A DNA stretch of 64,000 nt from Omnitrophica WOR_2 bacterium GWF2_43_52 (lineage in GTDB: Bacteria > Omnitrophota > Gorgyraeia > Gygaellales > UBA12090), in assembly GCA_001805445.1 (NCBI GenBank), contig MHGF01000036.1, positions 7,526-71,525 of the forward strand. Reading direction: 5' to 3'. Every line of letters starts with the position of its first letter. Within the stretch, counting starts at the first letter, position 1. A model generated the notes under the pieces. That model did not search any database and was not told the origin of the DNA. It saw only the letters and a list, made by a program, of their open reading frames with translations. The translations under genes were made by a program, and so were the position numbers. Below are positions 1 through 64,000 of the stretch, in pieces.

Positions 1-183
1 AAATCGATCCTGGTTTTTATAGGCCCTGAAGGCGACTTTAGCGAGGAAGAAATAGCCCTTGCCAAAGAAAACGGCTGTCATGGGATTTCTTTGGGTGAGC
101 TGACGCTTAAGGTTGATACCGCGGCAATTGCGGTGGTTGCATTTTTAAAGTTTTCATATTATCAGGCGCGAGAGTTCAGGTGA
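1..183 (+). CDS. rsmE: 16S rRNA (uracil1498-N3)-methyltransferase RsmE, C-terminal fragment (5' end lies upstream of window)
   Basis: Frame-1 translation KSILVFIGPEGDFSEEEIALAKENGCHGISLGELTLKVDTAAIAVVAFL... carries the RsmE C-terminal IGPEGGFS...E...G.....LG..ILR.ETA signature. Stop TGA at 181-183. Confidence 0.6.
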   Translation, partial: KSILVFIGPEGDFSEEEIALAKENGCHGISLGELTLKVDTAAIAVVAFLKFSYYQAREFR

Positions 184-231
184 GGTTAAAAGAAAAAACT
201 TCCTGAGTGGCTAGCCTGAAACGTTATCATT

Positions 232-1554
232 GTGCTTATGGAGGTAGTAACCAAGCGTATCACTATGAAGACATTTGAAGTAAGGACGTTAGGCTGTAAA
301 GTAAATCAGTATGAGAGTCAGGCATTGCGGGAACGCCTCCTGCGTTTAGGGCTGAAGGAGTCCCGGGGAGAGATTGCGGATGTTTATGTGATAAACACCT
401 GCTCGGTAACCCATAGGGCGGACAAGGAATCTCGTGATGCCATTCGCAAATTAAATTGTGTTAATCCCAAGGCGCAAATATTTGTTACCGGTTGTTCCGC
501 GGAAAACGCCCCGGAGAAATTAAAATCACTTGGCGGGGTTACGCGTATCGTGGGGAATATTCAGAAGGATAACCTGCCGCAGTTTATCGTATCCAGCAGC
601 GAAGGGATATCTGGTGGGCGATTGGGCATCAGCGGATTTGCTGGGCATACCAGGGCATTCTTGAAGATCCAGGACGGCTGTAATAACGGATGTTCGTATT
701 GTATTATTCCTACATTGCGCGGTAGCTCTCACAGCAGGAAGTTAGCGGAGATTATACAAGAGGCGCGGGATTTAGCCGCAAACGGTTATAAGGAGATCGT
801 GCTCTGCGGGATATGTGTCGGTGCCTATGGAAAAGATATCGCCCTTAGCGCGGGGTTGGTAAAGGTCATCGGGGAATTAGAAAAAATCGAGGGTTTGAGG
901 CGTATCCGGCTGAGTTCTATTGAGGCAACGGATGTAACTCCTGAGCTTATAGAGGCATTTGCTCATTCTAAGAAGCTTTGTTCCCACCTGCATATTCCCT
1001 TTCAAAGCGGGGATGATAAAATATTACGATTGATGAACCGTCCAATGAGCTCTGACGGTTATCGGAAGTTAATCCTTTCTTTGCGCGGGATTATGCCGCA
1101 GATAGGGATTACTACTGATATGATGGTGGGATTTCCCGGTGAGGATGAAAAAAGTTTCGCCGCGACGGTTCAGTTTTTGAAGGAAATCCATCCCTCAAGG
1201 ATGCATGTTTTTTCTTTTAGCCCCCGTAAAAATACCTTGGCATTTCGGCTCGGCTCGACAGTGAATCCCTTTATCAAAAAAGAGAGGGCGCGGCATTTGA
1301 AGTCTTTAGCCAAAGACTTTTTACTTGATTTTTCACGGGCACAGCTGGGAAGAACTATGGAGGTTTTAGTTGAAGCAAGCCCTTATAGAGATACTGGCTT
1401 ATATAAAGGCTATAGCAGTAATTATGTAAAAGTATTTATTAGAAGCGCAGAACCTGTTATAAATAAAGTAGTTACGTTAGAGGCAGTAAAAGTTTATGCT
1501 GATGGAATCCTTGCTGGAATGTCCCGAGAAAGCGCTTTCCTTGACACAACTTAG
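232..1554 (+). CDS. mtaB: MiaB-family radical SAM tRNA methylthiotransferase, MtaB-like
   Basis: N-terminal MTTase domain (TLGCKVNQYESQAL), CSYCIIP radical SAM cysteine triad, TRAM-like C-terminus; 440 aa. True start may be the internal MKTFEV at about 265. Confidence 0.8.
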   Translation: MLMEVVTKRITMKTFEVRTLGCKVNQYESQALRERLLRLGLKESRGEIADVYVINTCSVTHRADKESRDAIRKLNCVNPKAQIFVTGCSAENAPEKLKSLGGVTRIVGNIQKDNLPQFIVSSSEGISGGRLGISGFAGHTRAFLKIQDGCNNGCSYCIIPTLRGSSHSRKLAEIIQEARDLAANGYKEIVLCGICVGAYGKDIALSAGLVKVIGELEKIEGLRRIRLSSIEATDVTPELIEAFAHSKKLCSHLHIPFQSGDDKILRLMNRPMSSDGYRKLILSLRGIMPQIGITTDMMVGFPGEDEKSFAATVQFLKEIHPSRMHVFSFSPRKNTLAFRLGSTVNPFIKKERARHLKSLAKDFLLDFSRAQLGRTMEVLVEASPYRDTGLYKGYSSNYVKVFIRSAEPVINKVVTLEAVKVYADGILAGMSRESAFLDTT

Positions 1555-1674
1555 GTTATATGTTATACTTAAGAACGAAGTGGCCTGCCATTTTAAAGCA
1601 TTTTAGCCTTAGATTATTCGTCAGGATTATAATAGGAGATGCCCTCTAGTGGGGTTTAAACAAGGGGAGGTCGT

Positions 1675-2256
1675 ATGGCCATCCAGGAAACATTGGCTAA
1701 GTTTAATTGGATTGATTTATTGGCGCTTCTTTTATTGTTAAGAACCTGTTCGGTAGGTTTAAGAAGCGGACTGATTATAGGCTTGTTTAAGATAGTCGGC
1801 TGGATAGTATCGCTTTTAGTTTCTCTGCATTATTTTTCCGAAGCCGGCAGGTATCTGGTGCGCCTTATTCCTCCGTTTGGAGCTGATTTTTCAAATTTCG
1901 CCTGCTATATTATTTTGTCTATGTTAGCCTATATTGCTATAGCGTTCTTTAGGCAGGCAATTTTGCGCTTGGTCAAACCTGAGGCTACCAGCGCTGTGGA
2001 TCGGTGGGGAGGATTATTTTTGGGATTTTTTGTCGGAATTATGCTCTTGAGTGCTGTATTTATCGGTTTCCATTTATCCGGTATTACCTATGTAAAGGAA
2101 AGCCTGAAGCGCTCAGGTACGGGTACCGCGATAGCCTATACCAACGTTAAGGCCTATGAAGGTATTGTTAACGGTATTGTCTCCAAATTTAGCCCGGACA
2201 CAACAGTAAACCAGGATATCTATTCCGCGTTTGAATCCCCGGCGCTTGAGGAATAA
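1675..2256 (+). CDS. cvpA: CvpA-family (colicin V production) membrane protein
   Basis: 193 aa with several TM helices; N-terminus WIDLLALLLLL...GLRSGLI typical of CvpA. Confidence 0.6.
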   Translation: MAIQETLAKFNWIDLLALLLLLRTCSVGLRSGLIIGLFKIVGWIVSLLVSLHYFSEAGRYLVRLIPPFGADFSNFACYIILSMLAYIAIAFFRQAILRLVKPEATSAVDRWGGLFLGFFVGIMLLSAVFIGFHLSGITYVKESLKRSGTGTAIAYTNVKAYEGIVNGIVSKFSPDTTVNQDIYSAFESPALEE

Positions 2257-2258
2257 GC

Positions 2259-3206
2259 ATGACATTAAAGAAATTATATGAGTTGATTGTTAAGCTTGGT
2301 ATCAGCAGGGATCCCCGTGGCGTAGCCATGCGTGAATATTTTTCTGCTATCAGGAAAGAGTACCGCGGCCTGCGGGGGGTTGAACGGCGTTATTTTGATC
2401 GAGAGGCATTGACAAATCCGTTTTCCGATACCAGGATACTCTATGGCGATAGAGAGCATCGGGTAAAGAAAATCCTCGTCGGTATTGATATTGAGGCTCC
2501 GGAGATTTTACTCGCGGATAAAATCAGGGAAAAGGACGGCCTTGACTTAGTGATTGCGCATCATCCGGAAGGCATAGCCTACGCGGGTTTAGCGGAGGTA
2601 ATGCGGGTGCATAATTTTATTCTGCAAAAATTAGGCTTGCATAAAGAGGTTGTTGATGATTTTGTCAAGGAGCGTAGTAATGAGGTTGCGCGGCGGATAT
2701 CTTCTGCCAACCATTCTCGGGCAGTGGATGCCGCACGGCTTTTAAATATTCCCTTTTTATGCTGCCATACGCCTTCGGATAATTTTGTCGCGGGGTATCT
2801 CCAGGCATTGCTTGATAAAAGTAAGCCTAAAAAAGTAGGCGATATTATGAATATCCTCTATAAAATTCCGGAGTATACAGGGGCGCTTATCAGGAAGGCC
2901 GGGCCAAAGATTGTTTTGGGTAAGGCTGGAAAGAAGGCAGGAAAAGTTTTTGTAGATATGACCGGCGGCACTGAGGGGCCGAAGGAACTTTTTGCCAGGC
3001 TTTCACAGGCAGGAGTGGGGACTTTGGTATGCATGCATCTTTCCGAAGAGCATTTTGCCAAGGTAAAGCCGGAACATATCAATGTGGTGATAGCAGGCCA
3101 TATGGCCTCCGATAACTTAGGGCTGAATTTACTTTTTGATAAAATCGAGTCTGTGGAAAAGCTGGATATTGAATGTTGCTCCGGGTTTGAAAGAATACGG
3201 CGCTAA
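2259..3206 (+). CDS. Hypothetical protein, possibly NIF3/YbgI-like dinuclear metal-centre family
   Basis: DLVIAHHPEG and VVIAGHMASDNLG resemble NIF3 motifs (AD.VI.HH / AGHH.TE). N-terminal region not recognisable. Confidence 0.4.
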   Translation: MTLKKLYELIVKLGISRDPRGVAMREYFSAIRKEYRGLRGVERRYFDREALTNPFSDTRILYGDREHRVKKILVGIDIEAPEILLADKIREKDGLDLVIAHHPEGIAYAGLAEVMRVHNFILQKLGLHKEVVDDFVKERSNEVARRISSANHSRAVDAARLLNIPFLCCHTPSDNFVAGYLQALLDKSKPKKVGDIMNILYKIPEYTGALIRKAGPKIVLGKAGKKAGKVFVDMTGGTEGPKELFARLSQAGVGTLVCMHLSEEHFAKVKPEHINVVIAGHMASDNLGLNLLFDKIESVEKLDIECCSGFERIRR

Positions 3207-3363
3207 GCCTTGATTCTAGAGAAAGAAAGTTTTTTTAAAAGCGCCAAGGGGGGTTAATCACCCTATGCCGTTTTAGGTCCTTACAGCATGTTTCCAAAGA
3301 GCGCGCCGTATCTTTGAGTATCCATTGTGATAACCAGAAAAAACAACAGTTTTAAAAATTAGC

Positions 3364-5136
3364 ATGGCATTGATTCCCGAGAGCACTATTGAAGAAATCC
3401 TCTCGCGTATAGATATTATCGAGTTGATTTCAAGCTGTATCCCCTTAAAGCGTATAGGTAAAAGCTATAAGGCGCTGTGTCCTTTCCATAGCGAAAAAAC
3501 CCCTTCTTTTGTAGTAAGCCAGGACCGTCAGATTTTTCATTGTTTTGGTTGTTCAGCGGGTGGCAACGCGATAGGGTTTTTAATGCAGTATGAGCGCCTG
3601 CAATTCCCCGAGGCGGTTGAGGCTTTGGCTAAAAAGGCGGGAGTCATCCTGCCGCAGGCTTCTTCGAGCGCTCAGGAAACGCGCAATCGCGCGGTAACGC
3701 CGCAACTCTACGCAGTCAATGAACTAGCGGCTCAATTTTATAGTAAGTATCTTTGTTCTCCGGAAGGAAAAACAGCGCTTGCCTACCTTAAAAAAAGAGG
3801 TATCGGTTCGGAGTTGATTACAAGCTTTAAGATAGGCTATGCCCCCAGCCGATGGGATGGCTTGCTTACCTATGCAAGAGATAAAAATTATTCCTTAGGG
3901 CTTATTGAAAAGGCGGGTTTGGTTATTCCCAAGGATGGAGGGGGATACTATGACCGTTTTCGGGGCAGGCTTATGATTCCTATCGTTGATGCGAAAGATA
4001 GGGTCGTTGCCTTTGGGGCACGGGTTTTAGATCAGTCGTTTCCAAAATACATCAATTCCCCTGAAACCGCTGTCTATACCAAAGGTAAAATTCTCTTCGG
4101 ATTAATAACCGCGGCCCAGGAAATACGCGCGCAGGATACGGTGATCATTGTTGAGGGTTATTTCGACCTTATGATGCCTTACCAGGCAGGCATAAAGAAT
4201 ATCGTTGCCTCCTGCGGCACAGCGTTGACACTAGAGCAGATACGGCTCCTGAAGCGCTATACCCATAATGTCATTATGATTTACGATTCGGATAATGCCG
4301 GGCAGATGGCAACGATGCGCAGTTTACATACCTTAGTCCACGAGGGGATGGATGTGAAGGTAGTGTGCCTTCCTCAAGGCTATGACCCCGATGCGTATAT
4401 GCGCCATTTCGGCCCTGAGAAGTTTCGGGCGTTGGTAGCTCAGGCAAAAGATATCTTTGATTATGCCATTGATATGCTAAAAATAAAATACAACCCTTGC
4501 GAGGTAAGCGGTAAGGTGAAAATAGCATCTGAAATGCTTGTACTCATCGGCAGTTTTGATAATACAGTTATTGTATCCGCGTACATAAAGAAATTAGCGC
4601 AAGAGTTAACCCTTGATGAACATTCTCTTTTAGTAGAGTTTAAGAAAATAAAGCATGCCGCGCTCTCGCCTATGCATGAGAAAAAAACGCCCGTTTCCGT
4701 GAAACCGTTTTTAGCTTCGTTAGCGTCGGAGCGTTTGTTGGTGAAATTAATGTTGGAGGAGCAGGAGCTTATCGAGAATCTAAAAGGAAAAATTACTCCC
4801 GCGGATTTCCGGGACAGCCATTTAAGCCGGATAGTCGAGAGGATGTTTGATTTATTCTGTCAAGGAAAGAAAATCGACGCGAAAAGCTTAGTCAATGATT
4901 TCTCGGACTCCTCTCTTTCTGCTGTGATCTGTGAGCTTGCCGCAGGTGACGGCCCCCAGTCGCCAGACCGCGGAAAGGCTATGAATGACTGTATTAAACG
5001 GATGAAGGAAGACACGCGCAAACTAAAACAGCAGGAGATCTGCGAAAAGATGAAATTGGCTGAAGTGCAAAAAGATGAGCATAGGCTAAAAGAGCTATTG
5101 GAAGAATTTCAGTGTTTGTCTAAAAAGGGAGGATAA
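3364..5136 (+). CDS. dnaG: DNA primase DnaG
   Basis: CHC2 zinc finger [13 protein letters not shown]...[21 protein letters not shown] region EGYFDLM; immediately upstream of rpoD (classic dnaG-rpoD arrangement). Confidence 0.95.
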
Positions 5137-5138
5137 CG

Positions 5139-6701
5139 TTGGCTAAGGTGAATGTCAAGAGAGATTTAAAAAAGATTATTAGCTTGGGAAAGCAAAAGGG
5201 TTTTCTGACGTACGACGAACTCAATGACCTGCTTCCCGAAGATATTTCTTCTACCGAAGAGATTGACCAAATTTTTGAGCTTTTAGGCAGTGAGGACATC
5301 CGCATTATTAATCCTCTTGACCAGAAGGGGAAAGAGGCTGAAGAGCCGGAAGAGCAGGTAAAGGAGCTCTTGGATGAAAAGCTTATTCTTGAGAGCAGGT
5401 TTGTTCCACTCGACGATCCGGTAAAAATGTACCTCAAGCAGATGGGCTCTATCGCTCTTTTAACCCGGGAAGAGGAAATCACCCTGGCAAAAAAAATAGA
5501 AGCGACGGAAGTAGAGCTGTGCGAGGCGGTGTATTCCACGGCATATGCCAGGGCTGAAGTTTTAAAGGTTGTAAATAGTTTATTCCATAAGGAGGCTAAT
5601 CTAGAAGATATCCTTAAGGAGGAAATTAAAGTAAAAAAAGAGTCAATCATGCGGCGTTTTTCGCGCCTGGCGCATCGGCTAAGGCATTCACGGATGCAAT
5701 CGAATAATGTAAAGCTGCTTATGTCATTCGGTTTTACCACCTCTATTGTTGAGGACACCGCGAAGAACTTTATGGCTATGCTAAAAGAGCTTGATGAGGC
5801 AACCCGCAGGCTTGAGCAGTCTCCAAAGAAATCACCTAAGATACCGGACTATAGGGCCAAGAGAAGGGAGCTGTTAAAGCTCTTAGGCAGCCAGTCGCCA
5901 GAGACACTCAAGGAAAGTAGTAAAATAATAAGGATGCGGCTTTTCAGGTTCAATAAGGCAAAGAAAAAACTAGTTGAGGCAAATCTGAGGCTAGTAGTAA
6001 GTATTGCCAAGAAATATACCAATCGGGGGATGTCCTTTCTGGATTTGATTCAGGAGGGTAACATCGGGCTTATGCGCGCGGTTGAGAAGTTTGAATATAA
6101 GCGCGGGTATAAATTTTCAACCTATGCCACCTGGTGGATCCGCCAGGCGATTACCCGCTCCATAGCTGACCAGGCACGCACTATCCGCATCCCTGTGCAT
6201 ATGACAGAGGTAATCAACAAAATTTTACGGGTGAGCAGGATTTTTGTCCAGGAATATGGGCGCGACCCACAGTCTGAAGAGATAGCCAAAGAGATGAGAA
6301 TATCCCAGGATAAAGTAAAAGCGATCTTAAAGATTGCGCAGGAGCCGATTTCTTTGCAAACACCGATTGGCGATGAAGGTGATACCCATTTCGGAGACTT
6401 TATTGAAGATAAAAAGGCTATTTCTCCCGCTAATGCCACGGTGTATTCAATGCTCAAAGATAATATGAGCGAGGCTTTAGCGACGCTGACCGAAAGGGAA
6501 AGGAGAATATTGCTCTTACGTTTTGGCCTTCAGGATGGAACTGCCCGTACCCTGGAAGAGGTGGGTAAGGTTTTTAGGGTAACCCGCGAGAGGGTACGCC
6601 AGATTGAAGCCAAGGCGTTAAAGAAACTGAGGCACCCTACACGCAGCAGGAAACTGCGCACATTTCTTGATATGGCTATTGCAAGCGAGAGAGAGTATTA
6701 A
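5139..6701 (+). CDS. rpoD: RNA polymerase sigma-70 factor RpoD
   Basis: Region 2 ([63 protein letters not shown]) and regions 3-4 ([18 protein letters not shown]). Confidence 0.95.
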
Positions 6702-6773
6702 TAATTAGGGACAGACACTATTTATTAAAAATGGCGCGTCTAATATGGAAATAAATAGTGTCTGTCCCTAATT
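6702..6773. repeat. Perfect 23-bp inverted repeat (AATTAGGGACAGACACTATTTAT / ATAAATAGTGTCTGTCCCTAATT) around a 26-nt loop, between the rpoD stop and tRNA-Gly
   Basis: Read directly. No U-tract follows, so it is not a canonical intrinsic terminator. Could be a processing or regulatory hairpin or a mini-palindromic element. Confidence 0.7.
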
Positions 6774-6777
6774 AAGC

Positions 6778-6850
6778 GCGGGAGTAGTTCAGTGGTAGAA
6801 CAATAGCCTTCCAAGCTATATATGGGGGTTCGATTCCCCTCTCCCGCTTT
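6778..6850 (+). tRNA. tRNA-Gly (anticodon TCC)
   Basis: Cloverleaf parsed by eye: acceptor GCGGGAG/CTCCCGC, D-stem GTTC/GAAC, anticodon stem ATAGC/GCTAT with loop CTTCCAA (anticodon TCC), T-loop TTCGATT. CCA not encoded. Confidence 0.85.
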
Positions 6851-6856
6851 TAAAAA

Positions 6857-7276
6857 ATGAGATTCCTTACCGAACATCTTTGGTTTAACACCTCCACCAA
6901 GCGCGCCTATATAAATATTACCCCTCAGATTGAAGAATTAGTAAGAAAAAGCCAAGTCAAAGAAGGGCTATGTTTAGTCAATGCCATGCATATTACCGCA
7001 AGTGTCTTCATTAACGATGATGAAGATGGCTTGCTGAAAGATTTTGAAAAGTGGCTGGAACGCTTAGCCGCGCATGAGCCGGTTTCGGCGTACAGCCATA
7101 ATCTTACCGGCGAAGATAACGCTGATGCCCATTTAAAGAGGCAGATAATGGGCAGAGAAGTAGTGGTTGCTATTACCAACAGGAAGCTTGATTTTGGCCC
7201 GTGGGAACAGATTTTTTACGGAGAGTTTGATGGTATGCGTAAGAAAAGGGTAATGGTTAAGATTATTGGGGAATAA
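6857..7276 (+). CDS. yjbQ: YjbQ/UPF0047-family protein (secondary thiamine-phosphate synthase-like)
   Basis: 139 aa; motifs INIT..I......G...V...HTSASV.IN and H...GEDNADAH consistent with the YjbQ family. Confidence 0.65.
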
Positions 7277-7307
7277 CAATATAGCAATATAGTACTATGT
7301 TAAAAGC

Positions 7308-7460
7308 GGATATCAGGGAATCAGGATATTAGGCTTTGGGAATCAGGAGATCAGGAAAGTGGGATTTGTTTTTGTCCCTAATATCCTGATGCCCTGATTG
7401 CCAAATCCTGATACCCAGATTACCTCATTCCCGTATTACACATATTGTAGTTACTGCTGA
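7308..7460. repeat. Copy A of a ~150-nt palindromic element built from ATCAGG/ATTAGG hexamers on the left arm and CCTGAT/CCTAAT on the right arm
   Basis: GGATATCAGGGAATCAGGATATTAGG...CCTAATATCCTGATGCCCTGATTGCCAAATCCTGATACCCAG. Shares architecture and sequence with copies at 16537-16705 and 18641-18775. Confidence 0.8.
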
Positions 7461-7475
7461 AAAACCTTTATTTTG

Positions 7476-7568
7476 CACGAATAGGCACAAATTACACACA
7501 AATACACACGAATTAATTCGTCGCTGTATTCGTGATGATTAGTGTGTAATTCGTGGGAATTCGTGTTT
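7476..7568. promoter_or_regulatory. Cluster of CACGAAT/ATTCGTG motifs upstream of the thyA-like gene, including a perfect 14-bp palindrome ACGAATTAATTCGT at 7509-7522
   Basis: Six copies of the 7-mer in both orientations within about 95 bp directly upstream of the CDS. Operator-like. Confidence 0.4.
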
Positions 7569-7614
7569 AAAAGACGCTTTTTCAGTGATAACTATTGTAA
7601 GAAGGGGGGATGCT

Positions 7615-8391
7615 ATGGCAGAGGAATTCCTAAAACCGGTGTATCTGGAAGCGTTTGATCTTGATGACGCATGGTTTCAGTGCCTTAGTGCGATTATCGA
7701 AAATGGCCACATTTACTCTATTGACCGCGGCAGTTATCAGGGGCAGCGCCGCCTGGAGTTTGATTTTGTTACGGTGAGGGTAAAAAAACCGTCGCATCAG
7801 ATTATTCCTGTTATTCCCGAGGGGATGTCTATTCCCTCGCCCACGGATATGGAGTATGTGCAAGGGTATTTAAGTTACCTGCTTACCGGAACTAAGACGA
7901 ATACGGAAGATTATACCTATGGAGAGCGTTTGGTTGACGCGAAAGCCCGTGTGCGTAACGGCGATTTAGTCAAAGAAATGCCGCTTGAAGTAAACCAGAT
8001 AGAAGAAGTTATCAGGATGTATAAAACCCAGGGTTTTGGCACGAACCAGGCAACGATGGAAATCGGTATGCCTTCGGATATAAAGCTTGAAGACCCGCCT
8101 TGCCTAAGAATTATTGATACGCGCATCCGTTACGGGAAACTGCATTTTATACTTTACTTTCGTTCCTGGGATTTGTGGGGAGGGTTTCCTTCTAATTTGG
8201 GAGGGCTGCAGTTAGTTAAGCAGTATATGGCTTCAGAGATAGGTGTGGAAGACGGTGAGATTATTGCCTGCAGCAAGGGGCTGCATTTGTATGAGTATTC
8301 CTGGGAATTAGCCCAGATGCGTACGAAGAAAGTTATTAAAACAAACCCTACAAAGAGTAATCCCTTCGTAACTTCTTCCCGGTCGTGTTGA
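7615..8391 (+). CDS. Divergent thymidylate synthase (ThyA) superfamily protein, alternative or archaeal-like
   Basis: Aligns by eye to ThyA blocks: DRGSYQGQRRLEFDF (like DRTGTGTLSIFG), PPCLRIIDTRIRYGKLHFILYFRSWDLWGGFPSNLGGLQLV (like [38 protein letters not shown]). Preferred start ATG 7615 has SD AAGGGGGG; the longer ORF uses GTG 7585. Confidence 0.55.
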   Translation: MAEEFLKPVYLEAFDLDDAWFQCLSAIIENGHIYSIDRGSYQGQRRLEFDFVTVRVKKPSHQIIPVIPEGMSIPSPTDMEYVQGYLSYLLTGTKTNTEDYTYGERLVDAKARVRNGDLVKEMPLEVNQIEEVIRMYKTQGFGTNQATMEIGMPSDIKLEDPPCLRIIDTRIRYGKLHFILYFRSWDLWGGFPSNLGGLQLVKQYMASEIGVEDGEIIACSKGLHLYEYSWELAQMRTKKVIKTNPTKSNPFVTSSRSC

Positions 8392-8482
8392 TATGACAAA
8401 CGAAGCCTGTATCTTTGGGTGAGGTTACCTACTCAGGATGAAATCTGCCATAGGGTAGCTTCGAGCTACGCTTGAGCATAGT

Positions 8483-8529
8483 GCTACACTCTCGCGCGGT
8501 AATGAGCGCGAACGTGTAGCATTTTTTTC
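8483..8529 (+). terminator. Rho-independent terminator after the thyA-like gene
   Basis: GC-rich hairpin GCTACACTCTCGCGC...GCGCGAACGTGTAGC followed by a T7 tract. Confidence 0.7.
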
Positions 8530-8541
8530 GAAACGAAGATA

Positions 8542-8570
8542 TTGACAGTGAAGAGTTTCTTAGCTATTAT
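8542..8570 (+). promoter_or_regulatory. Sigma-70-type promoter for gpsA
   Basis: TTGACA (8542-8547), 17-nt spacer, TATTAT (8565-8570); about 30 nt upstream of the gpsA start. Confidence 0.55.
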
Positions 8571-8602
8571 AGATTGTTTCATTATATATACTATGGAGAG
8601 CG

Positions 8603-9601
8603 ATGCAAAAGGTTACAATTCTTGGGGATGGAGGCTGGGGGACGACACTTGCTATCCTGTTAGCCCATAAGGGTTTTCAGGTATGTCTTTGGGGAGCATT
8701 TGAGGAAAATATTAACCGTATACATAAGCGGGGGGTTAATGATAAATTCCTCCCGGGTATTCGCGTTCCTTCCTCAATAAAGCTTACTTCGGACTTATCA
8801 GCAGCCATTAGTGACGCGCAGGTAATTATTCTTGCTGTGCCTTCGCAATTTATCCGTCAGGTAGTAAGGCGTATCGCGCCCTTGAAGAAGGCGGGAGTAC
8901 CTTTGGTAAGCGTGATTAAGGGGATTGAAACCAAAACGCTTCGGCGTATGTCTGAGGTTATTTATCAAGAATTAGGCAGGCGCCTGAAACTGGCAGTACT
9001 TTCAGGCCCGACGATTGCCCTAGAAGTCGCTCAGGGTATTCCTACTACCGCGGTAGTAGCTGCTACGGACAAATCTCTGGCTCAGGCACTACAGCATATG
9101 TTTATCACCGATAGATTCAGGGTGTATACGAATTCAGATGTTATAGGGGTAGAATTAGGCGGGAGCCTTAAAAATATCATTGCTATCGCTTGCGGGATAT
9201 CCGATGGCTTAGGCTTTGGCACGAATACGAAAGCAGCGCTTTTGGCGAGGGGATTGGCAGAAATGAGCCGTTTGGGTATAGTGATGGGGGCTAAAAAAGA
9301 AACCTTTAGCGGAATAAGCGGCTTGGGTGATTTAGTGACTACCTGTATAAGCTTGCAGAGCCGTAATAGATTTGTCGGTGAGCAAATCGGGAAAGGTAAA
9401 AAACTAAAGGATATTTTATCGCATATGAATATGGTGGCAGAAGGCGTGCCTACCGCGAAAGCCGGGTATCTCTTGAGCAGAAAATACAAAGTCGCGATGC
9501 CCATTACCGAACAGGTCTACAATGTCCTCTATAAAAACAAGAACCCGCTTAAGGCGGTAAATGATTTGATGAGGCGGGAGAAGAAGGCGGAGATTAGTTA
9601 A
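8603..9601 (+). CDS. gpsA: NAD(P)H-dependent glycerol-3-phosphate dehydrogenase
   Basis: N-terminal Rossmann motif KVTILGDGGWGTTLAILLA, 332 aa, conserved GpsA core. Confidence 0.9.
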   Translation: MQKVTILGDGGWGTTLAILLAHKGFQVCLWGAFEENINRIHKRGVNDKFLPGIRVPSSIKLTSDLSAAISDAQVIILAVPSQFIRQVVRRIAPLKKAGVPLVSVIKGIETKTLRRMSEVIYQELGRRLKLAVLSGPTIALEVAQGIPTTAVVAATDKSLAQALQHMFITDRFRVYTNSDVIGVELGGSLKNIIAIACGISDGLGFGTNTKAALLARGLAEMSRLGIVMGAKKETFSGISGLGDLVTTCISLQSRNRFVGEQIGKGKKLKDILSHMNMVAEGVPTAKAGYLLSRKYKVAMPITEQVYNVLYKNKNPLKAVNDLMRREKKAEIS

Positions 9602-9602
9602 G

Positions 9603-9887
9603 GTGCAGTATGTCTATGTGTTACAAAGTTTGAAAGATGGTAATTTTTACACTGGGTATACAGGCGATTTAAAACGCCGAATAGAAGAACATAACAGCGG
9701 TTTGCAAGTTTCAACTAAAGCCAGAATGCCTTTTAAGCTTGTTTATTATGAATGGTGTATATCAAAAGAGGACGCGATTAATAGAGAGAAATATTTAAAA
9801 AGTGGCAGAGGTAAGGCGTATCTAAAAGAAAGAATCAGGCATTATTTACAGGAGTTTGACGGAGTGCTCCTCGAACAAAACCTGTAA
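9603..9887 (+). CDS. GIY-YIG nuclease-domain protein (YhbQ/UPF0213-like)
   Basis: VYVLQS..DGNFYTGYTGDLKRRIEEHNSG is the GIY-YIG signature; 94 aa. Confidence 0.75.
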   Translation: MQYVYVLQSLKDGNFYTGYTGDLKRRIEEHNSGLQVSTKARMPFKLVYYEWCISKEDAINREKYLKSGRGKAYLKERIRHYLQEFDGVLLEQNL

Positions 9888-10110
9888 TTAGAATAGCGTA
9901 GGTACAGGAAAGATGATGAGGGGGCGTGCCCCGTACAAAACCTGTAATTTACAGAGCAAAGTTTTGTTCGGGGCGTGCCCCGAACAAATTTTCTGTATAG
10001 GATGTTGATATAAATTAAATTTTATAAAATAGATACCTGGGTATAGTAATTGACTATGGGGGGGCGTGCCCCGTACAAAATTGCTATACTTAGATATAAC
10101 AATTTTGTAC
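9868..10110. repeat. Array of GGGGCGTGCCCCG palindromes, each followed by (T/A)ACAAAA(CCTGTAATT), between the GIY-YIG gene and tRNA-Pro
   Basis: Units at about 9921, 9969 and 10059. The 9-mer CGGGGCGTG is identical to the tRNA-Pro 5' end at 10110. TTTGTTCGGGGCGTGCCCCGAACAAA is itself a long palindrome. Spacing is irregular. Confidence 0.75.
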
Positions 10111-10184
10111 GGGGCGTGGCTCAGTTTGGCTAGAGCGCTTGAATGGGGTTCAAGAGGTCGACGGTTCAAGTCCGTCCGCCCCGA
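10110..10184 (+). tRNA. tRNA-Pro (anticodon GGG)
   Basis: Acceptor CGGGGCG/CGCCCCG, D-stem GCTC/GAGC, anticodon stem CTTGA/TCAAG with loop ATGGGGT (anticodon GGG), T-arm ACGG-TTCAAGT-CCGT, discriminator A. Confidence 0.75.
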
Positions 10185-10249
10185 CTACACTCTTTTAACG
10201 TTTACCCTATTACACCGTTAAATTAATTATTATTGGTTAACGGTGTAAT

Positions 10250-10375
10250 AAAGGGGGTGTGGGGGAGACCGTCACCCACGATTGGGGAGTGCTCAGCGAT
10301 CCGCCGTAGGCGGAGAGCGCCGAAGGGGGGCTTGCTCCCCTAGCGGAAGTGCGGAGGCAAATTCCGCTTACCCAT
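10250..10375. repeat. Copy 1 of a ~100-nt GC-rich conserved element (AAGGGGTGTGGGGGAGACCGTC.CCCACG.TTGGGG.GTGCTCAGCGATCCGCCGTAGGCGGAGAGCGCCGAAGGGGGGCTTGC.CCCCTAGCGGAAGTGCG)
   Basis: Near-identical second copy at 15402-15530. Contains nested hairpins (CCGCC-GTAG-GCGG; GGGGGG-CTTGC-CCCC). GC-rich island in AT-rich DNA, upstream of the GroES-like gene. Preceded by the inverted repeat TTACACCGTTAA...TTAACGGTGTAA. Confidence 0.75.
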
Positions 10376-10398
10376 AAGAATTAATTTGACGGAGCGCT

Positions 10399-10767
10399 AT
10401 GGCAGATAAAATTGATAAAAAATTGATCGTCGTAGGTGATCGGGTGCTGATTATCCCTGATGACGGCCAGAATCGCACCGATACAGGGTTATATCTACCG
10501 CAAGGAGTAAAAGAGAAGGAAAAGGTACAGAGTGGGACTATTGTCAAGATTGGCCCTGGGTATCCTGTGGTTGACCCTTCGGCGCTCGAGGTAGAGCCAT
10601 GGCAGGCGCCAAAGGTAGAGAATAGGTATTTCCCGCTTTTGGCAAAGGAAGGCGATTATTGTATTTTCTTAAGAAACGCCGGAGTAGAGATAGAATATGA
10701 GGGGAAAAAATATATCGTGGCTCCCCATTCCGCAATCCTTGTGCTTTTAAGAAATACGTTAGAATAG
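10399..10767 (+). CDS. GroES/Cpn10-like small protein
   Basis: 122 aa; N-terminal KKLIVVGDRVLIIPDD and overall beta-rich pattern resemble co-chaperonin GroES; longer than canonical. Confidence 0.45.
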   Translation: MADKIDKKLIVVGDRVLIIPDDGQNRTDTGLYLPQGVKEKEKVQSGTIVKIGPGYPVVDPSALEVEPWQAPKVENRYFPLLAKEGDYCIFLRNAGVEIEYEGKKYIVAPHSAILVLLRNTLE

Positions 10768-10908
10768 TTTTTTGTAATTGTAAGATAAATTGAGGCCAGC
10801 GCCATGGGTAGCCAAAAGCACCTTGGTAAAGAGATTGCGAAGCTAATGATAATTAATGTAAGCAAGAGCTAAAAAACATCCAGCTCTTCGGCAAAAGGGA
10901 GGACACGT

Positions 10909-11268
10909 ATGACAGTCTATACAGGGCCTGAGCGGAGGAAAAAACCTCGGATCGCGGGTAAATTTGTGGTTTCTTACCGTGTAAAAGTTGAGGTCAATAA
11001 CTATGATATTTCTCAGACACGTAATTTAAGCCTCGGGGGAATGTTACTTACCACCAATAGATTTTTTTCTCGAGGGACGGTTCTTGCCATTGATATCCGC
11101 CTGCCGTTTTTTATCGACGCGATAAAGCTTACGGGAATGGTAATAGAATCAAAGGAAGTGGTGAAAGACCTGATTTATGATACCCGTATCCAGTTCCTGG
11201 AAATAGACCCAAGGGCTGAAAGCATTGTGAATGATACGGTAGGATATTATTTAAGAACACAAAAATAA
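10909..11268 (+). CDS. PilZ-domain protein (c-di-GMP-binding type)
   Basis: PERRKKPR (RxxxR) and DIS.GG motifs characteristic of PilZ; 119 aa. Confidence 0.7.
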   Translation: MTVYTGPERRKKPRIAGKFVVSYRVKVEVNNYDISQTRNLSLGGMLLTTNRFFSRGTVLAIDIRLPFFIDAIKLTGMVIESKEVVKDLIYDTRIQFLEIDPRAESIVNDTVGYYLRTQK

Positions 11269-11280
11269 ATAAGGATACCT

Positions 11281-12576
11281 ATGATGGACAAAATTAATAT
11301 CGGGGTGATCGGCTTTGGTACCGTCGGAAGCGGAGTTATCCGCGCCTTACTGGCAAAACCACACTTTTTTGAGAAGAAAACAGGCGCACGGCTGGTAGTA
11401 AAAACTATTTGCGACAAAGATATCCGAACCAAGCGTGAGGTGAGTGTCGAAAAGAGTATCCTGACGACTGATGTCAACAGTATTCTACATGACGCTGACG
11501 TGTCTATTGTTGTTGAGCTTATCGGGGGGATACATCCGGCGAAAGAATTTATTTTAGAAGCATTGAGGCGCGGAAAGCATGTGGTTACCGCCAATAAAGC
11601 GCTCTTGGCAGAATGCGGGGAAGAAATTTTTCAGGCGGCGAAAAAAGCAAATGTGGATTTATATTTTGAGGCATCGGTGGGCGGAGGTATCCCAATTATT
11701 AAGGCGCTCAGGGAATCATTAGGAGGGAATCATATTGATACCCTCTTGGGGATTGTGAATGGAACATCGAATTATATCTTGACGTCTATGGATGAAGAGG
11801 GTTTGAGTTTTAATCAGGCGCTCATAGAAGCAAAAAAGAAAGGCTACGCGGAGAAGAATCCTGCCTTGGATATTAAGGGCATTGATTCGGCGCACAAACT
11901 GGCCATCTTGTCTTTACTGAGCTTTGGTAAAAGCATTGCCAGCAACGCGATCTATGTCGAAGGCATAGAAGATATTTCTTTGAGCGATATTCGTTATGCC
12001 CAGGATTTTGGCTATGTGATAAAACTTTTGGCAATCGCGAAAAATATCAACGGCCAGTTAGAGGCACGGGTTCATCCCACGCTTTTATCCAAGGAACATC
12101 TGCTTTCTAATGTCAAGGGTGTCTATAACGCGATTTATGTGCACGGGGATTTGGCGGGAGGCACATTGTTTTATGGCCGCGGCGCAGGCAGTAAGCCCGC
12201 GGCAAGTTCAGTCTTAGGTGATATTATAGATGTGGCGCGAAACATAAAACATAATTCCGTAAACCGGGTGCCTATCTATGTAGAAGATAAGACGATTAAG
12301 AAAGTCCGGGATATAGATGATATAGAAACCAGGTATTATCTGAGGCTCTCGGTTATCGATAAGCCCGGCGGGTTAGGAAAAATTGCCGCGATTTTAGGCC
12401 GGCACGGCATTTCTATTGCCTCAGTAGCGCAAAAAGAAAGAAAACAAGCAAAGATTGTCCCTGTTGTTATGATGACTCATGACGCAAAGGAAAGAAATAT
12501 GCGTTTGGCGTTAGAGGAAATCAGCAGGCTTGGCGGGATTAAGAAAAAAACTATAGCTATACGGGTTGAACGGTAA
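11281..12576 (+). CDS. hom: Homoserine dehydrogenase
   Basis: N-terminal NAD-binding INIGVIGFGTVGSGV, catalytic domain, C-terminal ACT domain; 431 aa. Confidence 0.9.
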   Translation: MMDKINIGVIGFGTVGSGVIRALLAKPHFFEKKTGARLVVKTICDKDIRTKREVSVEKSILTTDVNSILHDADVSIVVELIGGIHPAKEFILEALRRGKHVVTANKALLAECGEEIFQAAKKANVDLYFEASVGGGIPIIKALRESLGGNHIDTLLGIVNGTSNYILTSMDEEGLSFNQALIEAKKKGYAEKNPALDIKGIDSAHKLAILSLLSFGKSIASNAIYVEGIEDISLSDIRYAQDFGYVIKLLAIAKNINGQLEARVHPTLLSKEHLLSNVKGVYNAIYVHGDLAGGTLFYGRGAGSKPAASSVLGDIIDVARNIKHNSVNRVPIYVEDKTIKKVRDIDDIETRYYLRLSVIDKPGGLGKIAAILGRHGISIASVAQKERKQAKIVPVVMMTHDAKERNMRLALEEISRLGGIKKKTIAIRVER

Positions 12577-13652
12577 TGGGCTATCGAGGCTTAATCGAGA
12601 CATTTAGGAGATTCCTGCCTGTTACTGAAAAAACGCCCGTGGTTAGCCTCTTGGAAGGCAATACGCCCTTAATGCCTTCAGGCTATCTAAACAGCATTGT
12701 GGGAACTGGCTTTGAGGTGTATTTTAAGTTTGAAGGGTTAAATCCTACCGGCTCATTTAAGGACCGAGGGATGACCCTGGCGGTTTCCAAAGCCAAAGAA
12801 GCAGGCGCGAAGATTATTATGTGCGCCTCAACAGGAAATACCTCTGCTTCAGCTGCTGCCTATGCCGCTAAAGCCGGGCTTGGCTGTGTGGTGTTGATTC
12901 CTGAGGGAGCTATTGCCTTGGGTAAGCTTGCCCAGGCGCTTATTCATGGAGCGAAGGTTTTGGCGCTCCAAGGAAATTTTGACGAAGCCTTAAGCATTGT
13001 TAAAGAAATTACTGCCCGGTATCCCATTGTCTTGGTCAATTCTTTAAATCCTCATCGTTTAGAAGGGCAAAAGACCGCTGCCTTTGAGATTTGTGATACG
13101 TTAGAAGGCGCGCCTGATTACCAATGTATTCCTGTCGGTAACGCGGGAAATATCACTGCCTACTGGAAAGGTTACCAGGAATACAAAAAACAAGGCTTGG
13201 TTTCGTCACTGCCGAAATTATTAGGATTCCAGGCCGCGGGAGCCGCTCCTATCGTTAATGGCCGTCCCATAAAAAAGCCAAAAACCATTGCTACGGCAAT
13301 CAGAATCGGTAATCCTGCAAGCTGGAAGCAGGCAGAGGCTGCCCGCGATGAATCCGGAGGGTTGATTGATTCTGTAACGGACAAAGAGATTGTTGATGCG
13401 TATAAACTTTTAGCATCAAAAGAGGGTATTTTTGTTGAGCCCGCGTCAGCCGCGTCAGTTGCCGGTTTACTGAAGTTGGCAAGAAAAGGATATTTTCACC
13501 GCACATCACAAATCACAAATCGCAAATTGAAAATTGTTTGTATTTTGACCGGCCACGGCCTGAAAGACCCTGACCGGGCAATTAAAATAGTCCATAAGCC
13601 AAAGATTATAAAGGCAGATTTAAAGGCTGTGTTACGGGAGATTGGGTATTAG
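12576..13652 (+). CDS. thrC: Threonine synthase
   Basis: PLP-lysine motif FEGLNPTGSFKDRGM; 358 aa. Carries a short tandem-repeat-derived insertion near the C-terminus (13505-13528). Confidence 0.9.
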   Translation: MGYRGLIETFRRFLPVTEKTPVVSLLEGNTPLMPSGYLNSIVGTGFEVYFKFEGLNPTGSFKDRGMTLAVSKAKEAGAKIIMCASTGNTSASAAAYAAKAGLGCVVLIPEGAIALGKLAQALIHGAKVLALQGNFDEALSIVKEITARYPIVLVNSLNPHRLEGQKTAAFEICDTLEGAPDYQCIPVGNAGNITAYWKGYQEYKKQGLVSSLPKLLGFQAAGAAPIVNGRPIKKPKTIATAIRIGNPASWKQAEAARDESGGLIDSVTDKEIVDAYKLLASKEGIFVEPASAASVAGLLKLARKGYFHRTSQITNRKLKIVCILTGHGLKDPDRAIKIVHKPKIIKADLKAVLREIGY

Positions 13653-13726
13653 CAGCTGTCAGCTTTCGGCTGTCAGCTATCAGCTTTGAGCTGAAAGCCG
13701 GATGCTGATAGCTGAAGGCTGAAAAA

Positions 13727-14368
13727 ATGAATTTAAGAAATAAGCGAATTTTGATTACTGCCGGGCCTACGTGGGTTGCTATAGACAGCATGCGGATAAT
13801 TTCTAATAGCGCAACCGGTACGACCGGCATTTTGTTAGCCCGTGATTTAGCCCGTAAGGGTGCTAAAGTAACGCTTGTTTTGGGCCCTGTCTGCGGTGGC
13901 AGCGGGTATCAGTTGCCTAACATTAGGATAGTGAGGTTTAGTTTTTTTCATGAATTAAAACATGCCCTTATCCAAGAGTTACGTTGGCAAGCCTATGATG
14001 TGGTTATCCATTCTGCCGCGGTTTCAGATTTCGCGCCAGCCCACCATATCAGGGGAAAATTAAAATCCGATAGGCCGCATACTTTAAGGCTTAAGGTGCT
14101 GCCAAAACTTATTGCTACGATACAAAGGGTTTCTCCTCAATCGGCCTTGGTAATATTTAAATTGGAATCGGGGATATCTGACCTTGAACTCATACGGCGC
14201 GCGAGAAGGGCACTCTCAGATCAAGGCGCGGATATCATTGTGGCAAATAAAATAAAGCCAAAGTATCGGGCTTACCTGCTTGATAAAGAAAAAATATACG
14301 CGAAGGTTGATGCTAAAGAAACGTTAGTCAAGTCTCTTATTACTCTCATAGGTGATATATGGAATTAA
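13727..14368 (+). CDS. coaB: Phosphopantothenate--cysteine ligase domain protein (stand-alone CoaB)
   Basis: RILITAGPTWVAIDSMRIISNSATGTTG matches the CoaB motif ILVTAGPT.E.ID.VR.I.N.SSG; no CoaC flavoprotein domain. Confidence 0.75.
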   Translation: MNLRNKRILITAGPTWVAIDSMRIISNSATGTTGILLARDLARKGAKVTLVLGPVCGGSGYQLPNIRIVRFSFFHELKHALIQELRWQAYDVVIHSAAVSDFAPAHHIRGKLKSDRPHTLRLKVLPKLIATIQRVSPQSALVIFKLESGISDLELIRRARRALSDQGADIIVANKIKPKYRAYLLDKEKIYAKVDAKETLVKSLITLIGDIWN

Positions 14369-15090
14369 CGCAGGTAAACGCGGCTTTTAGGAAAGTGCTC
14401 CAGGATTTTACCGTATTGCTTAGAGTGAAGCTTCCGGAAAATTTAAAGGTAGTCATGCTCTATGGGAGCGCGGTAGGTGGTGATTATTCAAAGAAACATT
14501 CGGATATTAATATTTTGTTGATTGTTGAGCAGCTTGATACAGCGACGCTTAAAAGTATTGGTATTCTTAAACGACGGCGCGGCTTTGGCGCCATTGCGCC
14601 ATTGGTATTATCTAAAAAAGATATGGAAACATCAGTCGATACCTTCCCGATAGAGTTTTTAGATATAAAAGAAAACCATATTCTTATATGGGGAGAAGAT
14701 TATAGTAAAGATTTGGTTATTAATCTTACGCACTTAAGGCATCAGTGCGAAGTGGAACTCAAATCAAAGCTCATTCAGGCGCAGCAGGCCTATAGCGCGG
14801 CATGTACTGATAAACGCGCGCTTGAAAACTTTTTGGTTAAAAATTTACCGGCCTTTATTATTGTTTTTAAGAATATTTTGCGCCTTAAGGGGATTTCGGA
14901 AGACGCGAAGGATAAAATTCTTGAACGGATTGCTCTTGAGTTTGGTTTATCAGCGGCTCTTTTCAGGCAGCTATGGCAGCTACGCCAGGAAACGGTAAAA
15001 AGAGCTGAGGCTGGCGACATCTTTGAGAGGTTCTTGGAAGCTTTGTGGCAGCTTTCCGATAAGGTTGATGCCTTTATGGTAAAGGGATAG
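14359..15090 (+). CDS. Nucleotidyltransferase-domain protein (Pol-beta superfamily)
   Basis: LYGSAVGGDYSKKHSDINILLIV fits the GS....G....SD.D NTase motif; 243 aa. Confidence 0.5.
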   Translation: MELTQVNAAFRKVLQDFTVLLRVKLPENLKVVMLYGSAVGGDYSKKHSDINILLIVEQLDTATLKSIGILKRRRGFGAIAPLVLSKKDMETSVDTFPIEFLDIKENHILIWGEDYSKDLVINLTHLRHQCEVELKSKLIQAQQAYSAACTDKRALENFLVKNLPAFIIVFKNILRLKGISEDAKDKILERIALEFGLSAALFRQLWQLRQETVKRAEAGDIFERFLEALWQLSDKVDAFMVKG

Positions 15091-15573
15091 TTACTAGTGC
15101 GCTGTGACATTAGATTTTGACATTGCGCTATCATGTTTGAATATAGGGCGGAGGTCCTGTCAAGGTTATGTTTTCGCGGGGACGTTCGGCCTGCTCCTGC
15201 GGCAGACCTCACTCGGCGTAAATTTTCGCGCCCGCCACTAAAAGCGAGAGCGGGTCCAAGCCGCGAAAATTTCCGTACGCCCCGCTCAAACACAACCTTG
15301 CCACCCCCGCTGGCAAGTGAAGTGTTGCAGATAGCATGAATTTATGTCACGGAGCACTAGTACACTGTGAAATTAATTTTCAATAATTGACAGTGTAGTA
15401 AAAGGGGTGTGGGGGAGACCGTCCCCCACGCTTGGGGGGGTGCTCAGCGATCCGCCGTAGGCGGAGAGCGCCGAAGGGGGCTTGCCCCCCTAGCGCCTGC
15501 CTGCCTGCCGGCAGGGAAGTGCGCCCTCAAACCACCGTATATTATCAATAATTAAGTTCACAGCGCACTAGTT
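15091..15573. repeat. About 480-bp noncoding segment bounded by 13-bp inverted repeats (CTAGTGCGCTGTG / CACAGCGCACTAG, with a degenerate internal copy at 15346-15361) holding a GC-rich block and copy 2 of the GC-rich element
   Basis: Read directly. Internal inverted repeat GGCGTAAATTTTCGCGC / GCGAAAATTTCCGTACGCC. Strong GC skew relative to flanks. The 68-aa ORF at 15133-15339 is low-complexity (P/R/A-rich) and judged noncoding. Confidence 0.6.
15402..15530. repeat. Copy 2 of the GC-rich conserved element, carrying a nested insertion of the 22-bp CCTGCCTGCCGGCAGG palindrome between CTAGCG and GGAAGTGCG
   Basis: Copy 1 reads CTAGCGGAAGTGCG. Copy 2 reads CTAGCG-CCTGCCTGCCTGCCGGCAG-GGAAGTGCG. 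Confidence 0.75.
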
Positions 15574-16473
15574 ATGCTCAAGCACACAGCGATATGGTTG
15601 TTAGGTGTTATAGGTACTATAGCTTTATCGCCACAGGCCGTTGGCGATACTATCCCCCAGCCGGCAGGGTGGGTAAATGATTTTTCCAATTGCATCAGCG
15701 ATGAGTATAGGCAGAAGATTACTGAATTGATCACTGAAGTAGAGCTTAAGACTTCATCTGAAATAGCTGTAGTCACAGTCGCTTCAATGGCTCCTTATGA
15801 TGAGGCAGGCTACGCGCGATTGCTCTTTGATAGGTGGAAACCGGGTAAGAAAGGCAAAGATAACGGGGTTTTGGTATTATTGGCGATAAAGGAAAGGGCT
15901 TGGCGTATTGAAACCGGTTATGGTATGGAAGAGCTTTTGCCTGATGGGGTATGTGGTGAGATAGGCAGAGACTATATGGTGCCTTCTTTTAAGGAGGGTT
16001 TATACGGCAAGGGGCTTTATTACGGAGTCCTCGCGATAGCAGGGGCCATTGTGAAAAATTCAGGCGGCACTTTGGAGCATGCAGAAAGGCTCCCTCCTAA
16101 GAAAAGCGTTGATGCGCCGTTATTTCTATATTTTTTTGCCTTTATATTTTTTGCCATCTGGAATTTACCCTGGCCGATTTTTATAGGGTTGCCATTTACC
16201 GCATTCTTTGCCCTGTGTTTCTATCAAGTGTCCCCATGGGTGAGCTTATTGATTATTGCAGGATATTGCGTTTCTCTGATTATTAGATACAGGTATTGGT
16301 CAGAGCAATCACCTAAAAGGCGAAGAAGTTTTTTCGGGCCGCAGGATTATGGTGGAAGAGTGACAAGCGGAGGATGGGGAGGTGGATACAGCGGTGGTTT
16401 TGGCGGAGGGGGGAGTTTCGGTGGCTTTGGCGGCGGTGGCGGCGGTGGCGGCGGAGCCGGGGGCAGGTTCTAA
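15574..16473 (+). CDS. TPM-domain (YgcG/TLP18.3-like) membrane-anchored protein with Gly-rich C-terminal tail
   Basis: Signal/TM start, TPM core (KITELITEVELKTSSEIAVVTV...GVLVLLAIKERAWRIETGYG), TM helices, GGWGGGYSGGFGGGG tail. Classic partner of LemA. Confidence 0.75.
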   Translation: MLKHTAIWLLGVIGTIALSPQAVGDTIPQPAGWVNDFSNCISDEYRQKITELITEVELKTSSEIAVVTVASMAPYDEAGYARLLFDRWKPGKKGKDNGVLVLLAIKERAWRIETGYGMEELLPDGVCGEIGRDYMVPSFKEGLYGKGLYYGVLAIAGAIVKNSGGTLEHAERLPPKKSVDAPLFLYFFAFIFFAIWNLPWPIFIGLPFTAFFALCFYQVSPWVSLLIIAGYCVSLIIRYRYWSEQSPKRRRSFFGPQDYGGRVTSGGWGGGYSGGFGGGGSFGGFGGGGGGGGGAGGRF

Positions 16474-16536
16474 ATAGAGCTCAAAGCGTTCTCTAGTACA
16501 CCGTTATATTAATTATTGCCTGCCTGCCACGGGCAG

Positions 16537-16705
16537 GGATATCAGGGTATCAGGGAATTGGGATTTGGGGATCGGGCAATCGAAGGATTAGGGAAAAACC
16601 GATATTTTGTTCCCAATATCCTGATATCCTAATCACCAAATCCTAATCTCCCGATCACCTAATCTCCGCATTTAACATGGTTAATTACATATATTATACG
16701 AGGAG
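16537..16705. repeat. Copy B of the ATCAGG-hexamer palindromic element plus conserved tail CCGCATTTAACATGGTTAATTACATATATTATACG (promoter-like) upstream of lemA
   Basis: GGATATCAGGGTATCAGGGAATTGGGATTTGGGG...CCCAATATCCTGATATCCTAATCACCAAATCCTAATCTCCCGATCACCTAATCTCC. Immediately preceded by the GCCTGCCTGCCACGGGCAGGG palindrome (16518-16538). Confidence 0.8.
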
Positions 16706-16713
16706 GTTTTAAG

Positions 16714-17271
16714 ATGAAGAATTTTTTTATCGGTTTGTTGATTATCGTGGTTATCATAGGAGTGGGTTTTATCGGTATTTATAATACCTTAGTTTCAAAG
16801 AGTGAAAATGTCAAGGCTTCCTGGGCGCAAGTAGAGAATGTGTTGCAGAGAAGAGCGGATTTAATTCCGAATCTGGTAAATACGGTAAAAGGATATGCCG
16901 CCCATGAAAAGACGGTGTTTGAAGAAATAACCAAGGCGCGTTCTGCCTGGGCAAATGCCCCAACACAGGATGATAAAATTAAAGCGGCATCTTCTATGGA
17001 TTCGGCAATTTCCCGGCTTTTGATCGTCGCTGAGAATTATCCTACGTTAAAAGCAGACGGCACCTTTTTAAGGCTTCAGGATGAATTAGCAGGCACAGAA
17101 AACAGGATTTCTGTGGAGAGAATGCGTTATAATGAAGCCGTGCGCGGCTACGCTGTCCTTTTGAAGAGTTTTCCGTCTAATCTGCTTGCGCATTGGTTTG
17201 GGTTTACGCAATTCTCAGAATATTTCAAGGCTGAGGAAAAGGCAAGGGTAGTGCCAGAGGTGAAGTTTTAA
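16714..17271 (+). CDS. lemA: LemA-family protein
   Basis: N-terminal TM followed by YNTLV...E.V...W.QVEN.LQRRADLIPNLV, typical LemA; 185 aa; strong RBS GAGGAGG. Confidence 0.85.
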   Translation: MKNFFIGLLIIVVIIGVGFIGIYNTLVSKSENVKASWAQVENVLQRRADLIPNLVNTVKGYAAHEKTVFEEITKARSAWANAPTQDDKIKAASSMDSAISRLLIVAENYPTLKADGTFLRLQDELAGTENRISVERMRYNEAVRGYAVLLKSFPSNLLAHWFGFTQFSEYFKAEEKARVVPEVKF

Positions 17272-17389
17272 ACAATCCCTCGCGTAGACGCTTGAAAATT
17301 TCTTTCGAAATTTTCTTCGCACGCTTCGGGATAAATTCGGCCGGATACCTTACGTTCGCTGCCTTACTTCGTAAGGCGCTCCGTAAGGT

Positions 17390-18595
17390 ATGGCCTCATT
17401 TATGAAATACATTATCTTAGTCGGTGACGGGATGTGTGATTATCCTCTCGCGGAGCTGGGCAATAAAACGCCGCTTGAATATGCCAAAACTCCGCATATG
17501 GATTTTCTGGCTAAAAATGGCAAGATTGGCCTGGCTAAAACTATTCCCGAAGGGATGTCCGCGGCTTCTGATGTTGCTAATTTGGGCATCTTTGGCTATG
17601 ACCCCAAGGTTTACTATTGCGGCAGAGGGCCGCTTGAGGCAGCGAACTTGGGGATAGCGCTAAAGCCTGATGAGGTAGCTTTTCGCTGTAATTTGATTAC
17701 CGCATCTGATGATGTCTTGATTGACTATAGCGCCGGCCATATCTCAACCAAAGAGGCGGGCGTGTTGATAAAGTTTTTAGACCAGAAACTTGGCTCATCA
17801 GAGGTGCGGTTTTATCCCGGGGTAAGTTACCGGCATTTGGCAATTATAAAGAATAAAGCCTTGCAAGCGCGCTGCGTGCCTCCCCACGATATTACCGGAA
17901 GGGAATTTAAAAAATACCTGCCGCATGGCGAGGATGCCCAGTTTCTGATTCTTTTAATGCAGGAAGCGCGTAAGCTTTTGCTTGAACATGAAATAAACCA
18001 GGTGCGCCTTGACTTAAAAGAAAACCCCGCGAATATGATGTGGCTCTGGGGGCAAGGGAAAAAGCCGGCAATTGTTCCTTTTAAGGATAAATATGGGATT
18101 AGAGGTTCAGTAATCTCAGCGGTTGATTTGATTAATGGCATTGGCAGGCTTGCCGGTTTAGAGGTGATTAAGGTTGAAGGCGCTACAGGCTATTATGATA
18201 CCAATTATAAAGGTAAGGCAGAGGCAGCGCTTGCCTCGTTAAAAAATAAGGATTTTGTCTACGTGCATGTTGAGGCCGCGGATGAGGCATCCCACAACGG
18301 CCACCTTCAGGAAAAGCTTTTAGCAATTGAAAGGTTTGACCAGTCTGTGGTGGGAACCATTATGGAAGGTTTGAAAGGCAGAGAGGATTTTCGGATCCTG
18401 CTGATGCCTGACCATGCCACCCCGTTATCGCTGCGCACGCATACCGCAGATAGCGTATGTTTTGCGGTGTACGGAAAAGGAATTAGCGCATCCGGCGCGG
18501 AAGGTTTTAATGAGATAGAAGCAAAAAAGAGTGGTATAGCCTTAGATAAGGCCTTTGTGCTTATGGATAGGTTGATTAAGGAAGAAGAGATATAA
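17390..18595 (+). CDS. ApgM-type cofactor-independent phosphoglycerate mutase homolog (family also proposed as a non-orthologous homoserine kinase)
   Basis: MKYIILVGDGMCDYPL...KTPLEYAKTPHMD matches archaeal-type iPGM/ApgM; 401 aa. Embedded between hom-thrC and lysC. Confidence 0.75.
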   Translation: MASFMKYIILVGDGMCDYPLAELGNKTPLEYAKTPHMDFLAKNGKIGLAKTIPEGMSAASDVANLGIFGYDPKVYYCGRGPLEAANLGIALKPDEVAFRCNLITASDDVLIDYSAGHISTKEAGVLIKFLDQKLGSSEVRFYPGVSYRHLAIIKNKALQARCVPPHDITGREFKKYLPHGEDAQFLILLMQEARKLLLEHEINQVRLDLKENPANMMWLWGQGKKPAIVPFKDKYGIRGSVISAVDLINGIGRLAGLEVIKVEGATGYYDTNYKGKAEAALASLKNKDFVYVHVEAADEASHNGHLQEKLLAIERFDQSVVGTIMEGLKGREDFRILLMPDHATPLSLRTHTADSVCFAVYGKGISASGAEGFNEIEAKKSGIALDKAFVLMDRLIKEEEI

Positions 18596-18640
18596 GAGTA
18601 CAAAGTAAGCCGATAGATAGTGAAAAGTTGCTTTAAAAGT

Positions 18641-18775
18641 GGATATCAGGGTATCGGGAAATTAGGAAAAAAACTATTCTTTATTCCTACTATCCCGATA
18701 TCCTGATTACCAAATCCTAATCTTCCCGGCCACCTGATTTCCGTATTTAACATGGTTATTTACCTATAGTATGTG
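18641..18775. repeat. Copy C of the ATCAGG-hexamer palindromic element with conserved tail CCGTATTTAACATGGTTATTTACCTATAGTATG upstream of lysC
   Basis: GGATATCAGGGTATCGGGAAATTAGG...CCTACTATCCCGATATCCTGATTACCAAATCCTAATCTTCCCGGCCACCTGATTTCC. Confidence 0.8.
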
Positions 18776-18798
18776 AAGAGAAAGGCAAAAGTAGAGAA

Positions 18799-20019
18799 AT
18801 GAAAAAATTGATTGTGCAAAAATACGGTGGTTCTTCAGTAGCAAATCCGGAAAAGATAAAGAATGTTGCCAAGCGCGTTGTGCGTTACAAAAAAAAAGGC
18901 AATGATTTGGTGGTGGTGGTTTCAGCCTTAGGAGATACCACAGATGAATTGATAGAGCTTGCCTCGCAAATATCGGCGGAGCCTCCGGAGCGGGAGATGG
19001 ATATGCTGCTTTCAACCGGTGAGCAGATATCGGTAGCTCTTTTGGCAATGGCAATTCATGAGTTAGGGTATGAGGCGATATCCTTAACGGGTTCACAGGT
19101 AGGCATTATTACCGATACCGTTCATACAAGAGCGAGAATTGTAAAGATAGAGGCTAATAAAATTCATCAAGAGTTGAAAAAGGGTAAAGTAGTAATCGTG
19201 GCGGGCTTTCAGGGAATGACCCCGGATAAGGATATTACAACCTTAGGCAGAGGCGGCTCTGATTTGACCGCGGTTGCCCTTGCCAAGACGTTAGAGGCTA
19301 ATGAGTGCGAGATTTATACCGATGTGGAGGGGATTTTCACCACCGACCCCCGCATTGAGCCTAAGGCAAGAAAGATAGATGAGATAACCTACGATGAGAT
19401 GCTTGAGATGGCTTCTCTTGGGGCGCAGGTAATGCAGGCGCGCTCTATTGAAGTGGCCAAGAAATTTGATGTGCCGATACAGGTGCGTTCGTCATTTTCC
19501 GAGAACTGCGGTACCATGATTATTAAGGAGGTAAAAAATATGGAAGATGTGGCAGTGACGGGGATAACCCTCAATAAAAGTGAATCTAAGATTACCATTT
19601 GTAATGTTCCCGATAAGCCGGGGATCGCCGCTAAGATTTTTAATCAGCTTGCTCAAGGCGGGATTAACGTGGATATGATTGTGCAGAATGTATCGCATAC
19701 GCGCCAAACCGATATATCTTTTACCGTCCCGAAAGTGGATTCTCAAAAAGCGATAAAATTAACCCAGAGGGCGGCACAGGAAATAGGGGAATTAGAGGTT
19801 TTAGAGGATTTGGATATCGCGCGTGTTTCCATTGTGGGAGTAGGGATGAAGACTCATTCCGGGGTTGCGGCAGGGATGTTTGAGACACTCGCTAAGGAGA
19901 AGATAAATATCGAGATGATCTCAACCTCTGAAATCAGCATTTCCTGTATTATCAAGAAAAAATTCGCGGAGACAGCGGTAAAATCTTTGCATGAAAAGTT
20001 TGACTTAGCTAAGAGGTGA
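18799..20019 (+). CDS. lysC: Aspartate kinase (monofunctional, two ACT domains)
   Basis: KYGGSSVANPEKIKNVAKRV, conserved kinase core, tandem ACT domains at the C-terminus; 406 aa. Confidence 0.9.
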   Translation: MKKLIVQKYGGSSVANPEKIKNVAKRVVRYKKKGNDLVVVVSALGDTTDELIELASQISAEPPEREMDMLLSTGEQISVALLAMAIHELGYEAISLTGSQVGIITDTVHTRARIVKIEANKIHQELKKGKVVIVAGFQGMTPDKDITTLGRGGSDLTAVALAKTLEANECEIYTDVEGIFTTDPRIEPKARKIDEITYDEMLEMASLGAQVMQARSIEVAKKFDVPIQVRSSFSENCGTMIIKEVKNMEDVAVTGITLNKSESKITICNVPDKPGIAAKIFNQLAQGGINVDMIVQNVSHTRQTDISFTVPKVDSQKAIKLTQRAAQEIGELEVLEDLDIARVSIVGVGMKTHSGVAAGMFETLAKEKINIEMISTSEISISCIIKKKFAETAVKSLHEKFDLAKR

Positions 20020-21590
20020 GGAGAATGCTCAAAGTTGAATTATACGATACCACCTTGCGTGACGGCGCGCAGACCGAAGGGATTTCCTATTCGGTCCAGG
20101 ATAAGGTGCGCATTGCCCGTAAGCTTGATGAGATGGGGATTCATTTTATTGAAGCCGGCTGGCCGGCGAATCCCAAGGATCGGGAAGTCTTTAGGATATT
20201 GAAGGCCAAGCCTCTTAAGCAGGCCGCGTTAGTTGCTTTTGGTTCTACCCGCAGGATAGATAAAAAGGCAAGCCTTGACGCAAGCATAAAGAGTATCCTC
20301 GCGGCCGAGACTAGGGTTGTGACTATTTTTGGCAAAACCTGGGATCTCCATATTCAAGAGGTGTTGAAGATTTCCTTGGATGAAAACCTTGCGATAATTC
20401 ATGATACGGTTAAATATTTGGTCTCTCAAGGGAAAATGGTTATCTATGATTGCGAGCATTTCTTTGACGGCTATAAGAGTAACCCGGAGTACGCGCTTAA
20501 GACTGCCTTAATTGCCCAGGAAGCGGGGGCGGGCCGTATTGTCTTTTGCGATACTAACGGAGGGACCGTTACTTCTGAGATGATCAGGATTATCCATCAG
20601 GTTGCGCCTAAACTAAAATCAACCCTTGGCATCCATGCCCATAATGATTTGGGATTGGCTGTGGCCAATTCTATTTTCGCGGTTGAAAATGGGGTTACTC
20701 ACGTGCAAGGGACATTCAATGGTTATGGCGAGCGCTGCGGCAACGCTGACTTAACCACTATCATCGGAATTTTGAAAACCAAACTTACTATCGAGTGCAT
20801 TCCAGATAAGAATCTTAAGGAATTAACGAAGGTTTCCCATTTTGTAAGCGAAGTTTCTAATATGCGCCAGCAGCCGAACCAGCCTTTTGTGGGCAGTTCA
20901 GCTTTTGTGCATAAAGGAGGCGTGCATATTGACGCGATGCTGAAGAACCAAAAAACCTATGAGCATATTGATCCTCTTTGGGTAGGTAATCACCGCAGGT
21001 TACTAGCTTCTGAGCTTTCCGGGAAGATGCCTATTATCTTGAAAGCAAAGGAATTTGATCTTGATTTAGACAAAAAATCGCCCAAGACCCAAAAGATTCT
21101 CAAGCTTTTGCAGGATTTAGAACATAAGGGTTATCAGTTTGAGGCGGCTGATGGCTCATTTGAGATTCTCATTAAGCGCGCGCTAAAGCAGTACAAGAAC
21201 TTTTTTAGCCTGGAAAGTTTCAGGGTGGTGGTAGAGAAAAAGCCTGACGGAAGGATTACGTCTGAGGCGATCATCAAGGTGAAGGTAAAAGGGGTTCAGG
21301 AACATACCGCAGCAGACGGCGACGGCCCGGTGAACGCCTTGGATAACGCCCTGCGCAAAGCGCTTAAGTCTTTTTATCCGACGCTGACTAAAATGCATTT
21401 GTCTGATTTTAAGGTGCGGGTCTTGGATGAGAAAGCGGGGACCGCCTCAGGGGTGCGCGTGCTTATCCAGTCTCAGGATGAAACAGATTCCTGGGGCACA
21501 GTCGGGGTTTCGGAGAATATCATTGAGGCGTCATGGCAGGCTCTCGTGGATAGTGTTGAGTATAAATTGCTTAAGGATAAGGTTAGTTGA
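20016..21590 (+). CDS. cimA: Citramalate synthase / 2-isopropylmalate synthase family (CimA-like)
   Basis: LYDTTLRDGAQTEGISYSVQDKVRIARKLDEMGIHFIEAGWP, HxH metal site (IHAHNDLGLAVAN), LeuA-dimer C-terminal domain; length 524 aa fits CimA. Confidence 0.75.
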   Translation: MRRMLKVELYDTTLRDGAQTEGISYSVQDKVRIARKLDEMGIHFIEAGWPANPKDREVFRILKAKPLKQAALVAFGSTRRIDKKASLDASIKSILAAETRVVTIFGKTWDLHIQEVLKISLDENLAIIHDTVKYLVSQGKMVIYDCEHFFDGYKSNPEYALKTALIAQEAGAGRIVFCDTNGGTVTSEMIRIIHQVAPKLKSTLGIHAHNDLGLAVANSIFAVENGVTHVQGTFNGYGERCGNADLTTIIGILKTKLTIECIPDKNLKELTKVSHFVSEVSNMRQQPNQPFVGSSAFVHKGGVHIDAMLKNQKTYEHIDPLWVGNHRRLLASELSGKMPIILKAKEFDLDLDKKSPKTQKILKLLQDLEHKGYQFEAADGSFEILIKRALKQYKNFFSLESFRVVVEKKPDGRITSEAIIKVKVKGVQEHTAADGDGPVNALDNALRKALKSFYPTLTKMHLSDFKVRVLDEKAGTASGVRVLIQSQDETDSWGTVGVSENIIEASWQALVDSVEYKLLKDKVS

Positions 21591-21868
21591 AAATGTCTGA
21601 CGTAGATTTATATGAATATGCGTATCAAGTTATATCTGAAGCAATTGTCAAGAACAATCCTGGTATTTGGAAGAGTGATTTGCGCAGAATGACAATTGAA
21701 GAAATCAGGCGAAAACTTAAACACCGTATAGCCTTTGAAGATGTGGATTCTTGCGATTTTCGTAATTGGCCAGCAGAAAAGAAGCTGGATTGGCTGCAAG
21801 ATTTGAATGAATTTGTATATAAAACAATAGGCAAGAGTAAATATATGGAATTGAGAGGATTTAAATAA
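21587..21868 (+). CDS. Hypothetical small protein
   Basis: 93-aa ORF translationally coupled to cimA (ATGA overlap). No recognisable motifs. Confidence 0.35.
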   Translation: MKMSDVDLYEYAYQVISEAIVKNNPGIWKSDLRRMTIEEIRRKLKHRIAFEDVDSCDFRNWPAEKKLDWLQDLNEFVYKTIGKSKYMELRGFK

Positions 21869-22057
21869 ATGGTTCTGCGCATGAACCAAGTTGCTCGCGA
21901 TAAAGCGGATAAGAAGGCAAGGCGCGGTTGTTATTTAGAGATTCACATTGAAGAAGACGGGAAGATAAGGTTTATACCGCTCACCAGAAATACGGCTTTA
22001 GTGGTGAGGGCGCTTTCCGATAAGGCTTTCAAAAGCCTGAGTGTTTACTGCGGATAA
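21869..22057 (+). CDS. Hypothetical small protein
   Basis: 62-aa ORF abutting the previous ORF, upstream of the Ycf46-like ATPase. No recognisable motifs. Confidence 0.3.
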   Translation: MVLRMNQVARDKADKKARRGCYLEIHIEEDGKIRFIPLTRNTALVVRALSDKAFKSLSVYCG

Positions 22058-22095
22058 AGAAAAGTATCCTTTTTATAGAAAAGGAGTGCGTGAGC

Positions 22096-23640
22096 ATGGA
22101 AACCAAGTGCGATAAGGAAATTGATGTTTTGGTCAGGGCCAGGTATCCTCTGATTTATTTGGTAAGCTGGGAGGAAACTAGGATTATAGAGCGCTTAAGG
22201 GATATGGCGGAGCGCAGGCAAAAAAAGCTTTTTCTTTGGTCTATTACGCGGGGGATTTTTAAATTAGAGGATGTATCCTCAAAGGTTGACGAGGCGACCA
22301 GGGATCCTATAAACGCCCTTAGCTATATTGAGAAATACCCTGACCCCGCGCTTTTTGTGTTTCTTGACTTTCATTCCTTTTTAAATGACCAAACGATAAT
22401 CCGCAAGGCAAGGGACTTGGTAAGTAATCTGAAAGATACGTATGAAACTTTGATTATTATCTCTCCGGTCTTGACGGTGCCTGTAGAATTAGAGAAGGAA
22501 TTCGTGGTTGTGGATTATGATATGCCCTATTATGAGGAAATGACTGAATTGCTCGATGAGATAATTCAGGTGGTATCTAAAACGCCGGAAGTAACCATAG
22601 ACCTTACTCCCGATACTAAGGAAAGGTTAGCCAAGGCAGCGCTTGGCCTGACGCGTTCTGAAGCGGAGAATGCCTTTGCCCGGGCGATTGTGATTGATAA
22701 GAAGTTAGATGTTAATGATATTGATAAAATCCTCGATGAGAAAAAACAGGCGATTAGAAAGAGTAAGCTGTTAGAATATTATGAACTAAGGGAAGAATTT
22801 TCCAATGTCGGAGGCGTCGATTGTTTAAAAGATTGGCTTTCTAAACGCGGCATTGCCTTTACCCAAAAAGCCCAGGAGTTCGGCCTGCCTCAACCAAAAG
22901 GGATTATGCTCCTAGGCGTGCAGGGATGCGGCAAGAGCTTAACCGCTAAAGCTGTTTCGGGTTTGTGGAAATTGCCTCTTTTACGCCTGGATATTGGCGC
23001 GGTCTTTAGCGGTATCGTCGGCTCATCAGAAGAGAATATGCGCCGGGCAATAAAGCTGGCGGAAGCTTTGGCGCCGATAGTGTTATGGATTGATGAGATA
23101 GAAAAAGGCTTGTCAGGAGTGCAGAGTTCAACATTCTCTGACGCAGGGACCTCCGCGCGCGTCTTTAGCACATTCCTTACCTGGCTCCAGGAAAAGACTG
23201 CTGCTGTGTTTGTCATTGCTACTGCCAACAATATCCAGCAGCTTCCTCCGGAGTTGCTGCGAAAAGGGCGATTTGATGAAATATTCTTTGTGGATTTACC
23301 GACTCAGGATGAAAGAAAAGAGATATTTGGAATACATATAAAAAAGAGAAAACGAGATGCGGCGCGCTTTGACGTAGAGCTTTTGGCCAAGGAAAGCGAG
23401 GGTTTTTCAGGCGCGGAAATAGAACAAGCGGTGATTGCCGCTATGTATGATGCCTTTTTGGAAAAGAAGGATATTGACTCTGAAGGCATTATTCGCAGCA
23501 TAAAACAAAGCGTGCCTTTATCGGTAACGATGAAAGAGAATATTGAAGACCTCCGCGCGTGGGCCAAGTATAGGGCGCGCCCGGCAAGCAGCTCTCGAAA
23601 AGAAGTGTCCTCTAACAAGGAGAGAAAGTTAGAGTTTTAA
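22096..23640 (+). CDS. Ycf46-like AAA+ ATPase
   Basis: N-terminal LVRARYPLIYLVSWEETRIIERL resembles the cyanobacterial/plastid Ycf46 N-domain. Walker A GVQGCGKS, Walker B VLWIDEIEK, arginine finger region. ATG 22096 preferred (SD AAGGAG 9 nt upstream); the GTG at 22090 is too close to the SD. Confidence 0.7.
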   Translation: METKCDKEIDVLVRARYPLIYLVSWEETRIIERLRDMAERRQKKLFLWSITRGIFKLEDVSSKVDEATRDPINALSYIEKYPDPALFVFLDFHSFLNDQTIIRKARDLVSNLKDTYETLIIISPVLTVPVELEKEFVVVDYDMPYYEEMTELLDEIIQVVSKTPEVTIDLTPDTKERLAKAALGLTRSEAENAFARAIVIDKKLDVNDIDKILDEKKQAIRKSKLLEYYELREEFSNVGGVDCLKDWLSKRGIAFTQKAQEFGLPQPKGIMLLGVQGCGKSLTAKAVSGLWKLPLLRLDIGAVFSGIVGSSEENMRRAIKLAEALAPIVLWIDEIEKGLSGVQSSTFSDAGTSARVFSTFLTWLQEKTAAVFVIATANNIQQLPPELLRKGRFDEIFFVDLPTQDERKEIFGIHIKKRKRDAARFDVELLAKESEGFSGAEIEQAVIAAMYDAFLEKKDIDSEGIIRSIKQSVPLSVTMKENIEDLRAWAKYRARPASSSRKEVSSNKERKLEF

Positions 23641-23656
23641 TAGTGAATAAAATGAT

Positions 23657-24376
23657 ATGCTGAGAAAATTCATCAAGCGTTTTGAGAAATTAGAGCACGC
23701 GCCAAAAGATGGTCTGTGCAAAGGATGTATTAAGATTTCAAAACGTTTTGAGCGGCTTGAAATAGGAAACAGGAGAATAGAAGTTGTCATTACAGACACA
23801 ATAGGGCAAACTGAAGTTTATCAGGCGCCAGCCAACGCGAACGTTGATTACTCCGTTGTGTGTCCTTATTGCGGCAAGGAAAACCTCTCCAGCGCTATCC
23901 TCTGTATCTCCTGCCAGAATTCGCTGCAGACGCCTTTAACCGAAAACTATCAGAAAGCTGCCCGGTCAATTAAAAAATGCACCTGTGGGGCAATAAATCA
24001 AGGGGAGAGAAGGAATTGCTGGGTCTGTGGCAGGGATTTTTCCTTGGCAGGGGATAAGAATGTGGCAATTGATTCAGCCAATGAAATAATTCTTAATATT
24101 GATGGCGTAGAGTATAAATCCTCAGATAGAAATTTGCCTTTTGACATAGTGACGCTTATGGAAAGGATACGAAAATACGGCTATAGCAAAGAGTTGATTG
24201 ACGATTGGGTAAAGCGTAAAAAGGCGGAAAATGACTTGAAGCAACAGTCATTGCGCGAACGTATTGAGGAAATAAGATCGCAGCTCTCCGCGCGTCAGGT
24301 TCAGCTCATCATCGGTATTGTGGTTGTGGCACTTTACTATTTTTTTAGGTTTTTTATATTTAATCAATTGAGATAA
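23657..24376 (+). CDS. Multi-zinc-ribbon protein with C-terminal transmembrane helix
   Basis: Cys pairs CKGC, CPYCG...CISCQ, CTCG...CWVCG. C-terminal hydrophobic stretch LIIGIVVVALYYFFRFFIF. Confidence 0.5.
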   Translation: MLRKFIKRFEKLEHAPKDGLCKGCIKISKRFERLEIGNRRIEVVITDTIGQTEVYQAPANANVDYSVVCPYCGKENLSSAILCISCQNSLQTPLTENYQKAARSIKKCTCGAINQGERRNCWVCGRDFSLAGDKNVAIDSANEIILNIDGVEYKSSDRNLPFDIVTLMERIRKYGYSKELIDDWVKRKKAENDLKQQSLRERIEEIRSQLSARQVQLIIGIVVVALYYFFRFFIFNQLR

Positions 24377-24398
24377 TACGTAAAAAGGGAGGACTTGC

Positions 24399-24788
24399 AT
24401 GTCTTCAGAGGCTTGTTTGATTACTATGATTGGCGATTTAATTGCTTTAAAGAGAACCTTGTCCGATTTGCAGGTAGAATATGAAGAGACAAAGACTTTG
24501 ACTACTGCCGATGGATCCTCTCATAAAGTTGAAGTGGTAATTAAGGATCCTAACGGCCGTTTAATCGGCCTTGAGAAAACTAAAAAGGGAGAGTATCAGT
24601 TTGTGGCGGATACAAAAGGCTTAACCAAAGAGCAGTTGAAAAAACAGCAAGTGTTTATCAATAAAATTAAGCAGAAATACGCCTATAGTAAGGTTATTGC
24701 TGAGCTTAAAAAACAAGGCTATATGATTTCCGAGGAAGAGAGGGTTCAGAAAAATACCATTCGGCTGGTAGCGCGAAAATGGTCATAG
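24399..24788 (+). CDS. DUF1257 (Ycf35-like) protein
   Basis: 129 aa; C-terminal KIKQKYAYSKVIAELKKQGYMISEEERVQKNTIRLVARKW matches the remembered Ycf35 pattern (QRYAY...QGF...EE...IRLV.QRW). Confidence 0.55.
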   Translation: MSSEACLITMIGDLIALKRTLSDLQVEYEETKTLTTADGSSHKVEVVIKDPNGRLIGLEKTKKGEYQFVADTKGLTKEQLKKQQVFINKIKQKYAYSKVIAELKKQGYMISEEERVQKNTIRLVARKWS

Positions 24789-24940
24789 CAGCAGAGCTGA
24801 ACATGTTATAGAGGAAGATGATAATTGTTGCGTGTATCGTTAACCTTGCCTACCGGCAGGCAGGCGTGTACCGCTTGCCGTAACGGTAAACGGTTAGCGG
24901 TAAACGGTACACGAAACATAATTTTTAACATAGGAGAGAT

Positions 24941-25147
24941 ATGGCGGGAAAACAAGAGATTGAATTATTTATATCTGATGATGGTGAGCTTAAGGTGCAT
25001 ATTAAGGGCATGAAAGGGCCGGGGTGCCTGAAAGTATTAGAAACTTTGGCAAAGGAAATCGGCAGTGAAAAAGGAAGAACGCTTACCAGTGAGTACTACG
25101 AATCAACGAAAAATACGAATACGACGTCAACGAAGTTAAAAAAGTAG
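24941..25147 (+). CDS. DUF2997-like small protein (usual partner of DUF1257)
   Basis: 68 aa; IELFISDDGELKVHIKGMKGPGCLKVLETLAKEIG...TSEYYE fits the DUF2997 pattern (I..DG.V....G..G..C......L...LG...TSEY). Confidence 0.5.
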   Translation: MAGKQEIELFISDDGELKVHIKGMKGPGCLKVLETLAKEIGSEKGRTLTSEYYESTKNTNTTSTKLKK

Positions 25148-25157
25148 GAAGATTTTT

Positions 25158-28004
25158 ATGGAAGAATTAAACAGCCGTTACAATTCAAAAGAGGTGGAAG
25201 ACAGGATGTATGCCTTTTGGCAAAGTGAAAACCTGTTTGCCGCCAAAGTTAATCCTGATAAGAAGCCTTTTTGTATCGTTATCCCGCCGCCTAATGTAAC
25301 AGGAATATTACATATGGGCCACGCGCTCAATAACACCTATCAAGACATTTTAATCCGTCTTAGGCGTATGCAAGGCTTTGAGTCTTTGTGGATGCCCGGG
25401 ACCGATCACGCCGGTATTGCCACCCAGAATGTGGTAGAACGCCAACTTGCCAAGGAGGGCTTGAAGCGCCAGGATTTAGGCAGGGACAAGTTTTTGGAGA
25501 GAGTCTGGCAGTGGAAGGAGCAATACGGCTCAACGATTATACGGCAGTTAAAGAAATTGGGCGCGTCAAGTGACTGGCAGCGGGTGCGTTTTACTATGGA
25601 TGAGGAATACTCTCAGTCGGTAAAAGAGGTATTTGTTGCCTTGTGGAATAAAGGCCTGATTTATCAGGATGATAAGATCATCAACTGGTGCCCTCGCTGC
25701 CAAACGGCCTTATCGGATGAGGAAGCTGCTCATCGCGAAGTTCAGGGGAATTTGTATTATATACGGTATTCTCTTAAAGAAGAAATTCGAAATTCGAAAT
25801 TCGAAATTCGAGATAAATCTCAAATCGAAAATCACACATCGCAAAATTATATCGTGGTAGCAACCACACGGCCGGAGACGATGGTAGGGGATACGGCGGT
25901 TGCTCTGAATCCAAAAGATGAGCGCTATAAGCACTTAATTGGTAAAACGGTTATTGTGCCTCTAATAGAACGGGAAATTAAAATAATTGCCGATGAATTG
26001 ATTGATATGGAATTTGGAACCGGTTTGGTGAAGGTTACCCCGGCCCATGACTCCAATGATTATGAGATGGGCAAGCGCCATACACTAGAGTTTATCAACA
26101 TTATGCATCCTAACGCGGTTTTAAATACGAATGCCGGTGACTATAACGGCTTGGATAGGTTTGAGGCGCGAGAGGCAATTATTGAAGATTTAAAAGAAAG
26201 AAAACTCATTGAAAAGATTGAGCCGCATACCCATGCCGTGGGGCATTGTTATCGCTGCTCAACCGTGATAGAACCGTATTTGTCAAGGCAGTGGTTTGTG
26301 AAAATGGAGCCGTTGGCAAAACCGGCGATTGAAGCGGTAAAAGACGGGAGAATCAATTTTTATCCTAAACGCTGGGCCAAGGTTTATCTTAACTGGATGG
26401 AGAATATCAGGGATTGGTGTATCTCTCGCCAAATCTGGTGGGGGCATAGACTGCCGGTTTATTATTGCAAAGAATGCTTGAAAACCGGCAGTCAGTGTAA
26501 AGTTGAAAGTGTAAAGTGTAAAGAAAAAGGAATTATTGTGGCTAAAGTTAAGCCCCAGAAGTGTCCGGATTGCGGTGGAGGGGATATCTATCAGGATGAA
26601 GATGTTTTGGATACCTGGTTTTCTTCCTGGCTGTGGCCGTTTGCTACTTTTTATTGGCCGTTTAATACGAAGGATGAAGCCTGCCTGCCGGCAAGGCAGG
26701 GACGAAGGATGAAGGACGAAAAAGATTTAAACTATTTTTATCCTACGTCTGTCTTAGTGACCGCTCCTGAAATTATTTTTTTCTGGGTGGCGCGTATGAT
26801 TATGGCTGGTTTTGAATTCATGGGAAAAGAACCGTTTAAGGATGTCTATATCCACGGCACCGTGCGGGATGTAGAAGGTAAAAAGATGTCTAAGTCCTTA
26901 GGCAATATCATTGACCCTTTGGAAATTATTGAGAAATACGGCACTGATGCGCTTCGCTTCAGCCTTATTTCTATAACCGCAAGCGGGCAGGATGTCTTTT
27001 TATCCGAGCAGAAGTTCGAGGTGGGCAGGAATTTTGCCAATAAACTCTGGAATGCCTCGCGGTTTTCACTTATGAATTTGGATTTGAGTTTAGTAAATGT
27101 GGATTTATGCGTTTTATTTGAGAAGGAAGACCTTGAACTCCCTGAGCGATGGATCTTGAGCCGGTTTTATTCAATGCTTAGTGCCTTAAATAAGGCGTTA
27201 GATAACTACCGTTTTAATGACGCGGCTAATATCCTCTATGAATTTGTATGGCATGAGTTTTGTGATTGGTATATAGAGCTGGCAAAGCCTAATTTGGTGA
27301 GCGGGTTAGCGGGTGAGCGGGTGAGCGGGGAAAGCAAGAATACACAGATAGTATTGTATAAGGTTTTAGAAAAAACCTTAAGGTGTTTGCATCCGTTTAT
27401 GCCCTTTATTACCGAAGAAATCTGGCAGAAACTTTCTTTAACGTCCCTCGTCCCTCGTCCCCCGTCCTTCGTAAGTATTATGACCCAACCGTGGCCGCAT
27501 GTGCAAAAAAAGATAATCGATAAGAAGGCCGAAAGCCAAATGCAGCTGGCTATTGAGGTTATTACCGCGATCAGAAATTTAAAAGCTGAGGTAAAGATTG
27601 CTCCGGCGCAGGCGGTTAAAGTAATGCTCATAGCTAAGGATAAAGAAGTAAAAAGCGCCTTGGATACAGTAGCGAGCTATATCACGAATTTGGGAAGGGT
27701 AGAGGCTTTAACAATTCAAGGAGCGCCCGCAAAGCTGAAAAAAGGTATAAGTGCTATAGTACATGAGGTGCAGGTATTTTTAGAGCTTGAAGGATTGCTT
27801 GATATTGATCAGGAAATAGAACGGCTTACTAAGGAAGCCGATGCGCTTGCGGGATCTTTAAAGTCAAAGGAATCCCGGCTAAAAAATAAGGATTTCCTCA
27901 AAAAAGCACCCGAAGAAATTGTGGAAAAAGAGAAAGAGTCGCTGGCACAAGGCCAGGAAAAATTGGCAAGCCTGCAGAGGGTTATTAGTGAGCTTAAGAA
28001 ATAA
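25158..28004 (+). CDS. valS: Valine--tRNA ligase
   Basis: HIGH (PPNVTGILHMGHALN), KMSKS, editing domain, C-terminal coiled-coil; 948 aa. Carries five short repeat-derived in-frame insertions (25783-25810, 26494-26523, 26667-26714, 27298-27331, 27443-27472). Confidence 0.95.
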   Translation: MEELNSRYNSKEVEDRMYAFWQSENLFAAKVNPDKKPFCIVIPPPNVTGILHMGHALNNTYQDILIRLRRMQGFESLWMPGTDHAGIATQNVVERQLAKEGLKRQDLGRDKFLERVWQWKEQYGSTIIRQLKKLGASSDWQRVRFTMDEEYSQSVKEVFVALWNKGLIYQDDKIINWCPRCQTALSDEEAAHREVQGNLYYIRYSLKEEIRNSKFEIRDKSQIENHTSQNYIVVATTRPETMVGDTAVALNPKDERYKHLIGKTVIVPLIEREIKIIADELIDMEFGTGLVKVTPAHDSNDYEMGKRHTLEFINIMHPNAVLNTNAGDYNGLDRFEAREAIIEDLKERKLIEKIEPHTHAVGHCYRCSTVIEPYLSRQWFVKMEPLAKPAIEAVKDGRINFYPKRWAKVYLNWMENIRDWCISRQIWWGHRLPVYYCKECLKTGSQCKVESVKCKEKGIIVAKVKPQKCPDCGGGDIYQDEDVLDTWFSSWLWPFATFYWPFNTKDEACLPARQGRRMKDEKDLNYFYPTSVLVTAPEIIFFWVARMIMAGFEFMGKEPFKDVYIHGTVRDVEGKKMSKSLGNIIDPLEIIEKYGTDALRFSLISITASGQDVFLSEQKFEVGRNFANKLWNASRFSLMNLDLSLVNVDLCVLFEKEDLELPERWILSRFYSMLSALNKALDNYRFNDAANILYEFVWHEFCDWYIELAKPNLVSGLAGERVSGESKNTQIVLYKVLEKTLRCLHPFMPFITEEIWQKLSLTSLVPRPPSFVSIMTQPWPHVQKKIIDKKAESQMQLAIEVITAIRNLKAEVKIAPAQAVKVMLIAKDKEVKSALDTVASYITNLGRVEALTIQGAPAKLKKGISAIVHEVQVFLELEGLLDIDQEIERLTKEADALAGSLKSKESRLKNKDFLKKAPEEIVEKEKESLAQGQEKLASLQRVISELKK
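25783..25810 (+). repeat. Intragenic tandem repeat (GAAATTC)x4 within valS
   Basis: Read directly. Lies in a surface-loop region that is about 13 aa longer than E. coli ValRS. Confidence 0.8.
26667..26714 (+). repeat. 22-bp palindrome CCTGCCTGCCGGCAAGGCAGGG flanked by perfect 13-bp direct repeats ACGAAGGATGAAG, inserted in-frame inside valS
   Basis: Read directly. The same palindrome family occurs at 15496-15516, 16518-16538 and (reverse orientation) 24844-24866. Confidence 0.8.
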
Positions 28005-28112
28005 GTAATAATGCGTTGTTACATTAAATAATAGTAGTTCTTTAGCCCTTTAGCTGATTAGTCCCTTAGCTAATGAGCTGCTGCCAAAATATACTTTAAC
28101 AGAGTAATAGCT

Positions 28113-29012
28113 ATGAAGAAACAAATGTTGCATCGTGTCATCAAAGATGCGCTAACGGAGGATATCGGAGGCGGCGATATCACCAGCCGCATTCTGATAC
28201 CTAAGGGTAAGAAAATAAAGGCTGTGCTGTTTTTAAAAGAAAGAGGCGTGGTGGCGGGGCTGGCTGTCGCGCGGAACGTTTTTAAAATAGTAAACACGTC
28301 GGTTACTTTTAAAGCGCACTACGCTGAAGGCTCATGGCAAAACGCGGGGAAAATTCTTGCAACGGTAGAAGGTGATGCCCACGCTATACTGAAAGCGGAG
28401 CGGACGGCGTTAAATCTTTTAAGCCATCTTTGCGCAATAGCTACAGCTGCCAGGAAGTTTGTGGATAGAGTTAAGCCGTATAAAGTTAAGATTTTGGACA
28501 CTCGTAAGACTATTCCCGGGCTGCGTGACTTGCAAAAATACGCGGTGAGTCTTGGCGGCGGCTGTAATCACCGCATGGGCCTCTGGGATGGTATCTTGAT
28601 TAAGGATAATCATATTGCTATAGGGTGTAGGGGGCAGGGTTTAGGGTACATTGAAGAATTAATTGGGATGGCGAAAAAGAGAAGGCCAAAGGGCCTGAAA
28701 ATTGAAATAGAGGTAAAGAATTTACAGGAGTTTAGGCAAGCACTAAAGGCAGAGCCAGATATAATAATGTTGGATAATATGAAAATAGCTGATATTAGAA
28801 AGGCAGTTGAAATAAGACGCACGACACAAGGCGTCCGTCAAAGCAGTGTGGCGGGCGCACAACGCATGACGCAGATAGAAGCCTCCGGAGGCGTCCACCT
28901 AGATAATGTTAGGGCAATTGCCAAAACAGGCGTTGATAGTATTTCTATCGGTAGTCTCACCCATTCAGTGAAAGCCATTGATATTTCCTTAGAAGTAGCC
29001 CCTTCCCCTTGA
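28113..29012 (+). CDS. nadC: Nicotinate-nucleotide pyrophosphorylase (quinolinate phosphoribosyltransferase)
   Basis: ALTEDIGGGDITS N-terminus, ERTALNLLSHL, TRKT.PGLR, IMLDNM...IEASGG...TGVD.IS.GSLTHS. Contains a GC-rich ~14-aa insertion (28815-28872). Confidence 0.9.
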   Translation: MKKQMLHRVIKDALTEDIGGGDITSRILIPKGKKIKAVLFLKERGVVAGLAVARNVFKIVNTSVTFKAHYAEGSWQNAGKILATVEGDAHAILKAERTALNLLSHLCAIATAARKFVDRVKPYKVKILDTRKTIPGLRDLQKYAVSLGGGCNHRMGLWDGILIKDNHIAIGCRGQGLGYIEELIGMAKKRRPKGLKIEIEVKNLQEFRQALKAEPDIIMLDNMKIADIRKAVEIRRTTQGVRQSSVAGAQRMTQIEASGGVHLDNVRAIAKTGVDSISIGSLTHSVKAIDISLEVAPSP

Positions 29013-29027
29013 GTAGTACTTTTTGAG

Positions 29028-30989
29028 ATGAATAAATTCAAACTTGTGAGCTCTTATAATCCTGCGGGAGACCAGCCTCTGGCAATTGATGCTCTGGCTC
29101 AAGGTATTGGCTGTGGTGAAAAATACCAGACTCTTTTGGGAGTTACTGGTTCGGGAAAGACCTTTACCTTGGCCAATGTGATAGCCAAGATAAATAAACC
29201 AACCCTAGTTATTTCGCATAACAAAACCCTCGCAGCACAGCTTTACGGTGAATTTAAGGAATTCTTCCCCGAGAACGCGGTTGAATATTTTGTCAGCTAC
29301 TATGATTATTACCAGCCGGAAGCCTATATCCCCTCAACTGATATCTATATAGAAAAGGATTCTTCTATAAATGACCGCCTTGACCGTCTGCGCCTTTCAA
29401 GCACCAGTTCTCTTATGAGCAGGCGAGATTGCCTTATTGTGGCATCGGTTTCCTGTATTTATAATTTAGGCTCGCCTGAAGATTATAAAGAATCGCTGGT
29501 ATTTATTGAAAAAGGCCAAACCGTATCCAGGGATGGCCTGTTGCGTAAGCTTATTGAAATTCAATATGAGCGCAATGACTATGAATTTATCCGGGGAAGA
29601 ATCCGTGTCCGGGGGGATGTGGTTGAGGTCTTTCCCGCCTACACCAAAACCGCGCTTCGGGTGGAATTATCCGGCGATGAGGTAGAGAAAATCTTTGAGT
29701 GTAACCCTATAGACGGGAAAAAAATAACGGAGTTACAACGAGCAGCGATATATCCGGCAAAGCATTTTATTGTATCAAGTAAGCATCTTGAAGGAGCGCT
29801 TCTATCGATAGCCGAAGAATTGGAAGAAAGGCTTATTTTTTTGCGAACGCAAAATAAAATTTTAGAAGCCCAGCGCCTTGAATCCCGCACCAACTACGAT
29901 ATGGAGATGCTTAAGGAAATCGGCTATTGCCACGGGATTGAGAATTATTCGCGCCATTTATCAGGCAAGCCTCTAGGCTCAAGGCCGCATTGCCTGATTG
30001 ACTACTTTCCGGAAGATTTCCTTCTTATTATTGATGAAAGCCATGTGACTATTCCTCAGATTCGTGGGATGTATGAGGGTGATAAAGCGCGAAAAGAAAC
30101 ATTAGTGGAATTTGGTTTTCGTCTGCCCTCATGCCTCGATAACCGCCCTTTAAAGTTTGATGAATTTGAAAGTTTAATCCCTCTGGCTCTCTTTGTTTCG
30201 GCAACGCCAGCGGATTATGAGATAAAAAAGTCAAAGAGCACAATAATTGAGCAGATAATCCGGCCTACAGGCTTGGTTGACCCTGAAATTATCGTTAAGC
30301 CAAGCGCGGGGCAAGTTGAGGATTTGATTAAAGAGGTGAAAAAACGCGCTCAAAGAAATGAGCGGGTTTTGGTAACCGCGCTTACCAAGAGGATGTCTGA
30401 GGACCTGTCGCAGTATTTAAAGGAAGAAGGGCTCAAGGTAAAATACCTGCATTCGGAAATCCTGACCATTGAACGCACTAAGATATTGAAAGAATTGCGG
30501 CAGAAAAAGTTTGATTGTTTGGTAGGAGTGAACCTTTTACGTGAGGGATTGGATTTGCCTGAAGTTTCGCTCGTGGCTATTTTAGACGCGGATAAGGAAG
30601 GTTTTTTGCGTTCGGCAACTTCGCTTATCCAGGTTTCCGGAAGAGCTGCCCGTAACATTAATGGCCAGGTTATCATGTATGCCGATACAATTACCGGTTC
30701 AATGCAAAAGGCAATTTCTGAAAGCAGCCGCCGCCGTAAAATTCAGCTGGAATTTAATGCCAAGCACAAAATAACTCCCCGGGGTATCCAAAAGGCAATT
30801 CGCGAGGGGATTGAAGCCTTAGAAGATGCCGAAGATCTTACCCAGGATATCGTTGAGCTTTCCAAAGAAGAATATGAATTGAAGTCTTATATCGGGGAAT
30901 TAGAATATCAGATGGAGCTTGCCTCAAGAAACCTTCAATTTGAGGAAGCCGCCCGAATTCGGGATAAGATAAAGGAATTTAAAGGGTAG
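29028..30989 (+). CDS. uvrB: Excinuclease ABC subunit B
   Basis: Walker A GVTGSGKT, beta-hairpin [21 protein letters not shown], helicase motifs, C-terminal UVR domain; 653 aa. Confidence 0.95.
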
Positions 30990-31022
30990 GGACATGCCTC
31001 TGTGCTGTACTCAACAAATTGA

Positions 31023-31058
31023 GGGCAACCACAAGGGTTGCCCCTACTTTGGGGATTT
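31023..31058 (+). terminator. Putative intrinsic terminator after uvrB
   Basis: Hairpin GGGCAACC-ACAA-GGGTTGCCC then CCCC-TACTTT-GGGG and ATTTTA; the U-tract is weak. Confidence 0.4.
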
Positions 31059-31061
31059 TAG

Positions 31062-31838
31062 ATGGATGACGGGATCCTAAGAGTTTTTCGCGGCAAAGAA
31101 TTAGATACGCGTGTCATTGGCAAAAAGATTTACAAGTATGATACGGTTGGCTCAACCAATGACTCAGCGTTTATGTACGCGCTTAAAGGAGAGAAGGAAG
31201 GCGCTGTCTTTTGGGCAAGGTCTCAAACCAAAGGACGGGGAAGGCTGGGGAGGCAATGGATTTCTCATAAGGATAAAGGGCTTTATTTTTCCTTAATTTT
31301 ACGCCCGGATATCGTAGTGAATGACGCTCCAAAGATCACCCTCCTGGTTGCTTTAAGTATTTGTAAGGCGCTTGGAGGCTATACTCATTGCCAATTCCTT
31401 ATTAAATGGCCTAATGATATCTTTGTTGATGATAAGAAGATAGGCGGCATCCTCACGGAAATGGATGCCGAAATACAGAAAGTAAGGTTTCTTGTGGTAG
31501 GTATTGGCATTAACACTAATTTAAGGCAGAATGAATTACCCCTACGAGGCATAACTTCATTGAGAGTATTGCTTCAAAAAGATATCCACAACGAAAACCT
31601 TTTAGGGGCTTGCCTGAAAGAAATAGACCGTCATTATTTTCAATTCAAAAAAGAAGGAATTTCAGATATAATAGAGGATGCGCGCCATTTCTCAAGCCTC
31701 TGGGGCAAACAGGTGAAGGTTAACGGCAAGCCTGAAGGAACAGCGGTAGATTTTGATAATGAGGGAGCCTTGGTAGTGCGGCAAAACAATGGTTTTATGA
31801 AACATATTTTCGCGGGAGATGTAGAGCTGTTGAGGTAA
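31062..31838 (+). CDS. birA: Biotin--[acetyl-CoA-carboxylase] ligase, group I (no HTH domain)
   Basis: GRGRLGRQW motif, KWPNDIF; 258 aa. Confidence 0.85.
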   Translation: MDDGILRVFRGKELDTRVIGKKIYKYDTVGSTNDSAFMYALKGEKEGAVFWARSQTKGRGRLGRQWISHKDKGLYFSLILRPDIVVNDAPKITLLVALSICKALGGYTHCQFLIKWPNDIFVDDKKIGGILTEMDAEIQKVRFLVVGIGINTNLRQNELPLRGITSLRVLLQKDIHNENLLGACLKEIDRHYFQFKKEGISDIIEDARHFSSLWGKQVKVNGKPEGTAVDFDNEGALVVRQNNGFMKHIFAGDVELLR

Positions 31839-31840
31839 TA

Positions 31841-32608
31841 ATGATTTTAGCCGTAGATATAGGAAATACCACTATAACCATAGGCATATTCCGAAGAAAG
31901 AAGCTTATTCTTAAATCCAGCCTCGCGGCTCAAAAATATCGGAAGTTTAAAACCTTTTTAGAAGAAAATTTGAAAAAAAGCCATAACGCGTTGTCAGCCA
32001 TAGAGTGTGCGGTTATCTGTAGCGTAGTCCCTGGGGTTACGCCCACAATAGAAAAAGCAATAGGATCAAAGGGGAATATCCCTGTTTATGTCTTGGGGAA
32101 GAACCTTAAAGTTCCCATAAAGAATCTCTACGCGAAACCAAAACAAGTTGGCCAAGATCGCCTGTTGTGCGCCTATATGGCAATGAAGCTTTATGGCGCG
32201 CCGGTTATCTCCATAGATTTAGGAACTGCCCTTACGTTTGATGTGGTTTCTAAGAATAAAGAATATTTAGGGGGAATTATTTTTCCAGGATTAACGCTTT
32301 CATTAGCTGTACTCCATCGTTATACCGCTTTATTGCCTGAGGTAGAATTAAAGCAATCCAAAGCATTGATTGGGAAAAATGCGCAGGGGAGCATGCTCTC
32401 AGGAATCACGTATGGTTATGGAAGTTTGATTGATGGATTAGTGGAAAAGTTGAAGAAGGAAATTCACGGTAAGCCAAAGATAATTGCTACTGGCGGGGAT
32501 AGCCTATTCGTAAAACGATATTGTGCCAGTATAGATTTCTTTGAGCCAGGCCTAATTTTAAAAGGAATGGCAGAATTGTTTGAAGAAACAGCATATGATA
32601 CGCGATAA
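31841..32608 (+). CDS. coaX: Type III pantothenate kinase
   Basis: MILAVDIGNTTITIGIF, ...GTA.TFD...GG.I.PG; 255 aa; birA-coaX adjacency is common. Confidence 0.9.
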   Translation: MILAVDIGNTTITIGIFRRKKLILKSSLAAQKYRKFKTFLEENLKKSHNALSAIECAVICSVVPGVTPTIEKAIGSKGNIPVYVLGKNLKVPIKNLYAKPKQVGQDRLLCAYMAMKLYGAPVISIDLGTALTFDVVSKNKEYLGGIIFPGLTLSLAVLHRYTALLPEVELKQSKALIGKNAQGSMLSGITYGYGSLIDGLVEKLKKEIHGKPKIIATGGDSLFVKRYCASIDFFEPGLILKGMAELFEETAYDTR

Positions 32609-33761
32609 GAATATTCTCTTTGTGATTACAAAATTAGAATTAGGAGGCGCCCAAAAACAATTATTAAACCTGATAAAACATTTAGATAGGGAAAACAATA
32701 ATATTTTCTTGTTTACCGCTAAAAGTGGTTTATTACATGCTGAAACATTATCAATGGCAGGGCTCAAGGTAAAAAAATCAGGATTCCTGGAACGCTCTCC
32801 GCATCCCTTAAAGGATTTATTGGCGTTATGCGAGCTATATTTTTTTATTAAAAGAAATAATATTGATATTGTGCATACCCATAGCTCTAAAGCGGGCATT
32901 CTTGGGCGCATAGCAGCATGGTTAGCAAAAGCAAAAGGTGTGGTGCACACCGTTCATGGCTGGTCATTTAATGATTACCAGCCATTTTTTGTGCGCGAGC
33001 TTTATATTTTCTTGGAAAGATTGGTTGCGCGAGTTACTGATATACTGGTAGTCGTTTCTTGCCATGATCGCACTAAGGGTATAGCCAATCATATCGGGAC
33101 TATTGGAAAGTATGTTCTTATTCGTTACGGTATTAATTATTCGGAATTTGCTGGGACAGATAACGGAAATGTAAGGAAAGAATTAGGGCTAACAGCGGAT
33201 GATTTGGTTGTTGGGATGGTGGCATGTTTTAAGCCGCAAAAGGCTCCGCAGGATTTTATTAAGATGGCATCTTTGGTTAACGAGGTTCTGCCCGAAGTGA
33301 AGTTTATTTTAATCGGTGATGGGATTTTACGTAAAAAGATAGAATACCTTATTAGGCAGCTTAAATTACAAAAACAGATAGTATTATTGGGCTGGCGCCG
33401 GGATATCCCAAGAATTTTATCGGCACTTGATATTTTTGTGCTTACTTCCTTATGGGAGGGATTACCGATATCGGTATTGGAGGCGATGGCTTCCTCTAAG
33501 TCTGTAGTAGTTACTGATACTGGTGGAGTTCGGGAGGTAGTACGTGAGAACGAGACAGGCTTTTTAACCGCGCCAAAAGATATTCCCGCAATGGCGCAAA
33601 GGCTTGAGATTTTGTTAAAGGATAAAGGCTTGAGAGAGGCTTATGGGGGCAATAGTAGAGAGAGCCTCTCTCTGGATTTTCATCTTGATACTATGCTCTT
33701 TTGTACTCAGCATTGCTACAGAATTTTATTAGAAGGAAGAAAAGTTGCAGATATTTATTAA
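32580..33761 (+). CDS. Glycosyltransferase family 4
   Basis: N-terminal KILFVITKLELGGAQKQLLNL; C-terminal GT4 nucleotide-sugar-binding region (EGLPISVLEAMASSKSVVVTDTGG). Confidence 0.85.
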   Translation: MKKQHMIRDKNILFVITKLELGGAQKQLLNLIKHLDRENNNIFLFTAKSGLLHAETLSMAGLKVKKSGFLERSPHPLKDLLALCELYFFIKRNNIDIVHTHSSKAGILGRIAAWLAKAKGVVHTVHGWSFNDYQPFFVRELYIFLERLVARVTDILVVVSCHDRTKGIANHIGTIGKYVLIRYGINYSEFAGTDNGNVRKELGLTADDLVVGMVACFKPQKAPQDFIKMASLVNEVLPEVKFILIGDGILRKKIEYLIRQLKLQKQIVLLGWRRDIPRILSALDIFVLTSLWEGLPISVLEAMASSKSVVVTDTGGVREVVRENETGFLTAPKDIPAMAQRLEILLKDKGLREAYGGNSRESLSLDFHLDTMLFCTQHCYRILLEGRKVADIY

Positions 33762-34719
33762 ACCTGTTCTTACTATCCTCATTTCTTTTGCCTTGTGTTC
33801 CGTTTTTTTATGCTTTTTAAAGAAACAATTTTTACAGAGAGCGCCGCAGTGTATCCCTTCAGTCGGTGGGATTAGCATAGGGATAGTATCGCTTATAGTC
33901 TGTTTTTTAGTGCTTTTTATAGGTAAGGGGCTATCCCACAATATGATAGGGATTTTAGCCTCTTCTTTTATAATGTTGCTGTTTGGTATCATTGATGATA
34001 TCTTTGAATTGTCAATAGTGGCTAAATTCATCGCCCAGATTTTCTCACTATCAGTCTTGATTGCTTGGGGTATAAGGGCTAATATCGTTGGTATTGGTGT
34101 TTTACTGAATTTAGTGGTAACGTTTCTATGGGTTTTGGGGGTTTCTAATGCTTTTAACCATTTAGATGTAATGGATGGCCTGGCAGGAATGGTTGCAATG
34201 ATGGTGAGTTTTGGTTTGCTATGGGTAAGCATTGGAACCTTCGATATCCAGGCAATTATTTTACTCTGCGCGCTCATAGGGGCCTTATGGAGTTTTTTAA
34301 TTTACAACTTTCCCCCAGCAAAGGTTTATTTAGGCAATGCTGGGAGCCATTTCTTGGGATTTATTATAGCATCGCTTGCTTTATTAGCACACTATGCGCC
34401 TTTAGAAAGAAAGATTGCCCTGCTTTCACCTTTAGCTATTCTTGGTTTTCCTGTTTTCGATACGGCATTCGTAATAGTAATGCGTTTGCGTAAGCATCAA
34501 TCTCCTTTTAAGAAAAGTGACGACCATCTTGCATTACGATTGCTAAAAAATGGATATACAAAAAAAGGGGCGCTGATTTTTATGGCTTCCTTATGCATCT
34601 TTTTTGTGGTGAGCGGGATAGTTTTAAGCAGCGTTTCTAATATAATCGGCCTTAGAGTTATTATAACTGTTGTTTTAGTGAGTTTATGCGTAGTTGTCCA
34701 ATGTAGTAAAATAGGATAA
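33745..34719 (+). CDS. Polyprenyl-phosphate sugar-1-phosphate transferase (WecA/MraY family); likely initiating enzyme
   Basis: About 10 TM helices; NAFNHLDVMDGLAG corresponds to the MraY/WecA NxxNxxDGIDGL motif. Confidence 0.75.
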   Translation: MQIFIKPVLTILISFALCSVFLCFLKKQFLQRAPQCIPSVGGISIGIVSLIVCFLVLFIGKGLSHNMIGILASSFIMLLFGIIDDIFELSIVAKFIAQIFSLSVLIAWGIRANIVGIGVLLNLVVTFLWVLGVSNAFNHLDVMDGLAGMVAMMVSFGLLWVSIGTFDIQAIILLCALIGALWSFLIYNFPPAKVYLGNAGSHFLGFIIASLALLAHYAPLERKIALLSPLAILGFPVFDTAFVIVMRLRKHQSPFKKSDDHLALRLLKNGYTKKGALIFMASLCIFFVVSGIVLSSVSNIIGLRVIITVVLVSLCVVVQCSKIG

Positions 34720-36032
34720 TGGCGAAGAAGAAAAGGATCATCATTGTAGGTGCAGGATTGTCAGGATTAAGTGCTGCATGGCATCTTCAGAAAAGAGGGA
34801 TAGAATGTCTAGTCTTTGAGAAAGAACCCGAGGTAGGAGGACTATGTCGTTCTAAAAAAATAAACGGCTTTACTTTTGATTACGCAGGGCATCTTTTACA
34901 TTTTAGGCATCGTTACGCTTTTAATCTTGTTAAGCGTTTACTAAGCGATAATCTACACCCATATAAACGGAGTGCTTGGGTTTATTCTCATGAGCGGTAT
35001 ATACCGTATCCTTTTCAGGCAAATCTTTTTGGTTTACCTCCTAAAGTTGTTAAAGACTGCCTCATGGGTTTTATTCAGGCGCATCATAATAAGCGTTTCC
35101 TCAAAAAAAGAAATATGAGTTTTCATGATTGGATATACGATACTTTTGGCAAAGGGATAGCGGCCCATTTTATGGTTCCTTATAACAGGAAATTTTGGAC
35201 AGTTCCCCTTACTGAATTAACCTGTGAATGGTTGAATGGTTTTATCCCTTTACCCTCTTTAGCTGAGGTAGTTGAAGGAGCTGTGCAAAAGACAAAAAAA
35301 GATGGTTGGGGATACAATAGCCGCTTTTGGTACCCCGAGAAAGGGGGTATTGCTTCGCTTCCTTTGGCGTTAGCAAGGCAGATTAGAAATATATATACCC
35401 ATTGCGAAATTGTAGAGGTAAACTCCAAGGAAAAAGAAATCAGAATGAAGTCAGGAAGCAAAGAAAAATTCGATTGCCTTATTTCTACAATTCCTTTGCC
35501 TGAGTTCGGCTGTTTATTTAAAAGTCTCCCACAGTCGATACATAGTTTATTGCATAAATTAAAATGGAATTCTATTTTTAATCTTAATTTAGGCCTCCAA
35601 AAGAGAAAGAATGCGCACTGCCACTGGGTATATTTCCCGCAAAAAGAAATCAATTTTTTTCGCATAGGGTTCCCTTCGTGTTTTTCTCCATACACAGTAC
35701 CATCGCGGGGGAGTTCCTTATATGCAGAGGTGGCATATTCCAAGGATCAACCCATCGACAAAAGCTCGATAGTCTCCTCTATCAAGAAGGATTTGCAAAA
35801 GATAGGAATCATAGGAGGCGAAGGTGATGTGTGTGCCCAGGATGTTAACGATATAAGATACGGATATCCTATTTATGACAAAAACTATCGAGGAGCAAGA
35901 AAAGGCATAGTGCGCTTCCTCTTGCAAAAACAAATTATTCCCTGCGGCCGTTTTGGCTCATGGCGGTATATGAGTATGGAAGATGTGCTATTAAATGGCA
36001 TGGAATTAGCAAAGAGCATAGCTCATTATTAA
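34719..36032 (+). CDS. FAD-dependent oxidoreductase, UDP-galactopyranose mutase-like
   Basis: Rossmann IIIVGAGLSGLSAA...FEKEPEVGG; internal FWYPEKGGI; C-terminal CGRFGSWRYMSMEDV resembles the Glf C-terminus (GRLG.Y.Y..MD). Confidence 0.55.
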   Translation: MAKKKRIIIVGAGLSGLSAAWHLQKRGIECLVFEKEPEVGGLCRSKKINGFTFDYAGHLLHFRHRYAFNLVKRLLSDNLHPYKRSAWVYSHERYIPYPFQANLFGLPPKVVKDCLMGFIQAHHNKRFLKKRNMSFHDWIYDTFGKGIAAHFMVPYNRKFWTVPLTELTCEWLNGFIPLPSLAEVVEGAVQKTKKDGWGYNSRFWYPEKGGIASLPLALARQIRNIYTHCEIVEVNSKEKEIRMKSGSKEKFDCLISTIPLPEFGCLFKSLPQSIHSLLHKLKWNSIFNLNLGLQKRKNAHCHWVYFPQKEINFFRIGFPSCFSPYTVPSRGSSLYAEVAYSKDQPIDKSSIVSSIKKDLQKIGIIGGEGDVCAQDVNDIRYGYPIYDKNYRGARKGIVRFLLQKQIIPCGRFGSWRYMSMEDVLLNGMELAKSIAHY

Positions 36033-36033
36033 A

Positions 36034-36855
36034 ATGGTTGCTATTTTACAAGAAATATTTTCCAGAAGAAATTTATTATATGAGCTTGTTATGAGAGATT
36101 TAAAGATTCGTTATGCAAGGAAATCAATGGGGTTTCTTTGGACTTTTTTAATGCCTTTTGCAACAGTTATAACTTTCTACGTAATTTTTTGCCAAATATT
36201 AAAGGTCAAAATAGGGGAAGCACCTTTTTTCTTATATTTAATGAGCGGGGTATTCAGTTGGAGGTTTTTTCACGATTCTGTTGCTGCTGCTACTACGTGT
36301 TTAACGGATAATAAGAAGTTGGTTCAAGAACCGGCCTTCCCCCATTATTTTATTCCTCTCGCGATTACCCTTGCCAATGTAATTAATTTTCTCCCTTCTT
36401 TATTTATTACGGTAGTTATTTCTTTGTTCGTCTCACGCGGAAATGTTATTTTTATTTTTTCTTTACCTTTTATTATATGTATCCATGTTTGTTTAACCGC
36501 AGGCGTTGCAGTTATTTTCTCTATTCTTTATGTGCGATGGAGGAATGTTAAATATGTTGTAGAATTATTTCTATTCGAAGCCTTCTATGCAACTCCTGTC
36601 TTTTATTCGATATATTTAATCAAAGCCACATTCCCCGATATATTCTTTAAGATATTTCTTTGTAACCCATTTACGGGTATTTTGAATTTGTATCGTATCG
36701 CTTTATTGCGGGGCTTTTATGACATGACCAAAAATGACCTTAGCATTTTTAGTTTAATCATTGGTCCTCTCGTCTTTACAATCGGGATTCTTATTCTTGG
36801 ATATATGCTTTACGAGAGGCATAAAACTATAATTAATGATTATTTGTCAGGATAA
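36034..36855 (+). CDS. wzm: ABC-2 type polysaccharide export permease (Wzm/KpsM/TagG-like)
   Basis: MRDLKIRYARKSMGFLWTFLMPF signature; 6 TM helices; 273 aa. Confidence 0.85.
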   Translation: MVAILQEIFSRRNLLYELVMRDLKIRYARKSMGFLWTFLMPFATVITFYVIFCQILKVKIGEAPFFLYLMSGVFSWRFFHDSVAAATTCLTDNKKLVQEPAFPHYFIPLAITLANVINFLPSLFITVVISLFVSRGNVIFIFSLPFIICIHVCLTAGVAVIFSILYVRWRNVKYVVELFLFEAFYATPVFYSIYLIKATFPDIFFKIFLCNPFTGILNLYRIALLRGFYDMTKNDLSIFSLIIGPLVFTIGILILGYMLYERHKTIINDYLSG

Positions 36856-36858
36856 AAT

Positions 36859-38595
36859 ATGATTCCGTTACTTTTAAACGATACCGCTATGGCTGTTTCT
36901 TTGGGCGCGTTAAGCAAGAAATATCCGCTTCAGGCAGTATCCGGGAGCCACACGCGCTATCTGGGTGGCGAATTTTGGGCATTAAAGGATATCTCTTTAA
37001 GTATTCCTCAGGGACATATTTTAGGTATCCTTGGCCGGAATGGCTCAGGCAAGACAACACTTTTAAATGTCGTTGCAGGAATCGTACCTCCTACCAAGGG
37101 AAAGGTTGTGACCAAGGGGAAGGTGCTTGGCTTGTTTAACTTGGGAATAGGGTTTCAAGATGAACTCAGCGGGAGAGAAAATATTTTTCTTAATGGGTCG
37201 ATTATTGGAGCAGGAAAGACGGAGCTTGAAAATGCATTATCGGCAATTATAGACTTTTCAGAGTTGGGAGATTTTATTGATATGCCCTTAGGCAGCTATT
37301 CGCAAGGCATGCGTTTGCGTTTAGGTTTTAGTATTATTGCCCATTTGGATTTTGAGGTATTGGTGATTGATGAAATTTTAACTGTAGGAGACATCCTATT
37401 TCAAAATAAGTGCTTTCAGCGTTTGATAGAGTTTAAACATTCAGGAAAAACATTGCTGATAACTACGCAAAGCATGGATTTGCTTGAGAGGCTTTGTGAT
37501 ACAGTTGCCCTTTTGGAGCATGGATGCTTATTGTTTCATGGTGAAGCAGAAAAAGCTGTTAACCACTATTATGCCCTATTAAATGCAAAGAAGTTCTTTG
37601 TAGGGTTACCGAAAGAGAACGTGCGTATGGTTGAGACTACCAAGAAATGGGCGGATAATAGATCGGAGTGGGGTTTACGGCTTGGGACAAAGGAAGCGGA
37701 AATACATTCCCTTAGCCTTTATAATAAATTCGGATTGCTCTGTAAGCGTATTAGAAGTGGCCAACCATTAAAACTAAGAGTTAATTTTAGTGTTAATACT
37801 ATTATTAAGGATCCGCATTTTGGAATAGCAATATTCAGAAAAGATGGGGTCTATTGCTACGGGCCTAATACTCTCTTTGATGGGCACAAAATCCCAGAGC
37901 TCAAAAAAGGGAAAGGGTGGTTTTCTCTTCATTATAAGAAATTATGGTTAGCTCCCGGAGAGTATGTGCTCTCAGTAGCTATTTGGGATAAATATGAGAC
38001 CGTGGCGTTTGATTACCATTGTGGTTATTATACGTTATTAGTAACAGGAGCTGATAATAGAGATAACAAGCTTTTAGATGTCAAAGCCAAGTATAAGCTT
38101 TCAAGGAAAAAATATCGCCCATATACTTTTATAAAAAAAAGTGATGCCAGAGCCATTATGCCATTTCTTAGCGATGCGAGCGTCCATAAGCAGCAGTATG
38201 CCGGCATAGAAATACAATCATTTTTACTCTCCCACCCCTCTGGGCAAAAAAAAGGTATTTTTATCACTAATCAGCCGGTTATGTTTCGTATCACTATAAG
38301 TACTCATTTGCTTGAGGAAAAAGGTAGAGATATATGGTTTGGCATCTTTAGGGAAGATGGTATTTATTGCCACGGAATATCGTTCGCGATAGAAAACGAT
38401 ACCAGGATTACTCTTGTGTACCCTCAACTGCCGTTATTACCGGGAAAATACGGGGTTTCGATTGGACTCTCGAATAAAAAAACGCGTAGGCCATTTCTGC
38501 ACTTCCCCGGGATACATTCGTTTTGTATGACATTTGATAAACATGATCATGGAACAGTTTATCTAGAGCATTCTTGGGCATGGAAAATGGCCTAA
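36859..38595 (+). CDS. wzt: Polysaccharide ABC transporter ATP-binding protein (Wzt/TagH-like) with about 330-aa C-terminal extension (likely glycan-binding domains)
   Basis: Walker A GRNGSGKTT, signature SYSQGMRLRLGF, Walker B VLVIDE; long beta-rich C-terminal extension, possibly duplicated. Confidence 0.85.
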   Translation: MIPLLLNDTAMAVSLGALSKKYPLQAVSGSHTRYLGGEFWALKDISLSIPQGHILGILGRNGSGKTTLLNVVAGIVPPTKGKVVTKGKVLGLFNLGIGFQDELSGRENIFLNGSIIGAGKTELENALSAIIDFSELGDFIDMPLGSYSQGMRLRLGFSIIAHLDFEVLVIDEILTVGDILFQNKCFQRLIEFKHSGKTLLITTQSMDLLERLCDTVALLEHGCLLFHGEAEKAVNHYYALLNAKKFFVGLPKENVRMVETTKKWADNRSEWGLRLGTKEAEIHSLSLYNKFGLLCKRIRSGQPLKLRVNFSVNTIIKDPHFGIAIFRKDGVYCYGPNTLFDGHKIPELKKGKGWFSLHYKKLWLAPGEYVLSVAIWDKYETVAFDYHCGYYTLLVTGADNRDNKLLDVKAKYKLSRKKYRPYTFIKKSDARAIMPFLSDASVHKQQYAGIEIQSFLLSHPSGQKKGIFITNQPVMFRITISTHLLEEKGRDIWFGIFREDGIYCHGISFAIENDTRITLVYPQLPLLPGKYGVSIGLSNKKTRRPFLHFPGIHSFCMTFDKHDHGTVYLEHSWAWKMA

Positions 38596-38859
38596 GTATA
38601 GGTTTTTTCTATGGTATTTTCTAGGGATACCATAACTTTGTTACTGCTGGCAAGGAATGGATTTTACGGCAAGGGGCGTTTATAATCAAAACACATAAGC
38701 GACAGAAATTATTTCAGCGAAGAAAACCAGAATTATCAAGCCTTCTTCCTGTCGAGCATTCCATACATTAAATTGAAAAGGCGAAAGCCCTGTAATCCTT
38801 TAGGCCTTATCTTGAGTTAGCGCGAGCCTGTAACACAAAGGAAATCCAGAGACTAAAGC

Positions 38860-40719
38860 ATGAATGATAAGATCCCGCTCATAAGCATTATTGTCGTTAA
38901 TCATAATGGGAAGCAATTCTTGGAACCTTGTTTCGGCACGTTATTAAATCTTGCTTATCCGAAAGATAAAGTAGAGCTCATTATGGTAGATAATTGTTCT
39001 ACAGACAATTCTGTAAATTTCGTTAGAGAAAGATATCCAGAAGTTATCGTTCTTAAGAATGATGTCAATAATTACTGCCGTGCTAACAATGTGGGCATAG
39101 AGCACGCGAAAGGTGAATTTGTGGCTGTGCTCAATAATGACACAAAAGTGGAGCAGAATTGGCTTCGTGGGCTTGTGAATCTAATGATAGAATATCACGA
39201 TGTTGCCGCGGTAGGAAGTAAAATCTTATTTATGGATGGTAAAATAAATAGTGTAGGGCATAGGGAATTGCCTGATTTTTATTGGACAGACCTGGGATAT
39301 AAGGAAACTGATGGTGGCCAGTATGATACTGTTTGTCAGGCCAGTAGTGTATGCGCAGGCGCAGCACTATTTAGAAAAACAGCCATAAAGCAAATAGGCC
39401 TGTTCGACGAAGACTTCGAGATGTATGTCGAAGATGTTGATGTAGCGATACGCCTTAAGAAAAGTGGATGGAGGATAATGTATTCTCCTTTTGGTATTGT
39501 TCATCATCAATTTCATGGGACATCAAATGATGCGTTGGCAAGATTCTATGTGGAAAGAAACCGGTTGTTACTTATTGCAAAACATTATCCGGAAAAATTG
39601 AGCGCTGCATTTTTAGGGAGAGGTTATTTTACCGTGACGCACGATAGTAATAACCTTACCGACGTGTATGCCATCCTGCCGTTAGTATTTTCAAAATTGT
39701 TACGCCACCATGGTATTGAAACAATTAATGCCCTCTTGCCAGATCTATTTGATAATTTAAAAAAAATTCTTAATTTTGAGAAAGATTATTTAATCCAGGC
39801 TTTAGATGGCGAAAGAGTAAAGCTTCAGCTTAAAGATAAAGAGTTAACCCAAATAGATATCGAAAAAAAGGAACAGTTGCAAGATGCTTCGCAACAGCTC
39901 CAACAAAGGCTTGCTGAGCTTCAGTTAAAGGGTAAAGATTTGCTTCAAAAAGACGCCATTATACGAGAAAAGAATGATCTGTTAAAGCAGGTTTCCGAGC
40001 AGCTTCAACAAAAGCTTTCCGAAGCAGATGTTCTTAAAAGACAAATTGACGCTTTTTATTCTTCAGAGACATTTAGGTATGTGGTTCGTCCGTTATGGGC
40101 AATGCTTGAGTATATAAAGAAAACTCGGAATGGGCATAAGGGAAGAGAGGCTGAAAAGCGCGTTTTGTTTATCAAGCCCCAACAAGTATCTGTTCGGGAT
40201 ACTGAGAAGATATTAGAAGAATTCCAAGAGCAATATCCCTGCGCACGAATTTCCTTAATTGGTAATTTGCTGGTAGATGATTATGGGCGATTATCTCGAA
40301 ATGCTACGATCAACGAGGGGTTGTTGTATTGTCCCGATGCCAGAAGCTTTAGCATTTTAGAAAAAGTGCGGTTGACCTTACAGTTGCCAAGAAAGAAATA
40401 TGCTGTGGCGATAGTGCTGGCAGGGCAACGGTTTTATCTAGGGTATACTCTTGCGAGAATGTTGGCTCTTTTAAGCGGCGCAAGAGAAGTTAAACAAATA
40501 CTGGTTGACAGAGGGAGCGGAGCGGAAAATCGCCTGGAGTCCATGCCTCTTAAGAAAATAGCGATAGTGAGGGATATGGTTGTGCAGAGTATAGTGCACT
40601 TGCTTAATGGCTTTTTTGTGTTAGGGGTCATGCTTCTTTTTTTCATCTTTATAATCATTGATTTAAAGATCAGAAAATTAATATATAAACTGAAAATCTA
40701 CTTCTTCGCTAAGATATGA
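38860..40719 (+). CDS. Family 2 glycosyltransferase with C-terminal coiled-coil region and C-terminal TM helix
   Basis: ISIIVVNHNG...MVDNCSTDNS...DED GT2-A motifs. About 100-aa heptad-like segment (LQLKDKELTQIDIEKKEQLQDASQQLQQRLAELQLKGKDLLQKD...). Terminal hydrophobic helix. Confidence 0.8.
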   Translation: MNDKIPLISIIVVNHNGKQFLEPCFGTLLNLAYPKDKVELIMVDNCSTDNSVNFVRERYPEVIVLKNDVNNYCRANNVGIEHAKGEFVAVLNNDTKVEQNWLRGLVNLMIEYHDVAAVGSKILFMDGKINSVGHRELPDFYWTDLGYKETDGGQYDTVCQASSVCAGAALFRKTAIKQIGLFDEDFEMYVEDVDVAIRLKKSGWRIMYSPFGIVHHQFHGTSNDALARFYVERNRLLLIAKHYPEKLSAAFLGRGYFTVTHDSNNLTDVYAILPLVFSKLLRHHGIETINALLPDLFDNLKKILNFEKDYLIQALDGERVKLQLKDKELTQIDIEKKEQLQDASQQLQQRLAELQLKGKDLLQKDAIIREKNDLLKQVSEQLQQKLSEADVLKRQIDAFYSSETFRYVVRPLWAMLEYIKKTRNGHKGREAEKRVLFIKPQQVSVRDTEKILEEFQEQYPCARISLIGNLLVDDYGRLSRNATINEGLLYCPDARSFSILEKVRLTLQLPRKKYAVAIVLAGQRFYLGYTLARMLALLSGAREVKQILVDRGSGAENRLESMPLKKIAIVRDMVVQSIVHLLNGFFVLGVMLLFFIFIIIDLKIRKLIYKLKIYFFAKI

Positions 40720-41912
40720 ATATATGTTTCCTATCCAGAGAGTATCCTCCTAAGATTATTGGTGGCGTTGGTACCTATACCTATGAAATGGCCCAGGCAT
40801 TACGCGCGTTAGGCCATGGAGTGTACATCATTACAGAGGCTATCGGTGAGGAAAGGGAATTGTATGAGGATGGCATTTATGTAATGAGAATCGCCTGCCG
40901 GGATATTCCCTTATTTGCTCCTTTTAGAAATGTGCTCAAGATGACCATTGATCGTTTAGAATACAGTTATGCCGTATCAAAAAAGTTGAGCCGCATAGTT
41001 GAAAAATATAAAATAGATATCGTTGAGAGCTGTGAAGCTCGGGCTGAAGGATTTTGGTATTATCTGTTTCATCGTAAGCCGCCTTTAATCATTAAATTGC
41101 ATACACCAGAAAAGATAGCATTTAGGCTTGACCGCATAACTGAGAGCTTAGATGTAAAAATAAGAAATTTATTAGAAGAATGGTGGATTCTTCGGGCAGA
41201 TAAGATAGTCGCGGTAACAAAGGCCATAGCGGGATTAGTATCGCACTATTACCATATTGAGTTAAAAGATTTATCTCCAGTATATTATCCTCTCAACGCG
41301 GAACTGTTTAAGCCAAATGGTCACCTATCAAAGAATACGAATCCGGTAGTTTTATATGCGGGAAGGCTAGAGGTAAGAAAAGGTGTGCTCATATTATTGG
41401 AGGCAATCCCTTTGGTTATTGCAGAATTTCCCAATGTTCAATTCTATTTTGTTGGTGCCGATGCAGGCATTAAATATCGCATGGATAAAATGATTGATAG
41501 GCTTGGATGTGCAAAAAATATCACTTTTGTTAGTCAAGTAAGTAGAGAGGAAATGGTCTCTTATTATCGGTCTTCCGATATATGCGTGTTCCCCTCACTA
41601 TGGGAAAATTTTGCTTTTACTGCGCTTGAAGCTATGGCATGCGCTAAGACAGTGATCGTTAGCCGTACAGGAGGATTCCTTGAAATGATTGATGACGGGG
41701 TAACTGGTATTTTTTGTGACCCCGAGGATCCCTGCGATGTAGCGGAAAAGATGCGATGCGCTCTAAGAGATGCCTCATTTAGAGCGTCTATAGGGGAGCA
41801 AGCAAGGGCCAGAGTATTACAGAGGTATGCCCCAAGAAAAAAGGCAAAGGAGATGGCTGAAATTTATCAAAAAATGCTTAGCAGAAATAATCATGATAAA
41901 AAGGGAGAGTAG
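40716..41912 (+). CDS. Glycosyltransferase family 4
   Basis: REYPPKIIGGVGTYTYEMAQAL N-terminus; C-terminal E..FAFTALEAMACAKTVIVSRTGG. Confidence 0.85.
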   Translation: MNICFLSREYPPKIIGGVGTYTYEMAQALRALGHGVYIITEAIGEERELYEDGIYVMRIACRDIPLFAPFRNVLKMTIDRLEYSYAVSKKLSRIVEKYKIDIVESCEARAEGFWYYLFHRKPPLIIKLHTPEKIAFRLDRITESLDVKIRNLLEEWWILRADKIVAVTKAIAGLVSHYYHIELKDLSPVYYPLNAELFKPNGHLSKNTNPVVLYAGRLEVRKGVLILLEAIPLVIAEFPNVQFYFVGADAGIKYRMDKMIDRLGCAKNITFVSQVSREEMVSYYRSSDICVFPSLWENFAFTALEAMACAKTVIVSRTGGFLEMIDDGVTGIFCDPEDPCDVAEKMRCALRDASFRASIGEQARARVLQRYAPRKKAKEMAEIYQKMLSRNNHDKKGE

Positions 41913-42170
41913 TTAATGAAGTGTTTATTACAGGTGCCAGGGCCATGGTATCGCTCTCTTGTTGAGATTTGCATGAGACGGCCAAGATAAGAAGTACAGC
42001 CTTGTGGGTAAAAGGTATTCGAAGTGTTATTAATCCCTAGCATTAAATCAAATCCAGCTAAGCATAGTATATGCTCATCAACCATATTCTCAGAGATGGA
42101 AAAACAGGGTATTGCGGGCATCCCTGTAAGGAGAGGTAACTATTGCCTTATGTTTGGATCATAAGGAAAA

Positions 42171-44609
42171 ATGGTTAGATGTAGAAAAATGGGAAAAACA
42201 GCCCTGAGAGATATTTATTTGTTAAATGAGTTTACCGATATATGTAATTTGAAGTGCATTATGTGCGACCATGGGCGCGGTAAGAAGATCCATGGAGAAT
42301 ATCCTCTTGGTATCCTGCCAGACGAACAGTTCCAGCGTATCCTTAATCATATCAAGTATCAGGGAGTGCATATCAAGTGTTTTCACGCAGGATGGCTCGG
42401 CGAACCTCTTTGTCACCCCGCATCTTCCATCCTGCTTGCGCAATTATTTAGGGAAAACGCATTGTATAATTATTTTGACGGTTTTAGCATGAATACAAAC
42501 GGTATATTGTTGCATAAGGAAATAAGTAATGTTTTTTTAGACTATGCTCAGTTTCTAGAAGAAAAAAAATCAGGGTTTGTTAGGATTCATATGTCGCTTC
42601 ATGCAGCAACAAAAAAAATATATGAAACAATTACCGGTAAGCAGGGGGAAAATATTGGAAAGGTGTTGGATAATATTGATTATCTTATGGCAGAAAGAAA
42701 AAAGAGAAACCTTCAGTTGCCAAACCTAACGTTTCTTTTTGTTGTGACTGAGAGTAACAAAGACGAGGCTAAGGCATTTCTTCGTTTTTGGCAGAAAAAA
42801 CTCAAAGAATACAACAGAAAATTTGAAATTATATTTGATTGGCCAAAAGATGCTCCAGGGATTGATACCGATGCGATATATTTCAGGAGAGAAATTGCCT
42901 ATGAACAATATAAGGCAGAACAATTGCACAAGCAGGTAGCCTGCCGGCTTGGACTGATACCTAAGCCCATGATGAAGGAACGGATTATTAAATCAAACGA
43001 AGTGTTGCGGAAAACTGTAGAGGAAAACTACAATTATCAGAGACGACCATGTCCTGCCCTCTTTCGTACTCTCGTGGTTCATAACACAGGAATCGCAGTC
43101 CCTTGTTGCAGCGATTTACGCTTGGAATTGAAGGTAGGGGATTTGACAAAACAATCCTTAGACGTAATCTGGCATGGTGAGGCGATTACGGAAATGAGAT
43201 TGGCGCATATACGGGGTGATTTCGCAAAATATAACCGTTGTTGTTATTGTAACAATATTGATTCATTTGTAATTTCAGATGATGAAATAGTGCAGTATCT
43301 CGATGATATTGGCAGAAAAGATGAAATTATGCCTTTCTTAAGGCGTATGCGTAAGATGGAGGCAGTGTTACCGCTGCGCCTTCGGGAAAGATTAAACATC
43401 TGTTTGGTTTCTCGTGAGTATCCCCAAGAAACAGGGTGGGGGGGGATAGGAACGTATACTTATCAGTTAGCCACGGGATTAGAAAAGAAGGGGCATACAG
43501 TGCATGTGGTTGCTTTGAGTTTAAATGGGAATAAAGAATATACGCAGGATCATATTTATGTCCATCGCATAGCTGCTTCCGGCCTATTTTGCTTTAAGGG
43601 TTTTTTCCCCGAGTTTCTTACTCGGTTAGAATATAGTTATCATCTCTACAAAACATTGCAGCAGCTTATTCGTAAGTACAGTATTGATATAGTAGAGGCT
43701 CCTAACTTCTTCGCGGAGGCCTTTATTTATTCTTTATTCGGGAACGTCCCTCTGGTGATACGGTTACATTCATCCTTTAAAGAAATAATCAAGGCATACG
43801 GATGGCCGTTTACCTTAGACCGGAAGCTAAGTTGTTTTATGGAAGATAGTGCTATTATCCGTAGCGATTTAATAACGTGTTCAACGAAAATATGCGCTCA
43901 GTCTATGGCGGAAGAAGCGGGGATTGATGTTCGCAGGATTGCCGTGATTCCTTTAGGTGTAATGCTTCCTGATATCCAGGAGGAAAGGCTTGGAGATAAT
44001 TATGAAGATGATGAAACGTTGCGGGTACTTTTTGTTGGAAGATTGGAGCGAAGAAAAGGCGTGCATATTTTAATGCAGGCTATTCCCAGAATCTTAGAGG
44101 AAATGCCTCATGCGCATTTTACCTTTATCGGCAGGGATACCTTTATCAATGCCAAAAATTCCGCTTTCACAGGCTCAAAGAAGGAATCATTCAGAGAGTT
44201 TCTTTTAAAAGATTTTCCTCAGCGCATGAAGGGTAATCTTCATTTTCTAGGATTTGCTGAGGAAGCAGAATTGCGGCATTATTTAAGAAACTGCCATTTT
44301 CTCGTTGCGCCTTCCTTATATGAAACATTTGGATTTATTTACATAGAAGCTATGTCTTATGGAAAGCCTGTAATTGGTTGCAAGGTCGGAGGTGTGTCAG
44401 AAGTCATTATTGATCAAAAAACAGGAATAGTGGTGCCTCCTGCAGATTCAAATGCCCTCGCGCAGGCAATAGCATATTTGCTTAAAAATAAACAGGTGCG
44501 GGTTAAGATGGGTCAGGCAGCGTTTGAGCATGTTAAGAATAATTTTATTTGCGATACAATGATTGAGAGGACGCTCAATGCTTATAAAGAAGTCTTGCGC
44601 AGAAAATAA
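42171..44609 (+). CDS. Fusion protein: N-terminal radical SAM/SPASM domain (~400 aa) plus C-terminal GT4 glycosyltransferase (~400 aa)
   Basis: CNLKCIMC (CxxxCxxC) at residues about 25-32; Cys-rich SPASM-like region CPALF...PCCSDL...NRCCYCNN. GT4 then restarts with LNICLVSREYPQETGWGGIGTYTYQLATGL and ends with the E..FGFIYIEAMSYGKPVIG motif. Confidence 0.8.
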   Translation: MVRCRKMGKTALRDIYLLNEFTDICNLKCIMCDHGRGKKIHGEYPLGILPDEQFQRILNHIKYQGVHIKCFHAGWLGEPLCHPASSILLAQLFRENALYNYFDGFSMNTNGILLHKEISNVFLDYAQFLEEKKSGFVRIHMSLHAATKKIYETITGKQGENIGKVLDNIDYLMAERKKRNLQLPNLTFLFVVTESNKDEAKAFLRFWQKKLKEYNRKFEIIFDWPKDAPGIDTDAIYFRREIAYEQYKAEQLHKQVACRLGLIPKPMMKERIIKSNEVLRKTVEENYNYQRRPCPALFRTLVVHNTGIAVPCCSDLRLELKVGDLTKQSLDVIWHGEAITEMRLAHIRGDFAKYNRCCYCNNIDSFVISDDEIVQYLDDIGRKDEIMPFLRRMRKMEAVLPLRLRERLNICLVSREYPQETGWGGIGTYTYQLATGLEKKGHTVHVVALSLNGNKEYTQDHIYVHRIAASGLFCFKGFFPEFLTRLEYSYHLYKTLQQLIRKYSIDIVEAPNFFAEAFIYSLFGNVPLVIRLHSSFKEIIKAYGWPFTLDRKLSCFMEDSAIIRSDLITCSTKICAQSMAEEAGIDVRRIAVIPLGVMLPDIQEERLGDNYEDDETLRVLFVGRLERRKGVHILMQAIPRILEEMPHAHFTFIGRDTFINAKNSAFTGSKKESFREFLLKDFPQRMKGNLHFLGFAEEAELRHYLRNCHFLVAPSLYETFGFIYIEAMSYGKPVIGCKVGGVSEVIIDQKTGIVVPPADSNALAQAIAYLLKNKQVRVKMGQAAFEHVKNNFICDTMIERTLNAYKEVLRRK

Positions 44610-44697
44610 GCAGGAACCTTTACTTATGTATAATCCAAAAGACCAAATCACCCGTCATCTATTTTCTTAAAGCCCGAATGGTTATGATGTCCACAGA

Positions 44698-46053
44698 ATG
44701 AAAATCATGCAAGTAACGCACAGTTTCCCGCCGTATACCTTTGCCGGAACTGAGGTATATGCATATGCCTTAGCAGTAGAGTTGTCTAAAAGGCATAGGG
44801 TTTCAGTAGTGTTCAGGGTCAATCAGCCTCATGAAAAAGAATATGCGCTATCTGTTAATAATCGCGGAGATTTTGCAACGTACAGTATTAATAGAACATT
44901 TAATACGTGCGATTCTTTCGGCCAGACATATGATGACCACATAGTATCTGCTATAGGAGGGAGGCTTTTAGACGAAGTTAATCCCGATGTGGTGCATATC
45001 CAACATCTTTTATTCCTTTCTATAGGGATTATTAAGGAAGCTTGGAAAAGGAGGATACCTGTAGTTTTTACTCTCAATGATTACTGGTTAATGTGCCATA
45101 AGGGGCAGTTAATCAAAAACGATTTTAAGGTTTGTCAAGGATATACGATAGATGGCTGTAGAGTGTGTTTGGAAGCGCAGTTGAGTATAACAAAATATAG
45201 CATTTTCTTTTATAATCTTCTAAGGAGGCATTTGCCCGTTCAGCTAACACAGTTTGTAAAGAGCCTTTATATACTATTTGCCAGAAAAACATTTTTGAGC
45301 CAGAGGAAATCCTCCACGTTAATTTTAAAGCGTTATGCGTCTATGCAGGCAATAACTTCACGTATCGACTATTTTGTCGCGCCATCTCAGTTCATCAAAA
45401 AGAAATTCATCGCATTCGGGTTCCCTCAGGAAAAGATATTTTTCTTTTCCTATGGAATAAAACACCGAAGCGTAAGCCCTGGGGATAAAACTTATTCCCC
45501 TAATTTAAGAATAGGCTATATCGGGACGTTAATCCCGACGAAGGGGGTTAGTATTCTGATTTCCGCCTTTAGAAAGATTATTAAAAAGAATATCAGGCTC
45601 AGTATCTATGGGAAATTAGCCCCGTATGCTGGCTATGAAGCATATTATAGGCAGATTATTAAAAGTGCGCGCGATGAGAGAATTGCCTTCATGGGCCAAT
45701 TCGACAATAGCAAAATTTTTGATATATTAAGAAGTATCGATATTTTAGTTGTTCCTTCTCTGTGGCTAGAAAATTCCCCTTTGGTTATACATGAAGCCTT
45801 TATATCAAAAACGCCTGTTATCGCATCGCGAATCGGGGGGATCCCTGAGCTCATCTGTGATGGCATGAACGGTTTGCTTTTTAACCCCGGCGATGCCGAT
45901 GATTTAAGTGAGAAAATAAAGCAGGTTATGGAAAATCCTGAAATACTCGCGTGCATGAGAAGAAACATGCCGGCTATTAAAAGTATAGAAGAAAACGCTA
46001 TGGAAATGTTAGAGGTGTATAAGAAAGCATCTATGAATTGTGGCACGGTATGA
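44698..46053 (+). CDS. Glycosyltransferase family 4
   Basis: KIMQVTHSFPPYTFAGTEVYAYAL N-terminus; C-terminal E.SPLVIHEAFISKTPVIASRIGG. Confidence 0.8.
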   Translation: MKIMQVTHSFPPYTFAGTEVYAYALAVELSKRHRVSVVFRVNQPHEKEYALSVNNRGDFATYSINRTFNTCDSFGQTYDDHIVSAIGGRLLDEVNPDVVHIQHLLFLSIGIIKEAWKRRIPVVFTLNDYWLMCHKGQLIKNDFKVCQGYTIDGCRVCLEAQLSITKYSIFFYNLLRRHLPVQLTQFVKSLYILFARKTFLSQRKSSTLILKRYASMQAITSRIDYFVAPSQFIKKKFIAFGFPQEKIFFFSYGIKHRSVSPGDKTYSPNLRIGYIGTLIPTKGVSILISAFRKIIKKNIRLSIYGKLAPYAGYEAYYRQIIKSARDERIAFMGQFDNSKIFDILRSIDILVVPSLWLENSPLVIHEAFISKTPVIASRIGGIPELICDGMNGLLFNPGDADDLSEKIKQVMENPEILACMRRNMPAIKSIEENAMEMLEVYKKASMNCGTV

Positions 46054-46084
46054 TAGTAAATCCTGTGTAATGTTCTGGCAGCCT

Positions 46085-47995
46085 ATGATGAGCGTAGCTT
46101 TCTTTTTCTTTTTTTTGACTTCTTCGGCCTTGGCAGATACGCTTGAGAGTACGCGCGTCGTGAAGGAGGTTGTAATAAAGAATGTCGTAAGGCCGCTTGA
46201 AGAAGTCTCTATAGAGATTAAAGTCGATATTTCTTTAAAGCAGCTAGAATTCAAAATTCAAGACGCAGCGGGGAGCGTGTATGATAGGCAAAAAGTTGCG
46301 GTTCACGGGGGCGTAGCGAAAACGACCACTTTTGTCGGCGGCGCTATCGGGGTGCATACGTTATCAATATTCTTAAATCAGGAAAAAATAGGTGTAGCGA
46401 ATTTCATGCTTGATCCGGAGACTTTGATACAGACAAAAGGCGGGAGGATTGATTCTTTTCTGGAAGGGTTAAAGTCGCAAGTAGAAAAGGATAGAACTAT
46501 ACATATGGTTAATAATGAGCCGGTTAACCTGTATGCCGTATGGCTTCGAGATCATATTTATGAGATGAAAGGGTACAAGTATTGGGAGAATGATGTTGCC
46601 TCAGGATTCGGCTTTTTTTTAAAAAGGCAGCATCCCAGGGGTTTCTTTTATGAGATAAAAGTCCCCCCCGAAGATCCTCATGTGGCATGTGTTTCTCCTG
46701 AATGGATTAGCCCTGATAAAAAGAATAACTTTATTTTAGTGAGATTAGAAATAGAGGCGGATATTGAGTATTTGATGGTGGAGGCTTTATATACCATATG
46801 GCAGGCAACCGGCAATAGTGTTTTGTTAGAGCCATATTTATTAAAGGTGGAAAAGGGATTGCTGTATCTCATGAGCGACCCTGACAGATGGTCATCTCGG
46901 CATGGTTTGGTCAAGAGGGCATTTACCATAGATACATGGGATTTTACCTATGCTGCCGATACTTGGGATAGAAACATAACAGAAGATACTCCTATGGCAA
47001 TTATGCATGGGGATAACAGCGGAGTTTACTATGCCTGCAGAAAGTTATCGGAACTTTATAGGCTTTGCGGGAATATTCGTAAGTCAAGATACTGGAGAAG
47101 AAAGGCAGAACAGTTTAAAAGAAATACTAACAGGGTTTGCTGGAACGGAAAATTTTATACGCATCAGATTCATTTGGGCAAGATTCCCGATACAGGGCTC
47201 AAAGAAGAAGTGATCTTGAGTTTTAGCAATGTGTATGATATTAATCGCGGCTTGGCAGATCATCAGAAAGCAGTCAGCATCATTAAGGAGTATATTAAAA
47301 GATACAGAGAGCAAAGGAGTGAATATTTTGCGGAATGGTTTAGCATTAGCCCATCGTATGCTGAATTCCCGGGGAATTCTTTCCCGGGGTATACAGCAGG
47401 TAGTTATATTAATGGTGGCATAGCGTCTTTTGTAGCCGGTGAGCTGGCAAAAGCATCCTTTAACCATGGATTTGAGACGTATGGGCTTGATATTATCAAT
47501 CGCCTTTATAGCCTGTGGCAAAAGGATGGAAGAATATATTTTCTCTATACACGAGAGGGTAATGATCAGGGGGGAGGGCCTGAGGCATGGGGAGCTTCAG
47601 CGATTATTTCCGCTTTGATTGAAGGTCTGGCAGGTTTATATGATAAATCTTGTCTATTTAAAAATGTAGAAATATCTCCTCGTTGGGCAGTAAGTAACGA
47701 TAGGTATGCTTGGGTAATAGCGAGCTACGGCGCTTCAAAGGCATATTGCAGTTATATTTATACAATTTCTCCCCAAGGAAATAGTATTACCTTAAAATGC
47801 ACAAAATCAACCCGCGGGGAATATTCTTTTCATATCCTTTTGCCAAGCGGTAAGTTAGCGAATGCGGTTATGTGTAATTCTAGGAAGATTCCTTTTCGGA
47901 TTATAGATATGGAAGGCTCAAAGTATGCTGATTTTAAACTTAACTCTGAAGCGGTTATCCAGGAAATAGTCATATATTTGAAGGATGAGTTCTAA
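46085..47995 (+). CDS. Secreted hypothetical protein, possible (alpha/alpha)6-barrel glycoside-hydrolase-like fold
   Basis: Signal peptide MMSVAFFFFFLTSSALA; W.RD and aromatic-rich motifs weakly reminiscent of GH63/GH15-type toroids. Functional call is weak. The ORF could start at 46040. Confidence 0.35.
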   Translation: MMSVAFFFFFLTSSALADTLESTRVVKEVVIKNVVRPLEEVSIEIKVDISLKQLEFKIQDAAGSVYDRQKVAVHGGVAKTTTFVGGAIGVHTLSIFLNQEKIGVANFMLDPETLIQTKGGRIDSFLEGLKSQVEKDRTIHMVNNEPVNLYAVWLRDHIYEMKGYKYWENDVASGFGFFLKRQHPRGFFYEIKVPPEDPHVACVSPEWISPDKKNNFILVRLEIEADIEYLMVEALYTIWQATGNSVLLEPYLLKVEKGLLYLMSDPDRWSSRHGLVKRAFTIDTWDFTYAADTWDRNITEDTPMAIMHGDNSGVYYACRKLSELYRLCGNIRKSRYWRRKAEQFKRNTNRVCWNGKFYTHQIHLGKIPDTGLKEEVILSFSNVYDINRGLADHQKAVSIIKEYIKRYREQRSEYFAEWFSISPSYAEFPGNSFPGYTAGSYINGGIASFVAGELAKASFNHGFETYGLDIINRLYSLWQKDGRIYFLYTREGNDQGGGPEAWGASAIISALIEGLAGLYDKSCLFKNVEISPRWAVSNDRYAWVIASYGASKAYCSYIYTISPQGNSITLKCTKSTRGEYSFHILLPSGKLANAVMCNSRKIPFRIIDMEGSKYADFKLNSEAVIQEIVIYLKDEF

Positions 47996-47998
47996 CGA

Positions 47999-49303
47999 AT
48001 GAAAGTCCTACTTCTAAAACCATGTTGGCCGTATCCTGTCGGAGATGATTTTATCTATAACCGAATATGGCCTCCTTTATGCTTAGCCAACTGCGCTGCC
48101 TTGTTGCTACGAGAGGGACATACGGTAAGAATATTCGACGCGCATGCAGAGAGGACTCCCGCGGATAAAATTAAAGAACATGTATATGGTTTTGATAAAA
48201 TATTTATAACTTCTTCAGCGTTAGACAGATGGCAGTGCCCAAATCTAAACATAGAGCCTTTTTTACGCGCAGCCCGTCTGATAAGAAAAGAAAACGACGA
48301 ACTCTATGTGATGGGTTATCATGGGACTGTAAATCCTGATGAAATCTTATCGCTGACAGGGGCGAAGGCGATTATTAGGGGGCAGCCAGAAATAGGCGTT
48401 TTAGAGATATGCCAGAATCAAAGTTTATCCCGTATAAAAGGTATCAGTTATAGAAGCAGCGGTAAAATAATATCTACTGCCGAGAGAGCTGTGATAGACT
48501 TGGATACTCTCCCTGTGCCCGCCTTTCACTTGGTTAATTTTAAGTATTATTTTTATGAAATATTAGGGAGCAACTTTGCGTTGTTTGAAGGCTCGCGAGG
48601 TTGTACGCATGGGTGTACATTTTGTTCTAAGGTAATGTTTGGAGTTACCTTTAGGCAGAAATCACCCATGAGGTTAATGGAAGAGATTGATAGAGCAGTC
48701 AGAGAATGTAAGATAAAAACAGGCTATTTTATAGATCTTGATTTTACGCTTAACAAGAAGTGGGTTGAAGAAGTCTGTAGCCTTCTTATAGAAAGAAACT
48801 ATGATTTTGAATGGTGCTGCCAGGCAAGGTTAGATGAAGTTGATGCGCCGCTGCTAAAGAAGATGAAACAGGCAAAGTGCCGGTTAATTCATTATGGCGT
48901 GGAAACAGCCTCTGATAAGATGTTGAGGCTGGCGCATAAAGGCTTAACTACTGAGAGAATAACAGAGGGGATACGATTGACGCAGGAAGCAGGGATTAAA
49001 ACATTGTGCTTCTTTATGATAGGGTTATCATCTGATAGTAGGGAAGAAATGAGGCAGAATATGGCGTTTGCCCATAGATTAAATCCTACGTACCTGCATT
49101 ATCATCTTGCCGTTTCTTATGGCGCATCCTGTATTCAGGAGAATAGCCTTAATCTTCCATGCGATGTGAGCAGGCGAATGATTAAGCACGCCATTATGAA
49201 ATTCTATCTTCGCCCAAGGTATATAATCCAGCGTCTGAAGCAGAAGGAAGATAGAAAAGCCATGCTCAGGCAGTTGAAACTATTATATGCATATATACGA
49301 TGA
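47999..49303 (+). CDS. B12-binding domain radical SAM protein (class B radical SAM)
   Basis: N-terminal cobalamin-binding Rossmann-like domain; radical SAM triad GCTHGCTFC; 434 aa. Confidence 0.8.
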   Translation: MKVLLLKPCWPYPVGDDFIYNRIWPPLCLANCAALLLREGHTVRIFDAHAERTPADKIKEHVYGFDKIFITSSALDRWQCPNLNIEPFLRAARLIRKENDELYVMGYHGTVNPDEILSLTGAKAIIRGQPEIGVLEICQNQSLSRIKGISYRSSGKIISTAERAVIDLDTLPVPAFHLVNFKYYFYEILGSNFALFEGSRGCTHGCTFCSKVMFGVTFRQKSPMRLMEEIDRAVRECKIKTGYFIDLDFTLNKKWVEEVCSLLIERNYDFEWCCQARLDEVDAPLLKKMKQAKCRLIHYGVETASDKMLRLAHKGLTTERITEGIRLTQEAGIKTLCFFMIGLSSDSREEMRQNMAFAHRLNPTYLHYHLAVSYGASCIQENSLNLPCDVSRRMIKHAIMKFYLRPRYIIQRLKQKEDRKAMLRQLKLLYAYIR

Positions 49304-51084
49304 ACATAAAGAGCGGCTTGTTGGAAAAGAAAAGCATGGCATTGAGTATTTTTAGTATTGCAGCCATTATCTTTTGTTCCCCTATTTTTCATAACTTTAG
49401 CTATTTAGGGCAGATGGATTGGGACCAGTTTACCTTTTGGAATGCGGTTCCCAGAAAAACGGTCCTGACGTATCATCAATTTCCTCTTTGGAATCCTTAT
49501 GGTAACGGCGGAAATGTTCTCTTAGCCCATCCCCACTCCTCATTTTTATCTCCCTTTTACCTTTTCGTATTATTTTTTGGCCCGGTAACCGGGATAAAAT
49601 TGGAAATTATAGTTCTTTTAATTATCGGAATGCTTGGGATGTTTTTATTGTCTAACCATATGGGGGGGAAAGGAATATCCTCATATGCGCCATCTTTTGT
49701 TTTTATGTTAAGCTCTATTTATCCGCTGCATTTAACTGAAGGCCATGTGGAGTGGTTAGGGATGGCATTTGTCCCATGGTTATTTTTATCTTATCTAAAG
49801 AGTATAGATAATAAGAACTATGTATATGTGGCACTATTACTTTTTGCGGTAATGGTATTAGGGGGTGGCGTTTATATCTCAGTAATAATGGCTGCATTTC
49901 TTACGCTCTATTCATTTGTTATGATTGTGCGAGAAAAAAGAATCGTGTGGCTTAGAAATATAGCTATTATCTTCGCGGGCGTTTTCCTGCTCTCTTCGAT
50001 TAAATTGTTCCCTATGCTTGAGTTTCTAACTCATTCCCCCAGAACTATTGAATCTACGGAAAATATAAGCCCGTTGTTACTTCCTACTATTTTGTTAGAT
50101 AGAAATCAAGGTGGTTTATATGCTCAGACTAAATGGAGTGCTCCTGATAAGAAGGCTTTTGTCGGGAACAATGTAGTGATAGATTACGGTTGGCATGAAT
50201 ATGGCGCATATATAGGAATTATCCCCCTGCTGTTATTTGCCGGGGGCATATTTTTTAGCTTTAAAAAACAATGGCCATTCCTCTTGATTGGAATTATTTT
50301 TCTGATACTGAGCTTGGGGCGAGGTTTTCCCATTGATCTATGGCGGATACTGCATTTTTTACCAATCTATGATTCCCTCCATGTACCTTCAAGATTAATC
50401 CTTATTTTTATTTTCGTTCTTTCCATCTTTTCCGGTTTATGTTTATCAAAAATTGAAGAAAACATGAAAAAAATGAATACAGGCAGGGCAGGAGTATTTC
50501 TGATAGTTTTGTTCATTTTTTTAGATTTATATTTAGTGAATGGCTTTATTTTAAAGCAGGCATTTGTAATTGCACCAATAAGAGTTGAATATAACGCAGA
50601 ATTTAAGCAAAGGTATGATTCCGTTAATTTTTATCCCGCTATTAGCCGCAGCGCTATGTATCCCATCTTTTTAAGCAATAGCGGGATACTTGACGCGTAT
50701 GAAGTGATAAATGTTAAAAAGGGAAATGTTCTTGCAGTTAAGGATCCTGGGTATAGAGGGGAGGTTTATTTAGCTGACGGCAAAGGTAGCGCAACGATTA
50801 CTTCTTTTTCTCCCAATAGAATAGTTGTAAATGTTAACGCTCATGACGTGGATACTTTAGTTTTGAACCAGAATTATTATAAAGGTTGGAGGCTAAAAGG
50901 TTGTCATGATCCCAGAGTAAGATCTTTTAATGGCCTTATTGCAGCACATGTTGATTCTTCGGATAAGAAAGCAATATTTTTTTATATGCCAAAGAGTTTC
51001 ATCATAGGGTGCCTTGTGACCGGTGCAAGCATAATAACAATATTTTTATTTTTGTTAAAGAGTAAACTGGCAAGCAATGATTAA
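49300..51084 (+). CDS. Polytopic membrane protein, GT-C-like (YfhO-like) candidate glycosyltransferase or polymerase
   Basis: About 12 TM helices; conserved FPLWNPYGNGG loop; C-terminal soluble beta-rich domain; 594 aa. Confidence 0.45.
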   Translation: MNIKSGLLEKKSMALSIFSIAAIIFCSPIFHNFSYLGQMDWDQFTFWNAVPRKTVLTYHQFPLWNPYGNGGNVLLAHPHSSFLSPFYLFVLFFGPVTGIKLEIIVLLIIGMLGMFLLSNHMGGKGISSYAPSFVFMLSSIYPLHLTEGHVEWLGMAFVPWLFLSYLKSIDNKNYVYVALLLFAVMVLGGGVYISVIMAAFLTLYSFVMIVREKRIVWLRNIAIIFAGVFLLSSIKLFPMLEFLTHSPRTIESTENISPLLLPTILLDRNQGGLYAQTKWSAPDKKAFVGNNVVIDYGWHEYGAYIGIIPLLLFAGGIFFSFKKQWPFLLIGIIFLILSLGRGFPIDLWRILHFLPIYDSLHVPSRLILIFIFVLSIFSGLCLSKIEENMKKMNTGRAGVFLIVLFIFLDLYLVNGFILKQAFVIAPIRVEYNAEFKQRYDSVNFYPAISRSAMYPIFLSNSGILDAYEVINVKKGNVLAVKDPGYRGEVYLADGKGSATITSFSPNRIVVNVNAHDVDTLVLNQNYYKGWRLKGCHDPRVRSFNGLIAAHVDSSDKKAIFFYMPKSFIIGCLVTGASIITIFLFLLKSKLASND

Positions 51085-52594
51085 CAAAAAATTCAATAAA
51101 ATATGCCTTATAAGGATGGATTCGCGTATTTTAAAGATAACAGCAGGACATCCTAAACATTTTTCTCCGCCTTTTACGCTAAAATATATACAGGCATTAT
51201 TGGCTAAAAATGAAAATTTCCAGGTTAAGCTGATTGATTGCATAGTTACTTCGGTAGATTTGAAAAATCTTCTTGATCGTTCCCTGGACTGGGGCACAGA
51301 GGTAATGGTTGTTTCTAGCACTACGCATAGCAGGGAACTGGCAATGCAATTCTGTTCGTTGGTTAAGATGAAAAAGGATGTTTTTGTTGTAGCTGTTGGG
51401 CAAGGAGCAACCGCTCATTCTTTTGATTATTGCTTTCCATCGTCTCCTTTTGATGTTGTGTTGCGAGGTGAATCTGAGCAAGAGGTAATTTCTTTGCTTG
51501 AATCTTTGAATAGTGGGGAAAACCAGCAGCAGATCAGAGAAACATACCGTAAGAAGTTGAATGCAAAGGAAGTTACTCTAATTTGGGATTTGGATTCTTT
51601 GCCGTTTCCAGATTATGAGGATAGAGAAATAGAAGCCTACCGCTTTTTTTATCCTATAAGGACATGGAAAAGGCTTCGTTGGGGCCATATTCTTTCGTCC
51701 CGCGGATGCCATCACGGCTGCATATTCTGTTCTCAAATAATCAGGGAAACGTACGGGAATAAAATGAGATTAAGGGACCCTGTGAAGGTAGTTGATGAAA
51801 TTGAATATTTAATGGGCAAGGGCATTAACATTATTGCATTTGATGATGATAATTTTACTGCTTCAGCGCAGCATGTTGTTGCAATATCCTCGGAATTAAT
51901 AAAAAGAAAATTGAAAATTCGGTGGATTGCTCATGCGCGGGCAGATGAACTCAGTATTCCTCTCATGCATCTTATGAAAAAAGCGGGCTGCGTTTTATTG
52001 CGTTTTGGTATTGAATCGGCTTCAGCTCGAATTATCAGGATTCTTAAGAAAAATACCCGGGATACCAATTGGATAGAGACAATTGAAAATATCCTAAGGC
52101 ATTGCAGAAAAACTGGAATCGCAACGCATGCCTTATTTATGGTTGGGAACCCTACTGAGACGTCGGAAGAAATAAAAGCAACGATACAATTAGCTGAAAT
52201 ATTGAAGCCGGATTTAATACAGGTGCATTTTTTTACTCCTTATCCCGGTTCAGTTATATATGAAAATGTCTGTAATCACGTAATCAGAAACCATCAATTG
52301 TCGCAGATGCATCATTATGCTTTCCCAAAGGTAAATTTAGCGTATGTTGATAGTGATGATTTAATGATGTTGCGTGCTCTATTCTATAGAAGGTTTCTAT
52401 TGAGGCCGTCTTTTTTGCTCAAGCATTTTTCCCGATATTTTTTGTATTACCTTGCCAATGGCAGATGTAGATATGCGTTATTAAAGGTTTTTAAAATTTT
52501 ATTTCAACGCAGAGCTGGAAAGCGGTCCCAATTCTGCAGGAAAAGAGACGGTGGTTTTTTGGCGCTCGATGCGCTTAATAACGGGATTATATGA
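51077..52594 (+). CDS. B12-binding domain radical SAM protein
   Basis: Triad GCHHGCIFC, B12-binding N-domain; 505 aa. Confidence 0.8.
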   Translation: MINKKFNKICLIRMDSRILKITAGHPKHFSPPFTLKYIQALLAKNENFQVKLIDCIVTSVDLKNLLDRSLDWGTEVMVVSSTTHSRELAMQFCSLVKMKKDVFVVAVGQGATAHSFDYCFPSSPFDVVLRGESEQEVISLLESLNSGENQQQIRETYRKKLNAKEVTLIWDLDSLPFPDYEDREIEAYRFFYPIRTWKRLRWGHILSSRGCHHGCIFCSQIIRETYGNKMRLRDPVKVVDEIEYLMGKGINIIAFDDDNFTASAQHVVAISSELIKRKLKIRWIAHARADELSIPLMHLMKKAGCVLLRFGIESASARIIRILKKNTRDTNWIETIENILRHCRKTGIATHALFMVGNPTETSEEIKATIQLAEILKPDLIQVHFFTPYPGSVIYENVCNHVIRNHQLSQMHHYAFPKVNLAYVDSDDLMMLRALFYRRFLLRPSFLLKHFSRYFLYYLANGRCRYALLKVFKILFQRRAGKRSQFCRKRDGGFLALDALNNGII

Positions 52595-54039
52595 AAGTTG
52601 CATTAATTTTTCCGACATATGCCCATAAAATATTTACTGAAAATTTGAGCACTGTTGATGAGGAATTTTGTGTCGCTCCGCCGATAATACTGGCCTATGT
52701 GGCTGCGATTCTTGAAAAGCATGGTCACGCGGTAATGTTACTTGATGCAAAAGCATTGACTCTTTCAAAAGAGGAGGCGTTGAAAAGGTTTGTGGCGTTT
52801 GAGCCGGATATATTAGGTTTTAGGGCCGAAACATACTATTTCCATGAAGCATTAGACTGGATCCGCTATCTTAAGGCTCATCTTGGAGTTCCGGTAATAG
52901 CAGGAGGAATTAATTTGACCTTGTATCCTCTCGAAGTTCTTTCTCACCCGGAGATTGATTATGGAATTATTGGTGAGGCTTTTGAGTCTCTCCCGCGGTT
53001 TCTTTCCGCTTTAGAAAATGGCGATGACTATTCGCGCCTGTCCGGCGTCGCCTATAAGGATGATGAAAATAAAGTAGTGATAAATCCTCCTGAGCATAAG
53101 GTGTACGATTTTGATTTATACCCCTATCCTGCACGGCATCTCCTGCCAAACGATAAATATTATTCTTTTGTGTCGCAGCGGAAAAATTTTACCATAATGC
53201 TCACGAGCACGGGGTGCCCTTATGGATGTTTATTTTGCGCGATTCCTTTTTCTTATAGGGTAAGGACTCCTGAAAATGTTGTTGATGAGATTGAAGTTTG
53301 TTATCAAGATTTCGGAGTGCGGGAAATCGATTTTTTTGATGCGGTATTGTTTATGCCCAGAGAGCGCATACGGGAGATTTTTCGCTTAATTCAAAGACGC
53401 AAATTAGATATAGAGTGGTCAGCCCGCTCAAGGATTGATGTAGTCGATGAGCAACTGCTCAAAGAGGCTGCACGGGCAGGATGCAGGCAAATATACTACG
53501 GCATAGAATCTGCAGATCAGCAAATTCTTGATAGTGTGAAAAAGGGGATACAGCCAAAAGCCGTAATTGAAACGATAAAAATTTCTAAGAAGTTTGGTAT
53601 ACGGACTATGGGTTTTTTTATGGTGGGTAACCCCGGCGAAACCAAGGAAAGCGTGCGTAAAACTATAGAATTCTCAAAAACCTTAGGTTTAGATTTCATC
53701 CAGGTTTCGCGGACAATCCCAAAGCCAGGGACAGAACTTGATAATGCGATGATGAAGGTGAGCATGCGTGATTATTGGAGAATGCATGTGCAAGGTGAAG
53801 AAATAGCGCATAGATTGCCAACCCCATGGGTTAATTTAACTGAACAAGAAAAGGAGTCTTTGGCAAAGGAGTTCTATATAAAATTTTATTTTCGCCCAAG
53901 AATTATAGCGCAAAGGATACTGCAGTTGCGATCATGGGAGGAATTTATAAGGTACATCAGAGTTGCGTTGAAAATCATATTCCAGAAATCAGAATTAAGC
54001 TTGAGGCGTACGGGGAGCGAAATAAAAAACTATGAATAA
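52591..54039 (+). CDS. B12-binding domain radical SAM protein
   Basis: Triad GCPYGCLFC; 482 aa. Confidence 0.8.
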   Translation: MKVALIFPTYAHKIFTENLSTVDEEFCVAPPIILAYVAAILEKHGHAVMLLDAKALTLSKEEALKRFVAFEPDILGFRAETYYFHEALDWIRYLKAHLGVPVIAGGINLTLYPLEVLSHPEIDYGIIGEAFESLPRFLSALENGDDYSRLSGVAYKDDENKVVINPPEHKVYDFDLYPYPARHLLPNDKYYSFVSQRKNFTIMLTSTGCPYGCLFCAIPFSYRVRTPENVVDEIEVCYQDFGVREIDFFDAVLFMPRERIREIFRLIQRRKLDIEWSARSRIDVVDEQLLKEAARAGCRQIYYGIESADQQILDSVKKGIQPKAVIETIKISKKFGIRTMGFFMVGNPGETKESVRKTIEFSKTLGLDFIQVSRTIPKPGTELDNAMMKVSMRDYWRMHVQGEEIAHRLPTPWVNLTEQEKESLAKEFYIKFYFRPRIIAQRILQLRSWEEFIRYIRVALKIIFQKSELSLRRTGSEIKNYE

Positions 54040-54174
54040 AAGGAGTTTAAAGAACAGAAGCGCAATAGTGCCTTGTCAAATAATAAAAACCAAAACAGTG
54101 TAGCGGGGTGCGCGAGCTTTTTTTATGACGCTACTATGAGTCAACGCAGGGCGCTTGCGCTTTAAAAGGACAGA

Positions 54175-55626
54175 ATGCATAAACCGAATAAGGTTGTTTT
54201 TATCAGGTTCCCAAAAAACTTACAAAAAAAATCCCATCCGACTGAAACGGTTTGGCCTTTTTCCATAGGCATCGCAGGGACTATACTAAAGAGATTGGGC
54301 TTTTCCATAAAGATAATTGACCTTCAGGTTGAAGAAAATCAGAGATATGACAATGCCATGCAAGCTATTCTGAGCCTTGATATGGATATGCTTTTTGTCC
54401 AATATGAAACGCTTTCACTTTGTTTGGCTTCGTCTTTTTGCGCCCAGTTAAGAAAGGTAAAAGAAAATATTATTGTCATTGGCTTTGGACAGCATGCTTC
54501 TGCTCTTCCTCGTGAACTTATTGAGAGCCATGGGGCAGATATCTGTATCACTACTGACCTTGAGTTTGTTATAGAGGAATTAGTTCATGCTATTCAAAAT
54601 GATAGTCTCGTAAAACTTAAAAATATCGCTTACAAGGATTGCGAGAAGGTTATTATTAAAGAAAGCGCTGTGCCTGATTTTCATCCGGATTCTCTTCCAT
54701 TTGTTGATCCATCCCTTTTTCAGCTTACTCGATACAGGCGAAAAAAGTTTCCCAAGCCATTCTTTTGGGGAAAGGACTGGGGTTTCGTCAGAACAAGCTT
54801 AGGGTGTCCCTACCATTGTATATTCTGTTCGCCTCTTCTAAGGCATTCCATAGAGAAGGCATACAGGGCCCATTCAATAGGGTATATTTATAGGCAAATT
54901 AAATATTACAAAGAAGAGTTTGGGTTAAGGACTTTTTCTATGGAAGACGATATATTCTCCATTGATGAAGACAGGACCCTGCGTCTTTGCGATGCGCTCA
55001 GAAGCCTAAGAATAAGATGGGTTGTTGATGGGGCCAGGGCCGATAGGTTATCCGCGGCGTTATTAAAAATGATGAAGCAGGCCGGATGTTATGGAATAGG
55101 TATTGGTATCGAGTCAGGAAGTCAGAATATTTTGGATAGTTTAGGAAAGCAGCAAAACAGGGAAAAGATAAAAGAATGCGCCCTTACTATAAAAAAAACA
55201 GGCATGCTGTTGGTCGGGTACGTTATGGTGGGAGCTCCCCGTGAGACCGAGCATGAGGTAGAAGAAACCTTTCGCTTGATACGTGAAATAGCTCCCCATG
55301 TCCTCTACGCGCACTATTTTATCCCTTACCCAGGCTCACAGGCATATGAACTATTTAAAGAAAAGCTTTTTCTTGCGCATATGACGCATTATAGATACCC
55401 TCGAGTGAATTTTAGCAATATGGATGCTATAGTATTAAGGAATTGCATGAAAACGCTCTATGCCCGCTATTATTTATCTTTTAGCTACCTAAAAGAATAT
55501 ATAACAGGGAGATTGAAATATGCGCTCTTTGATATACATGAGGTAATGTTACTTAAAGATGCGATTGTATTTATTATGCGTGGAAATCAAAAAGATGAGA
55601 CTATCGAAAAAATTGAAAGCTTGTAA
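54175..55626 (+). CDS. B12-binding domain radical SAM protein
   Basis: Triad GCPYHCIFC; 483 aa. Confidence 0.8.
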   Translation: MHKPNKVVFIRFPKNLQKKSHPTETVWPFSIGIAGTILKRLGFSIKIIDLQVEENQRYDNAMQAILSLDMDMLFVQYETLSLCLASSFCAQLRKVKENIIVIGFGQHASALPRELIESHGADICITTDLEFVIEELVHAIQNDSLVKLKNIAYKDCEKVIIKESAVPDFHPDSLPFVDPSLFQLTRYRRKKFPKPFFWGKDWGFVRTSLGCPYHCIFCSPLLRHSIEKAYRAHSIGYIYRQIKYYKEEFGLRTFSMEDDIFSIDEDRTLRLCDALRSLRIRWVVDGARADRLSAALLKMMKQAGCYGIGIGIESGSQNILDSLGKQQNREKIKECALTIKKTGMLLVGYVMVGAPRETEHEVEETFRLIREIAPHVLYAHYFIPYPGSQAYELFKEKLFLAHMTHYRYPRVNFSNMDAIVLRNCMKTLYARYYLSFSYLKEYITGRLKYALFDIHEVMLLKDAIVFIMRGNQKDETIEKIESL

Positions 55627-56629
55627 GGAGATTTTTAAGATAAAGATGTTCGGGAAGAGAATGCCTTTAGCAGTGACCTGGAGTATTACCGATAGATGTA
55701 ATTTTCAGTGTTACTATTGCGGCAGGTGGAAGATGAGTACGCAGGAGCTCTCAACAGATGATGCGATGGCGCTTATATCGGGTCTTGCAAACGCGCGGTG
55801 CCTGAGAATAGTCTTTGGGGGAGGGGAACCGTTATTGAGAAAGGACATAGGGCTATTAATTGATTTCTGTAAGAAAAAGGGGATTTCTACCGGCCTGATC
55901 TCAAACGGTTATTTTCTCGCAGAAAGGATAGACGAAATAAGGAATATTGATACGTTGGCATTGAGCATTGACGGAATTGGAGGAGTGTGCGATTTTATAA
56001 GGGGTACGTCAGGAGCCTATGAAAATGTCGTGGCGGCCATTAAAATAGCGAGGAAGAAAAAAATAAGAGTAATCCTGAATACTGTTTTAACAAGGTATAA
56101 TCTGGATCAGGTAGATTTGATTATAGAGTTTGCCACGAAACATGGTGCAGGGGTGATGTTTGGCCCTGTGAGCTCTATTCACTTCGGAGGCAGCGCAATA
56201 GATTCCCTAGTACCCGGCAAATCGGAATTTCGAAATATCATTGATACATTAGTTGGATACAAAAAAGATAAAAAACCTATACTTAATTCTCTTGCCGCGT
56301 TACATTATATGCATGATTGGCCATATTATAAGCAGATACCTTGTTATGCGGGAAGGGTTTTTTGTCATATTTCAGCAAACGGCAGTTTTTATCCCTGCGT
56401 GGCGCTGGAGGGCAGCGTTACGGCATCTTGCCTGCGTCATGATTTTAGTGAAGTTCTGGAGGCAGTTTCGCATAAGACAAGGCATTGTAATGGATGTTGG
56501 TGCACAGGGACATTAGAGTTTAACCAAATGTTATCCCTCAAACTAACGGCATTGATGAGTATTTTACATTTCGCTACATCTCCGCCAAAAATTAGGAACC
56601 GAAGAATTCATGAGCCATGTAAGATTTAA
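55595..56629 (+). CDS. Radical SAM/SPASM-domain protein, paralog 1 of 5
   Basis: PLAVTWSITDRCNFQCYYCG; GGGEPLL; C-terminal Cys cluster CYAGRVFCH...YPC...CNGCWCTGTLEFN. Start chosen at MRLSKKL by alignment with paralogs. Confidence 0.75.
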   Translation: MRLSKKLKACKEIFKIKMFGKRMPLAVTWSITDRCNFQCYYCGRWKMSTQELSTDDAMALISGLANARCLRIVFGGGEPLLRKDIGLLIDFCKKKGISTGLISNGYFLAERIDEIRNIDTLALSIDGIGGVCDFIRGTSGAYENVVAAIKIARKKKIRVILNTVLTRYNLDQVDLIIEFATKHGAGVMFGPVSSIHFGGSAIDSLVPGKSEFRNIIDTLVGYKKDKKPILNSLAALHYMHDWPYYKQIPCYAGRVFCHISANGSFYPCVALEGSVTASCLRHDFSEVLEAVSHKTRHCNGCWCTGTLEFNQMLSLKLTALMSILHFATSPPKIRNRRIHEPCKI

Positions 56630-56695
56630 TGATTTCTGCGGAAGAGGCATGATAGGTAATGAGGAAAGGATGAGGCAGGCCTTTATCGGGTAGTT

Positions 56696-58276
56696 ATGGT
56701 AAAACGTGATACGGTGAAATTTAATGGTGGTTATCAAAGAATATCTGTTTATGCCATTCTTTTCTTGGGGATAGGTGGGTATACTGTGTTCTTTACCGCT
56801 TTGCAAGTAATAAAATACAGGACCTTGTTTACTCTTAATCCAATTAGTTTAGCAGGCTTCAACCAAGTGGCAATTAATACCGCCAGAGGAATCCCTTTTT
56901 ATTGTAGCTTTAGTAATGATGTCTTTGCCAATAATCATTTCCATCTCATTTTTATTCTCCTTGCATTAGCGTATAAAATATATCCCCATATCTATACTTT
57001 ATTTTTTTGCGTAAGTTTTGCTTTAGGAATAGGAGGAGTTGGTATCTATTTGATAACAAAGAAGCTCTTTTCTAGTATTCGGATGGGTGTATTCTTCTTT
57101 ATCGTATATTTACTCTCGCCCGTTTTGCATTTTATAAATTTTGTTGATTTTAGGCCAATTGTATTGAGCATACCTTTTTTTATCTTTATGGTTTACTTCT
57201 ATATGGAAGAAAAATTTATTCCTTTCTTTGTTTTTTCATCATTATTTCTTATGTGCCAGGAACATTTGGCATTTTGCTTGATGATGTTCGGAATATCTTC
57301 TATTTTCCGGAGAAAAAGCCTTCAATGGATACTTATGCCAATTATCTATGGGGGAGCATGGTTCATAGTCACGGCAACAATTATTTTGCCTTCTCTCGGG
57401 TATGAAATCTATAGGCCCCTTGAGGATTACTTCCGCGGGGAAAGAAACAGTTTGGCGCACGGCTGCCTTTGGATACTGGAAAATCCTCTGGCAGCATTGA
57501 AAATTATGTTTTCTTCAAGCCATATTTCTTATTTGGCAATGATAGTTAATCCCGCTATTTTTTCCATGGCAATCTTCTCCCCCGAAATATTGGTTTTCGC
57601 CTTTCCAACTTTCTTGGAGTTGTTGTTGCGTACTGATGCGTACCAGTTTACTCCTGATTTAGCAACTACCAGTATTTCTCCTATTTTTGTTTGCCTATTT
57701 CTGGCGCTTGTCCATAGTTATAAGAAAATATTCACAGCCGTTAATTCTTTGAAGTTACCAAGTGCTATACAAATAGGTTTTAAGAAAATAATATTATTAG
57801 CTTTAGTTTCATGGACATGTACAGGAAATCTTGGAAATAATTTAATCTTTGATAAGAATAGCAGGGAGAAAGGAGTGGATATTGCGGAAAAATTCAAAAG
57901 AGCCACCAATATGTTTGACCCAGTTTTTTATACCATCGAGGAGGATGATTATCTGGCATGGCGTTTGATTTCAGCAATCCCTGTTGAGGCTTCAGTCGCT
58001 ACAAGAGGCGATTTGTTGCCTGCTTTGTCGAATCGTGCCAGGCTCTATGAGTTTGGCAGAGTCGGTTTTCAGAAAAAAGAAAAAGAGGTGGGAGTAGGAA
58101 GTTACCTTTTACCTGACTATATAATTTTTAGAAGGAAAACGTGTTTTTACGGAGCATATAACGATGAGATCGATGACGCAATGGCGCTTGATTTTGCTCA
58201 TAGGCTCATAAACGAGCATACGTATAACAGTGTTGTTGAAAATGATACCTTTGTGTTTTTGAAAAGAAATCCTTAG
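56696..58276 (+). CDS. Polytopic membrane protein (DUF2079-like), paralog of the partial ORF at 62489
   Basis: About 12 TM helices; C-terminal conserved block MFDPVFYTIEEDDYLAWRLISAIPVEASVATRGDLLPALSNRARLYEFG shared with the downstream paralog. Confidence 0.5.
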   Translation: MVKRDTVKFNGGYQRISVYAILFLGIGGYTVFFTALQVIKYRTLFTLNPISLAGFNQVAINTARGIPFYCSFSNDVFANNHFHLIFILLALAYKIYPHIYTLFFCVSFALGIGGVGIYLITKKLFSSIRMGVFFFIVYLLSPVLHFINFVDFRPIVLSIPFFIFMVYFYMEEKFIPFFVFSSLFLMCQEHLAFCLMMFGISSIFRRKSLQWILMPIIYGGAWFIVTATIILPSLGYEIYRPLEDYFRGERNSLAHGCLWILENPLAALKIMFSSSHISYLAMIVNPAIFSMAIFSPEILVFAFPTFLELLLRTDAYQFTPDLATTSISPIFVCLFLALVHSYKKIFTAVNSLKLPSAIQIGFKKIILLALVSWTCTGNLGNNLIFDKNSREKGVDIAEKFKRATNMFDPVFYTIEEDDYLAWRLISAIPVEASVATRGDLLPALSNRARLYEFGRVGFQKKEKEVGVGSYLLPDYIIFRRKTCFYGAYNDEIDDAMALDFAHRLINEHTYNSVVENDTFVFLKRNP

Positions 58277-58311
58277 GGTTTTTCTTTAGCGTAGCACGTT
58301 GCTAAATAAAA

Positions 58312-59364
58312 ATGTTTTATTCTGCGAGCATGGATGTAAAGGGATTGGCCAACCTGAAGGATAAGATGCGGCGTATTGTATCCTTTTCTTTGCCTATTTT
58401 GAAAGCGCGGTTTCTTAAGCGGAAAATACCGTTATTTGTAGGCTGGGAATTGACTAATCGTTGTAATCTGAAATGTAGATATTGCGGTGTCGCTCACGCG
58501 GTAAGGGGAGGGGAATTAGACACGCAACGCATTTTGTTAATGGTAGATGGATTAAAACTGTTAGGTACACGGTTTATCAGTTTTACCGGCGGCGAGCCTT
58601 TGTTACGGCCTGATATAGGTTTAATTATAGATTATTGCAGGCAAAAGAATGTTTTTACTTCTCTCAATTCAAATGGAATTCTGGTGAAACAAAAGATTTC
58701 TGAAATTAAGAATGTTAATTGCGTCTGTCTTAGTTTAGATGGAGCAGAGGAAATCCATGATTCTATACGAGGAGCGGGGGTCTTTAAAGCGGTAATAGAG
58801 GCTGCCAGGATTATACAAAGAACAAACATCCCGTTAAAATTTTTTGTCACATTAACAGGTATTAATGTAAATCAAATTGATTTCCTAATAAACATAGCTA
58901 TGGAATATAATGCGGTTTTAGTCTTCCAGCCATCGGTACAAAATAAGCTTTATTCTAACGAGGTTAATGAGATATGCCTCTCGCGCGCAGAGAACGAAAT
59001 GGTTTTTAGACAATTGATATGCCGCAAGAGAAGACTAAGGAAAATGGTGATAGCGAATTCATACATGAATTTAGCGCATCTTAGCCATTGGCCTCATCCT
59101 CGATATATCCGTTGCGCGTCAGGGCATATCACGGGCCGTATCAAGAGTAACGGCGATTTTGCCCCATGCAACCGTTATGCGCTTCAAACAGCCGCAGGCG
59201 CGTCTCTGAGCCCGATGGATTTGAAGAGAAAATACCTTGCTCTTCAGAATATTTCCTGCGAAGAATGTTGGTGCGCTAATCGGGTAGAATTAAACTTGCT
59301 CTTTGCCCTGCAGTTAGAGCCAATTATTAATAGCATTAGGTATTTAGCGAGCAATAAAAAATAG
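58312..59364 (+). CDS. Radical SAM/SPASM-domain protein, paralog 2
   Basis: IPLFVGWELTNRCNLKCRYCG; FTGGEPLL; C-terminal CxxCWC. Confidence 0.75.
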   Translation: MFYSASMDVKGLANLKDKMRRIVSFSLPILKARFLKRKIPLFVGWELTNRCNLKCRYCGVAHAVRGGELDTQRILLMVDGLKLLGTRFISFTGGEPLLRPDIGLIIDYCRQKNVFTSLNSNGILVKQKISEIKNVNCVCLSLDGAEEIHDSIRGAGVFKAVIEAARIIQRTNIPLKFFVTLTGINVNQIDFLINIAMEYNAVLVFQPSVQNKLYSNEVNEICLSRAENEMVFRQLICRKRRLRKMVIANSYMNLAHLSHWPHPRYIRCASGHITGRIKSNGDFAPCNRYALQTAAGASLSPMDLKRKYLALQNISCEECWCANRVELNLLFALQLEPIINSIRYLASNKK

Positions 59365-59435
59365 AATGAAAAAGCAGCTATGCAATGAATGCTGGCAGAC
59401 AATAGCAGGGGTGAATCCTGCTAAGGAGGCTGTGC

Positions 59436-60440
59436 GTGAAATTGCGGAATAAGTTGAAGATCGCCAAAGAAACCTTAGAAGTAAAATTTCTTAAAAAGAA
59501 AATTCCTATAGCGGTGACATGGGCGATTACCAATACCTGTAATTTGCAATGTAGATATTGCGGAAGGTGGAAAACAAATTCTGATGAGCTGTCAACGCAG
59601 GAGGCGAAGATAATTATCGAACAGCTTGCTCATGCTGGGTGCATGAGAATATCTTTTTTAGGAGGAGAACCTTTATTGAGAAAGGATATTGGAGATTTAA
59701 TTAATTTCTGTAAGGCGAAAGGTATTTCTATCAGTTTGATTTCGAATGGATATTTTGTTGCAGAAAAAATAAGCAAAATAAGCAATATTGATTTGCTGGA
59801 ATTAAGCATCGATGGAATTAATGATGAGGCAAATTTCTTAAGAGGCAAGGGTCTGTATGAAAGAGTGCTCACCGCGTTTAACTATGCTCGCGGAGCTGGG
59901 GTAAAAACGGTATTCAAGACGGTGTTGACAAAATATAATTTACATCACATAGGATCTATCCTGGAATTTGCCGTTAAGTGCGAAACGGGGGTTATGTTTG
60001 GCCCTGTAAGTTCTCTTCATTTCGCGAATGAAGAAATAAAGGAATTATTCCCCGATAGGGGAGAATTCAGAAGGGCTATAGAAATGCTTATGTGTGAAAA
60101 GAAACGAGGCAAGCCTATAATTAATTCAATGTATGCCTTACGGTATATGAGGGATTGGCCATATCCGCATCAGTGCCCTTGTTTTGCCGGCAGGGCGTTT
60201 TGCCATATAGCGCCGAATGGCATGGTGTATCCTTGTGCTGCTTTGGAAGGCAAAATAGAACCTTTCGTTTTTAAGGAATATGATTTTAAGAATATACTTC
60301 GTATTCTTTCCCGCGCTGATTTTAAGTGTGATGGCTGCTGGTGCAAGGGGACATTAGAATTTAATTACCTCCTTGCGTTGAAGCCATCTGCGCTACTATC
60401 GCTCTCAGATTGGATGGTAGTCTATAAAGAATTGATGTAG
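59436..60440 (+). CDS. Radical SAM/SPASM-domain protein, paralog 3
   Basis: IPIAVTWAITNTCNLQCRYCG; LGGEPLL; CPCFAGRAFCH...YPC...CDGCWCKGTLEFN. Confidence 0.75.
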   Translation: MKLRNKLKIAKETLEVKFLKKKIPIAVTWAITNTCNLQCRYCGRWKTNSDELSTQEAKIIIEQLAHAGCMRISFLGGEPLLRKDIGDLINFCKAKGISISLISNGYFVAEKISKISNIDLLELSIDGINDEANFLRGKGLYERVLTAFNYARGAGVKTVFKTVLTKYNLHHIGSILEFAVKCETGVMFGPVSSLHFANEEIKELFPDRGEFRRAIEMLMCEKKRGKPIINSMYALRYMRDWPYPHQCPCFAGRAFCHIAPNGMVYPCAALEGKIEPFVFKEYDFKNILRILSRADFKCDGCWCKGTLEFNYLLALKPSALLSLSDWMVVYKELM

Positions 60441-60445
60441 AAATT

Positions 60446-61441
60446 ATGGTGATGACATTAAGGAAGAAGATTGGGTTCGCGATCCCATTGTTAAATTTTC
60501 TTTTATTTAAGAAGAAAATCCCTTTTTTCATCGGATGGATGTTAACGGCACGGTGCAATAAGCAATGTAAATATTGCAGTATTTGGGATAGACGGGAGGC
60601 CGAATTGGATACCGGCACTATTATAGCTGTCGTTAGACAATTATCGCGGTTAGGAACCAAGTTTATTTCATTTTCAGGCGGCGAACCATTGTTAAGAGAT
60701 GATATAGGGGAAATAATCGATTGTGTTTCGCACCATAAAATGTATGTAAAAATCAATTCAAACGGGGCGTTGTTTGCCCAAAAGATACACAGGCTCAGGA
60801 AATTGAACGAAATAAAGCTCAGCCTTGATGGCCCAGAGGAAATACAGGATGAATTACGAGGAAAGGGTTCTTACCGGGAAGCTATAGCTGCGGCTACTGA
60901 CGCTAAAAGAAATATGATCAAGGTCAGTTTTAACACAGTTCTCTCAGCGCATAATCTTACCTGCCTTGGTTTTATATTGGATATCGCTAGGAAATTTGAG
61001 GCAAAAGTCACTTTTCAACCAGCAACTCCTTTTTTACTGGGAGGCGATAAAGTGAATCCCGTTACGCCTTTGCAGAATGACTACAGACGGGCAATAGCCA
61101 TACTCATCAATACCAAGAAAATGAATAAGCATATAGCTAATTCATTTTCAGGGTTAGCGTATCTTTATCGCTGGCCCTATGCGGTAAGAAAAATGCATTG
61201 TTACGGAGGGCGCTTTGGCTGCCGCATAGAGGTTAATGGTGCTCTTTCCCATTGCGGCGTATATCGTCATAAGGAAGATAGTGGTAATTTACAGAATTGC
61301 AAGCACTCAGATTTTAAACTCGCGTTCCAGAGGCTCGCGGAGATTTATTGTAATGAGTGCTGGTGCGCTCCGGATATCGAGATAAATTCTCTAATTTCGT
61401 TGCAACCGGAAGTTTTATGGAATAGTTTATTTTCTGGTTAG
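60446..61441 (+). CDS. Radical SAM/SPASM-domain protein, paralog 4
   Basis: IPFFIGWMLTARCNKQCKYCS; SGGEPLL; CYGGRFGC...CNECWC. Confidence 0.75.
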   Translation: MVMTLRKKIGFAIPLLNFLLFKKKIPFFIGWMLTARCNKQCKYCSIWDRREAELDTGTIIAVVRQLSRLGTKFISFSGGEPLLRDDIGEIIDCVSHHKMYVKINSNGALFAQKIHRLRKLNEIKLSLDGPEEIQDELRGKGSYREAIAAATDAKRNMIKVSFNTVLSAHNLTCLGFILDIARKFEAKVTFQPATPFLLGGDKVNPVTPLQNDYRRAIAILINTKKMNKHIANSFSGLAYLYRWPYAVRKMHCYGGRFGCRIEVNGALSHCGVYRHKEDSGNLQNCKHSDFKLAFQRLAEIYCNECWCAPDIEINSLISLQPEVLWNSLFSG

Positions 61442-61453
61442 GAATACTGCGCT

Positions 61454-62461
61454 ATGAGATTTCAGGACACTATGAGCTATTTAATCAGGTTATTGAAGAT
61501 CAAATTCTTTAATAATGGATTTCCCTTTGTTGTAAGATGGGATATTACGGCGCGTTGCCCCATGCAATGCAGATATTGCGATATATGGAAGCTAAAGATA
61601 AAAGAGTTAAATACCGCCACAATCCTGAGAATTATAGATGAAATGGCGCAGGAGGGAGTAAAAAAAATTTCTTTTTCCGGAGGGGAACCTTTGCTGAGGG
61701 AAGATATCTGCGAGATCGTGCATTATACCAAGGCAAAAGGAATATCCGCAGAGATTAATTCTACAGGGTATTCATTTGCCGATAAGGCGGAAAGATTGAA
61801 ATCTCTGGATTTAATAAAACTAAGCCTTGATGGCCCAAAAGAAATACATGATGTAGTACGAGGCAGGGAAGGGGCGTATGATTCTGTTATTGATGCTGCT
61901 TTGGCTGCGAAGAAACAAAGGATACCATTTAGGTTTTGCGTTACCCTGTCAGGGTATAATATCCAGTATGTTGGCTTTTTACTGCAGTTAGCCAGAGATT
62001 GTGAAGCGAAGATTGTTTTTCAGCCGTTAAAAGATATCAGGTATTTGAAGCATTGCAGTTTTATCTTTAAAACGGAGGAACAGCTTTTCCCTGCTCCTGA
62101 GCAGTTTCAGAAAGCGATACATATGCTTTTAAAATGTTGTAAAGAAGAAAGGCGCCTGATAAGCAATAGCCCTCAAACTTTGAGGCATATATATTATTGG
62201 CCAAAGTATGCAAAGCTGAAATGTTGGGCAGGCAAGATTTTTTGCATGATAAGTCCATCCGGCGAGATTTCGCCCTGTGATCGTCTTTTTTATGATGTGC
62301 AACTGCCTAACTGCGCGCAGACATCCTTTCGTCAAGCAGTTACAATGATGCCGCGTTTGCCTTTTTGTGAAGGGTGTGGTTTTTGGGGGTCATTGGTATT
62401 GAATTACGCTGCCAATTTTAAAGCTGATTTGGAATTGCTGAGAAAGGCAGCTCAATGCTGA
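61454..62461 (+). CDS. Radical SAM/SPASM-domain protein, paralog 5
   Basis: FPFVVRWDITARCPMQCRYCD; SGGEPLL; CWAGKIFC...CEGCGFWG. Confidence 0.75.
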   Translation: MRFQDTMSYLIRLLKIKFFNNGFPFVVRWDITARCPMQCRYCDIWKLKIKELNTATILRIIDEMAQEGVKKISFSGGEPLLREDICEIVHYTKAKGISAEINSTGYSFADKAERLKSLDLIKLSLDGPKEIHDVVRGREGAYDSVIDAALAAKKQRIPFRFCVTLSGYNIQYVGFLLQLARDCEAKIVFQPLKDIRYLKHCSFIFKTEEQLFPAPEQFQKAIHMLLKCCKEERRLISNSPQTLRHIYYWPKYAKLKCWAGKIFCMISPSGEISPCDRLFYDVQLPNCAQTSFRQAVTMMPRLPFCEGCGFWGSLVLNYAANFKADLELLRKAAQC

Positions 62462-62488
62462 AAGACAGAGTGAACTATAAAAACTAAT

Positions 62489-64000
62489 ATGGCAAGGGTA
62501 AAATCTGTTAATGGTAGCTTTCATTATTCGGTGTTTATGCTTGTTTTTTTTATTGCTGCCTATACAGGTTTTTTTTCCTATTTATCGGTTTTAAAGTATA
62601 AAGCGTTTTTTTCCCTCGCGGGAGATGATCTGGCCATAAGTAATAATATTCTTTGGCATAGCGCGAAAGGTAATTTCTTTTACCAGAGTATAGGAGAGCA
62701 CCTTTTAGATTTTCACGCGGGGTTTTTTTATTTTTTCCTTTCCGCAGCGTATAGGCTCTATCCGCACATCCCTACCCTTTTTGTATTTGAACATTTCGCA
62801 TTGGCATTGGGAAGCATCCCTCTGTACCATATTGGGAAGAAATTATTTAATTCAAGGCGCATTGCTTTCGTATCTGCTGTAGCGTATCTTTTTTCTAATC
62901 ATCTCCATCAACTCAGTTTTGCGGATCAGAATCCTATGGTAGCATTTTCAGTAACATTTTTCCTATGCGCCTTTTATTTCTTTTACAAAAGAAATTTAGC
63001 AGGATTTGTTATCTTTGCTTTATTAACGATGGCATGCCGTGAGGATGCCGCTTTCACAATTGCCGCCTTTAGCCTCTATGCTTTCCTGAAAAGAACTGAT
63101 TTAAGATGGAAAGTTATCCCTGGATTGCTTGGGGGAGGGTATTTTTTGGTTTTTTGGCATTTTCTATCCCCTTTTTTGAATTACAGCCCGCACAATCATC
63201 CATATATATGGAATTTTTTTGGTGAAAATCAAAACAAGTATACCTTGAGTCAGCTGGTATTAAATAATTTTACTCATTTTATTCAGCGTATTATTCGTAT
63301 TGATTCTTTCAGAACGATAGTAAATTTTTTTATTCACCCGGTATATTGCGTGTTTTTTTTGTTTTCGCCTCTCATTTTTGTGTTAAGCTTGCCAACGTTG
63401 CTCGCAATTCAGCTGTCTGCCCAAAAGTATTTTGTCAGTCTCGAGTCAGTACACCATTTTGCCTTAGGGGTGCCGGTATTCTTTTTGGCCAGTTTATCCG
63501 GGATTTATAACATCGCTGCATTATTACAGAAGAATGGGATTCTCCGCAGCCATTCAGCTAAAAACAAAATGCTTTGGTTGTTGGTTATCTTGTTTTCTCT
63601 ATTTCAGGTATCTTCCAATTTCGGGAGGAATATCCGTTTACCCTATGGAGGATTGTACCGTGAGGATTTAGATATAGCCGACCATCGTTTTGTTGCAGCA
63701 AAAAATATGTATGACCCCGTCTTTTACCGACAAGATGAGCACGACAAGAAGGCATGGGATCTTATCACAATGATACCAACAGAGGCATCGGTTTCTACAT
63801 CTAAGACTTATCTCGCAGCATTATCTTCAAGGGATAAAATTTTTTATTTTGGCACAAAAAGAGAGAGCAACGACTCTGAGGGGCATGATTTTGACGTTGA
63901 CTATATTTTTTTGAATAAAAATAATGATTATTCAGGGTTTGGCGGAATAGAAATAGGCCATTCGGTTGTTGCTCAAAAAATGCCTATACTGCGTCAGAGA
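62489..64000 (+). CDS. Polytopic membrane protein (DUF2079-like), 3'-truncated by the window end; paralog of 56696-58276
   Basis: Open frame from ATG 62489 to the window end. Shares VLKYKAFFSLAGDDLAI (like VIKYRTLFTLNPISLAGF) and NMYDPVFYRQDEHDKKAWDLITMIPTEASVSTSKTYLAALSSRDKIFYFG blocks with the paralog. Confidence 0.6.
   Translation, partial: MARVKSVNGSFHYSVFMLVFFIAAYTGFFSYLSVLKYKAFFSLAGDDLAISNNILWHSAKGNFFYQSIGEHLLDFHAGFFYFFLSAAYRLYPHIPTLFVFEHFALALGSIPLYHIGKKLFNSRRIAFVSAVAYLFSNHLHQLSFADQNPMVAFSVTFFLCAFYFFYKRNLAGFVIFALLTMACREDAAFTIAAFSLYAFLKRTDLRWKVIPGLLGGGYFLVFWHFLSPFLNYSPHNHPYIWNFFGENQNKYTLSQLVLNNFTHFIQRIIRIDSFRTIVNFFIHPVYCVFFLFSPLIFVLSLPTLLAIQLSAQKYFVSLESVHHFALGVPVFFLASLSGIYNIAALLQKNGILRSHSAKNKMLWLLVILFSLFQVSSNFGRNIRLPYGGLYREDLDIADHRFVAAKNMYDPVFYRQDEHDKKAWDLITMIPTEASVSTSKTYLAALSSRDKIFYFGTKRESNDSEGHDFDVDYIFLNKNNDYSGFGGIEIGHSVVAQKMPILRQR

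Follow-up and report, generated by a model that had tools for sequence, protein, structure and literature searches.

Palindromic octamer-array elements dispersed in operon spacers of an uncultivated Omnitrophota bacterium

Three octamer-array palindromes and their layout

The window, the whole stretch of 64,000 nt analysed here, comes from an uncultivated groundwater Omnitrophota bacterium, a WOR_2 GWF2_43_52-like MAG, and has three intergenic spacers with one copy each of a repeat element. Element A lies between a yjbQ-like and a thymidylate-synthase-like (thyA-like) gene, element B between a TPM gene and lemA, and element C between iPGM and lysC. An earlier sequence-only reading had proposed three related palindromic copies at these sites. 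This was borne out: A (about 7282-7459), B (16537-16699) and C (18632-18773) are homologous and align over about 190 columns with a mean column identity of 73%. The core positions of that reading stand; its limits were too narrow, as the palindrome continues past them into both flanks. The left end GGATATCAGGGWATCRGG is common to A, B and C and has exactly three perfect matches on the plus strand. At up to three mismatches, eight matches were found, all within A, B and C, against 0.12 expected. In about 72 kb of this genome only 3 copies were found, all inside 11.5 kb. An assembly artefact was ruled out, as about 10 independent assemblies of this species contain the elements unchanged or with a single-base difference.

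Each element is about 150-230 nt long: tandem units make up a G-rich arm, which an A/T loop separates from a mirrored C-rich arm. The repeat unit, first read as the hexamer ATCAGG/CCTGAT, had to be corrected to an octamer with the consensus RTATCAGG (8 nt in 230 of 258 unit-to-unit steps). An arm consists of three units, a 6-nt linker and three units, with a G-run spacing of 8-8-8-6-8-8-8, giving about 6 units per arm and about 12 per element. In modular terms, a short head followed by three RTATCAGG octamers forms a module of about 30 nt, and two direct modules, the A/T loop and two inverted modules follow one another. A/T-rich termini, GTTAAAAGCGG on the left and CCGCATTTAAC on the right, lengthen the palindrome outward. 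The features are as follows.

7282..7459, no strand: element A, whole extended palindrome; the yjbQ-like stop codon ends at 7276 and the thymidylate-synthase-like gene starts at 7615
7290..7309, plus strand: left terminus of A, TAGTACTATGTTAAAAGCGG, mirror of the right-hand tail (alignment)
7308..7364, plus strand: G-rich arm of A; GCGG terminus, three octamers, linker CTTTGG, two octamers and AAAGTGGG
7375..7433, plus strand: mirrored C-rich arm of A; CCTGATNN units with a CCAAAT linker, spacing 8-8-8-6-8-8-8
7430..7454, plus strand: right tail of A, diverged, CCCGTATTACACATATTGTAGTTAC (alignment)
16493..16538, plus strand: mosaic left flank of B; 25-nt piece of another dispersed repeat (family D16), CTAGTACACCGTTATATTAATTATT
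16537..16593, plus strand: G-rich arm of B (alignment, fold)
16612..16667, plus strand: mirrored C-rich arm of B; spacing 8-7-9-6-8-8-7 (alignment, fold)
16666..16699, plus strand: tail of B, CCGCATTTAACATGGTTAATTACATATATTATAC; palindrome terminus, small palindrome TTAAC-N3-GTTAA and -10-like TATTAT
16700..16706, plus strand: lemA ribosome-binding site GAGGAGG; ATG at 16714
18632..18773, no strand: element C; the iPGM stop codon ends at 18595 and the lysC ATG is at 18799
18641..18666, plus strand: G-rich arm of C; three octamers
18686..18742, plus strand: C-rich arm of C; three units, CCAAAT, three units
18741..18773, plus strand: tail of C, CCGTATTTAACATGGTTATTTAC, then CTATAGTATG (motif match, alignment)

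The G-runs of the G-rich arm of A are spaced 8-8-8-6-8-8-7; its C-rich arm belongs to the inverted-repeat pair I17, which is 95% complementary. A promoter-like match lies on the minus strand at the left end of A (7303..7276). In the left flank of B, CTAGTACACCGTTATATTAATTATT is followed by a small GC hairpin, GCCTGCCTGCC-ACG-GGCAGG, in place of the usual GTTAAAAGCGG terminus. The GAGGAGG at 16700..16706 is probably ancestral to lemA and outside element B. Copy C has a single 3-octamer module in its left arm, one 30-nt module being absent, and a complete right arm; the distal part of its tail may be ancestral flank.

Empty sites in relatives and a family across phyla

The search of related genomes proposed by the sequence-only reading found empty orthologous sites in close relatives. 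The TPM-to-lemA spacer has 240 nt here versus 17, 15, 12 and 35 nt in four relatives (LemA identity 78-87%), and the iPGM-to-lysC spacer 203 nt versus 23 and 47 nt in two relatives (iPGM identity 90-92%). The orthologous site of element C is empty in locus L132. The yjbQ-to-thyA-like spacer has 338 nt versus 172 nt in a 90% relative. As judged from these spacers, A, B and C are recent, lineage-specific insertions that close relatives are without. The insertions entered tightly packed operons in this lineage only, and occupy the sole permissive gap, after one gene's stop codon and before the ribosome-binding site of its downstream neighbour.

A metagenome scan with the arm-plus-tail pattern found a single locus, L131. 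This element lies upstream of purE on another metagenome contig and is 92% identical to B over 167 nt (window 16537-16703), with no coding similarity between the two loci. Together with the empty orthologous sites and related elements in many MAGs, the dispersed copy L131 supports the proposal of a MITE/REP-like family, and the element is not unique to the three loci of the window. A genome scan with an exact 18-mer yielded at least 118 loci, with about 70 expected by chance; about half of them are coincidences within coding sequences, and each locus was therefore re-screened for arrays. Arrays of at least four units were present in 53 of the 118 genome matches listed.

The architecture and its polarity, G-arm then C-arm, also occur in MAGs labelled Omnitrophota, Planctomycetota, WOR-1, Saganbacteria, WOR-3 and others; Pirellulales, Clostridia and Deltaproteobacteria are among the labels of positive MAGs. 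This order was found 29 times and the opposite order never. Three elements in other Omnitrophota MAGs (L025, L076 and L108) have termini in common with A, B and C and form a subfamily with them. The 8-8-8-6-8-8-8 layout recurs across phyla: 10 of the 15 best-preserved elements have it in one arm or both. Within the unit, the ATCAGG core shows 84-100% conservation, and two other positions vary across phyla. This conservation of core and 8-nt period while the variable positions drift hints at sequence-specific recognition, which the picture of a selfish hairpin leaves unexplained.

ATCAGG elements were found in intergenic spacers only, 27 of 31 between co-directional genes. Start codons follow shortly downstream, and the downstream genes are unrelated housekeeping genes (lemA, lysC, purE, rplU and others). 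Clustering of neighbouring ORFs at the 53 array loci revealed no recurrent partner protein family within 2.5 kb; only receiver, GGDEF and HD-GYP domains of promiscuous signalling proteins recurred, and no transposase adjoined the arrays at these loci. Solo arrays on the sense strand were of the G-type in eight cases and of the C-type in two, small and non-independent counts. Mosaics are represented by the left flank of B and by a large one at the Tantalella locus L057. A distant blastn search of phage and plasmid collections with element B gave no match. The single match in viral contigs lies inside a coding sequence and was rejected as chance. A literature search for the sequence and for Omnitrophota repeats found nothing relevant, and the element seems to be undescribed so far.

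Folding, tail and comparison with known repeats

The arms had been suggested to form a long imperfect hairpin, and fold prediction confirms a strong potential. The RNA minimum free energies of the three elements are -62.5, -54.8 and -37.2 kcal/mol (z -8.2, -4.1 and -4.8), the extended fold of A reaches -70.7 kcal/mol (z -5.35), and the consensus structure has 36 pairs. Extended folds pass through the tails; in B and L131, the ribosome-binding site pairs with the far-left flank. Folding has no strand bias (sense better in 14 cases, antisense in 15). The arms are not co-adapted, with an identity of 0.72 within versus 0.69 between elements, and native arm pairs are no stabler than chimeric pairs (-54.0 vs -54.7 kcal/mol). 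RNAalifold found changes on both sides in only 4 of the 36 pairs. Compensatory evolution of an RNA hairpin was dropped as a claim because all three tests for hairpin selection were negative; the hairpin does not appear to be under selection. No Rfam 15 family matched any of the three elements, whether at the gathering threshold or with E <= 1. No terminator-like site was detected at A, B or C, and no U-tract follows the hairpin.

The tails of B and C are near-identical, as first noticed: CCGYATTTAACATGGTTAWTTAC occurs only at 16666-16688 and 18741-18763 (0.00 expected), ending 26 nt before the start codon of lemA and 36 nt before that of lysC. The further suggestion that the element brings its own promoter was not substantiated. 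Most of the tail is the palindrome's outer end, CCGCATTTAAC mirroring GTTAAAAGCGG of the left terminus, and a sigma-70 scan makes no call. The sequence TTTAAC-15 nt-TATTAT/TAGTAT is kept in the tails of B, C, L131 and L025. A and L131 have a similar tail in the opposite direction, running into the upstream gene. A canonical TTGACA-17-TATTAT lies upstream of gpsA in this genome. Empty sites of relatives (L136 and L137) show the order stop codon, GGAGG, about 7 nt, ATG; the GAGG that follows the tail therefore probably belongs to the downstream gene as its ribosome-binding site. The repeat supplies neither the start codon, which belongs to unrelated genes, nor the ribosome-binding site, as GGAGG is already present at empty sites. 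In about 1 Mb of loci, an nhmmer profile of the tail recovered only tails attached to arms, and no further members.

The elements share traits with MITEs. They are small (within 50-500 bp) and non-coding, the entire element is an inverted repeat with GTTAAAAGCGG / CCGCATTTAAC ends, copies are dispersed, and filled and empty sites occur among related genomes. Neither a target-site duplication nor an exact insertion boundary is definable, the flanks of filled and empty sites being too diverged. Among the copies compared, TA dinucleotides flank TGTT...AACA in A and L131 only.

Like the REP/BIME repeats of Enterobacteria and Pseudomonas, they are intergenic imperfect palindromes, mostly between co-directional operon genes, forming mosaics with other short motifs (here the left flank of B and L057) and hairpins that are co-transcribed. 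REPs measure 20-40 nt, have GTAG or CGTC as their head and owe their mobility to RAYT transposases (PMC3733652). The present elements differ by their 150-230 nt, their tandem octamers and the lack of a consistent tetranucleotide head: GTAG occurs in some left flanks (L131, L025) and in the tail of A, at inconsistent positions. No RAYT-like neighbour was found within 2.5 kb at the 53 loci.

Cyanobacterial STRRs are short tandem intergenic units, capable of hairpins, e.g. between hupS and hupL, and roles in transcript stability, translational coupling and termination have been proposed for their hairpins (PMC2670836). A, B and C are likewise hairpin-capable tandem arrays between co-transcribed genes. 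STRRs have a 7-nt unit and were described in filamentous cyanobacteria. The elements here have an 8-nt unit (RTATCAGG), a fixed modular layout, conserved termini and full-length dispersed copies, in hosts from Omnitrophota, Planctomycetota and further uncultivated phyla. True heptamer arrays that are STRR-like are also present in the window.

In Neisseria, REP2 and Correia repeats bring both a promoter and a ribosome-binding site with them (PMC3184786). Both resemble the present elements as small non-coding repeats with inverted ends, just upstream of genes, with presence/absence differences between strains and with promoter-like and ribosome-binding sequences at the gene-facing end (PMC3184786). 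Correia elements have 26-bp terminal inverted repeats, a TA duplication and measured promoter activity, whereas here the entire element is an octamer-array palindrome and the putative promoter is weak on sequence grounds.

The window is crowded with other 7-8-nt tandem or mirrored arrays. Six lie in frame inside valS, in variable loops. Rickettsia palindromic elements (RPE) are selfish palindromic repeats tolerated even in frame within coding genes, and the valS arrays recall them. The ATCAGG elements differ in being intergenic only and in having no sequence similarity to RPE, and the valS units differ from them in sequence.

Ribbon-helix-helix proteins also bind short arrays: MetJ binds 8-bp met boxes, and the omega repressor binds WATCACW heptads of inc18 plasmids. 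Common to those and the present arrays are tandem 7-8-bp units, direct and converging, beside promoters, and the heptad core ATCA of omega resembles the RTATCAGG core. The arrays bound by these proteins comprise 2-10 units and occur at a few defined promoters; the present elements have about 12 units each and many copies upstream of unrelated genes, with rapid gain and loss.

Several other resemblances were set aside. For a dif/Xer site, ATTTAACATAG...TTATGCG has 13 nt between the arms versus 6 in dif. The IHF consensus WATCAR-N4-TTR is matched only where an ATTRGG unit succeeds an ATCAGG unit. CsrA GGA motifs, complementarity of AGGTGATC units to the 16S rRNA 3' end and a Chi- or KOPS-like polarity were too weak or wrongly spaced. 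G-quadruplexes were dismissed because the G-runs are mostly GG with 6-nt loops.

Origin and possible roles

The favoured explanation, held with moderate confidence, is that A, B and C are dispersed non-coding palindromic mosaic repeats of the REP/BIME, MITE or STRR kind that spread as DNA. During transcription of the operon, the element would fold as a long imperfect hairpin and loop the insert out. The upstream stop codon would thereby be rejoined with the downstream ribosome-binding site and start codon. Operon expression, possibly including translational coupling, would outlast the insertion because the hairpin brings stop codon and ribosome-binding site back together. The weak promoter-like TTTAAC-15-TATTAT of the tail, mainly the outer end of the palindrome, may add some transcription. 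The elements are most likely selfish or near-neutral passengers and not gene-specific regulators. The abundance of other 7-8-nt arrays in the window fits a general selfish or mutational process.

Such arrays, even in frame in valS and also abundant in relatives, could suggest that the elements are functionless and immobile, generated on the spot by replication slippage and fold-back errors in a lineage where short repeats expand readily. Homogeneous arrays, such as (GGGTATCA)x10 in L091, do look freshly slipped. Slippage cannot yield 70-92% full-length identity at unrelated loci and in other genomes, variable positions and termini included, nor a layout of 8-8-8-6-8-8-8 common across phyla. 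This origin is very unlikely overall, and for A, B and C it is largely refuted by homology along the whole element at non-orthologous sites. A mobile cassette with an outward promoter, possibly also a ribosome-binding site, in its tail is quite unlikely. Its hairpin would end the upstream transcript and the tail would restart transcription for lemA, lysC or purE, after the manner of Neisseria REP2 and Correia elements. The four preserved tails do face the downstream gene and end about 10-35 nt before its start codon, TATTAT is the same hexamer as in the gpsA promoter, a strong hairpin in an operon would be polar without a restart, and promoter-carrying repeats are known (PMC3184786). Against this, TTTAAC matches TTGACA in 3 of 6 positions at a spacer of 15 nt with no sigma-70 call, and the tail is largely a mirrored terminus with a backward-pointing counterpart in A and L131. 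It never occurs arm-less in about 1 Mb of loci, the tail of A is diverged and followed by another 150 nt before the gene, and the hairpin, with no U-tract after it, is unlike an intrinsic terminator.

The sequence-only reading had offered multimeric regulator sites as an alternative, which would fit the conserved unit core and arms without co-adaptation. In its developed form, the arrays are platforms on double-stranded DNA, an operator or nucleoid-organising site near promoters, on which a small DNA-binding protein would polymerise along the tandem 8-bp RTATCAGG units, about 6 per arm with the arms converging, in the way MetJ does on met boxes and the omega repressor on its heptads. The 84-100% conserved core, the period of 8 in 230 of 258 steps and two free spacer bases agree with such a platform. 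So do arms alike only at the level of the unit consensus, as expected of an array of oriented sites, the strictly converging orientation (29 to 0), the fixed 3 + linker + 3 across phyla, and the position close upstream of start codons. The omega repressor has a similar preference for converging orientation. This polarity is explicable more simply by one palindromic ancestor, and with unrelated housekeeping genes downstream, no regulon logic is apparent. Turnover of the sites is fast, and they are absent in 90-92% identical relatives, whose genes therefore have no need of them; neither a candidate binding protein nor a co-occurring protein family was found at the 53 loci. Such a platform is unlikely. 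An RNA switch is highly improbable. Here, a repeat-binding protein of the TRAP, HutP or CsrA type would attach to the 5' arm at its six AUCAGG(A/G) units and open the hairpin, exposing the ribosome-binding site or the C-rich 3' arm, whose YC dinucleotides at 8-nt intervals resemble a Rho-loading tract. HutP binds two triplets of NAG repeats, which the 3 + linker + 3 layout resembles. Owing to the palindrome, a transcript from either direction has the G-arm on its 5' side; units are often CAGGA, like CsrA sites, the base of the extended hairpin includes the paired ribosome-binding site, and the 8 versus 2 solo arrays, small and non-independent counts, favour the G-type. The switch has no strand bias in folding, no compensatory upkeep of pairing, no Rfam match and no known candidate protein to support it, and the sites turn over rapidly among close relatives.

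A broader reading, possible but on the doubtful side, takes the RTATCAGG arrays as the recognition platform of an undiscovered cross-phylum system, either transposon ends or protein-binding arrays. Its basis is the fixed 3 + 6-nt linker + 3, the strict polarity and the conserved core in MAGs of Omnitrophota, Planctomycetota, Margulisbacteria-related bacteria, WOR-3 and others. The arrays may be two-module ends of a widespread, unrecognised non-autonomous transposon family, with several transposase-binding sites per end. Such multi-site ends are known from Mu, Tn7 and the IR/DR ends of Tc1-like elements. Alternatively, the arrays may be bound by a conserved small protein that polymerises on 8-bp repeats.

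To our knowledge, Omnitrophota and their neighbours are uncultivated, and their non-coding DNA is almost wholly uncharacterised. The elements mark strain-level variation. They may mislead assemblers and gene callers, as ORFs run into the arrays and related arrays lie in frame inside valS. Recent insertions in essential operons are a natural test of how a tightly coupled operon tolerates a hairpin of 150-230 nt. The unit and architecture, common to several phyla that share habitats, point to either horizontal spread of a so far unrecognised mobile element or a conserved reader of RTATCAGG arrays. If the recognition-platform reading is true, the elements would be more than the decaying remains of local repeats.

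Structure of the elements

Three palindromic elements built from arrays of RTATCAGG-type units are found in the window, each between co-directional housekeeping genes:

A, approximately 7282-7459, between yjbQ-like and thymidylate-synthase-like genes (yjbQ to thyA-like spacer 338 nt; 172 nt in a 90% relative)
B, 16537-16699, between a TPM-domain gene and lemA (spacer 240 nt; 17 nt in the 90% relative; 15, 12 and 35 nt in three others)
C, 18632-18773, between an iPGM gene and lysC (spacer 203 nt; 23 nt in the 90% relative; 47 nt in the 92% relative L132)

The elements are homologous copies with the sequences described in the sequence-only reading. They align over about 190 columns with a mean column identity of 73%. 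The common left end, GGATATCAGGGWATCRGG, has three exact matches in the window; allowing up to three mismatches yields eight matches, all within A, B and C, versus 0.12 expected. The tail motif at the right-hand end, facing the downstream gene, is present in B and C only, with no chance occurrence expected. An assembly artefact was excluded by about 10 independent assemblies of the species, in which the elements are the same or differ by one base. The neighbouring proteins place the sequence in a groundwater MAG of Candidatus Omnitrophota (GCA_003499645.1), with LemA carrying the name Omnitrophica WOR_2 bacterium GWF2_43_52.

The repeat had been read as a hexamer. It is an octamer with the consensus R-T-A-T-C-A-G-G (321 units in 64 arrays), and of 258 steps between successive units, 230 measure 8 nt. 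Conservation at the ATCA positions is 84-89%, and the final GG is invariant by construction as the unit-calling script demanded it. C is nearly absent from the two variable positions. An arm opens with a short head and continues with two sets of three octamers separated by a 6-nt linker (NTTTGG or NAGTGG), which produces a G-run spacing of 8-8-8-6-8-8-8. Element C lost one 30-nt module of its left arm. The left side of B is a mosaic, with a 25-nt fragment of another dispersed repeat and a small GC hairpin replacing the usual terminus.

A long imperfect hairpin is predicted for each element, as anticipated. Minimum free energies of the RNAs of A, B and C are -62.5, -54.8 and -37.2 kcal/mol (z-scores -8.2, -4.1 and -4.8), and the opposite strand is nearly as stable. 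The palindrome extends outward: in the alignment, the left terminus AGTAnTATGTTAAAAGCGG of A and of the metagenome contig L131 mirrors the right-hand CCGCATTTAACATnGTTAATTAC, and extended predicted folds pass through both termini. The 'promoter-like tail' is thus in large part the outer end of the palindrome.

Insertion and dispersal

Gene spacing, much tighter in relatives than in the window, clearly identifies A, B and C as recent, lineage-specific insertions. The DNA of the 47-nt spacer in L132 contains no element. Empty TPM-to-lemA sites of relatives consist of a stop codon, GGAGG, about 7 nt and ATG; the element therefore occupies the only position that leaves the two genes and the ribosome-binding site intact. 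The GAGG beyond the tail is then most simply the native ribosome-binding site of lemA. No target duplication was fixed by the comparison of filled and empty sites, and no transposase or other recurrent gene was found beside the arrays.

The proposed MITE/REP-like dispersal was borne out by L131. Its element is 92% identical to B across 167 nt, tail included, and lies between two other co-directional genes, immediately upstream of purE; the coding sequences at the B and L131 loci show no similarity. Three Omnitrophota MAG loci (L025, L076 and L108) have the termini in common. A genome-wide scan with an exact 18-mer yielded at least 118 loci, with about 70 expected by chance; roughly half are coincidences in coding sequences, and 53 have arrays with four or more units. 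The array-bearing MAGs are labelled Omnitrophota, Pirellulales/Phycisphaerae/Sedimentisphaerales, WOR-3, Stahlbacteria, WOR-1, Saganbacteria, Elusimicrobia, Auribacterota and others. Among the 15 best-preserved elements, which span several phylum labels, 10 have the 8-8-8-6-8-8-8 spacing in at least one arm. Where ATCAGG-type (G) and mirrored (C) arrays are adjacent, G precedes C in 29 cases and the reverse in none. In some 72 kb of the window genome, only A, B and C were found, and roughly 60 kb of sequence from relatives yielded no copy.

Array density is high in some genomes. A 650-nt spacer of Tantalella remota (Omnitrophota; L057, 5876-6550) is a duplicated mosaic with several CCTGAT-type arrays, CCCTATT heptamers and small GC hairpins, organised like a BIME at a far larger scale. 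In the Omnitrophota MAG JBARQV, a conserved GC-rich segment, GGGGCGGGTGGCGCGACAGTGTCCGAGCAC...GCCAGTGGCGCGGAGGCGCG, comes after the ATCAGG palindromes (L042, about 3520-3640 and 4754-4870; L047, about 7300-7400, minus strand). This segment may belong to a larger composite element or to a structured RNA.

Other repeats

The window is rich in further short-period arrays and small palindromes, and the iPGM-downstream spacer gathers a different repeat family in every lineage compared. In more distant relatives it holds other heptamer arrays directly 3' of the stop codon. These and further features are:

L129, 11195-11335: GTCAATA x4, iPGM-downstream spacer
L130, 8423-8502: TAGAGTT x4, iPGM-downstream spacer
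L133, 7017-7089: GTRTCAW x5 (GTATCAA), iPGM-downstream spacer
6702-6774: perfect 25-nt inverted repeat with a 23-nt loop between rpoD and tRNA-Gly, ending 3 nt before the tRNA
7460-7581, directly after A: 120-nt palindrome of CACGAAT/ATTCGTG and CACAAATTACA units; 54-nt arms, 72% complementary, C-type arm first, opposite to the ATCAGG polarity
9916-10080: ATGRGGGGGCGTGCCCCGTACAAAA x3, every copy with a GGGGCGTGCCCC palindrome, in a 222-nt spacer upstream of tRNA-Pro
10203-10353, 15355-15570 and L131 1684-1870: second dispersed non-coding repeat (about 150-217 nt, 79-82% identity between copies), upstream of Cpn10-like and TPM genes
13653-13726: 74-nt thrC-like-to-DFP spacer, wholly (CAGCTNT)x5 and its mirror (ANAGCTG)x5
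about 15495-15515, 16518-16538, 24846-24866 and 26680-26700: small GC hairpin GCCTGCC(TGCC)-N3-GGCAGG, in spacers, at the left end of B and once within valS
25158-28004: valS with six in-frame tandem arrays of 7-8 nt
about 51000-62500, continuing into L138: about eight paralogous radical-SAM genes, some with B12-binding domains, interleaved with DUF2079 membrane protein genes; CxxxCxxC-encoding segments form direct-repeat families D1-D3 and D7

The thrC-like/DFP hairpin has the design of the ATCAGG elements with an unrelated heptamer; its Rfam matches, to microRNA precursor models, are weak and at chance level. The second dispersed repeat matches the Clostridiales-2 RNA (RF02937) over its full length, under the gathering score (42.3 and 32.0 versus 58.6 bits; E-values 2e-7 and 2e-4). 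The valS arrays (25782-25847, 26494-26523, 26680-26720, 27296-27329, 27442-27472; units GAAATTC x4.3, AAATCNC x4.4, AGTGTAA x4.3, GGACGAA x3, GGTGAGCG x4.2, CGTCCCT x4.4) lie within variable loops between conserved motifs, where L129 and L130 have other inserts. The ValRS of L129 has the segment STVHSP(K/Q)STEK at two places. The additional arrays in the window and in valS support a general repeat-generating or repeat-tolerating process in these genomes, with the ATCAGG family as its most structured product. Pure local slippage as the origin of the elements is very improbable.

Pairing, tail and function

The consensus hairpin has 36 pairs, with both-sided changes in four. Arm identity is 0.72 within and 0.69 between elements, and mean hairpin energies are -54.0 (native) and -54.7 kcal/mol (chimeric). 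Arms fit their own partners no better than others; pairing is thus upheld by the shared unit and layout, not pair by pair. A switch at the RNA level, with a protein binding the repeats, is very improbable: sense and antisense folds are preferred in 14 and 15 cases, and strand-bias, arm-fit and pair-change tests gave no RNA-specific signal. None of the three hairpins is followed by a U-tract.

The sequence-only reading saw a cassette carrying its own promoter. The tail is indeed conserved and reads TTTAAC-15 nt-TATTAT (TAGTAT in C), but a promoter scan did not call it, it largely coincides with the palindrome terminus, and the match in A points backwards into the upstream gene. No tails without arms were found in about 1 Mb of loci. 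A canonical TTGACA-17-TATTAT is present in the window genome upstream of gpsA. We regard the cassette as quite unlikely; the tail may possibly contribute weak transcription. That the arrays serve as DNA sites on which a small protein polymerises is unlikely; this reading is favoured by the conservation of unit core and layout across phyla, which suggests that something reads the sequence.

Partly because of this conservation, we give only about even chances to our preferred explanation, a mosaic family of palindromic repeats, selfish or near-neutral, which propagates as DNA and which operons tolerate. In polycistronic RNA, the insert would fold back on itself and rejoin the upstream stop codon with the downstream ribosome-binding site and start codon at the stem base. 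Operon expression and coupling would survive the insertion, as proposed for cyanobacterial STRR hairpins (PMC2670836).

The closest known families are REP/BIME mosaics, STRR hairpins and signal-carrying MITEs such as Correia and REP2 (PMC3733652, PMC2670836, PMC3184786). The elements depart from REP in size and at the GTAG/CGTC head and from STRR in unit length; they share size, inverted ends, dispersal and filled/empty sites with MITEs. Rfam, phages and plasmids gave no matches, nor did the searchable literature. The original observation is confirmed and its interpretation partly supported, with insertion clearly shown. A palindromic octamer-array repeat that crosses phyla is apparently undescribed.

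Follow-up and report, generated by a model that had tools for sequence, protein, structure and literature searches.

A putative MITE-like repeat unit of Omnitrophota with a predicted Clostridiales-2-type RNA core

Introduction

Some bacterial MITEs are transcribed together with neighbouring genes. The Correia elements of Neisseria, ERIC/IRU and RUP are examples of such co-transcribed MITEs. To our knowledge, each of these families is confined to a genus, and none has as its interior an RNA conserved across phyla. Insertion sequences of the IS5/IS630 type have CTAG or YTAR as target and form a 2-4-bp duplication, as given in ISfinder descriptions.

Clostridiales-2 RNA (RF02937) belongs to the Rfam type 'sRNA' and its function is uncharacterised. 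The motif originates from Weinberg et al. 2017 (PMC5737381), and the main text of that paper contains no discussion of it. A literature search on the motif name and on Omnitrophota or Clostridial repeats of this kind returned nothing relevant.

Here, a GC-rich repeat is described from the window, which is the whole stretch of 64 kb analysed from an Omnitrophota contig. It was compared with Clostridiales-2 RNA on the one hand and with bacterial MITEs and IS5/IS630-type elements on the other.

Results

The window possesses two copies of the element and both are present on the + strand, as found by direct sequence reading. In pairwise alignment they showed 81% identity across the aligned regions including the flanks. 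They share a block of 41 nt with 100% identity (10289-10329 and 15440-15480) and a second identical block of 18 nt, and each block was reproduced in none of the 100 shuffles. The similarity extends on the left into an AT-rich inverted repeat and on the right into the motif AATTAAnTTnACnGnGCnCTA. The G+C content of the cores is 66-72% while that of the window is about 44%, and a scan with covariance model R1, which is described below, found the core exactly twice in the 64 kb. The alignment, the identical blocks, the shuffles and the base composition bear out the original prediction of a GC-rich element in two copies. The predicted locations (10250-10375 and 15402-15530) were also right while the predicted lengths were too short, as the whole units extend from 10207 to 10400 and from 15357 to 15571. 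Copy 1 is bounded by CTAT on the left (10207-10210) and on the right (10397-10400); these ends were derived from the family alignment and from within-genome boundary alignments in relatives. Copy 2 is bounded by CTAG at 15357-15360, which it has in common with a second element (element B), and by CTAG at 15568-15571. Copy 1 has tRNA-Pro (10110-10185) on one side and a GroES-like ORF on the other, and the ATG of this ORF at 10399 overlaps the right CTAT. Copy 2 is followed closely by a TPM-domain ORF with its ATG at 15574. Copy 1 was found identical in ten conspecific contigs of a groundwater Omnitrophota population (GCA_003499645.1, Rifle MAGs). Both copies folded better than shuffles on either strand, with z of about -3.2 to -3.5, so that folding of single sequences is uninformative on the strand.

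Scanning of the whole window against Rfam at gathering thresholds detected two tRNAs and nothing else. Below threshold, RF02937 matched copy 1 at 10245-10330 (32.0 bits, E 1e-4) and copy 2 at 15395-15481 (42.3 bits, E 1e-7), both E values being for a 5.8-kb scan. The gathering score of this model is 58.6 bits and its length is 82 positions. Both copies score below it, yet they align across model positions 1-82 of 82 and match the blocks GGGggUG, GGAGGGUGCUCAG and CGUCGAAGGG in order, and no other Rfam family matched the element even at E up to 10. Given this full-length though sub-threshold match, the core does not represent an RNA family of its own. The original prediction had named assignment to a known Rfam family as evidence against it, and such an assignment was found by half, with a match across the full length of the RF02937 model at scores under 58.6 bits.

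In Omnitrophota, NC10 and Planctomycetes, the core is composed of a GGGGGUG block, P1, the single-stranded GGRGGGUGCUCAG, P2, the helices P3a and P3, which enclose a CG-AA / UAG-CG internal loop, and GAAGUG. In copy 1 it occupies 10253-10351 on the + strand, as supported by the RF02937 match, an R1 score of 80 bits and covariation. The GGGGGUG block here forms the 5' start before P1 (10259-10279), which is followed by the single-stranded GAUUGGGGAGUGCUCAG (10280-10296), P2 (10296-10318), P3a (10320-10322 with 10344-10346), P3 (10325-10340) and CUAGCGGAAGUG (10340-10351), the 3' part of the core; all four helices are supported by covariation. The core of copy 2 (15404-15523, + strand; RF02937 match, R1 65.9 bits) contains P1 at 15409-15429, P2 at 15447-15469 and P3 at 15476-15490. 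It contains a nested palindrome, CCTGCCTGCCTGCCGGCAGG, at 15496-15515 on the + strand, which lies within the 3' strand of P3a with CUAGCG (15490-15495) directly on its 5' side and GAAGUGCG (15516-15523) directly on its 3' side. The insertion between CTAGCG and GAAGTG is as had been predicted, while its length is 20 nt and not 22 bp. The flanking CG and G are retained, so P3a could still form around the palindrome. Hairpins of the CCTGCCTGCC..GGCAGG type also occupy solitary intergenic sites of the window at 16517-16541 (read directly from the sequence), 24845-24866 and 26679-26701, and the palindrome pattern gave four matches in the window against 0.05 expected. The palindrome was also found in another Omnitrophota locus (L020), and inside the element of a further one (L059) at the same CTAGCG^GAAGTG junction as in copy 2. 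Its presence at the solitary sites and in these two loci indicates an independent short repeat family, which agrees with what had been proposed for the CCTGCC..GGCAGG palindrome. The common insertion point in two species could equally result from two insertions or from a shared subfamily.

To collect relatives, a gapped pattern made from the conserved blocks was run on one genome per species, covering 185,579 species. It gave 84 loci, of which 7 were chance matches in GC-rich genomes, leaving about 80 true copies. Clostridiaceae FI22 possesses 7 copies, Eubacteriaceae MGYG-HGUT-00063 and Clostridium sediminicola 6 each, Emergencia timonensis 4, NC10 SPGG6 at least 9, Planctomycetales MAGs 2-3, Omnitrophota MAGs 1-3 and Thermosipho a single one. 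The original prediction had called for additional copies, and these are many in relatives and often several per genome. When 20 loci were scanned with RF02937, all ten from Clostridia and Thermosipho passed the threshold (60.8-85.2 bits) and none of the ten from Omnitrophota, NC10 and Planctomycetes did. The covariance model R1 was built from 59 sequences of Clostridial and other groups together; applied to 85 sources, it recovered 82 copies, with scores of 36-101 bits, and scored none of the 7 chance loci of the species-genome scan. A loose gapped pattern run on viral contigs gave 7 matches, all by chance in coding or GC-rich DNA. Searching plasmid and phage collections with a Clostridial unit by blastn gave matches to the AT-rich flank or none, and no copy.

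As judged from these alignments, the core is a divergent Clostridiales-2 homologue, with one joint covariance model for both groups. The two have the same order of blocks (GGGGUG, P1 hairpin, GGAGGGUGCUCAG, P2 hairpin, CGNCGAAGGG) and both occur in several copies per genome. They differ in the hosts, which are Omnitrophota, NC10 and Planctomycetes instead of Clostridia, and in P3, which reads GGGGGGC/GCCCCCC in the former and GGGAACC/GGUUCCC in the latter. The 3' end is a long hairpin closing in GCACUAG without U-run, in contrast to the intrinsic terminator of Clostridiales-2, and the flanks are CTAG-bounded inverted repeats where Clostridiales-2 has a T-run and AT-rich palindrome after the host terminator. 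P3a and P3 are positioned 3' of the 82-position Rfam model, where its alignment ends.

Base pairing was analyzed by RNAalifold and by an explicit pair count in the 59-sequence alignment from both groups. Paired cells made up 87% of the total, against 45-59% when the partners were slid by 1-3 columns, and double-sided changes were found in 227 cells against 34-66 in the slid controls. The covariation score was 0.384 while the controls gave 0.09-0.15, and none of the 500 shuffles reached any of the three observed values. Double-sided changes occurred in 3 of the 7 pairs of P1 and in 6 of the 7 pairs of P2, which is variable in both length and sequence. P3a, a 3-bp helix, closes an internal loop that is conserved, YCG-AA-[P3]-UAG-CGR. 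The first pair of this helix alternates between C-G (36 sequences) and U-A (21), and in P3 A-U is switched to G-C in 23-24 sequences. The compensatory base changes which the original prediction had looked for are thus present in P1, P2, P3 and P3a with strong covariation, and its structured RNA candidate is supported by them. Little or no variation was seen in the alignment at the 13-nt junction GGRGGGUGCUCAG and in the blocks CGAAGGG and UAGCG. G-U pairs (52) exceed A-C mismatches (32) in the helices, giving a mild excess for the + strand. The 5' GGGGG and the GUGCUCAG block are candidate partners of a possible pseudoknot.

Some other candidates for the content of the core were considered and rejected. 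A small ORF starting with an AUG in P2 and ending with the UAG of CUAG was dismissed, the AUG being present in few copies only. Word resemblances to 5S rRNA, glycine riboswitch and the CIRCE operator of HrcA had no Rfam match at E up to 10, and the order of the words differs. A three-state switch between P3a, a local hairpin GCGGAAGU/ACUUCCGC and the hairpin at the right end was also tried; the local hairpin is confined to a subset of Omnitrophota, so this model is not general.

Outside the core, the left end of each unit is a hairpin (LE). In copy 1 the LE hairpin extends over 10208-10250 on the + strand with arms TATTACACCGTTAA and TTAACGGTGTAATA complementary at 14/14 positions, the first of which serves as the terminal inverted repeat on the left. 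In copy 2 it is formed by TAGTACACTGT .. ACAGTGTAGTA at 15358-15400 (+ strand), where C>T and G>A changes preserved the helix. LE hairpins of 9-15 bp, specific to the lineage, were present in the other Omnitrophota, NC10 and Planctomycetes units examined. The right end (RE) region of copy 1 (10347-10396, + strand) includes a local hairpin, GCGGAA..UUCCGC, which according to folding starts from 10343 and reaches into the core, the right terminal repeat AATTAATTTGACGGAGCG at 10379-10396, identified by repeat search and family alignment, and a GGAG at 10391-10394, 4 nt before the ATG. In copy 2 the RE hairpin occupies 15518-15569 (+ strand), where AGUGCGC (15518-15524) pairs with GCGCACU (15563-15569), and its 3' arm is the right terminal repeat. 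The two terminal repeats of a unit are complementary at 13/14 positions in copy 1 of the window, at 14/15 in loci L026 and L088 and at 18/19 in L078. Each terminus also pairs with the adjacent internal segment to give the LE and RE hairpins, which differ in sequence between lineages but retain their pairing.

The boundaries of the units were analyzed by aligning copies from the same genome in a Planctomycetales MAG (3 copies), NC10 SPGG6 (7 aligned) and Omnitrophota nzgw295 (3). In all three genomes, the copies agree almost completely between (C)TAGTGC and GCACTAG, and the sequences outside are unrelated. Four units have a tetramer other than CTAG and carry the same one on both sides, namely CTAT/CTAT in copy 1 of the window, CTAC/CTAC in L020 and L090 and GTAG/GTAG in L065. 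An identical tetramer on both sides, not a complementary one, is what a 4-bp target duplication predicts. In about 6 other units the variant tetramers are unequal between the sides, and a strictly isogenic empty site was not recovered. Tandem units in NC10 have a single CTAG in common between the adjacent units. Similarly, element B (15094-15360, + strand), which has CTAG-flanked termini as in copy 2 and an unrelated GC-rich core, adjoins copy 2 through one shared CTAG. A conspecific contig (L004) remains identical as far as element B reaches on the right, and beyond this point it leads into another locus. With terminal inverted repeats, CTAG-like direct repeats and sharp boundaries, the anatomy supports the mobile-element candidate of the original prediction.

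No transposase with matching ends was found, and clustering of the neighbouring proteins revealed no protein family recurring beside the 80 copies. A large inverted pair of the termini was not detected in the fetched loci. Scanning metagenomes for LE palindromes of the Omnitrophota type gave 113 loci, mostly unrelated long palindromes, and no transposase pointing to an autonomous element. Among 114 LE-like palindromes tested for the core, 6 had it adjoining and a few more start core-like by eye.

The units resemble bacterial MITEs in being under 300 bp and non-coding, in having terminal inverted repeats, hairpin ends and short TA-containing, target-like direct repeats, and in occupying intergenic or intra-operon sites with plausible effects on the 5' region of the neighbour. 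They differ from the MITEs named above in that the interior is the most conserved part while the ends are lineage-specific, and in that the cognate transposase was not found. CTAG-like tetramers at both ends, the side-matched variants in four units and the tandem sharing of CTAG are likewise features in common with IS5/IS630. In contrast to those elements, no transposase gene with such termini was seen, and the suggested relation comes from the target motif alone.

Clostridial units have a different organization. In 38 of 50 copies, the intrinsic-terminator hairpin of the host ends exactly at a T-run, and this T-run opens a lineage-specific AT-rich palindrome (..ATAGGAAA..TTTCCTAT..) which was found only beside the core. 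At the 3' end, the unit has a GC hairpin and T-run of its own, forming an intrinsic terminator. The variable stretch after the latter T-run repeats the 5' end of the unit; it can be as short as 1-5 nt or comprise an entire second palindrome (L036, L061, L095). Inverted termini were not found in the Clostridial form. As its ends differ from MITE-like ends, another route of dispersal must operate there; a circular or tandem intermediate and priming by the U-run are speculations on this route.

The genomic context of the copies showed a strong bias in orientation. Of 57 cases, the element pointed the same way as both flanking genes in 43 and the opposite way to both in 5, and for about 20% of the copies the next gene is not co-oriented. 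When 10 downstream proteins were analyzed with Pfam, nine had functions unrelated to each other and the tenth was without match. The downstream genes include LpxI, ribosomal protein L19, formate-THF ligase (FTHFS), M48 peptidase, iPGM, PhoH, hydantoinase, a YHS protein and AtpD, along with the GroES-like and TPM-domain genes of the window. One Omnitrophota copy appears to be situated between a 287-aa ORF taken as atpG and atpD, identified by Pfam, and the atpD ATG begins 2 nt past its right repeat. A copy in Emergencia lies between a lysine riboswitch and its aspartokinase gene. Five orthologues of the GroES-like gene from other Omnitrophota, with 75-83% identity, are preceded by spacers of 0-92 nt that do not contain the element. 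The functional diversity of the downstream genes indicates that the element is not a gene-specific leader, and together with the five element-free orthologues it speaks against the earlier suggestion of such a leader for the GroES-like and TPM genes. The positions in spacers, the sense bias and the element-free orthologues favour insertion into intergenic spacers with co-transcription. The terminal repeat on the right has the sequence ACGGAGCAC in many Omnitrophota units, at the position where that on the left has the equivalent of ACAGTGCAC, and this places a GGAG 4-9 nt ahead of the downstream start codon. No sigma-70-like promoter or + strand terminator was detected at copies 1 and 2 of the window; the sole site in the scan of copy 2 was a terminator-like hairpin on the minus strand inside element B.

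Discussion

On balance, we favour the explanation that each copy is a dispersed non-coding MITE-like unit of about 190-215 bp, the central ~100 nt of which are a structured RNA homologous to Clostridiales-2. In Omnitrophota, NC10 and Planctomycetes the unit would have three layers, with CTAG-like 4-bp direct repeats outside, the LE and RE hairpins of the terminal repeats next to them and the core in the middle. Such a repeat unit is probably mobile, and it may be mobilised in trans by a CTAG-targeting DDE transposase in the manner of the IS5/IS630-type enzymes. Once inserted it would be transcribed along with its neighbours, and the core would fold inside the operon transcript or be excised from it. 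The GGAG-bearing end may serve as a ribosome-binding site, which would let insertions adjacent to start codons survive. The deep conservation of the core while the ends turn over indicates that the RNA itself is under selection, and the core may be retained for a role at the RNA level. Our best guess for this role is a stable processed small RNA or a module which insulates or stabilises the mRNA. Conservation of the core in five phyla is atypical for a passive MITE interior, and this is a point against the explanation. Further points against it are the searches for a transposase and for an isogenic empty site, which found neither, the Clostridial form with its different ends, and the G-U excess, which favours the + strand only mildly.

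The copies may alternatively represent a family of genes for trans-acting sRNAs, in which the unpaired GGRGGGUGCUCAG would act as a seed or bind a protein and dispersal would be secondary. The Clostridial unit, situated after the terminator of the upstream gene and possessing its own hairpin and U-run, does look like a stand-alone gene. The moderate copy number (2 to 9 or more per genome), the invariance of the 13-nt junction across phyla and the unrelated downstream genes are in line with this reading as well. Against it, no recognisable promoter was found, the spacing of the conserved palindrome halves to a -10-like box varying between 14 and 23 nt in our own reading, and the Omnitrophota copies are without terminator, fill whole intra-operon spacers and abut start codons. 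We therefore regard an sRNA gene family as unlikely, even if it could be compatible with the MITE-like unit by giving the identity of the cargo.

A division between terminators and SD-containing hairpins as expression platform is classic among riboswitch classes. The element shows a similar division, as the core is followed by a terminator and U-run in Firmicutes and by a hairpin with GGAG 4-9 nt before the start codon in Omnitrophota. It may accordingly be read as a portable cis-regulatory RNA, such as a riboswitch, thermometer or protein-binding attenuator, with the core as sensor and the 3' hairpin as platform, and the competition of the local hairpin with P3a and the RE hairpin in the Omnitrophota subset would suit this. 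The competing hairpin is, however, absent in NC10, Planctomycetes and several Omnitrophota units, the downstream genes have no common function, about one copy in five lacks a co-oriented next gene and the orthologues of the GroES-like gene do without the element. Such a regulator therefore seems quite improbable to us.

The other two readings are disfavoured. REP families are lineage-specific, and a cluster of REP/BIME-like palindromes, in which the hairpins matter as DNA only, would be consistent with end hairpins resembling REP doublets, with the other short palindromes and long hairpin repeats that occur in the spacers of this genome and with the nearly equal folding of both strands in silico. 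It is nevertheless very unlikely, as the end palindromes change between lineages but the 100-nt core and its conserved unpaired blocks are retained in five phyla, the sense orientation is strongly preferred and Clostridial copies end in an intrinsic terminator on the + strand. A guide-RNA remnant, either a palindrome-associated IS200/IS605 element with TnpB/IscB omega-RNA or an IS110 derivative reduced to the bridge RNA, would agree with the hairpins at both ends on a common foot AGUGC..GCACU, the patchy phyletic distribution and an orientation bias fitting single-strand transposition, yet we give it hardly any weight, as no nuclease or recombinase ORF recurs beside any of the 80 copies, no omega-RNA of Rfam matched at E up to 10 and the 4-bp direct repeats and inverted termini are unlike IS200/IS605. 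In a related idea, P2 was considered as guide to the target and rejected; it is unchanged at different insertion sites within one genome, so it is no site-specific guide.

Returning to the MITE-like unit with its RNA core, the core belongs to an RNA family that is already known though uncharacterised. What is new is a variant missed by the curated model and present in new phyla, and no description of the mobile-element architecture was found in the searched literature. There is a slim chance that the core is a portable RNA device, either a riboswitch-like sensor or a self-processing RNA, spread by small mobile elements. If so, unrelated genes and operons would be wired to one signal or processing step, and the platform would depend on the lineage, Clostridia using an intrinsic terminator and Omnitrophota a hairpin with the SD. 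The element would then be a riboswitch or ribozyme cassette that is mobile and common to five phyla. For studying the function, cultured hosts are available in Emergencia timonensis, Clostridium intestinale DSM 6191 and C. sediminicola.

These results add Omnitrophota, NC10 and Planctomycetes to Clostridia as hosts of Clostridiales-2, along with Thermosipho, where a copy passes the threshold. They also extend the motif beyond the Rfam model by two conserved helices, P3a and P3, and by an internal loop that is invariant. They place the RNA in sharply bounded repeat units, positioned after terminators in Clostridia and at CTAG-like intergenic sites in the other phyla. The motif, so far an 'sRNA of Clostridiales', is thereby recast as a widely dispersed RNA which is probably carried by mobile elements.

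Variants of the core and notable insertion sites

Extra nested hairpins were found in the core variants of eight fetched loci from NC10, metagenomes and Clostridia. In two NC10 loci (L023 and L083) and two metagenome loci (L137 and L215), a hairpin (GGGAGUUUUCGCCCCC) is situated within P1, while four clostridial loci (L060, L100, L024 and L050) carry an insertion of 40-50 nt within P3.

In Emergencia timonensis (L027, 5673-6018), a Clostridiales-2 unit separates a lysine riboswitch (5673-5836) from the aspartokinase ORF, the gene which this riboswitch should control. The unit is placed directly 3' of the apparent terminator hairpin and T-run of the riboswitch. In an Omnitrophota MAG (L098, 6428-6640), the unit is positioned between a 287-aa ORF, which we take to be atpG, and atpD. 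Its right CTAT is followed by the ATG of atpD only 2 nt later, and a GGAG derived from the element lies 7 nt 5' of this ATG. An AAGGA left behind on the unit's left side has the appearance of the original ribosome-binding site.

Region upstream of tRNA-Pro

The gene of a 94-aa GIY-YIG domain protein (window 9603-9887) is situated directly 5' of the region containing tRNA-Pro and copy 1. Three hairpins are present 5' of tRNA-Pro (window 9921-9940, 9970-9989 and 10061-10080), composed of GGGGCGTGCCCC followed by GTACAAAA or GAACAAA. They reproduce the initial ~12 nt of this tRNA gene along with the TTTTGTAC upstream of it, and may represent partial duplications of the tRNA 5' end or a target-like repeat.

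Element B and its right boundary

Element B (window 15094-15360) is a CTAG-flanked unit which possesses the same terminal repeats as copies 1 and 2 of the main element. Its GC-rich core of ~200 nt is unrelated to the core of these copies, and the predicted fold of the element is very stable (-113 kcal/mol). Rfam gave no match for element B, and in the fetched loci only its ends were matched, with no match to the core. L004, a conspecific contig (JGI 3300009296), is identical to window 15300-15362 at 60 of 62 nt in its region 7780-7830. This near-identity stops where element B ends on the right (..GGAGCACTA). L004 then enters an RNase Y / YmdB / exonuclease VII locus, which does not occur in the 64-kb window. 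The divergence falls exactly at a repeat end and reflects either a rearrangement breakpoint or an assembly join.

Other intergenic repeats

Long imperfect hairpin repeats belonging to one family (GGGATATCAGGGTATCAGGG...; 16536-16680, 18645-18780 and 7294-7443) fill three intergenic spacers of the window, and two of them are preceded by a motif resembling the main element's left terminal repeat (at 16493 and 7290). A short palindrome, CCTGCCTGCC..GGCAGG(CAGG), occurs as solitary copies at window 16517-16541, 24845-24866 and 26679-26701, and also in the fetched locus L020 (3911-3933). It is the same palindrome as that nested in copy 2, and constitutes a distinct REP-like repeat found in the spacers of Omnitrophota.

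What the first reader, a model, noticed from the sequence alone, without database searches (positions are those of the whole stretch)
11281..20019. Aspartate-to-threonine gene cluster with no canonical thrB but an ApgM-type phosphoglycerate-mutase homolog embedded
hom and thrC are adjacent; lysC lies 5 kb downstream. The only enzyme-like gene between them that is unassigned to another pathway is an archaeal-type cofactor-independent PGM homolog. Comparative-genomics work has proposed members of this family as non-orthologous homoserine kinases in genomes lacking thrB. The context here fits that proposal. No GHMP-kinase-like thrB is present in the window.
Basis: partly seen in the sequence, partly recalled or inferred. 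Interest (0 to 1): 0.55.

Follow-up and report, generated by a model that had tools for sequence, protein, structure and literature searches.

The report
Known alternative homoserine kinase (HomK) gene

Summary
On the + strand lie hom (11281-12576), thrC (12576-13652), a CoaB-like gene, a three-gene block (unknown ORF, TPM, LemA), an ApgM-type gene (17390-18595), lysC (18799-20019) and cimA. No GHMP kinase is in the 64-kb window.

The ApgM-type ORF scores 542 bits on TIGR02535, "proposed homoserine kinase" (cut-off 446.3). It fails the true-iPGM equivalog NF003104 (321 vs 489). Solved iPGMs (2zkt, 3idd) give the reverse pattern. The ORF keeps the catalytic Ser60 and all metal ligands. It has Glu295 where iPGMs have Lys, the specificity residue published for HomK (E299 of BT2402).

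Across 80 Omnitrophota genomes, hom-thrC lies upstream in 36/42 loci and lysC downstream in 57/63. Glu295 is present in 80/80.

The family is named in the literature (TIGR02535, ThrB2, HomK). Two members, BT2402 and DET_RS08350, rescue an E. coli thrB mutant. So this is an ordinary member of a known family that NCBI's pipeline names "cofactor-independent phosphoglycerate mutase".

Two things remain open: the phosphate donor, and whether this genome has a thrB or a separate glycolytic PGM elsewhere, which could not be tested here.

The parts
11281..12576 (+). hom, homoserine dehydrogenase with a C-terminal ACT domain. It makes the substrate of HomK.
   Evidence: NF004976, 532 bits (cut-off 205). 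Pfam Homoserine_dh, NAD_binding_3 and ACT.
12576..13652 (+). thrC, threonine synthase. It consumes O-phosphohomoserine.
   Evidence: TIGR00260 equivalog, 328 bits (cut-off 167). Its ATG overlaps the hom stop codon by 1 nt.
13727..14368 (+). CoaB-like gene (DFP C-terminal domain). It lies between thrC and homK in 33 of 57 Omnitrophota loci. Its role in the cluster is unknown.
   Evidence: PF04127, 137 bits. Below every NCBIfam CoaB cut-off. PDB CoaB chains match at E 1e-17 to 1e-11. Counts.
14359..17271 (+). Inserted block, not part of the pathway: a 243-aa unassigned ORF (14359-15090), a repeat-filled gap (15091-15573), a TPM-domain gene (15574-16473) and LemA (16714-17271).
   Evidence: Absent from most relatives, where coaB or thrC abuts homK. 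All or part of the block lies between thrC and homK in 10 of 57 loci. Pfam TPM_phosphatase and LemA.
17390..18595 (+). homK (ThrB2 / TIGR02535), an ApgM-fold homoserine phosphotransferase. Putative residues: catalytic Ser60; metal ligands D13, D298, H302, D341, H342, H351; specificity residue Glu295.
   Evidence: TIGR02535, 542 bits (cut-off 446.3). NF003104, 321 bits (cut-off 489). Control with solved iPGMs. Residue analysis.
18799..20019 (+). lysC, monofunctional aspartate kinase with two ACT domains. First step of the aspartate pathway.
   Evidence: NF005155, 604 bits (cut-off 346). Downstream of homK in 57 of 63 loci.
20016..21590 (+). cimA, citramalate synthase (threonine-independent route to isoleucine). 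It abuts lysC.
   Evidence: TIGR00977, 738 bits (cut-off 450). Downstream in 50 of 55 loci.

Best explanation
The ORF at 17390-18595 is a HomK (also called ThrB2 or TIGR02535). It is a two-metal enzyme with the fold of archaeal-type cofactor-independent phosphoglycerate mutase. It supplies the missing step between homoserine dehydrogenase and threonine synthase by making O-phosphohomoserine.

Inferred mechanism, by analogy with iPGMs and from the published model of BT2402:
1. A phosphoryl donor, probably not ATP, phosphorylates the catalytic Ser60 at the bimetal site (D13, D298, H302, D341, H342, H351).
2. The phospho-serine intermediate passes the phosphate to the gamma-hydroxyl of L-homoserine.
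3. Homoserine's amino group is held by Glu295, which replaces the Lys that iPGMs use for their anionic substrate.

The gene belongs to a phylum-wide Omnitrophota cluster: hom-thrC-(coaB-like)-homK-lysC-cimA. In this lineage the cluster is interrupted by an inserted block of an unknown ORF, TPM and LemA.

Shown here: family membership, active-site conservation, the Glu-for-Lys change and the conserved context.
Inferred: the reaction, the phospho-enzyme mechanism and the donor.
For: (1) Curated models. TIGR02535 'proposed homoserine kinase' scores 542 bits against a cut-off of 446.3. The true-iPGM equivalogs fail: NF003104 scores 321 against 489, and NF003160 scores 186 against 468.

(2) Control. 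The solved iPGMs 2zkt and 3idd score 582 and 540 on NF003104. They reach only 322 and 277 on TIGR02535, and 322 and 284 on NF003242.

(3) Residues.
- Ser60 and the ligands D13, D298, H302, D341, H342 and H351 are identical to those of the solved iPGMs.
- Lys of the iPGMs is Glu295 here. Glu is found in 119/120 close homologs, 80/80 genome loci and 131/150 diverse representatives.
- This is the column of E299 in BT2402, the published specificity residue.
- Other iPGM basic residues are replaced: R/R/R becomes Y113/S114/H117, and R becomes W220 (W in 148/150 representatives).

(4) Context.
- In the window the gene lies between hom-thrC and lysC.
- In relatives at 61-79% identity the order is hom-thrC-coaB-homK-lysC-cimA, and homK overlaps coaB by 4 nt in two of the three.
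- In 80 Omnitrophota genomes, hom+thrC lie upstream in 36/42 loci, lysC downstream in 57/63, and thrC is directly followed by homK in 24/57.

(5) Need. thrC is an O-phosphohomoserine-dependent threonine synthase (TIGR00260 equivalog). No GHMP ThrB or ThrH is in the window or in any of the 80 loci.

(6) Literature.
- BT2402 mutants need threonine (PMC7311316).
- BT2402 and DET_RS08350 rescue E. coli thrB::kan (bioRxiv 10.1101/2024.10.14.618325).
- ThrB2 and ThrB have complementary occurrence: 278 of the 300 gut genomes that have ThrB2 lack thrB (PMC9026213).
Against: - No Omnitrophota member has been tested experimentally.
- The published complementation is weak (OD600 rose by 0.14 in 47 h for BT2402). 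An earlier attempt failed (PMC7311316).
- The window covers only 64 kb of the genome. asd is also missing from it, so absence of thrB from the window is weak evidence.
- Whether the genome has another glycolytic PGM is unknown.
- The protein still passes the broad apgM subfamily model TIGR00306 (514 bits, cut-off 320). NCBI names its relatives 'cofactor-independent phosphoglycerate mutase'.
- Linkage to hom-thrC is not universal. It is missing in 6 of 42 loci, including the closed chromosome CP070797.1 (L088). It is also missing in L005, which encodes a 100% identical protein.
- The phosphate donor is unknown.
Confidence: 0.85

Rival explanations
1. It is a genuine glycolytic or gluconeogenic cofactor-independent phosphoglycerate mutase of the ApgM type, and it merely happens to sit in an amino-acid gene cluster.
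For: - It matches three solved iPGMs at about 35% identity and E of about 1e-60.
- Catalytic Ser and all metal ligands are intact.
- It passes the TIGR00306 apgM subfamily cut-off.
- NCBI and JGI name its relatives as iPGM.
- No other PGM is in the window.
Against: - It fails both true-iPGM equivalog cut-offs by more than 160 bits, while the solved iPGMs pass NF003104.
- The substrate-side Lys is reversed to Glu, and four Arg residues of the solved iPGMs are lost.
- Its position inside hom-thrC...lysC is conserved across a whole phylum.
- Family members rescue thrB mutants.
Confidence: 0.04
2. It is a phosphotransferase of the HomK clade but acts on a different hydroxy-amino acid. One example would be formation of L-threonine O-3-phosphate, as suggested for the cobD-linked homologs. 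Alternatively it has a second physiological role besides homoserine.
For: - Glu295 only predicts a cationic (amino-acid-like) substrate, not homoserine specifically.
- The literature notes Glu-bearing homologs next to cobD.
- The donor and the exact specificity are unmeasured for the whole family.
Against: - No cobD or cobalamin genes are nearby. The neighbours are hom, thrC and lysC in most genomes.
- The cobD-linked homologs score better on TIGR00306 than on TIGR02535. This ORF does the opposite.
Confidence: 0.05
3. The genome also has a canonical GHMP ThrB elsewhere, and this gene is redundant or conditionally used.
For: - Only 64 kb of the genome was visible.
- 22 of 300 ThrB2-bearing gut genomes also have thrB (PMC9026213).
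Against: - Occurrence is complementary in most studied genomes.
- No ThrB-like sequence lies within 10 kb of homK in 80 Omnitrophota genomes.
- A redundant gene would not be expected to keep such strong conservation of sequence and position.
Confidence: 0.06

Closest known systems
HomK / ThrB2 / TIGR02535 (BT2402 of Bacteroides thetaiotaomicron; DET_RS08350 of Dehalococcoides mccartyi)
   Same: - Passes the family's curated HMM cut-off.
- Same catalytic Ser and metal ligands, and the same Glu at the specificity position.
- Same association with hom and thrC.
- About 400 aa with the Metalloenzyme + PhosphMutase architecture.
   Different: - It comes from a different phylum (Candidatus Omnitrophota).
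- The cluster also carries lysC and cimA, and often a CoaB-like gene between thrC and homK.
- In this window it is separated from thrC by 3.7 kb because of the CoaB-like gene and an inserted block.
- This member is untested.
Archaeal-type cofactor-independent phosphoglycerate mutase ApgM (PDB 2zkt, 3idd, 3kd8; SSO0417)
   Same: Homologous over the full length (34-35% identity). Same fold family, same phospho-serine and two-metal catalytic apparatus.
   Different: - Lys is replaced by Glu295.
- 'DRRAGR' becomes 'DYSAGH', and 'IRGAG' becomes 'LWGQG'.
- It fails the NF003104 and NF003160 cut-offs.
- Its genomic context is threonine synthesis, not glycolysis.
Canonical homoserine kinase ThrB (GHMP kinase, EC 2.7.1.39)
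   Same: Same pathway position, and inferred to give the same product, O-phosphohomoserine.
   Different: Unrelated fold. ThrB uses ATP, whereas HomK probably uses another donor through a phospho-enzyme intermediate.
ThrH phosphoserine:homoserine phosphotransferase of Pseudomonas aeruginosa (HAD family)
   Same: A precedent for ATP-independent formation of O-phosphohomoserine by phosphotransfer (as cited).
   Different: Not homologous, and no HAD-family gene is in this cluster.

Membership tests
HomK / ThrB2 / TIGR02535 | Score at or above the curated TIGR02535 cut-off, and above the score on true-iPGM equivalog models | tested here: met
   542 bits against a cut-off of 446.3. NF003104 gives only 321 against 489. 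In the control, the solved iPGMs score 322 and 277 on TIGR02535.
HomK / ThrB2 / TIGR02535 | Glutamate at the specificity position (E299 of BT2402) where iPGMs have lysine | tested here: met
   Glu295 aligns to Lys of 2zkt and 3idd. The column was mapped to BT2402 through the published D12/D9 offset.
HomK / ThrB2 / TIGR02535 | Catalytic serine and metal-coordinating Asp/His residues retained | tested here: met
   S60, D13, D298, H302, D341, H342 and H351 are identical to the solved iPGMs and invariant in 120/120 close homologs.
HomK / ThrB2 / TIGR02535 | [quoted passage not shown] | tested here: met
   In the window. In 36 of 42 Omnitrophota loci with enough upstream sequence, and thrC directly precedes homK in 24 of 57.
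HomK / ThrB2 / TIGR02535 | Genome lacks canonical thrB (complementary occurrence) | not testable with these tools
   None in the 64-kb window or in 80 loci of up to about 21 kb. Whole genomes could not be read.
HomK / ThrB2 / TIGR02535 | Forms O-phosphohomoserine / rescues a thrB mutant | not testable with these tools
   Shown only for BT2402 and DET_RS08350 in the literature.
ApgM-type cofactor-independent phosphoglycerate mutase | Passes an iPGM equivalog model (NF003104 or NF003160) | tested here: not met
   321 against 489, and 186 against 468. It does pass the broad subfamily model TIGR00306 (514 against 320), which covers both clades.
ApgM-type cofactor-independent phosphoglycerate mutase | Lysine at the substrate-side position, plus the basic residues seen in solved iPGMs | tested here: not met
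   Lys becomes Glu295. R/R/R become Y113/S114/H117. R becomes W220. The substrate-binding role of these Arg residues is inferred, not shown.
GHMP-kinase homoserine kinase ThrB | GHMP_kinases_N/C domains | tested here: not met
   No GHMP domain in any window ORF scanned. tblastn with E. coli ThrB found nothing.

The most novel reading that the evidence does not exclude
The CoaB-like ligase gene lies between thrC and homK in 33 of 57 Omnitrophota loci. It overlaps homK by 4 nt in two relatives and scores below every curated CoaB cut-off. On this reading it is not a coenzyme-A enzyme but a functional partner of HomK, for instance making or recycling its still-unknown phosphoryl donor. That would define a two-protein, ATP-independent homoserine phosphorylation module.
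Probability: 0.05. Interest if true: 0.6.

Novelty: already known. Interest (0 to 1): 0.18.

Why it matters
The value is mostly practical.

- The finding confirms that threonine synthesis in Omnitrophota, a large uncultured phylum, need not be called incomplete when thrB is missing.
- It shows that the NCBIfam model NF003242 assigns the name "cofactor-independent phosphoglycerate mutase" to proteins of the HomK clade. Metabolic reconstructions from such annotation will wrongly credit a glycolytic step and wrongly report a threonine gap.

The one real open question is the phosphoryl donor of HomK. It applies to the whole family and is not made more tractable by this locus.

Tried and rejected
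- **Promoter and terminator scans** over 10.7-22.2 kb gave counts at or below the shuffled expectation. They say nothing about operon structure.
- **Rfam** at gathering thresholds found only two tRNAs, and no riboswitch or leader near hom or lysC.
- **The genome scan with a mixed HomK + iPGM alignment** was meant to sample both Glu-type and Lys-type relatives. Only the 80 best hits were kept, and all are Omnitrophota-type HomK. The Glu/Lys versus context contrast could not be reproduced independently. It rests on three PDB iPGMs and the literature.
- **The long (about 1,000-aa) homologs** were checked as possible fusions to threonine-pathway enzymes. Their C-terminal parts have no Pfam domain and are not pathway enzymes.
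- **A literature search** for Omnitrophota threonine synthesis found nothing specific.
- **BT2402's own sequence** could not be obtained, so identity to an experimentally tested member is unknown.
- **Structure prediction** was not run. Sequence matches to solved structures are already unambiguous, and the tool returns no coordinates for measuring distances.
- **The idea that the inserted block (unk243-TPM-LemA) belongs to the pathway** was rejected. Most relatives lack it.
Full report
**What is in the sequence.** Every gene in the region is on the + strand. The assignments are:

| Coordinates | Gene | Evidence |
|---|---|---|
| 11281-12576 | hom, homoserine dehydrogenase with an ACT domain | NF004976, 532 bits |
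| 12576-13652 | thrC, threonine synthase; its ATG overlaps the hom stop by 1 nt | TIGR00260, 328 bits (cut-off 167) |
| 13727-14368 | CoaB-like DFP-domain protein | Pfam 137 bits, but below every NCBIfam CoaB cut-off |
| 14359-15090 | 243-aa ORF | no family match |
| 15574-16473 | TPM-domain protein | PF04536 TPM_phosphatase, 124.6 bits |
| 16714-17271 | LemA | PF04011, 190.3 bits |
| 17390-18595 | ApgM-type ORF | Pfam PhosphMutase + Metalloenzyme |
| 18799-20019 | lysC, aspartate kinase | NF005155, 604 bits |
| 20016-21590 | cimA, citramalate synthase | TIGR00977, 738 bits |

Pfam scans covered the + strand ORFs of at least 150 aa, plus three shorter ones. They found no GHMP kinase, no HAD-type ThrH, no second phosphoglycerate mutase and no asd. 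A six-frame tblastn with E. coli ThrB found nothing (best E = 4.3, and that hit was in a related locus). Because asd is also absent, absence from the window is weak evidence about the genome.

**Origin.** The window is 99.93% identical to a stretch of a 189,839-bp metagenome scaffold (ENA ERZ28564009, scaffold_186). The closest named relatives of the ORF are all MAGs of Candidatus Omnitrophota, annotated "cofactor-independent phosphoglycerate mutase".

**Family assignment.** Scores on the NCBIfam models, with two solved iPGMs run as a control:

| Model (cut-off) | Window ORF | 2zkt (P. horikoshii) | 3idd (T. acidophilum) |
|---|---|---|---|
| TIGR02535 "proposed homoserine kinase" (446.3) | 542 | 322.1 | 277.5 |
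| NF003242 "cofactor-independent phosphoglycerate mutase" (426) | 562 | 321.9 | 284.3 |
| NF003104, true-iPGM equivalog (489) | 320.8 | 582.3 | 540.5 |
| NF003160, true-iPGM equivalog (468) | 186 | 337.3 | 284.6 |
| TIGR00306, broad apgM subfamily (320) | 513.8 | 460.2 | 424.2 |

The two clades separate by more than 200 bits in each direction. NF003242 tracks TIGR02535, so it models the HomK clade under a PGM name.

**Residues.** The ORF aligns over its full length with the solved iPGMs at 34-35% identity (E of about 1e-60).

- The catalytic serine (S60) and the Asp/His metal ligands (D13, D298, H302, D341, H342, H351) are identical to the iPGMs. They are invariant in 120/120 close homologs.
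- In the motif HVEAADEASH, Glu295 replaces the Lys of the iPGMs (HFKPTDAAGH and NIKATDVAGH). Glu is found in 119/120 close homologs, 80/80 genome loci and 131/150 diverse 50%-cluster representatives, against only 2 with Lys.
- Further basic residues of the solved iPGMs are replaced. "DRRAGR" becomes "DYSAGH" (Y113, S114, H117). "IRGAG" becomes "LWGQG" (W220, which is Trp in 148/150 representatives).
- Glu299 (Ala or Val in the iPGMs) is Glu in 139/150 representatives.

The loss of positive charge fits a switch from an anionic substrate to an amino-acid substrate. That reading is an inference.

**Literature.**
- The TIGRFAMs curators proposed TIGR02535 as a replacement for homoserine kinase. 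BT2402 mutants of Bacteroides thetaiotaomicron need threonine, although a first complementation attempt failed (PMC7311316).
- Ashniev et al. named the family ThrB2 and found it in 300 gut genomes, 278 of which lack thrB (PMC9026213).
- The GapMind 2026 preprint (bioRxiv 10.1101/2024.10.14.618325) reports that BT2402 and the diverged DET_RS08350 rescue E. coli thrB::kan. It names the family HomK. It identifies the catalytic Ser56 and the specificity residue E299, which is Glu in HomK and Lys in iPGMs. It argues that the donor is not ATP and probably not phosphoglycerate, and may be phosphoserine.
- The published alignment offset (2zkt D12 = BT2402 D9) places BT2402 E299 at the iPGM Lys column. 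That column is Glu295 here.

**Context across the phylum.**
- In three relatives on long contigs (61-79% identity) the order is PilZ-hom-thrC-coaB-homK-(0 or 1 variable gene)-lysC-cimA-valS-nadC. homK overlaps the CoaB-like gene by 4 nt in two of them.
- A scan of one genome per species returned 80 loci at 53-80% identity. Most are labelled Omnitrophota. Some carry Planctomycetia, Planctomycetales, Dehalococcoidia, Actinomycetes or unclassified "bacterium" labels, or the name Candidatus Tritonobacter lacicola.
- hom and thrC lie upstream on the same strand in 36 of 42 loci with at least 6 kb of upstream sequence. lysC lies downstream in 57 of 63, and cimA in 50 of 55. None has a ThrB-like hit.
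- Among the 57 loci with thrC upstream, thrC is directly followed by homK in 24. The CoaB-like gene lies between them in 33. All or part of the unknown-ORF/TPM/LemA block seen in this window is present in 10.
- Exceptions exist. Six of the 42 loci lack hom-thrC upstream, among them the closed chromosome CP070797.1. L005 encodes a 100% identical protein but has a metallo-beta-lactamase-fold gene and an integrase upstream instead.

**Conclusion.** The ORF is a HomK. The most likely mechanism is phosphotransfer through a phospho-Ser60 intermediate at a two-metal site onto the gamma-hydroxyl of L-homoserine. Glu295 would bind the substrate's amino group, and the product would feed the adjacent threonine synthase.

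- Shown here: membership, active-site integrity, the Glu-for-Lys change and the conserved context.
- Inferred: the reaction itself, the phospho-enzyme mechanism and the donor.
- I put this at 0.85. The rivals are a true iPGM (0.04), another hydroxy-amino-acid substrate (0.05) and redundancy with a thrB elsewhere (0.06).

**Novelty.** The locus is an ordinary member of it.

Two things are modestly new. One is the phylum-wide conserved hom-thrC-(coaB-like)-homK-lysC-cimA arrangement in Omnitrophota. The other is the demonstration that NF003242 gives this clade a PGM name. Interest is low.

Noticed in passing
window 15093-15572, and 10207-10345: The 484-bp gap between the 243-aa ORF and the TPM gene holds two abutting units, 15093-15361 and 15356-15572. 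Each is bounded by the same 15-nt terminal inverted repeat, ACTAGTGCGCTGTGA (5 matches against 0.88 expected). Unit A folds strongly as RNA (z = -5.5). Unit B has a second, partial copy (87% over 140 nt) just after the tRNA at 10110-10184. The units look like miniature inverted-repeat elements. There was no Rfam hit.
   Followed up: partly
L005 3014-3493, compared with window 15093-15572: In a groundwater contig that encodes a 100% identical HomK, the same repeat pair sits exactly where the upstream context switches from hom-thrC-coaB-unk243 to a Lactamase_B gene plus a phage-type integrase. This suggests a recombination or insertion junction.
   Followed up: partly
window 13727-14368: The CoaB-like (DFP C-terminal domain) gene is below all NCBIfam CoaB cut-offs. 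It matches PDB CoaB chains at E 1e-17 to 1e-11. It lies between thrC and homK in 33 of 57 Omnitrophota loci, often within 0-60 nt of homK. It is unclear why a CoA-pathway gene would be fixed inside a threonine cluster.
   Followed up: partly
window 14359-17271: The block of unknown 243-aa ORF, TPM-domain protein and LemA is inserted between coaB and homK in only a subset of Omnitrophota species (all or part of it in 10 of 57 loci). The 243-aa ORF shows only a faint resemblance to nucleotidyltransferases (E 0.2-0.4).
   Followed up: partly
NCBIfam NF003242, against window 17390-18595: NF003242 (PRK04200) is typed 'equivalog' and named 'cofactor-independent phosphoglycerate mutase'. It scores HomK-clade proteins at 562-578 bits and solved true iPGMs at only 284-322 bits, below its own cut-off of 426. 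It therefore appears to be the source of the PGM name carried by HomK proteins in NCBI annotation.
   Followed up: yes
proteins P0128, P0132, P0135, P0138, P0159, P0171, P0213, P0223: Eight representatives of 974-1123 aa carry an N-terminal HomK-like enzyme with Glu at the specificity column. This is followed by an acidic linker, a Lys-rich stretch, one hydrophobic helix and a roughly 450-aa Thr/Ser/Val-rich domain. The C-terminal domain has no Pfam match, but the eight are homologous to one another (E 1e-83 to 1e-8). The organisms are unknown. P0195 is a HomK-like protein fused to a signal peptidase S26 domain.
   Followed up: partly
proteins P0214, P0244, P0253, P0266, P0267: A minority of family representatives lack the metal-ligand His302 (Leu instead), and several also lack Asp298 and Glu295. 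They may be catalytically inactive paralogs.
   Followed up: no
window 42171-62461: A long run of glycosyltransferases is followed by ten radical-SAM genes, several with B12-binding or SPASM domains, plus two large membrane proteins (one matching DUF2079, one weakly GT-C-like). G+C here is about 0.37-0.41, against about 0.44-0.46 in the first 30 kb.
   Followed up: no
window 22090-25150: An AAA ATPase, a 239-aa zinc-ribbon-like protein, DUF1257 and DUF2997 form a small block between cimA and valS. It is conserved in the nearest relatives (L001-L004, L008) but absent in L006 and L007.
   Followed up: no
window 1-64000: Every credible gene in the 64 kb is on the + strand, and GC skew is positive throughout. 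This is consistent with a single replichore with strong gene-strand bias.
   Followed up: no
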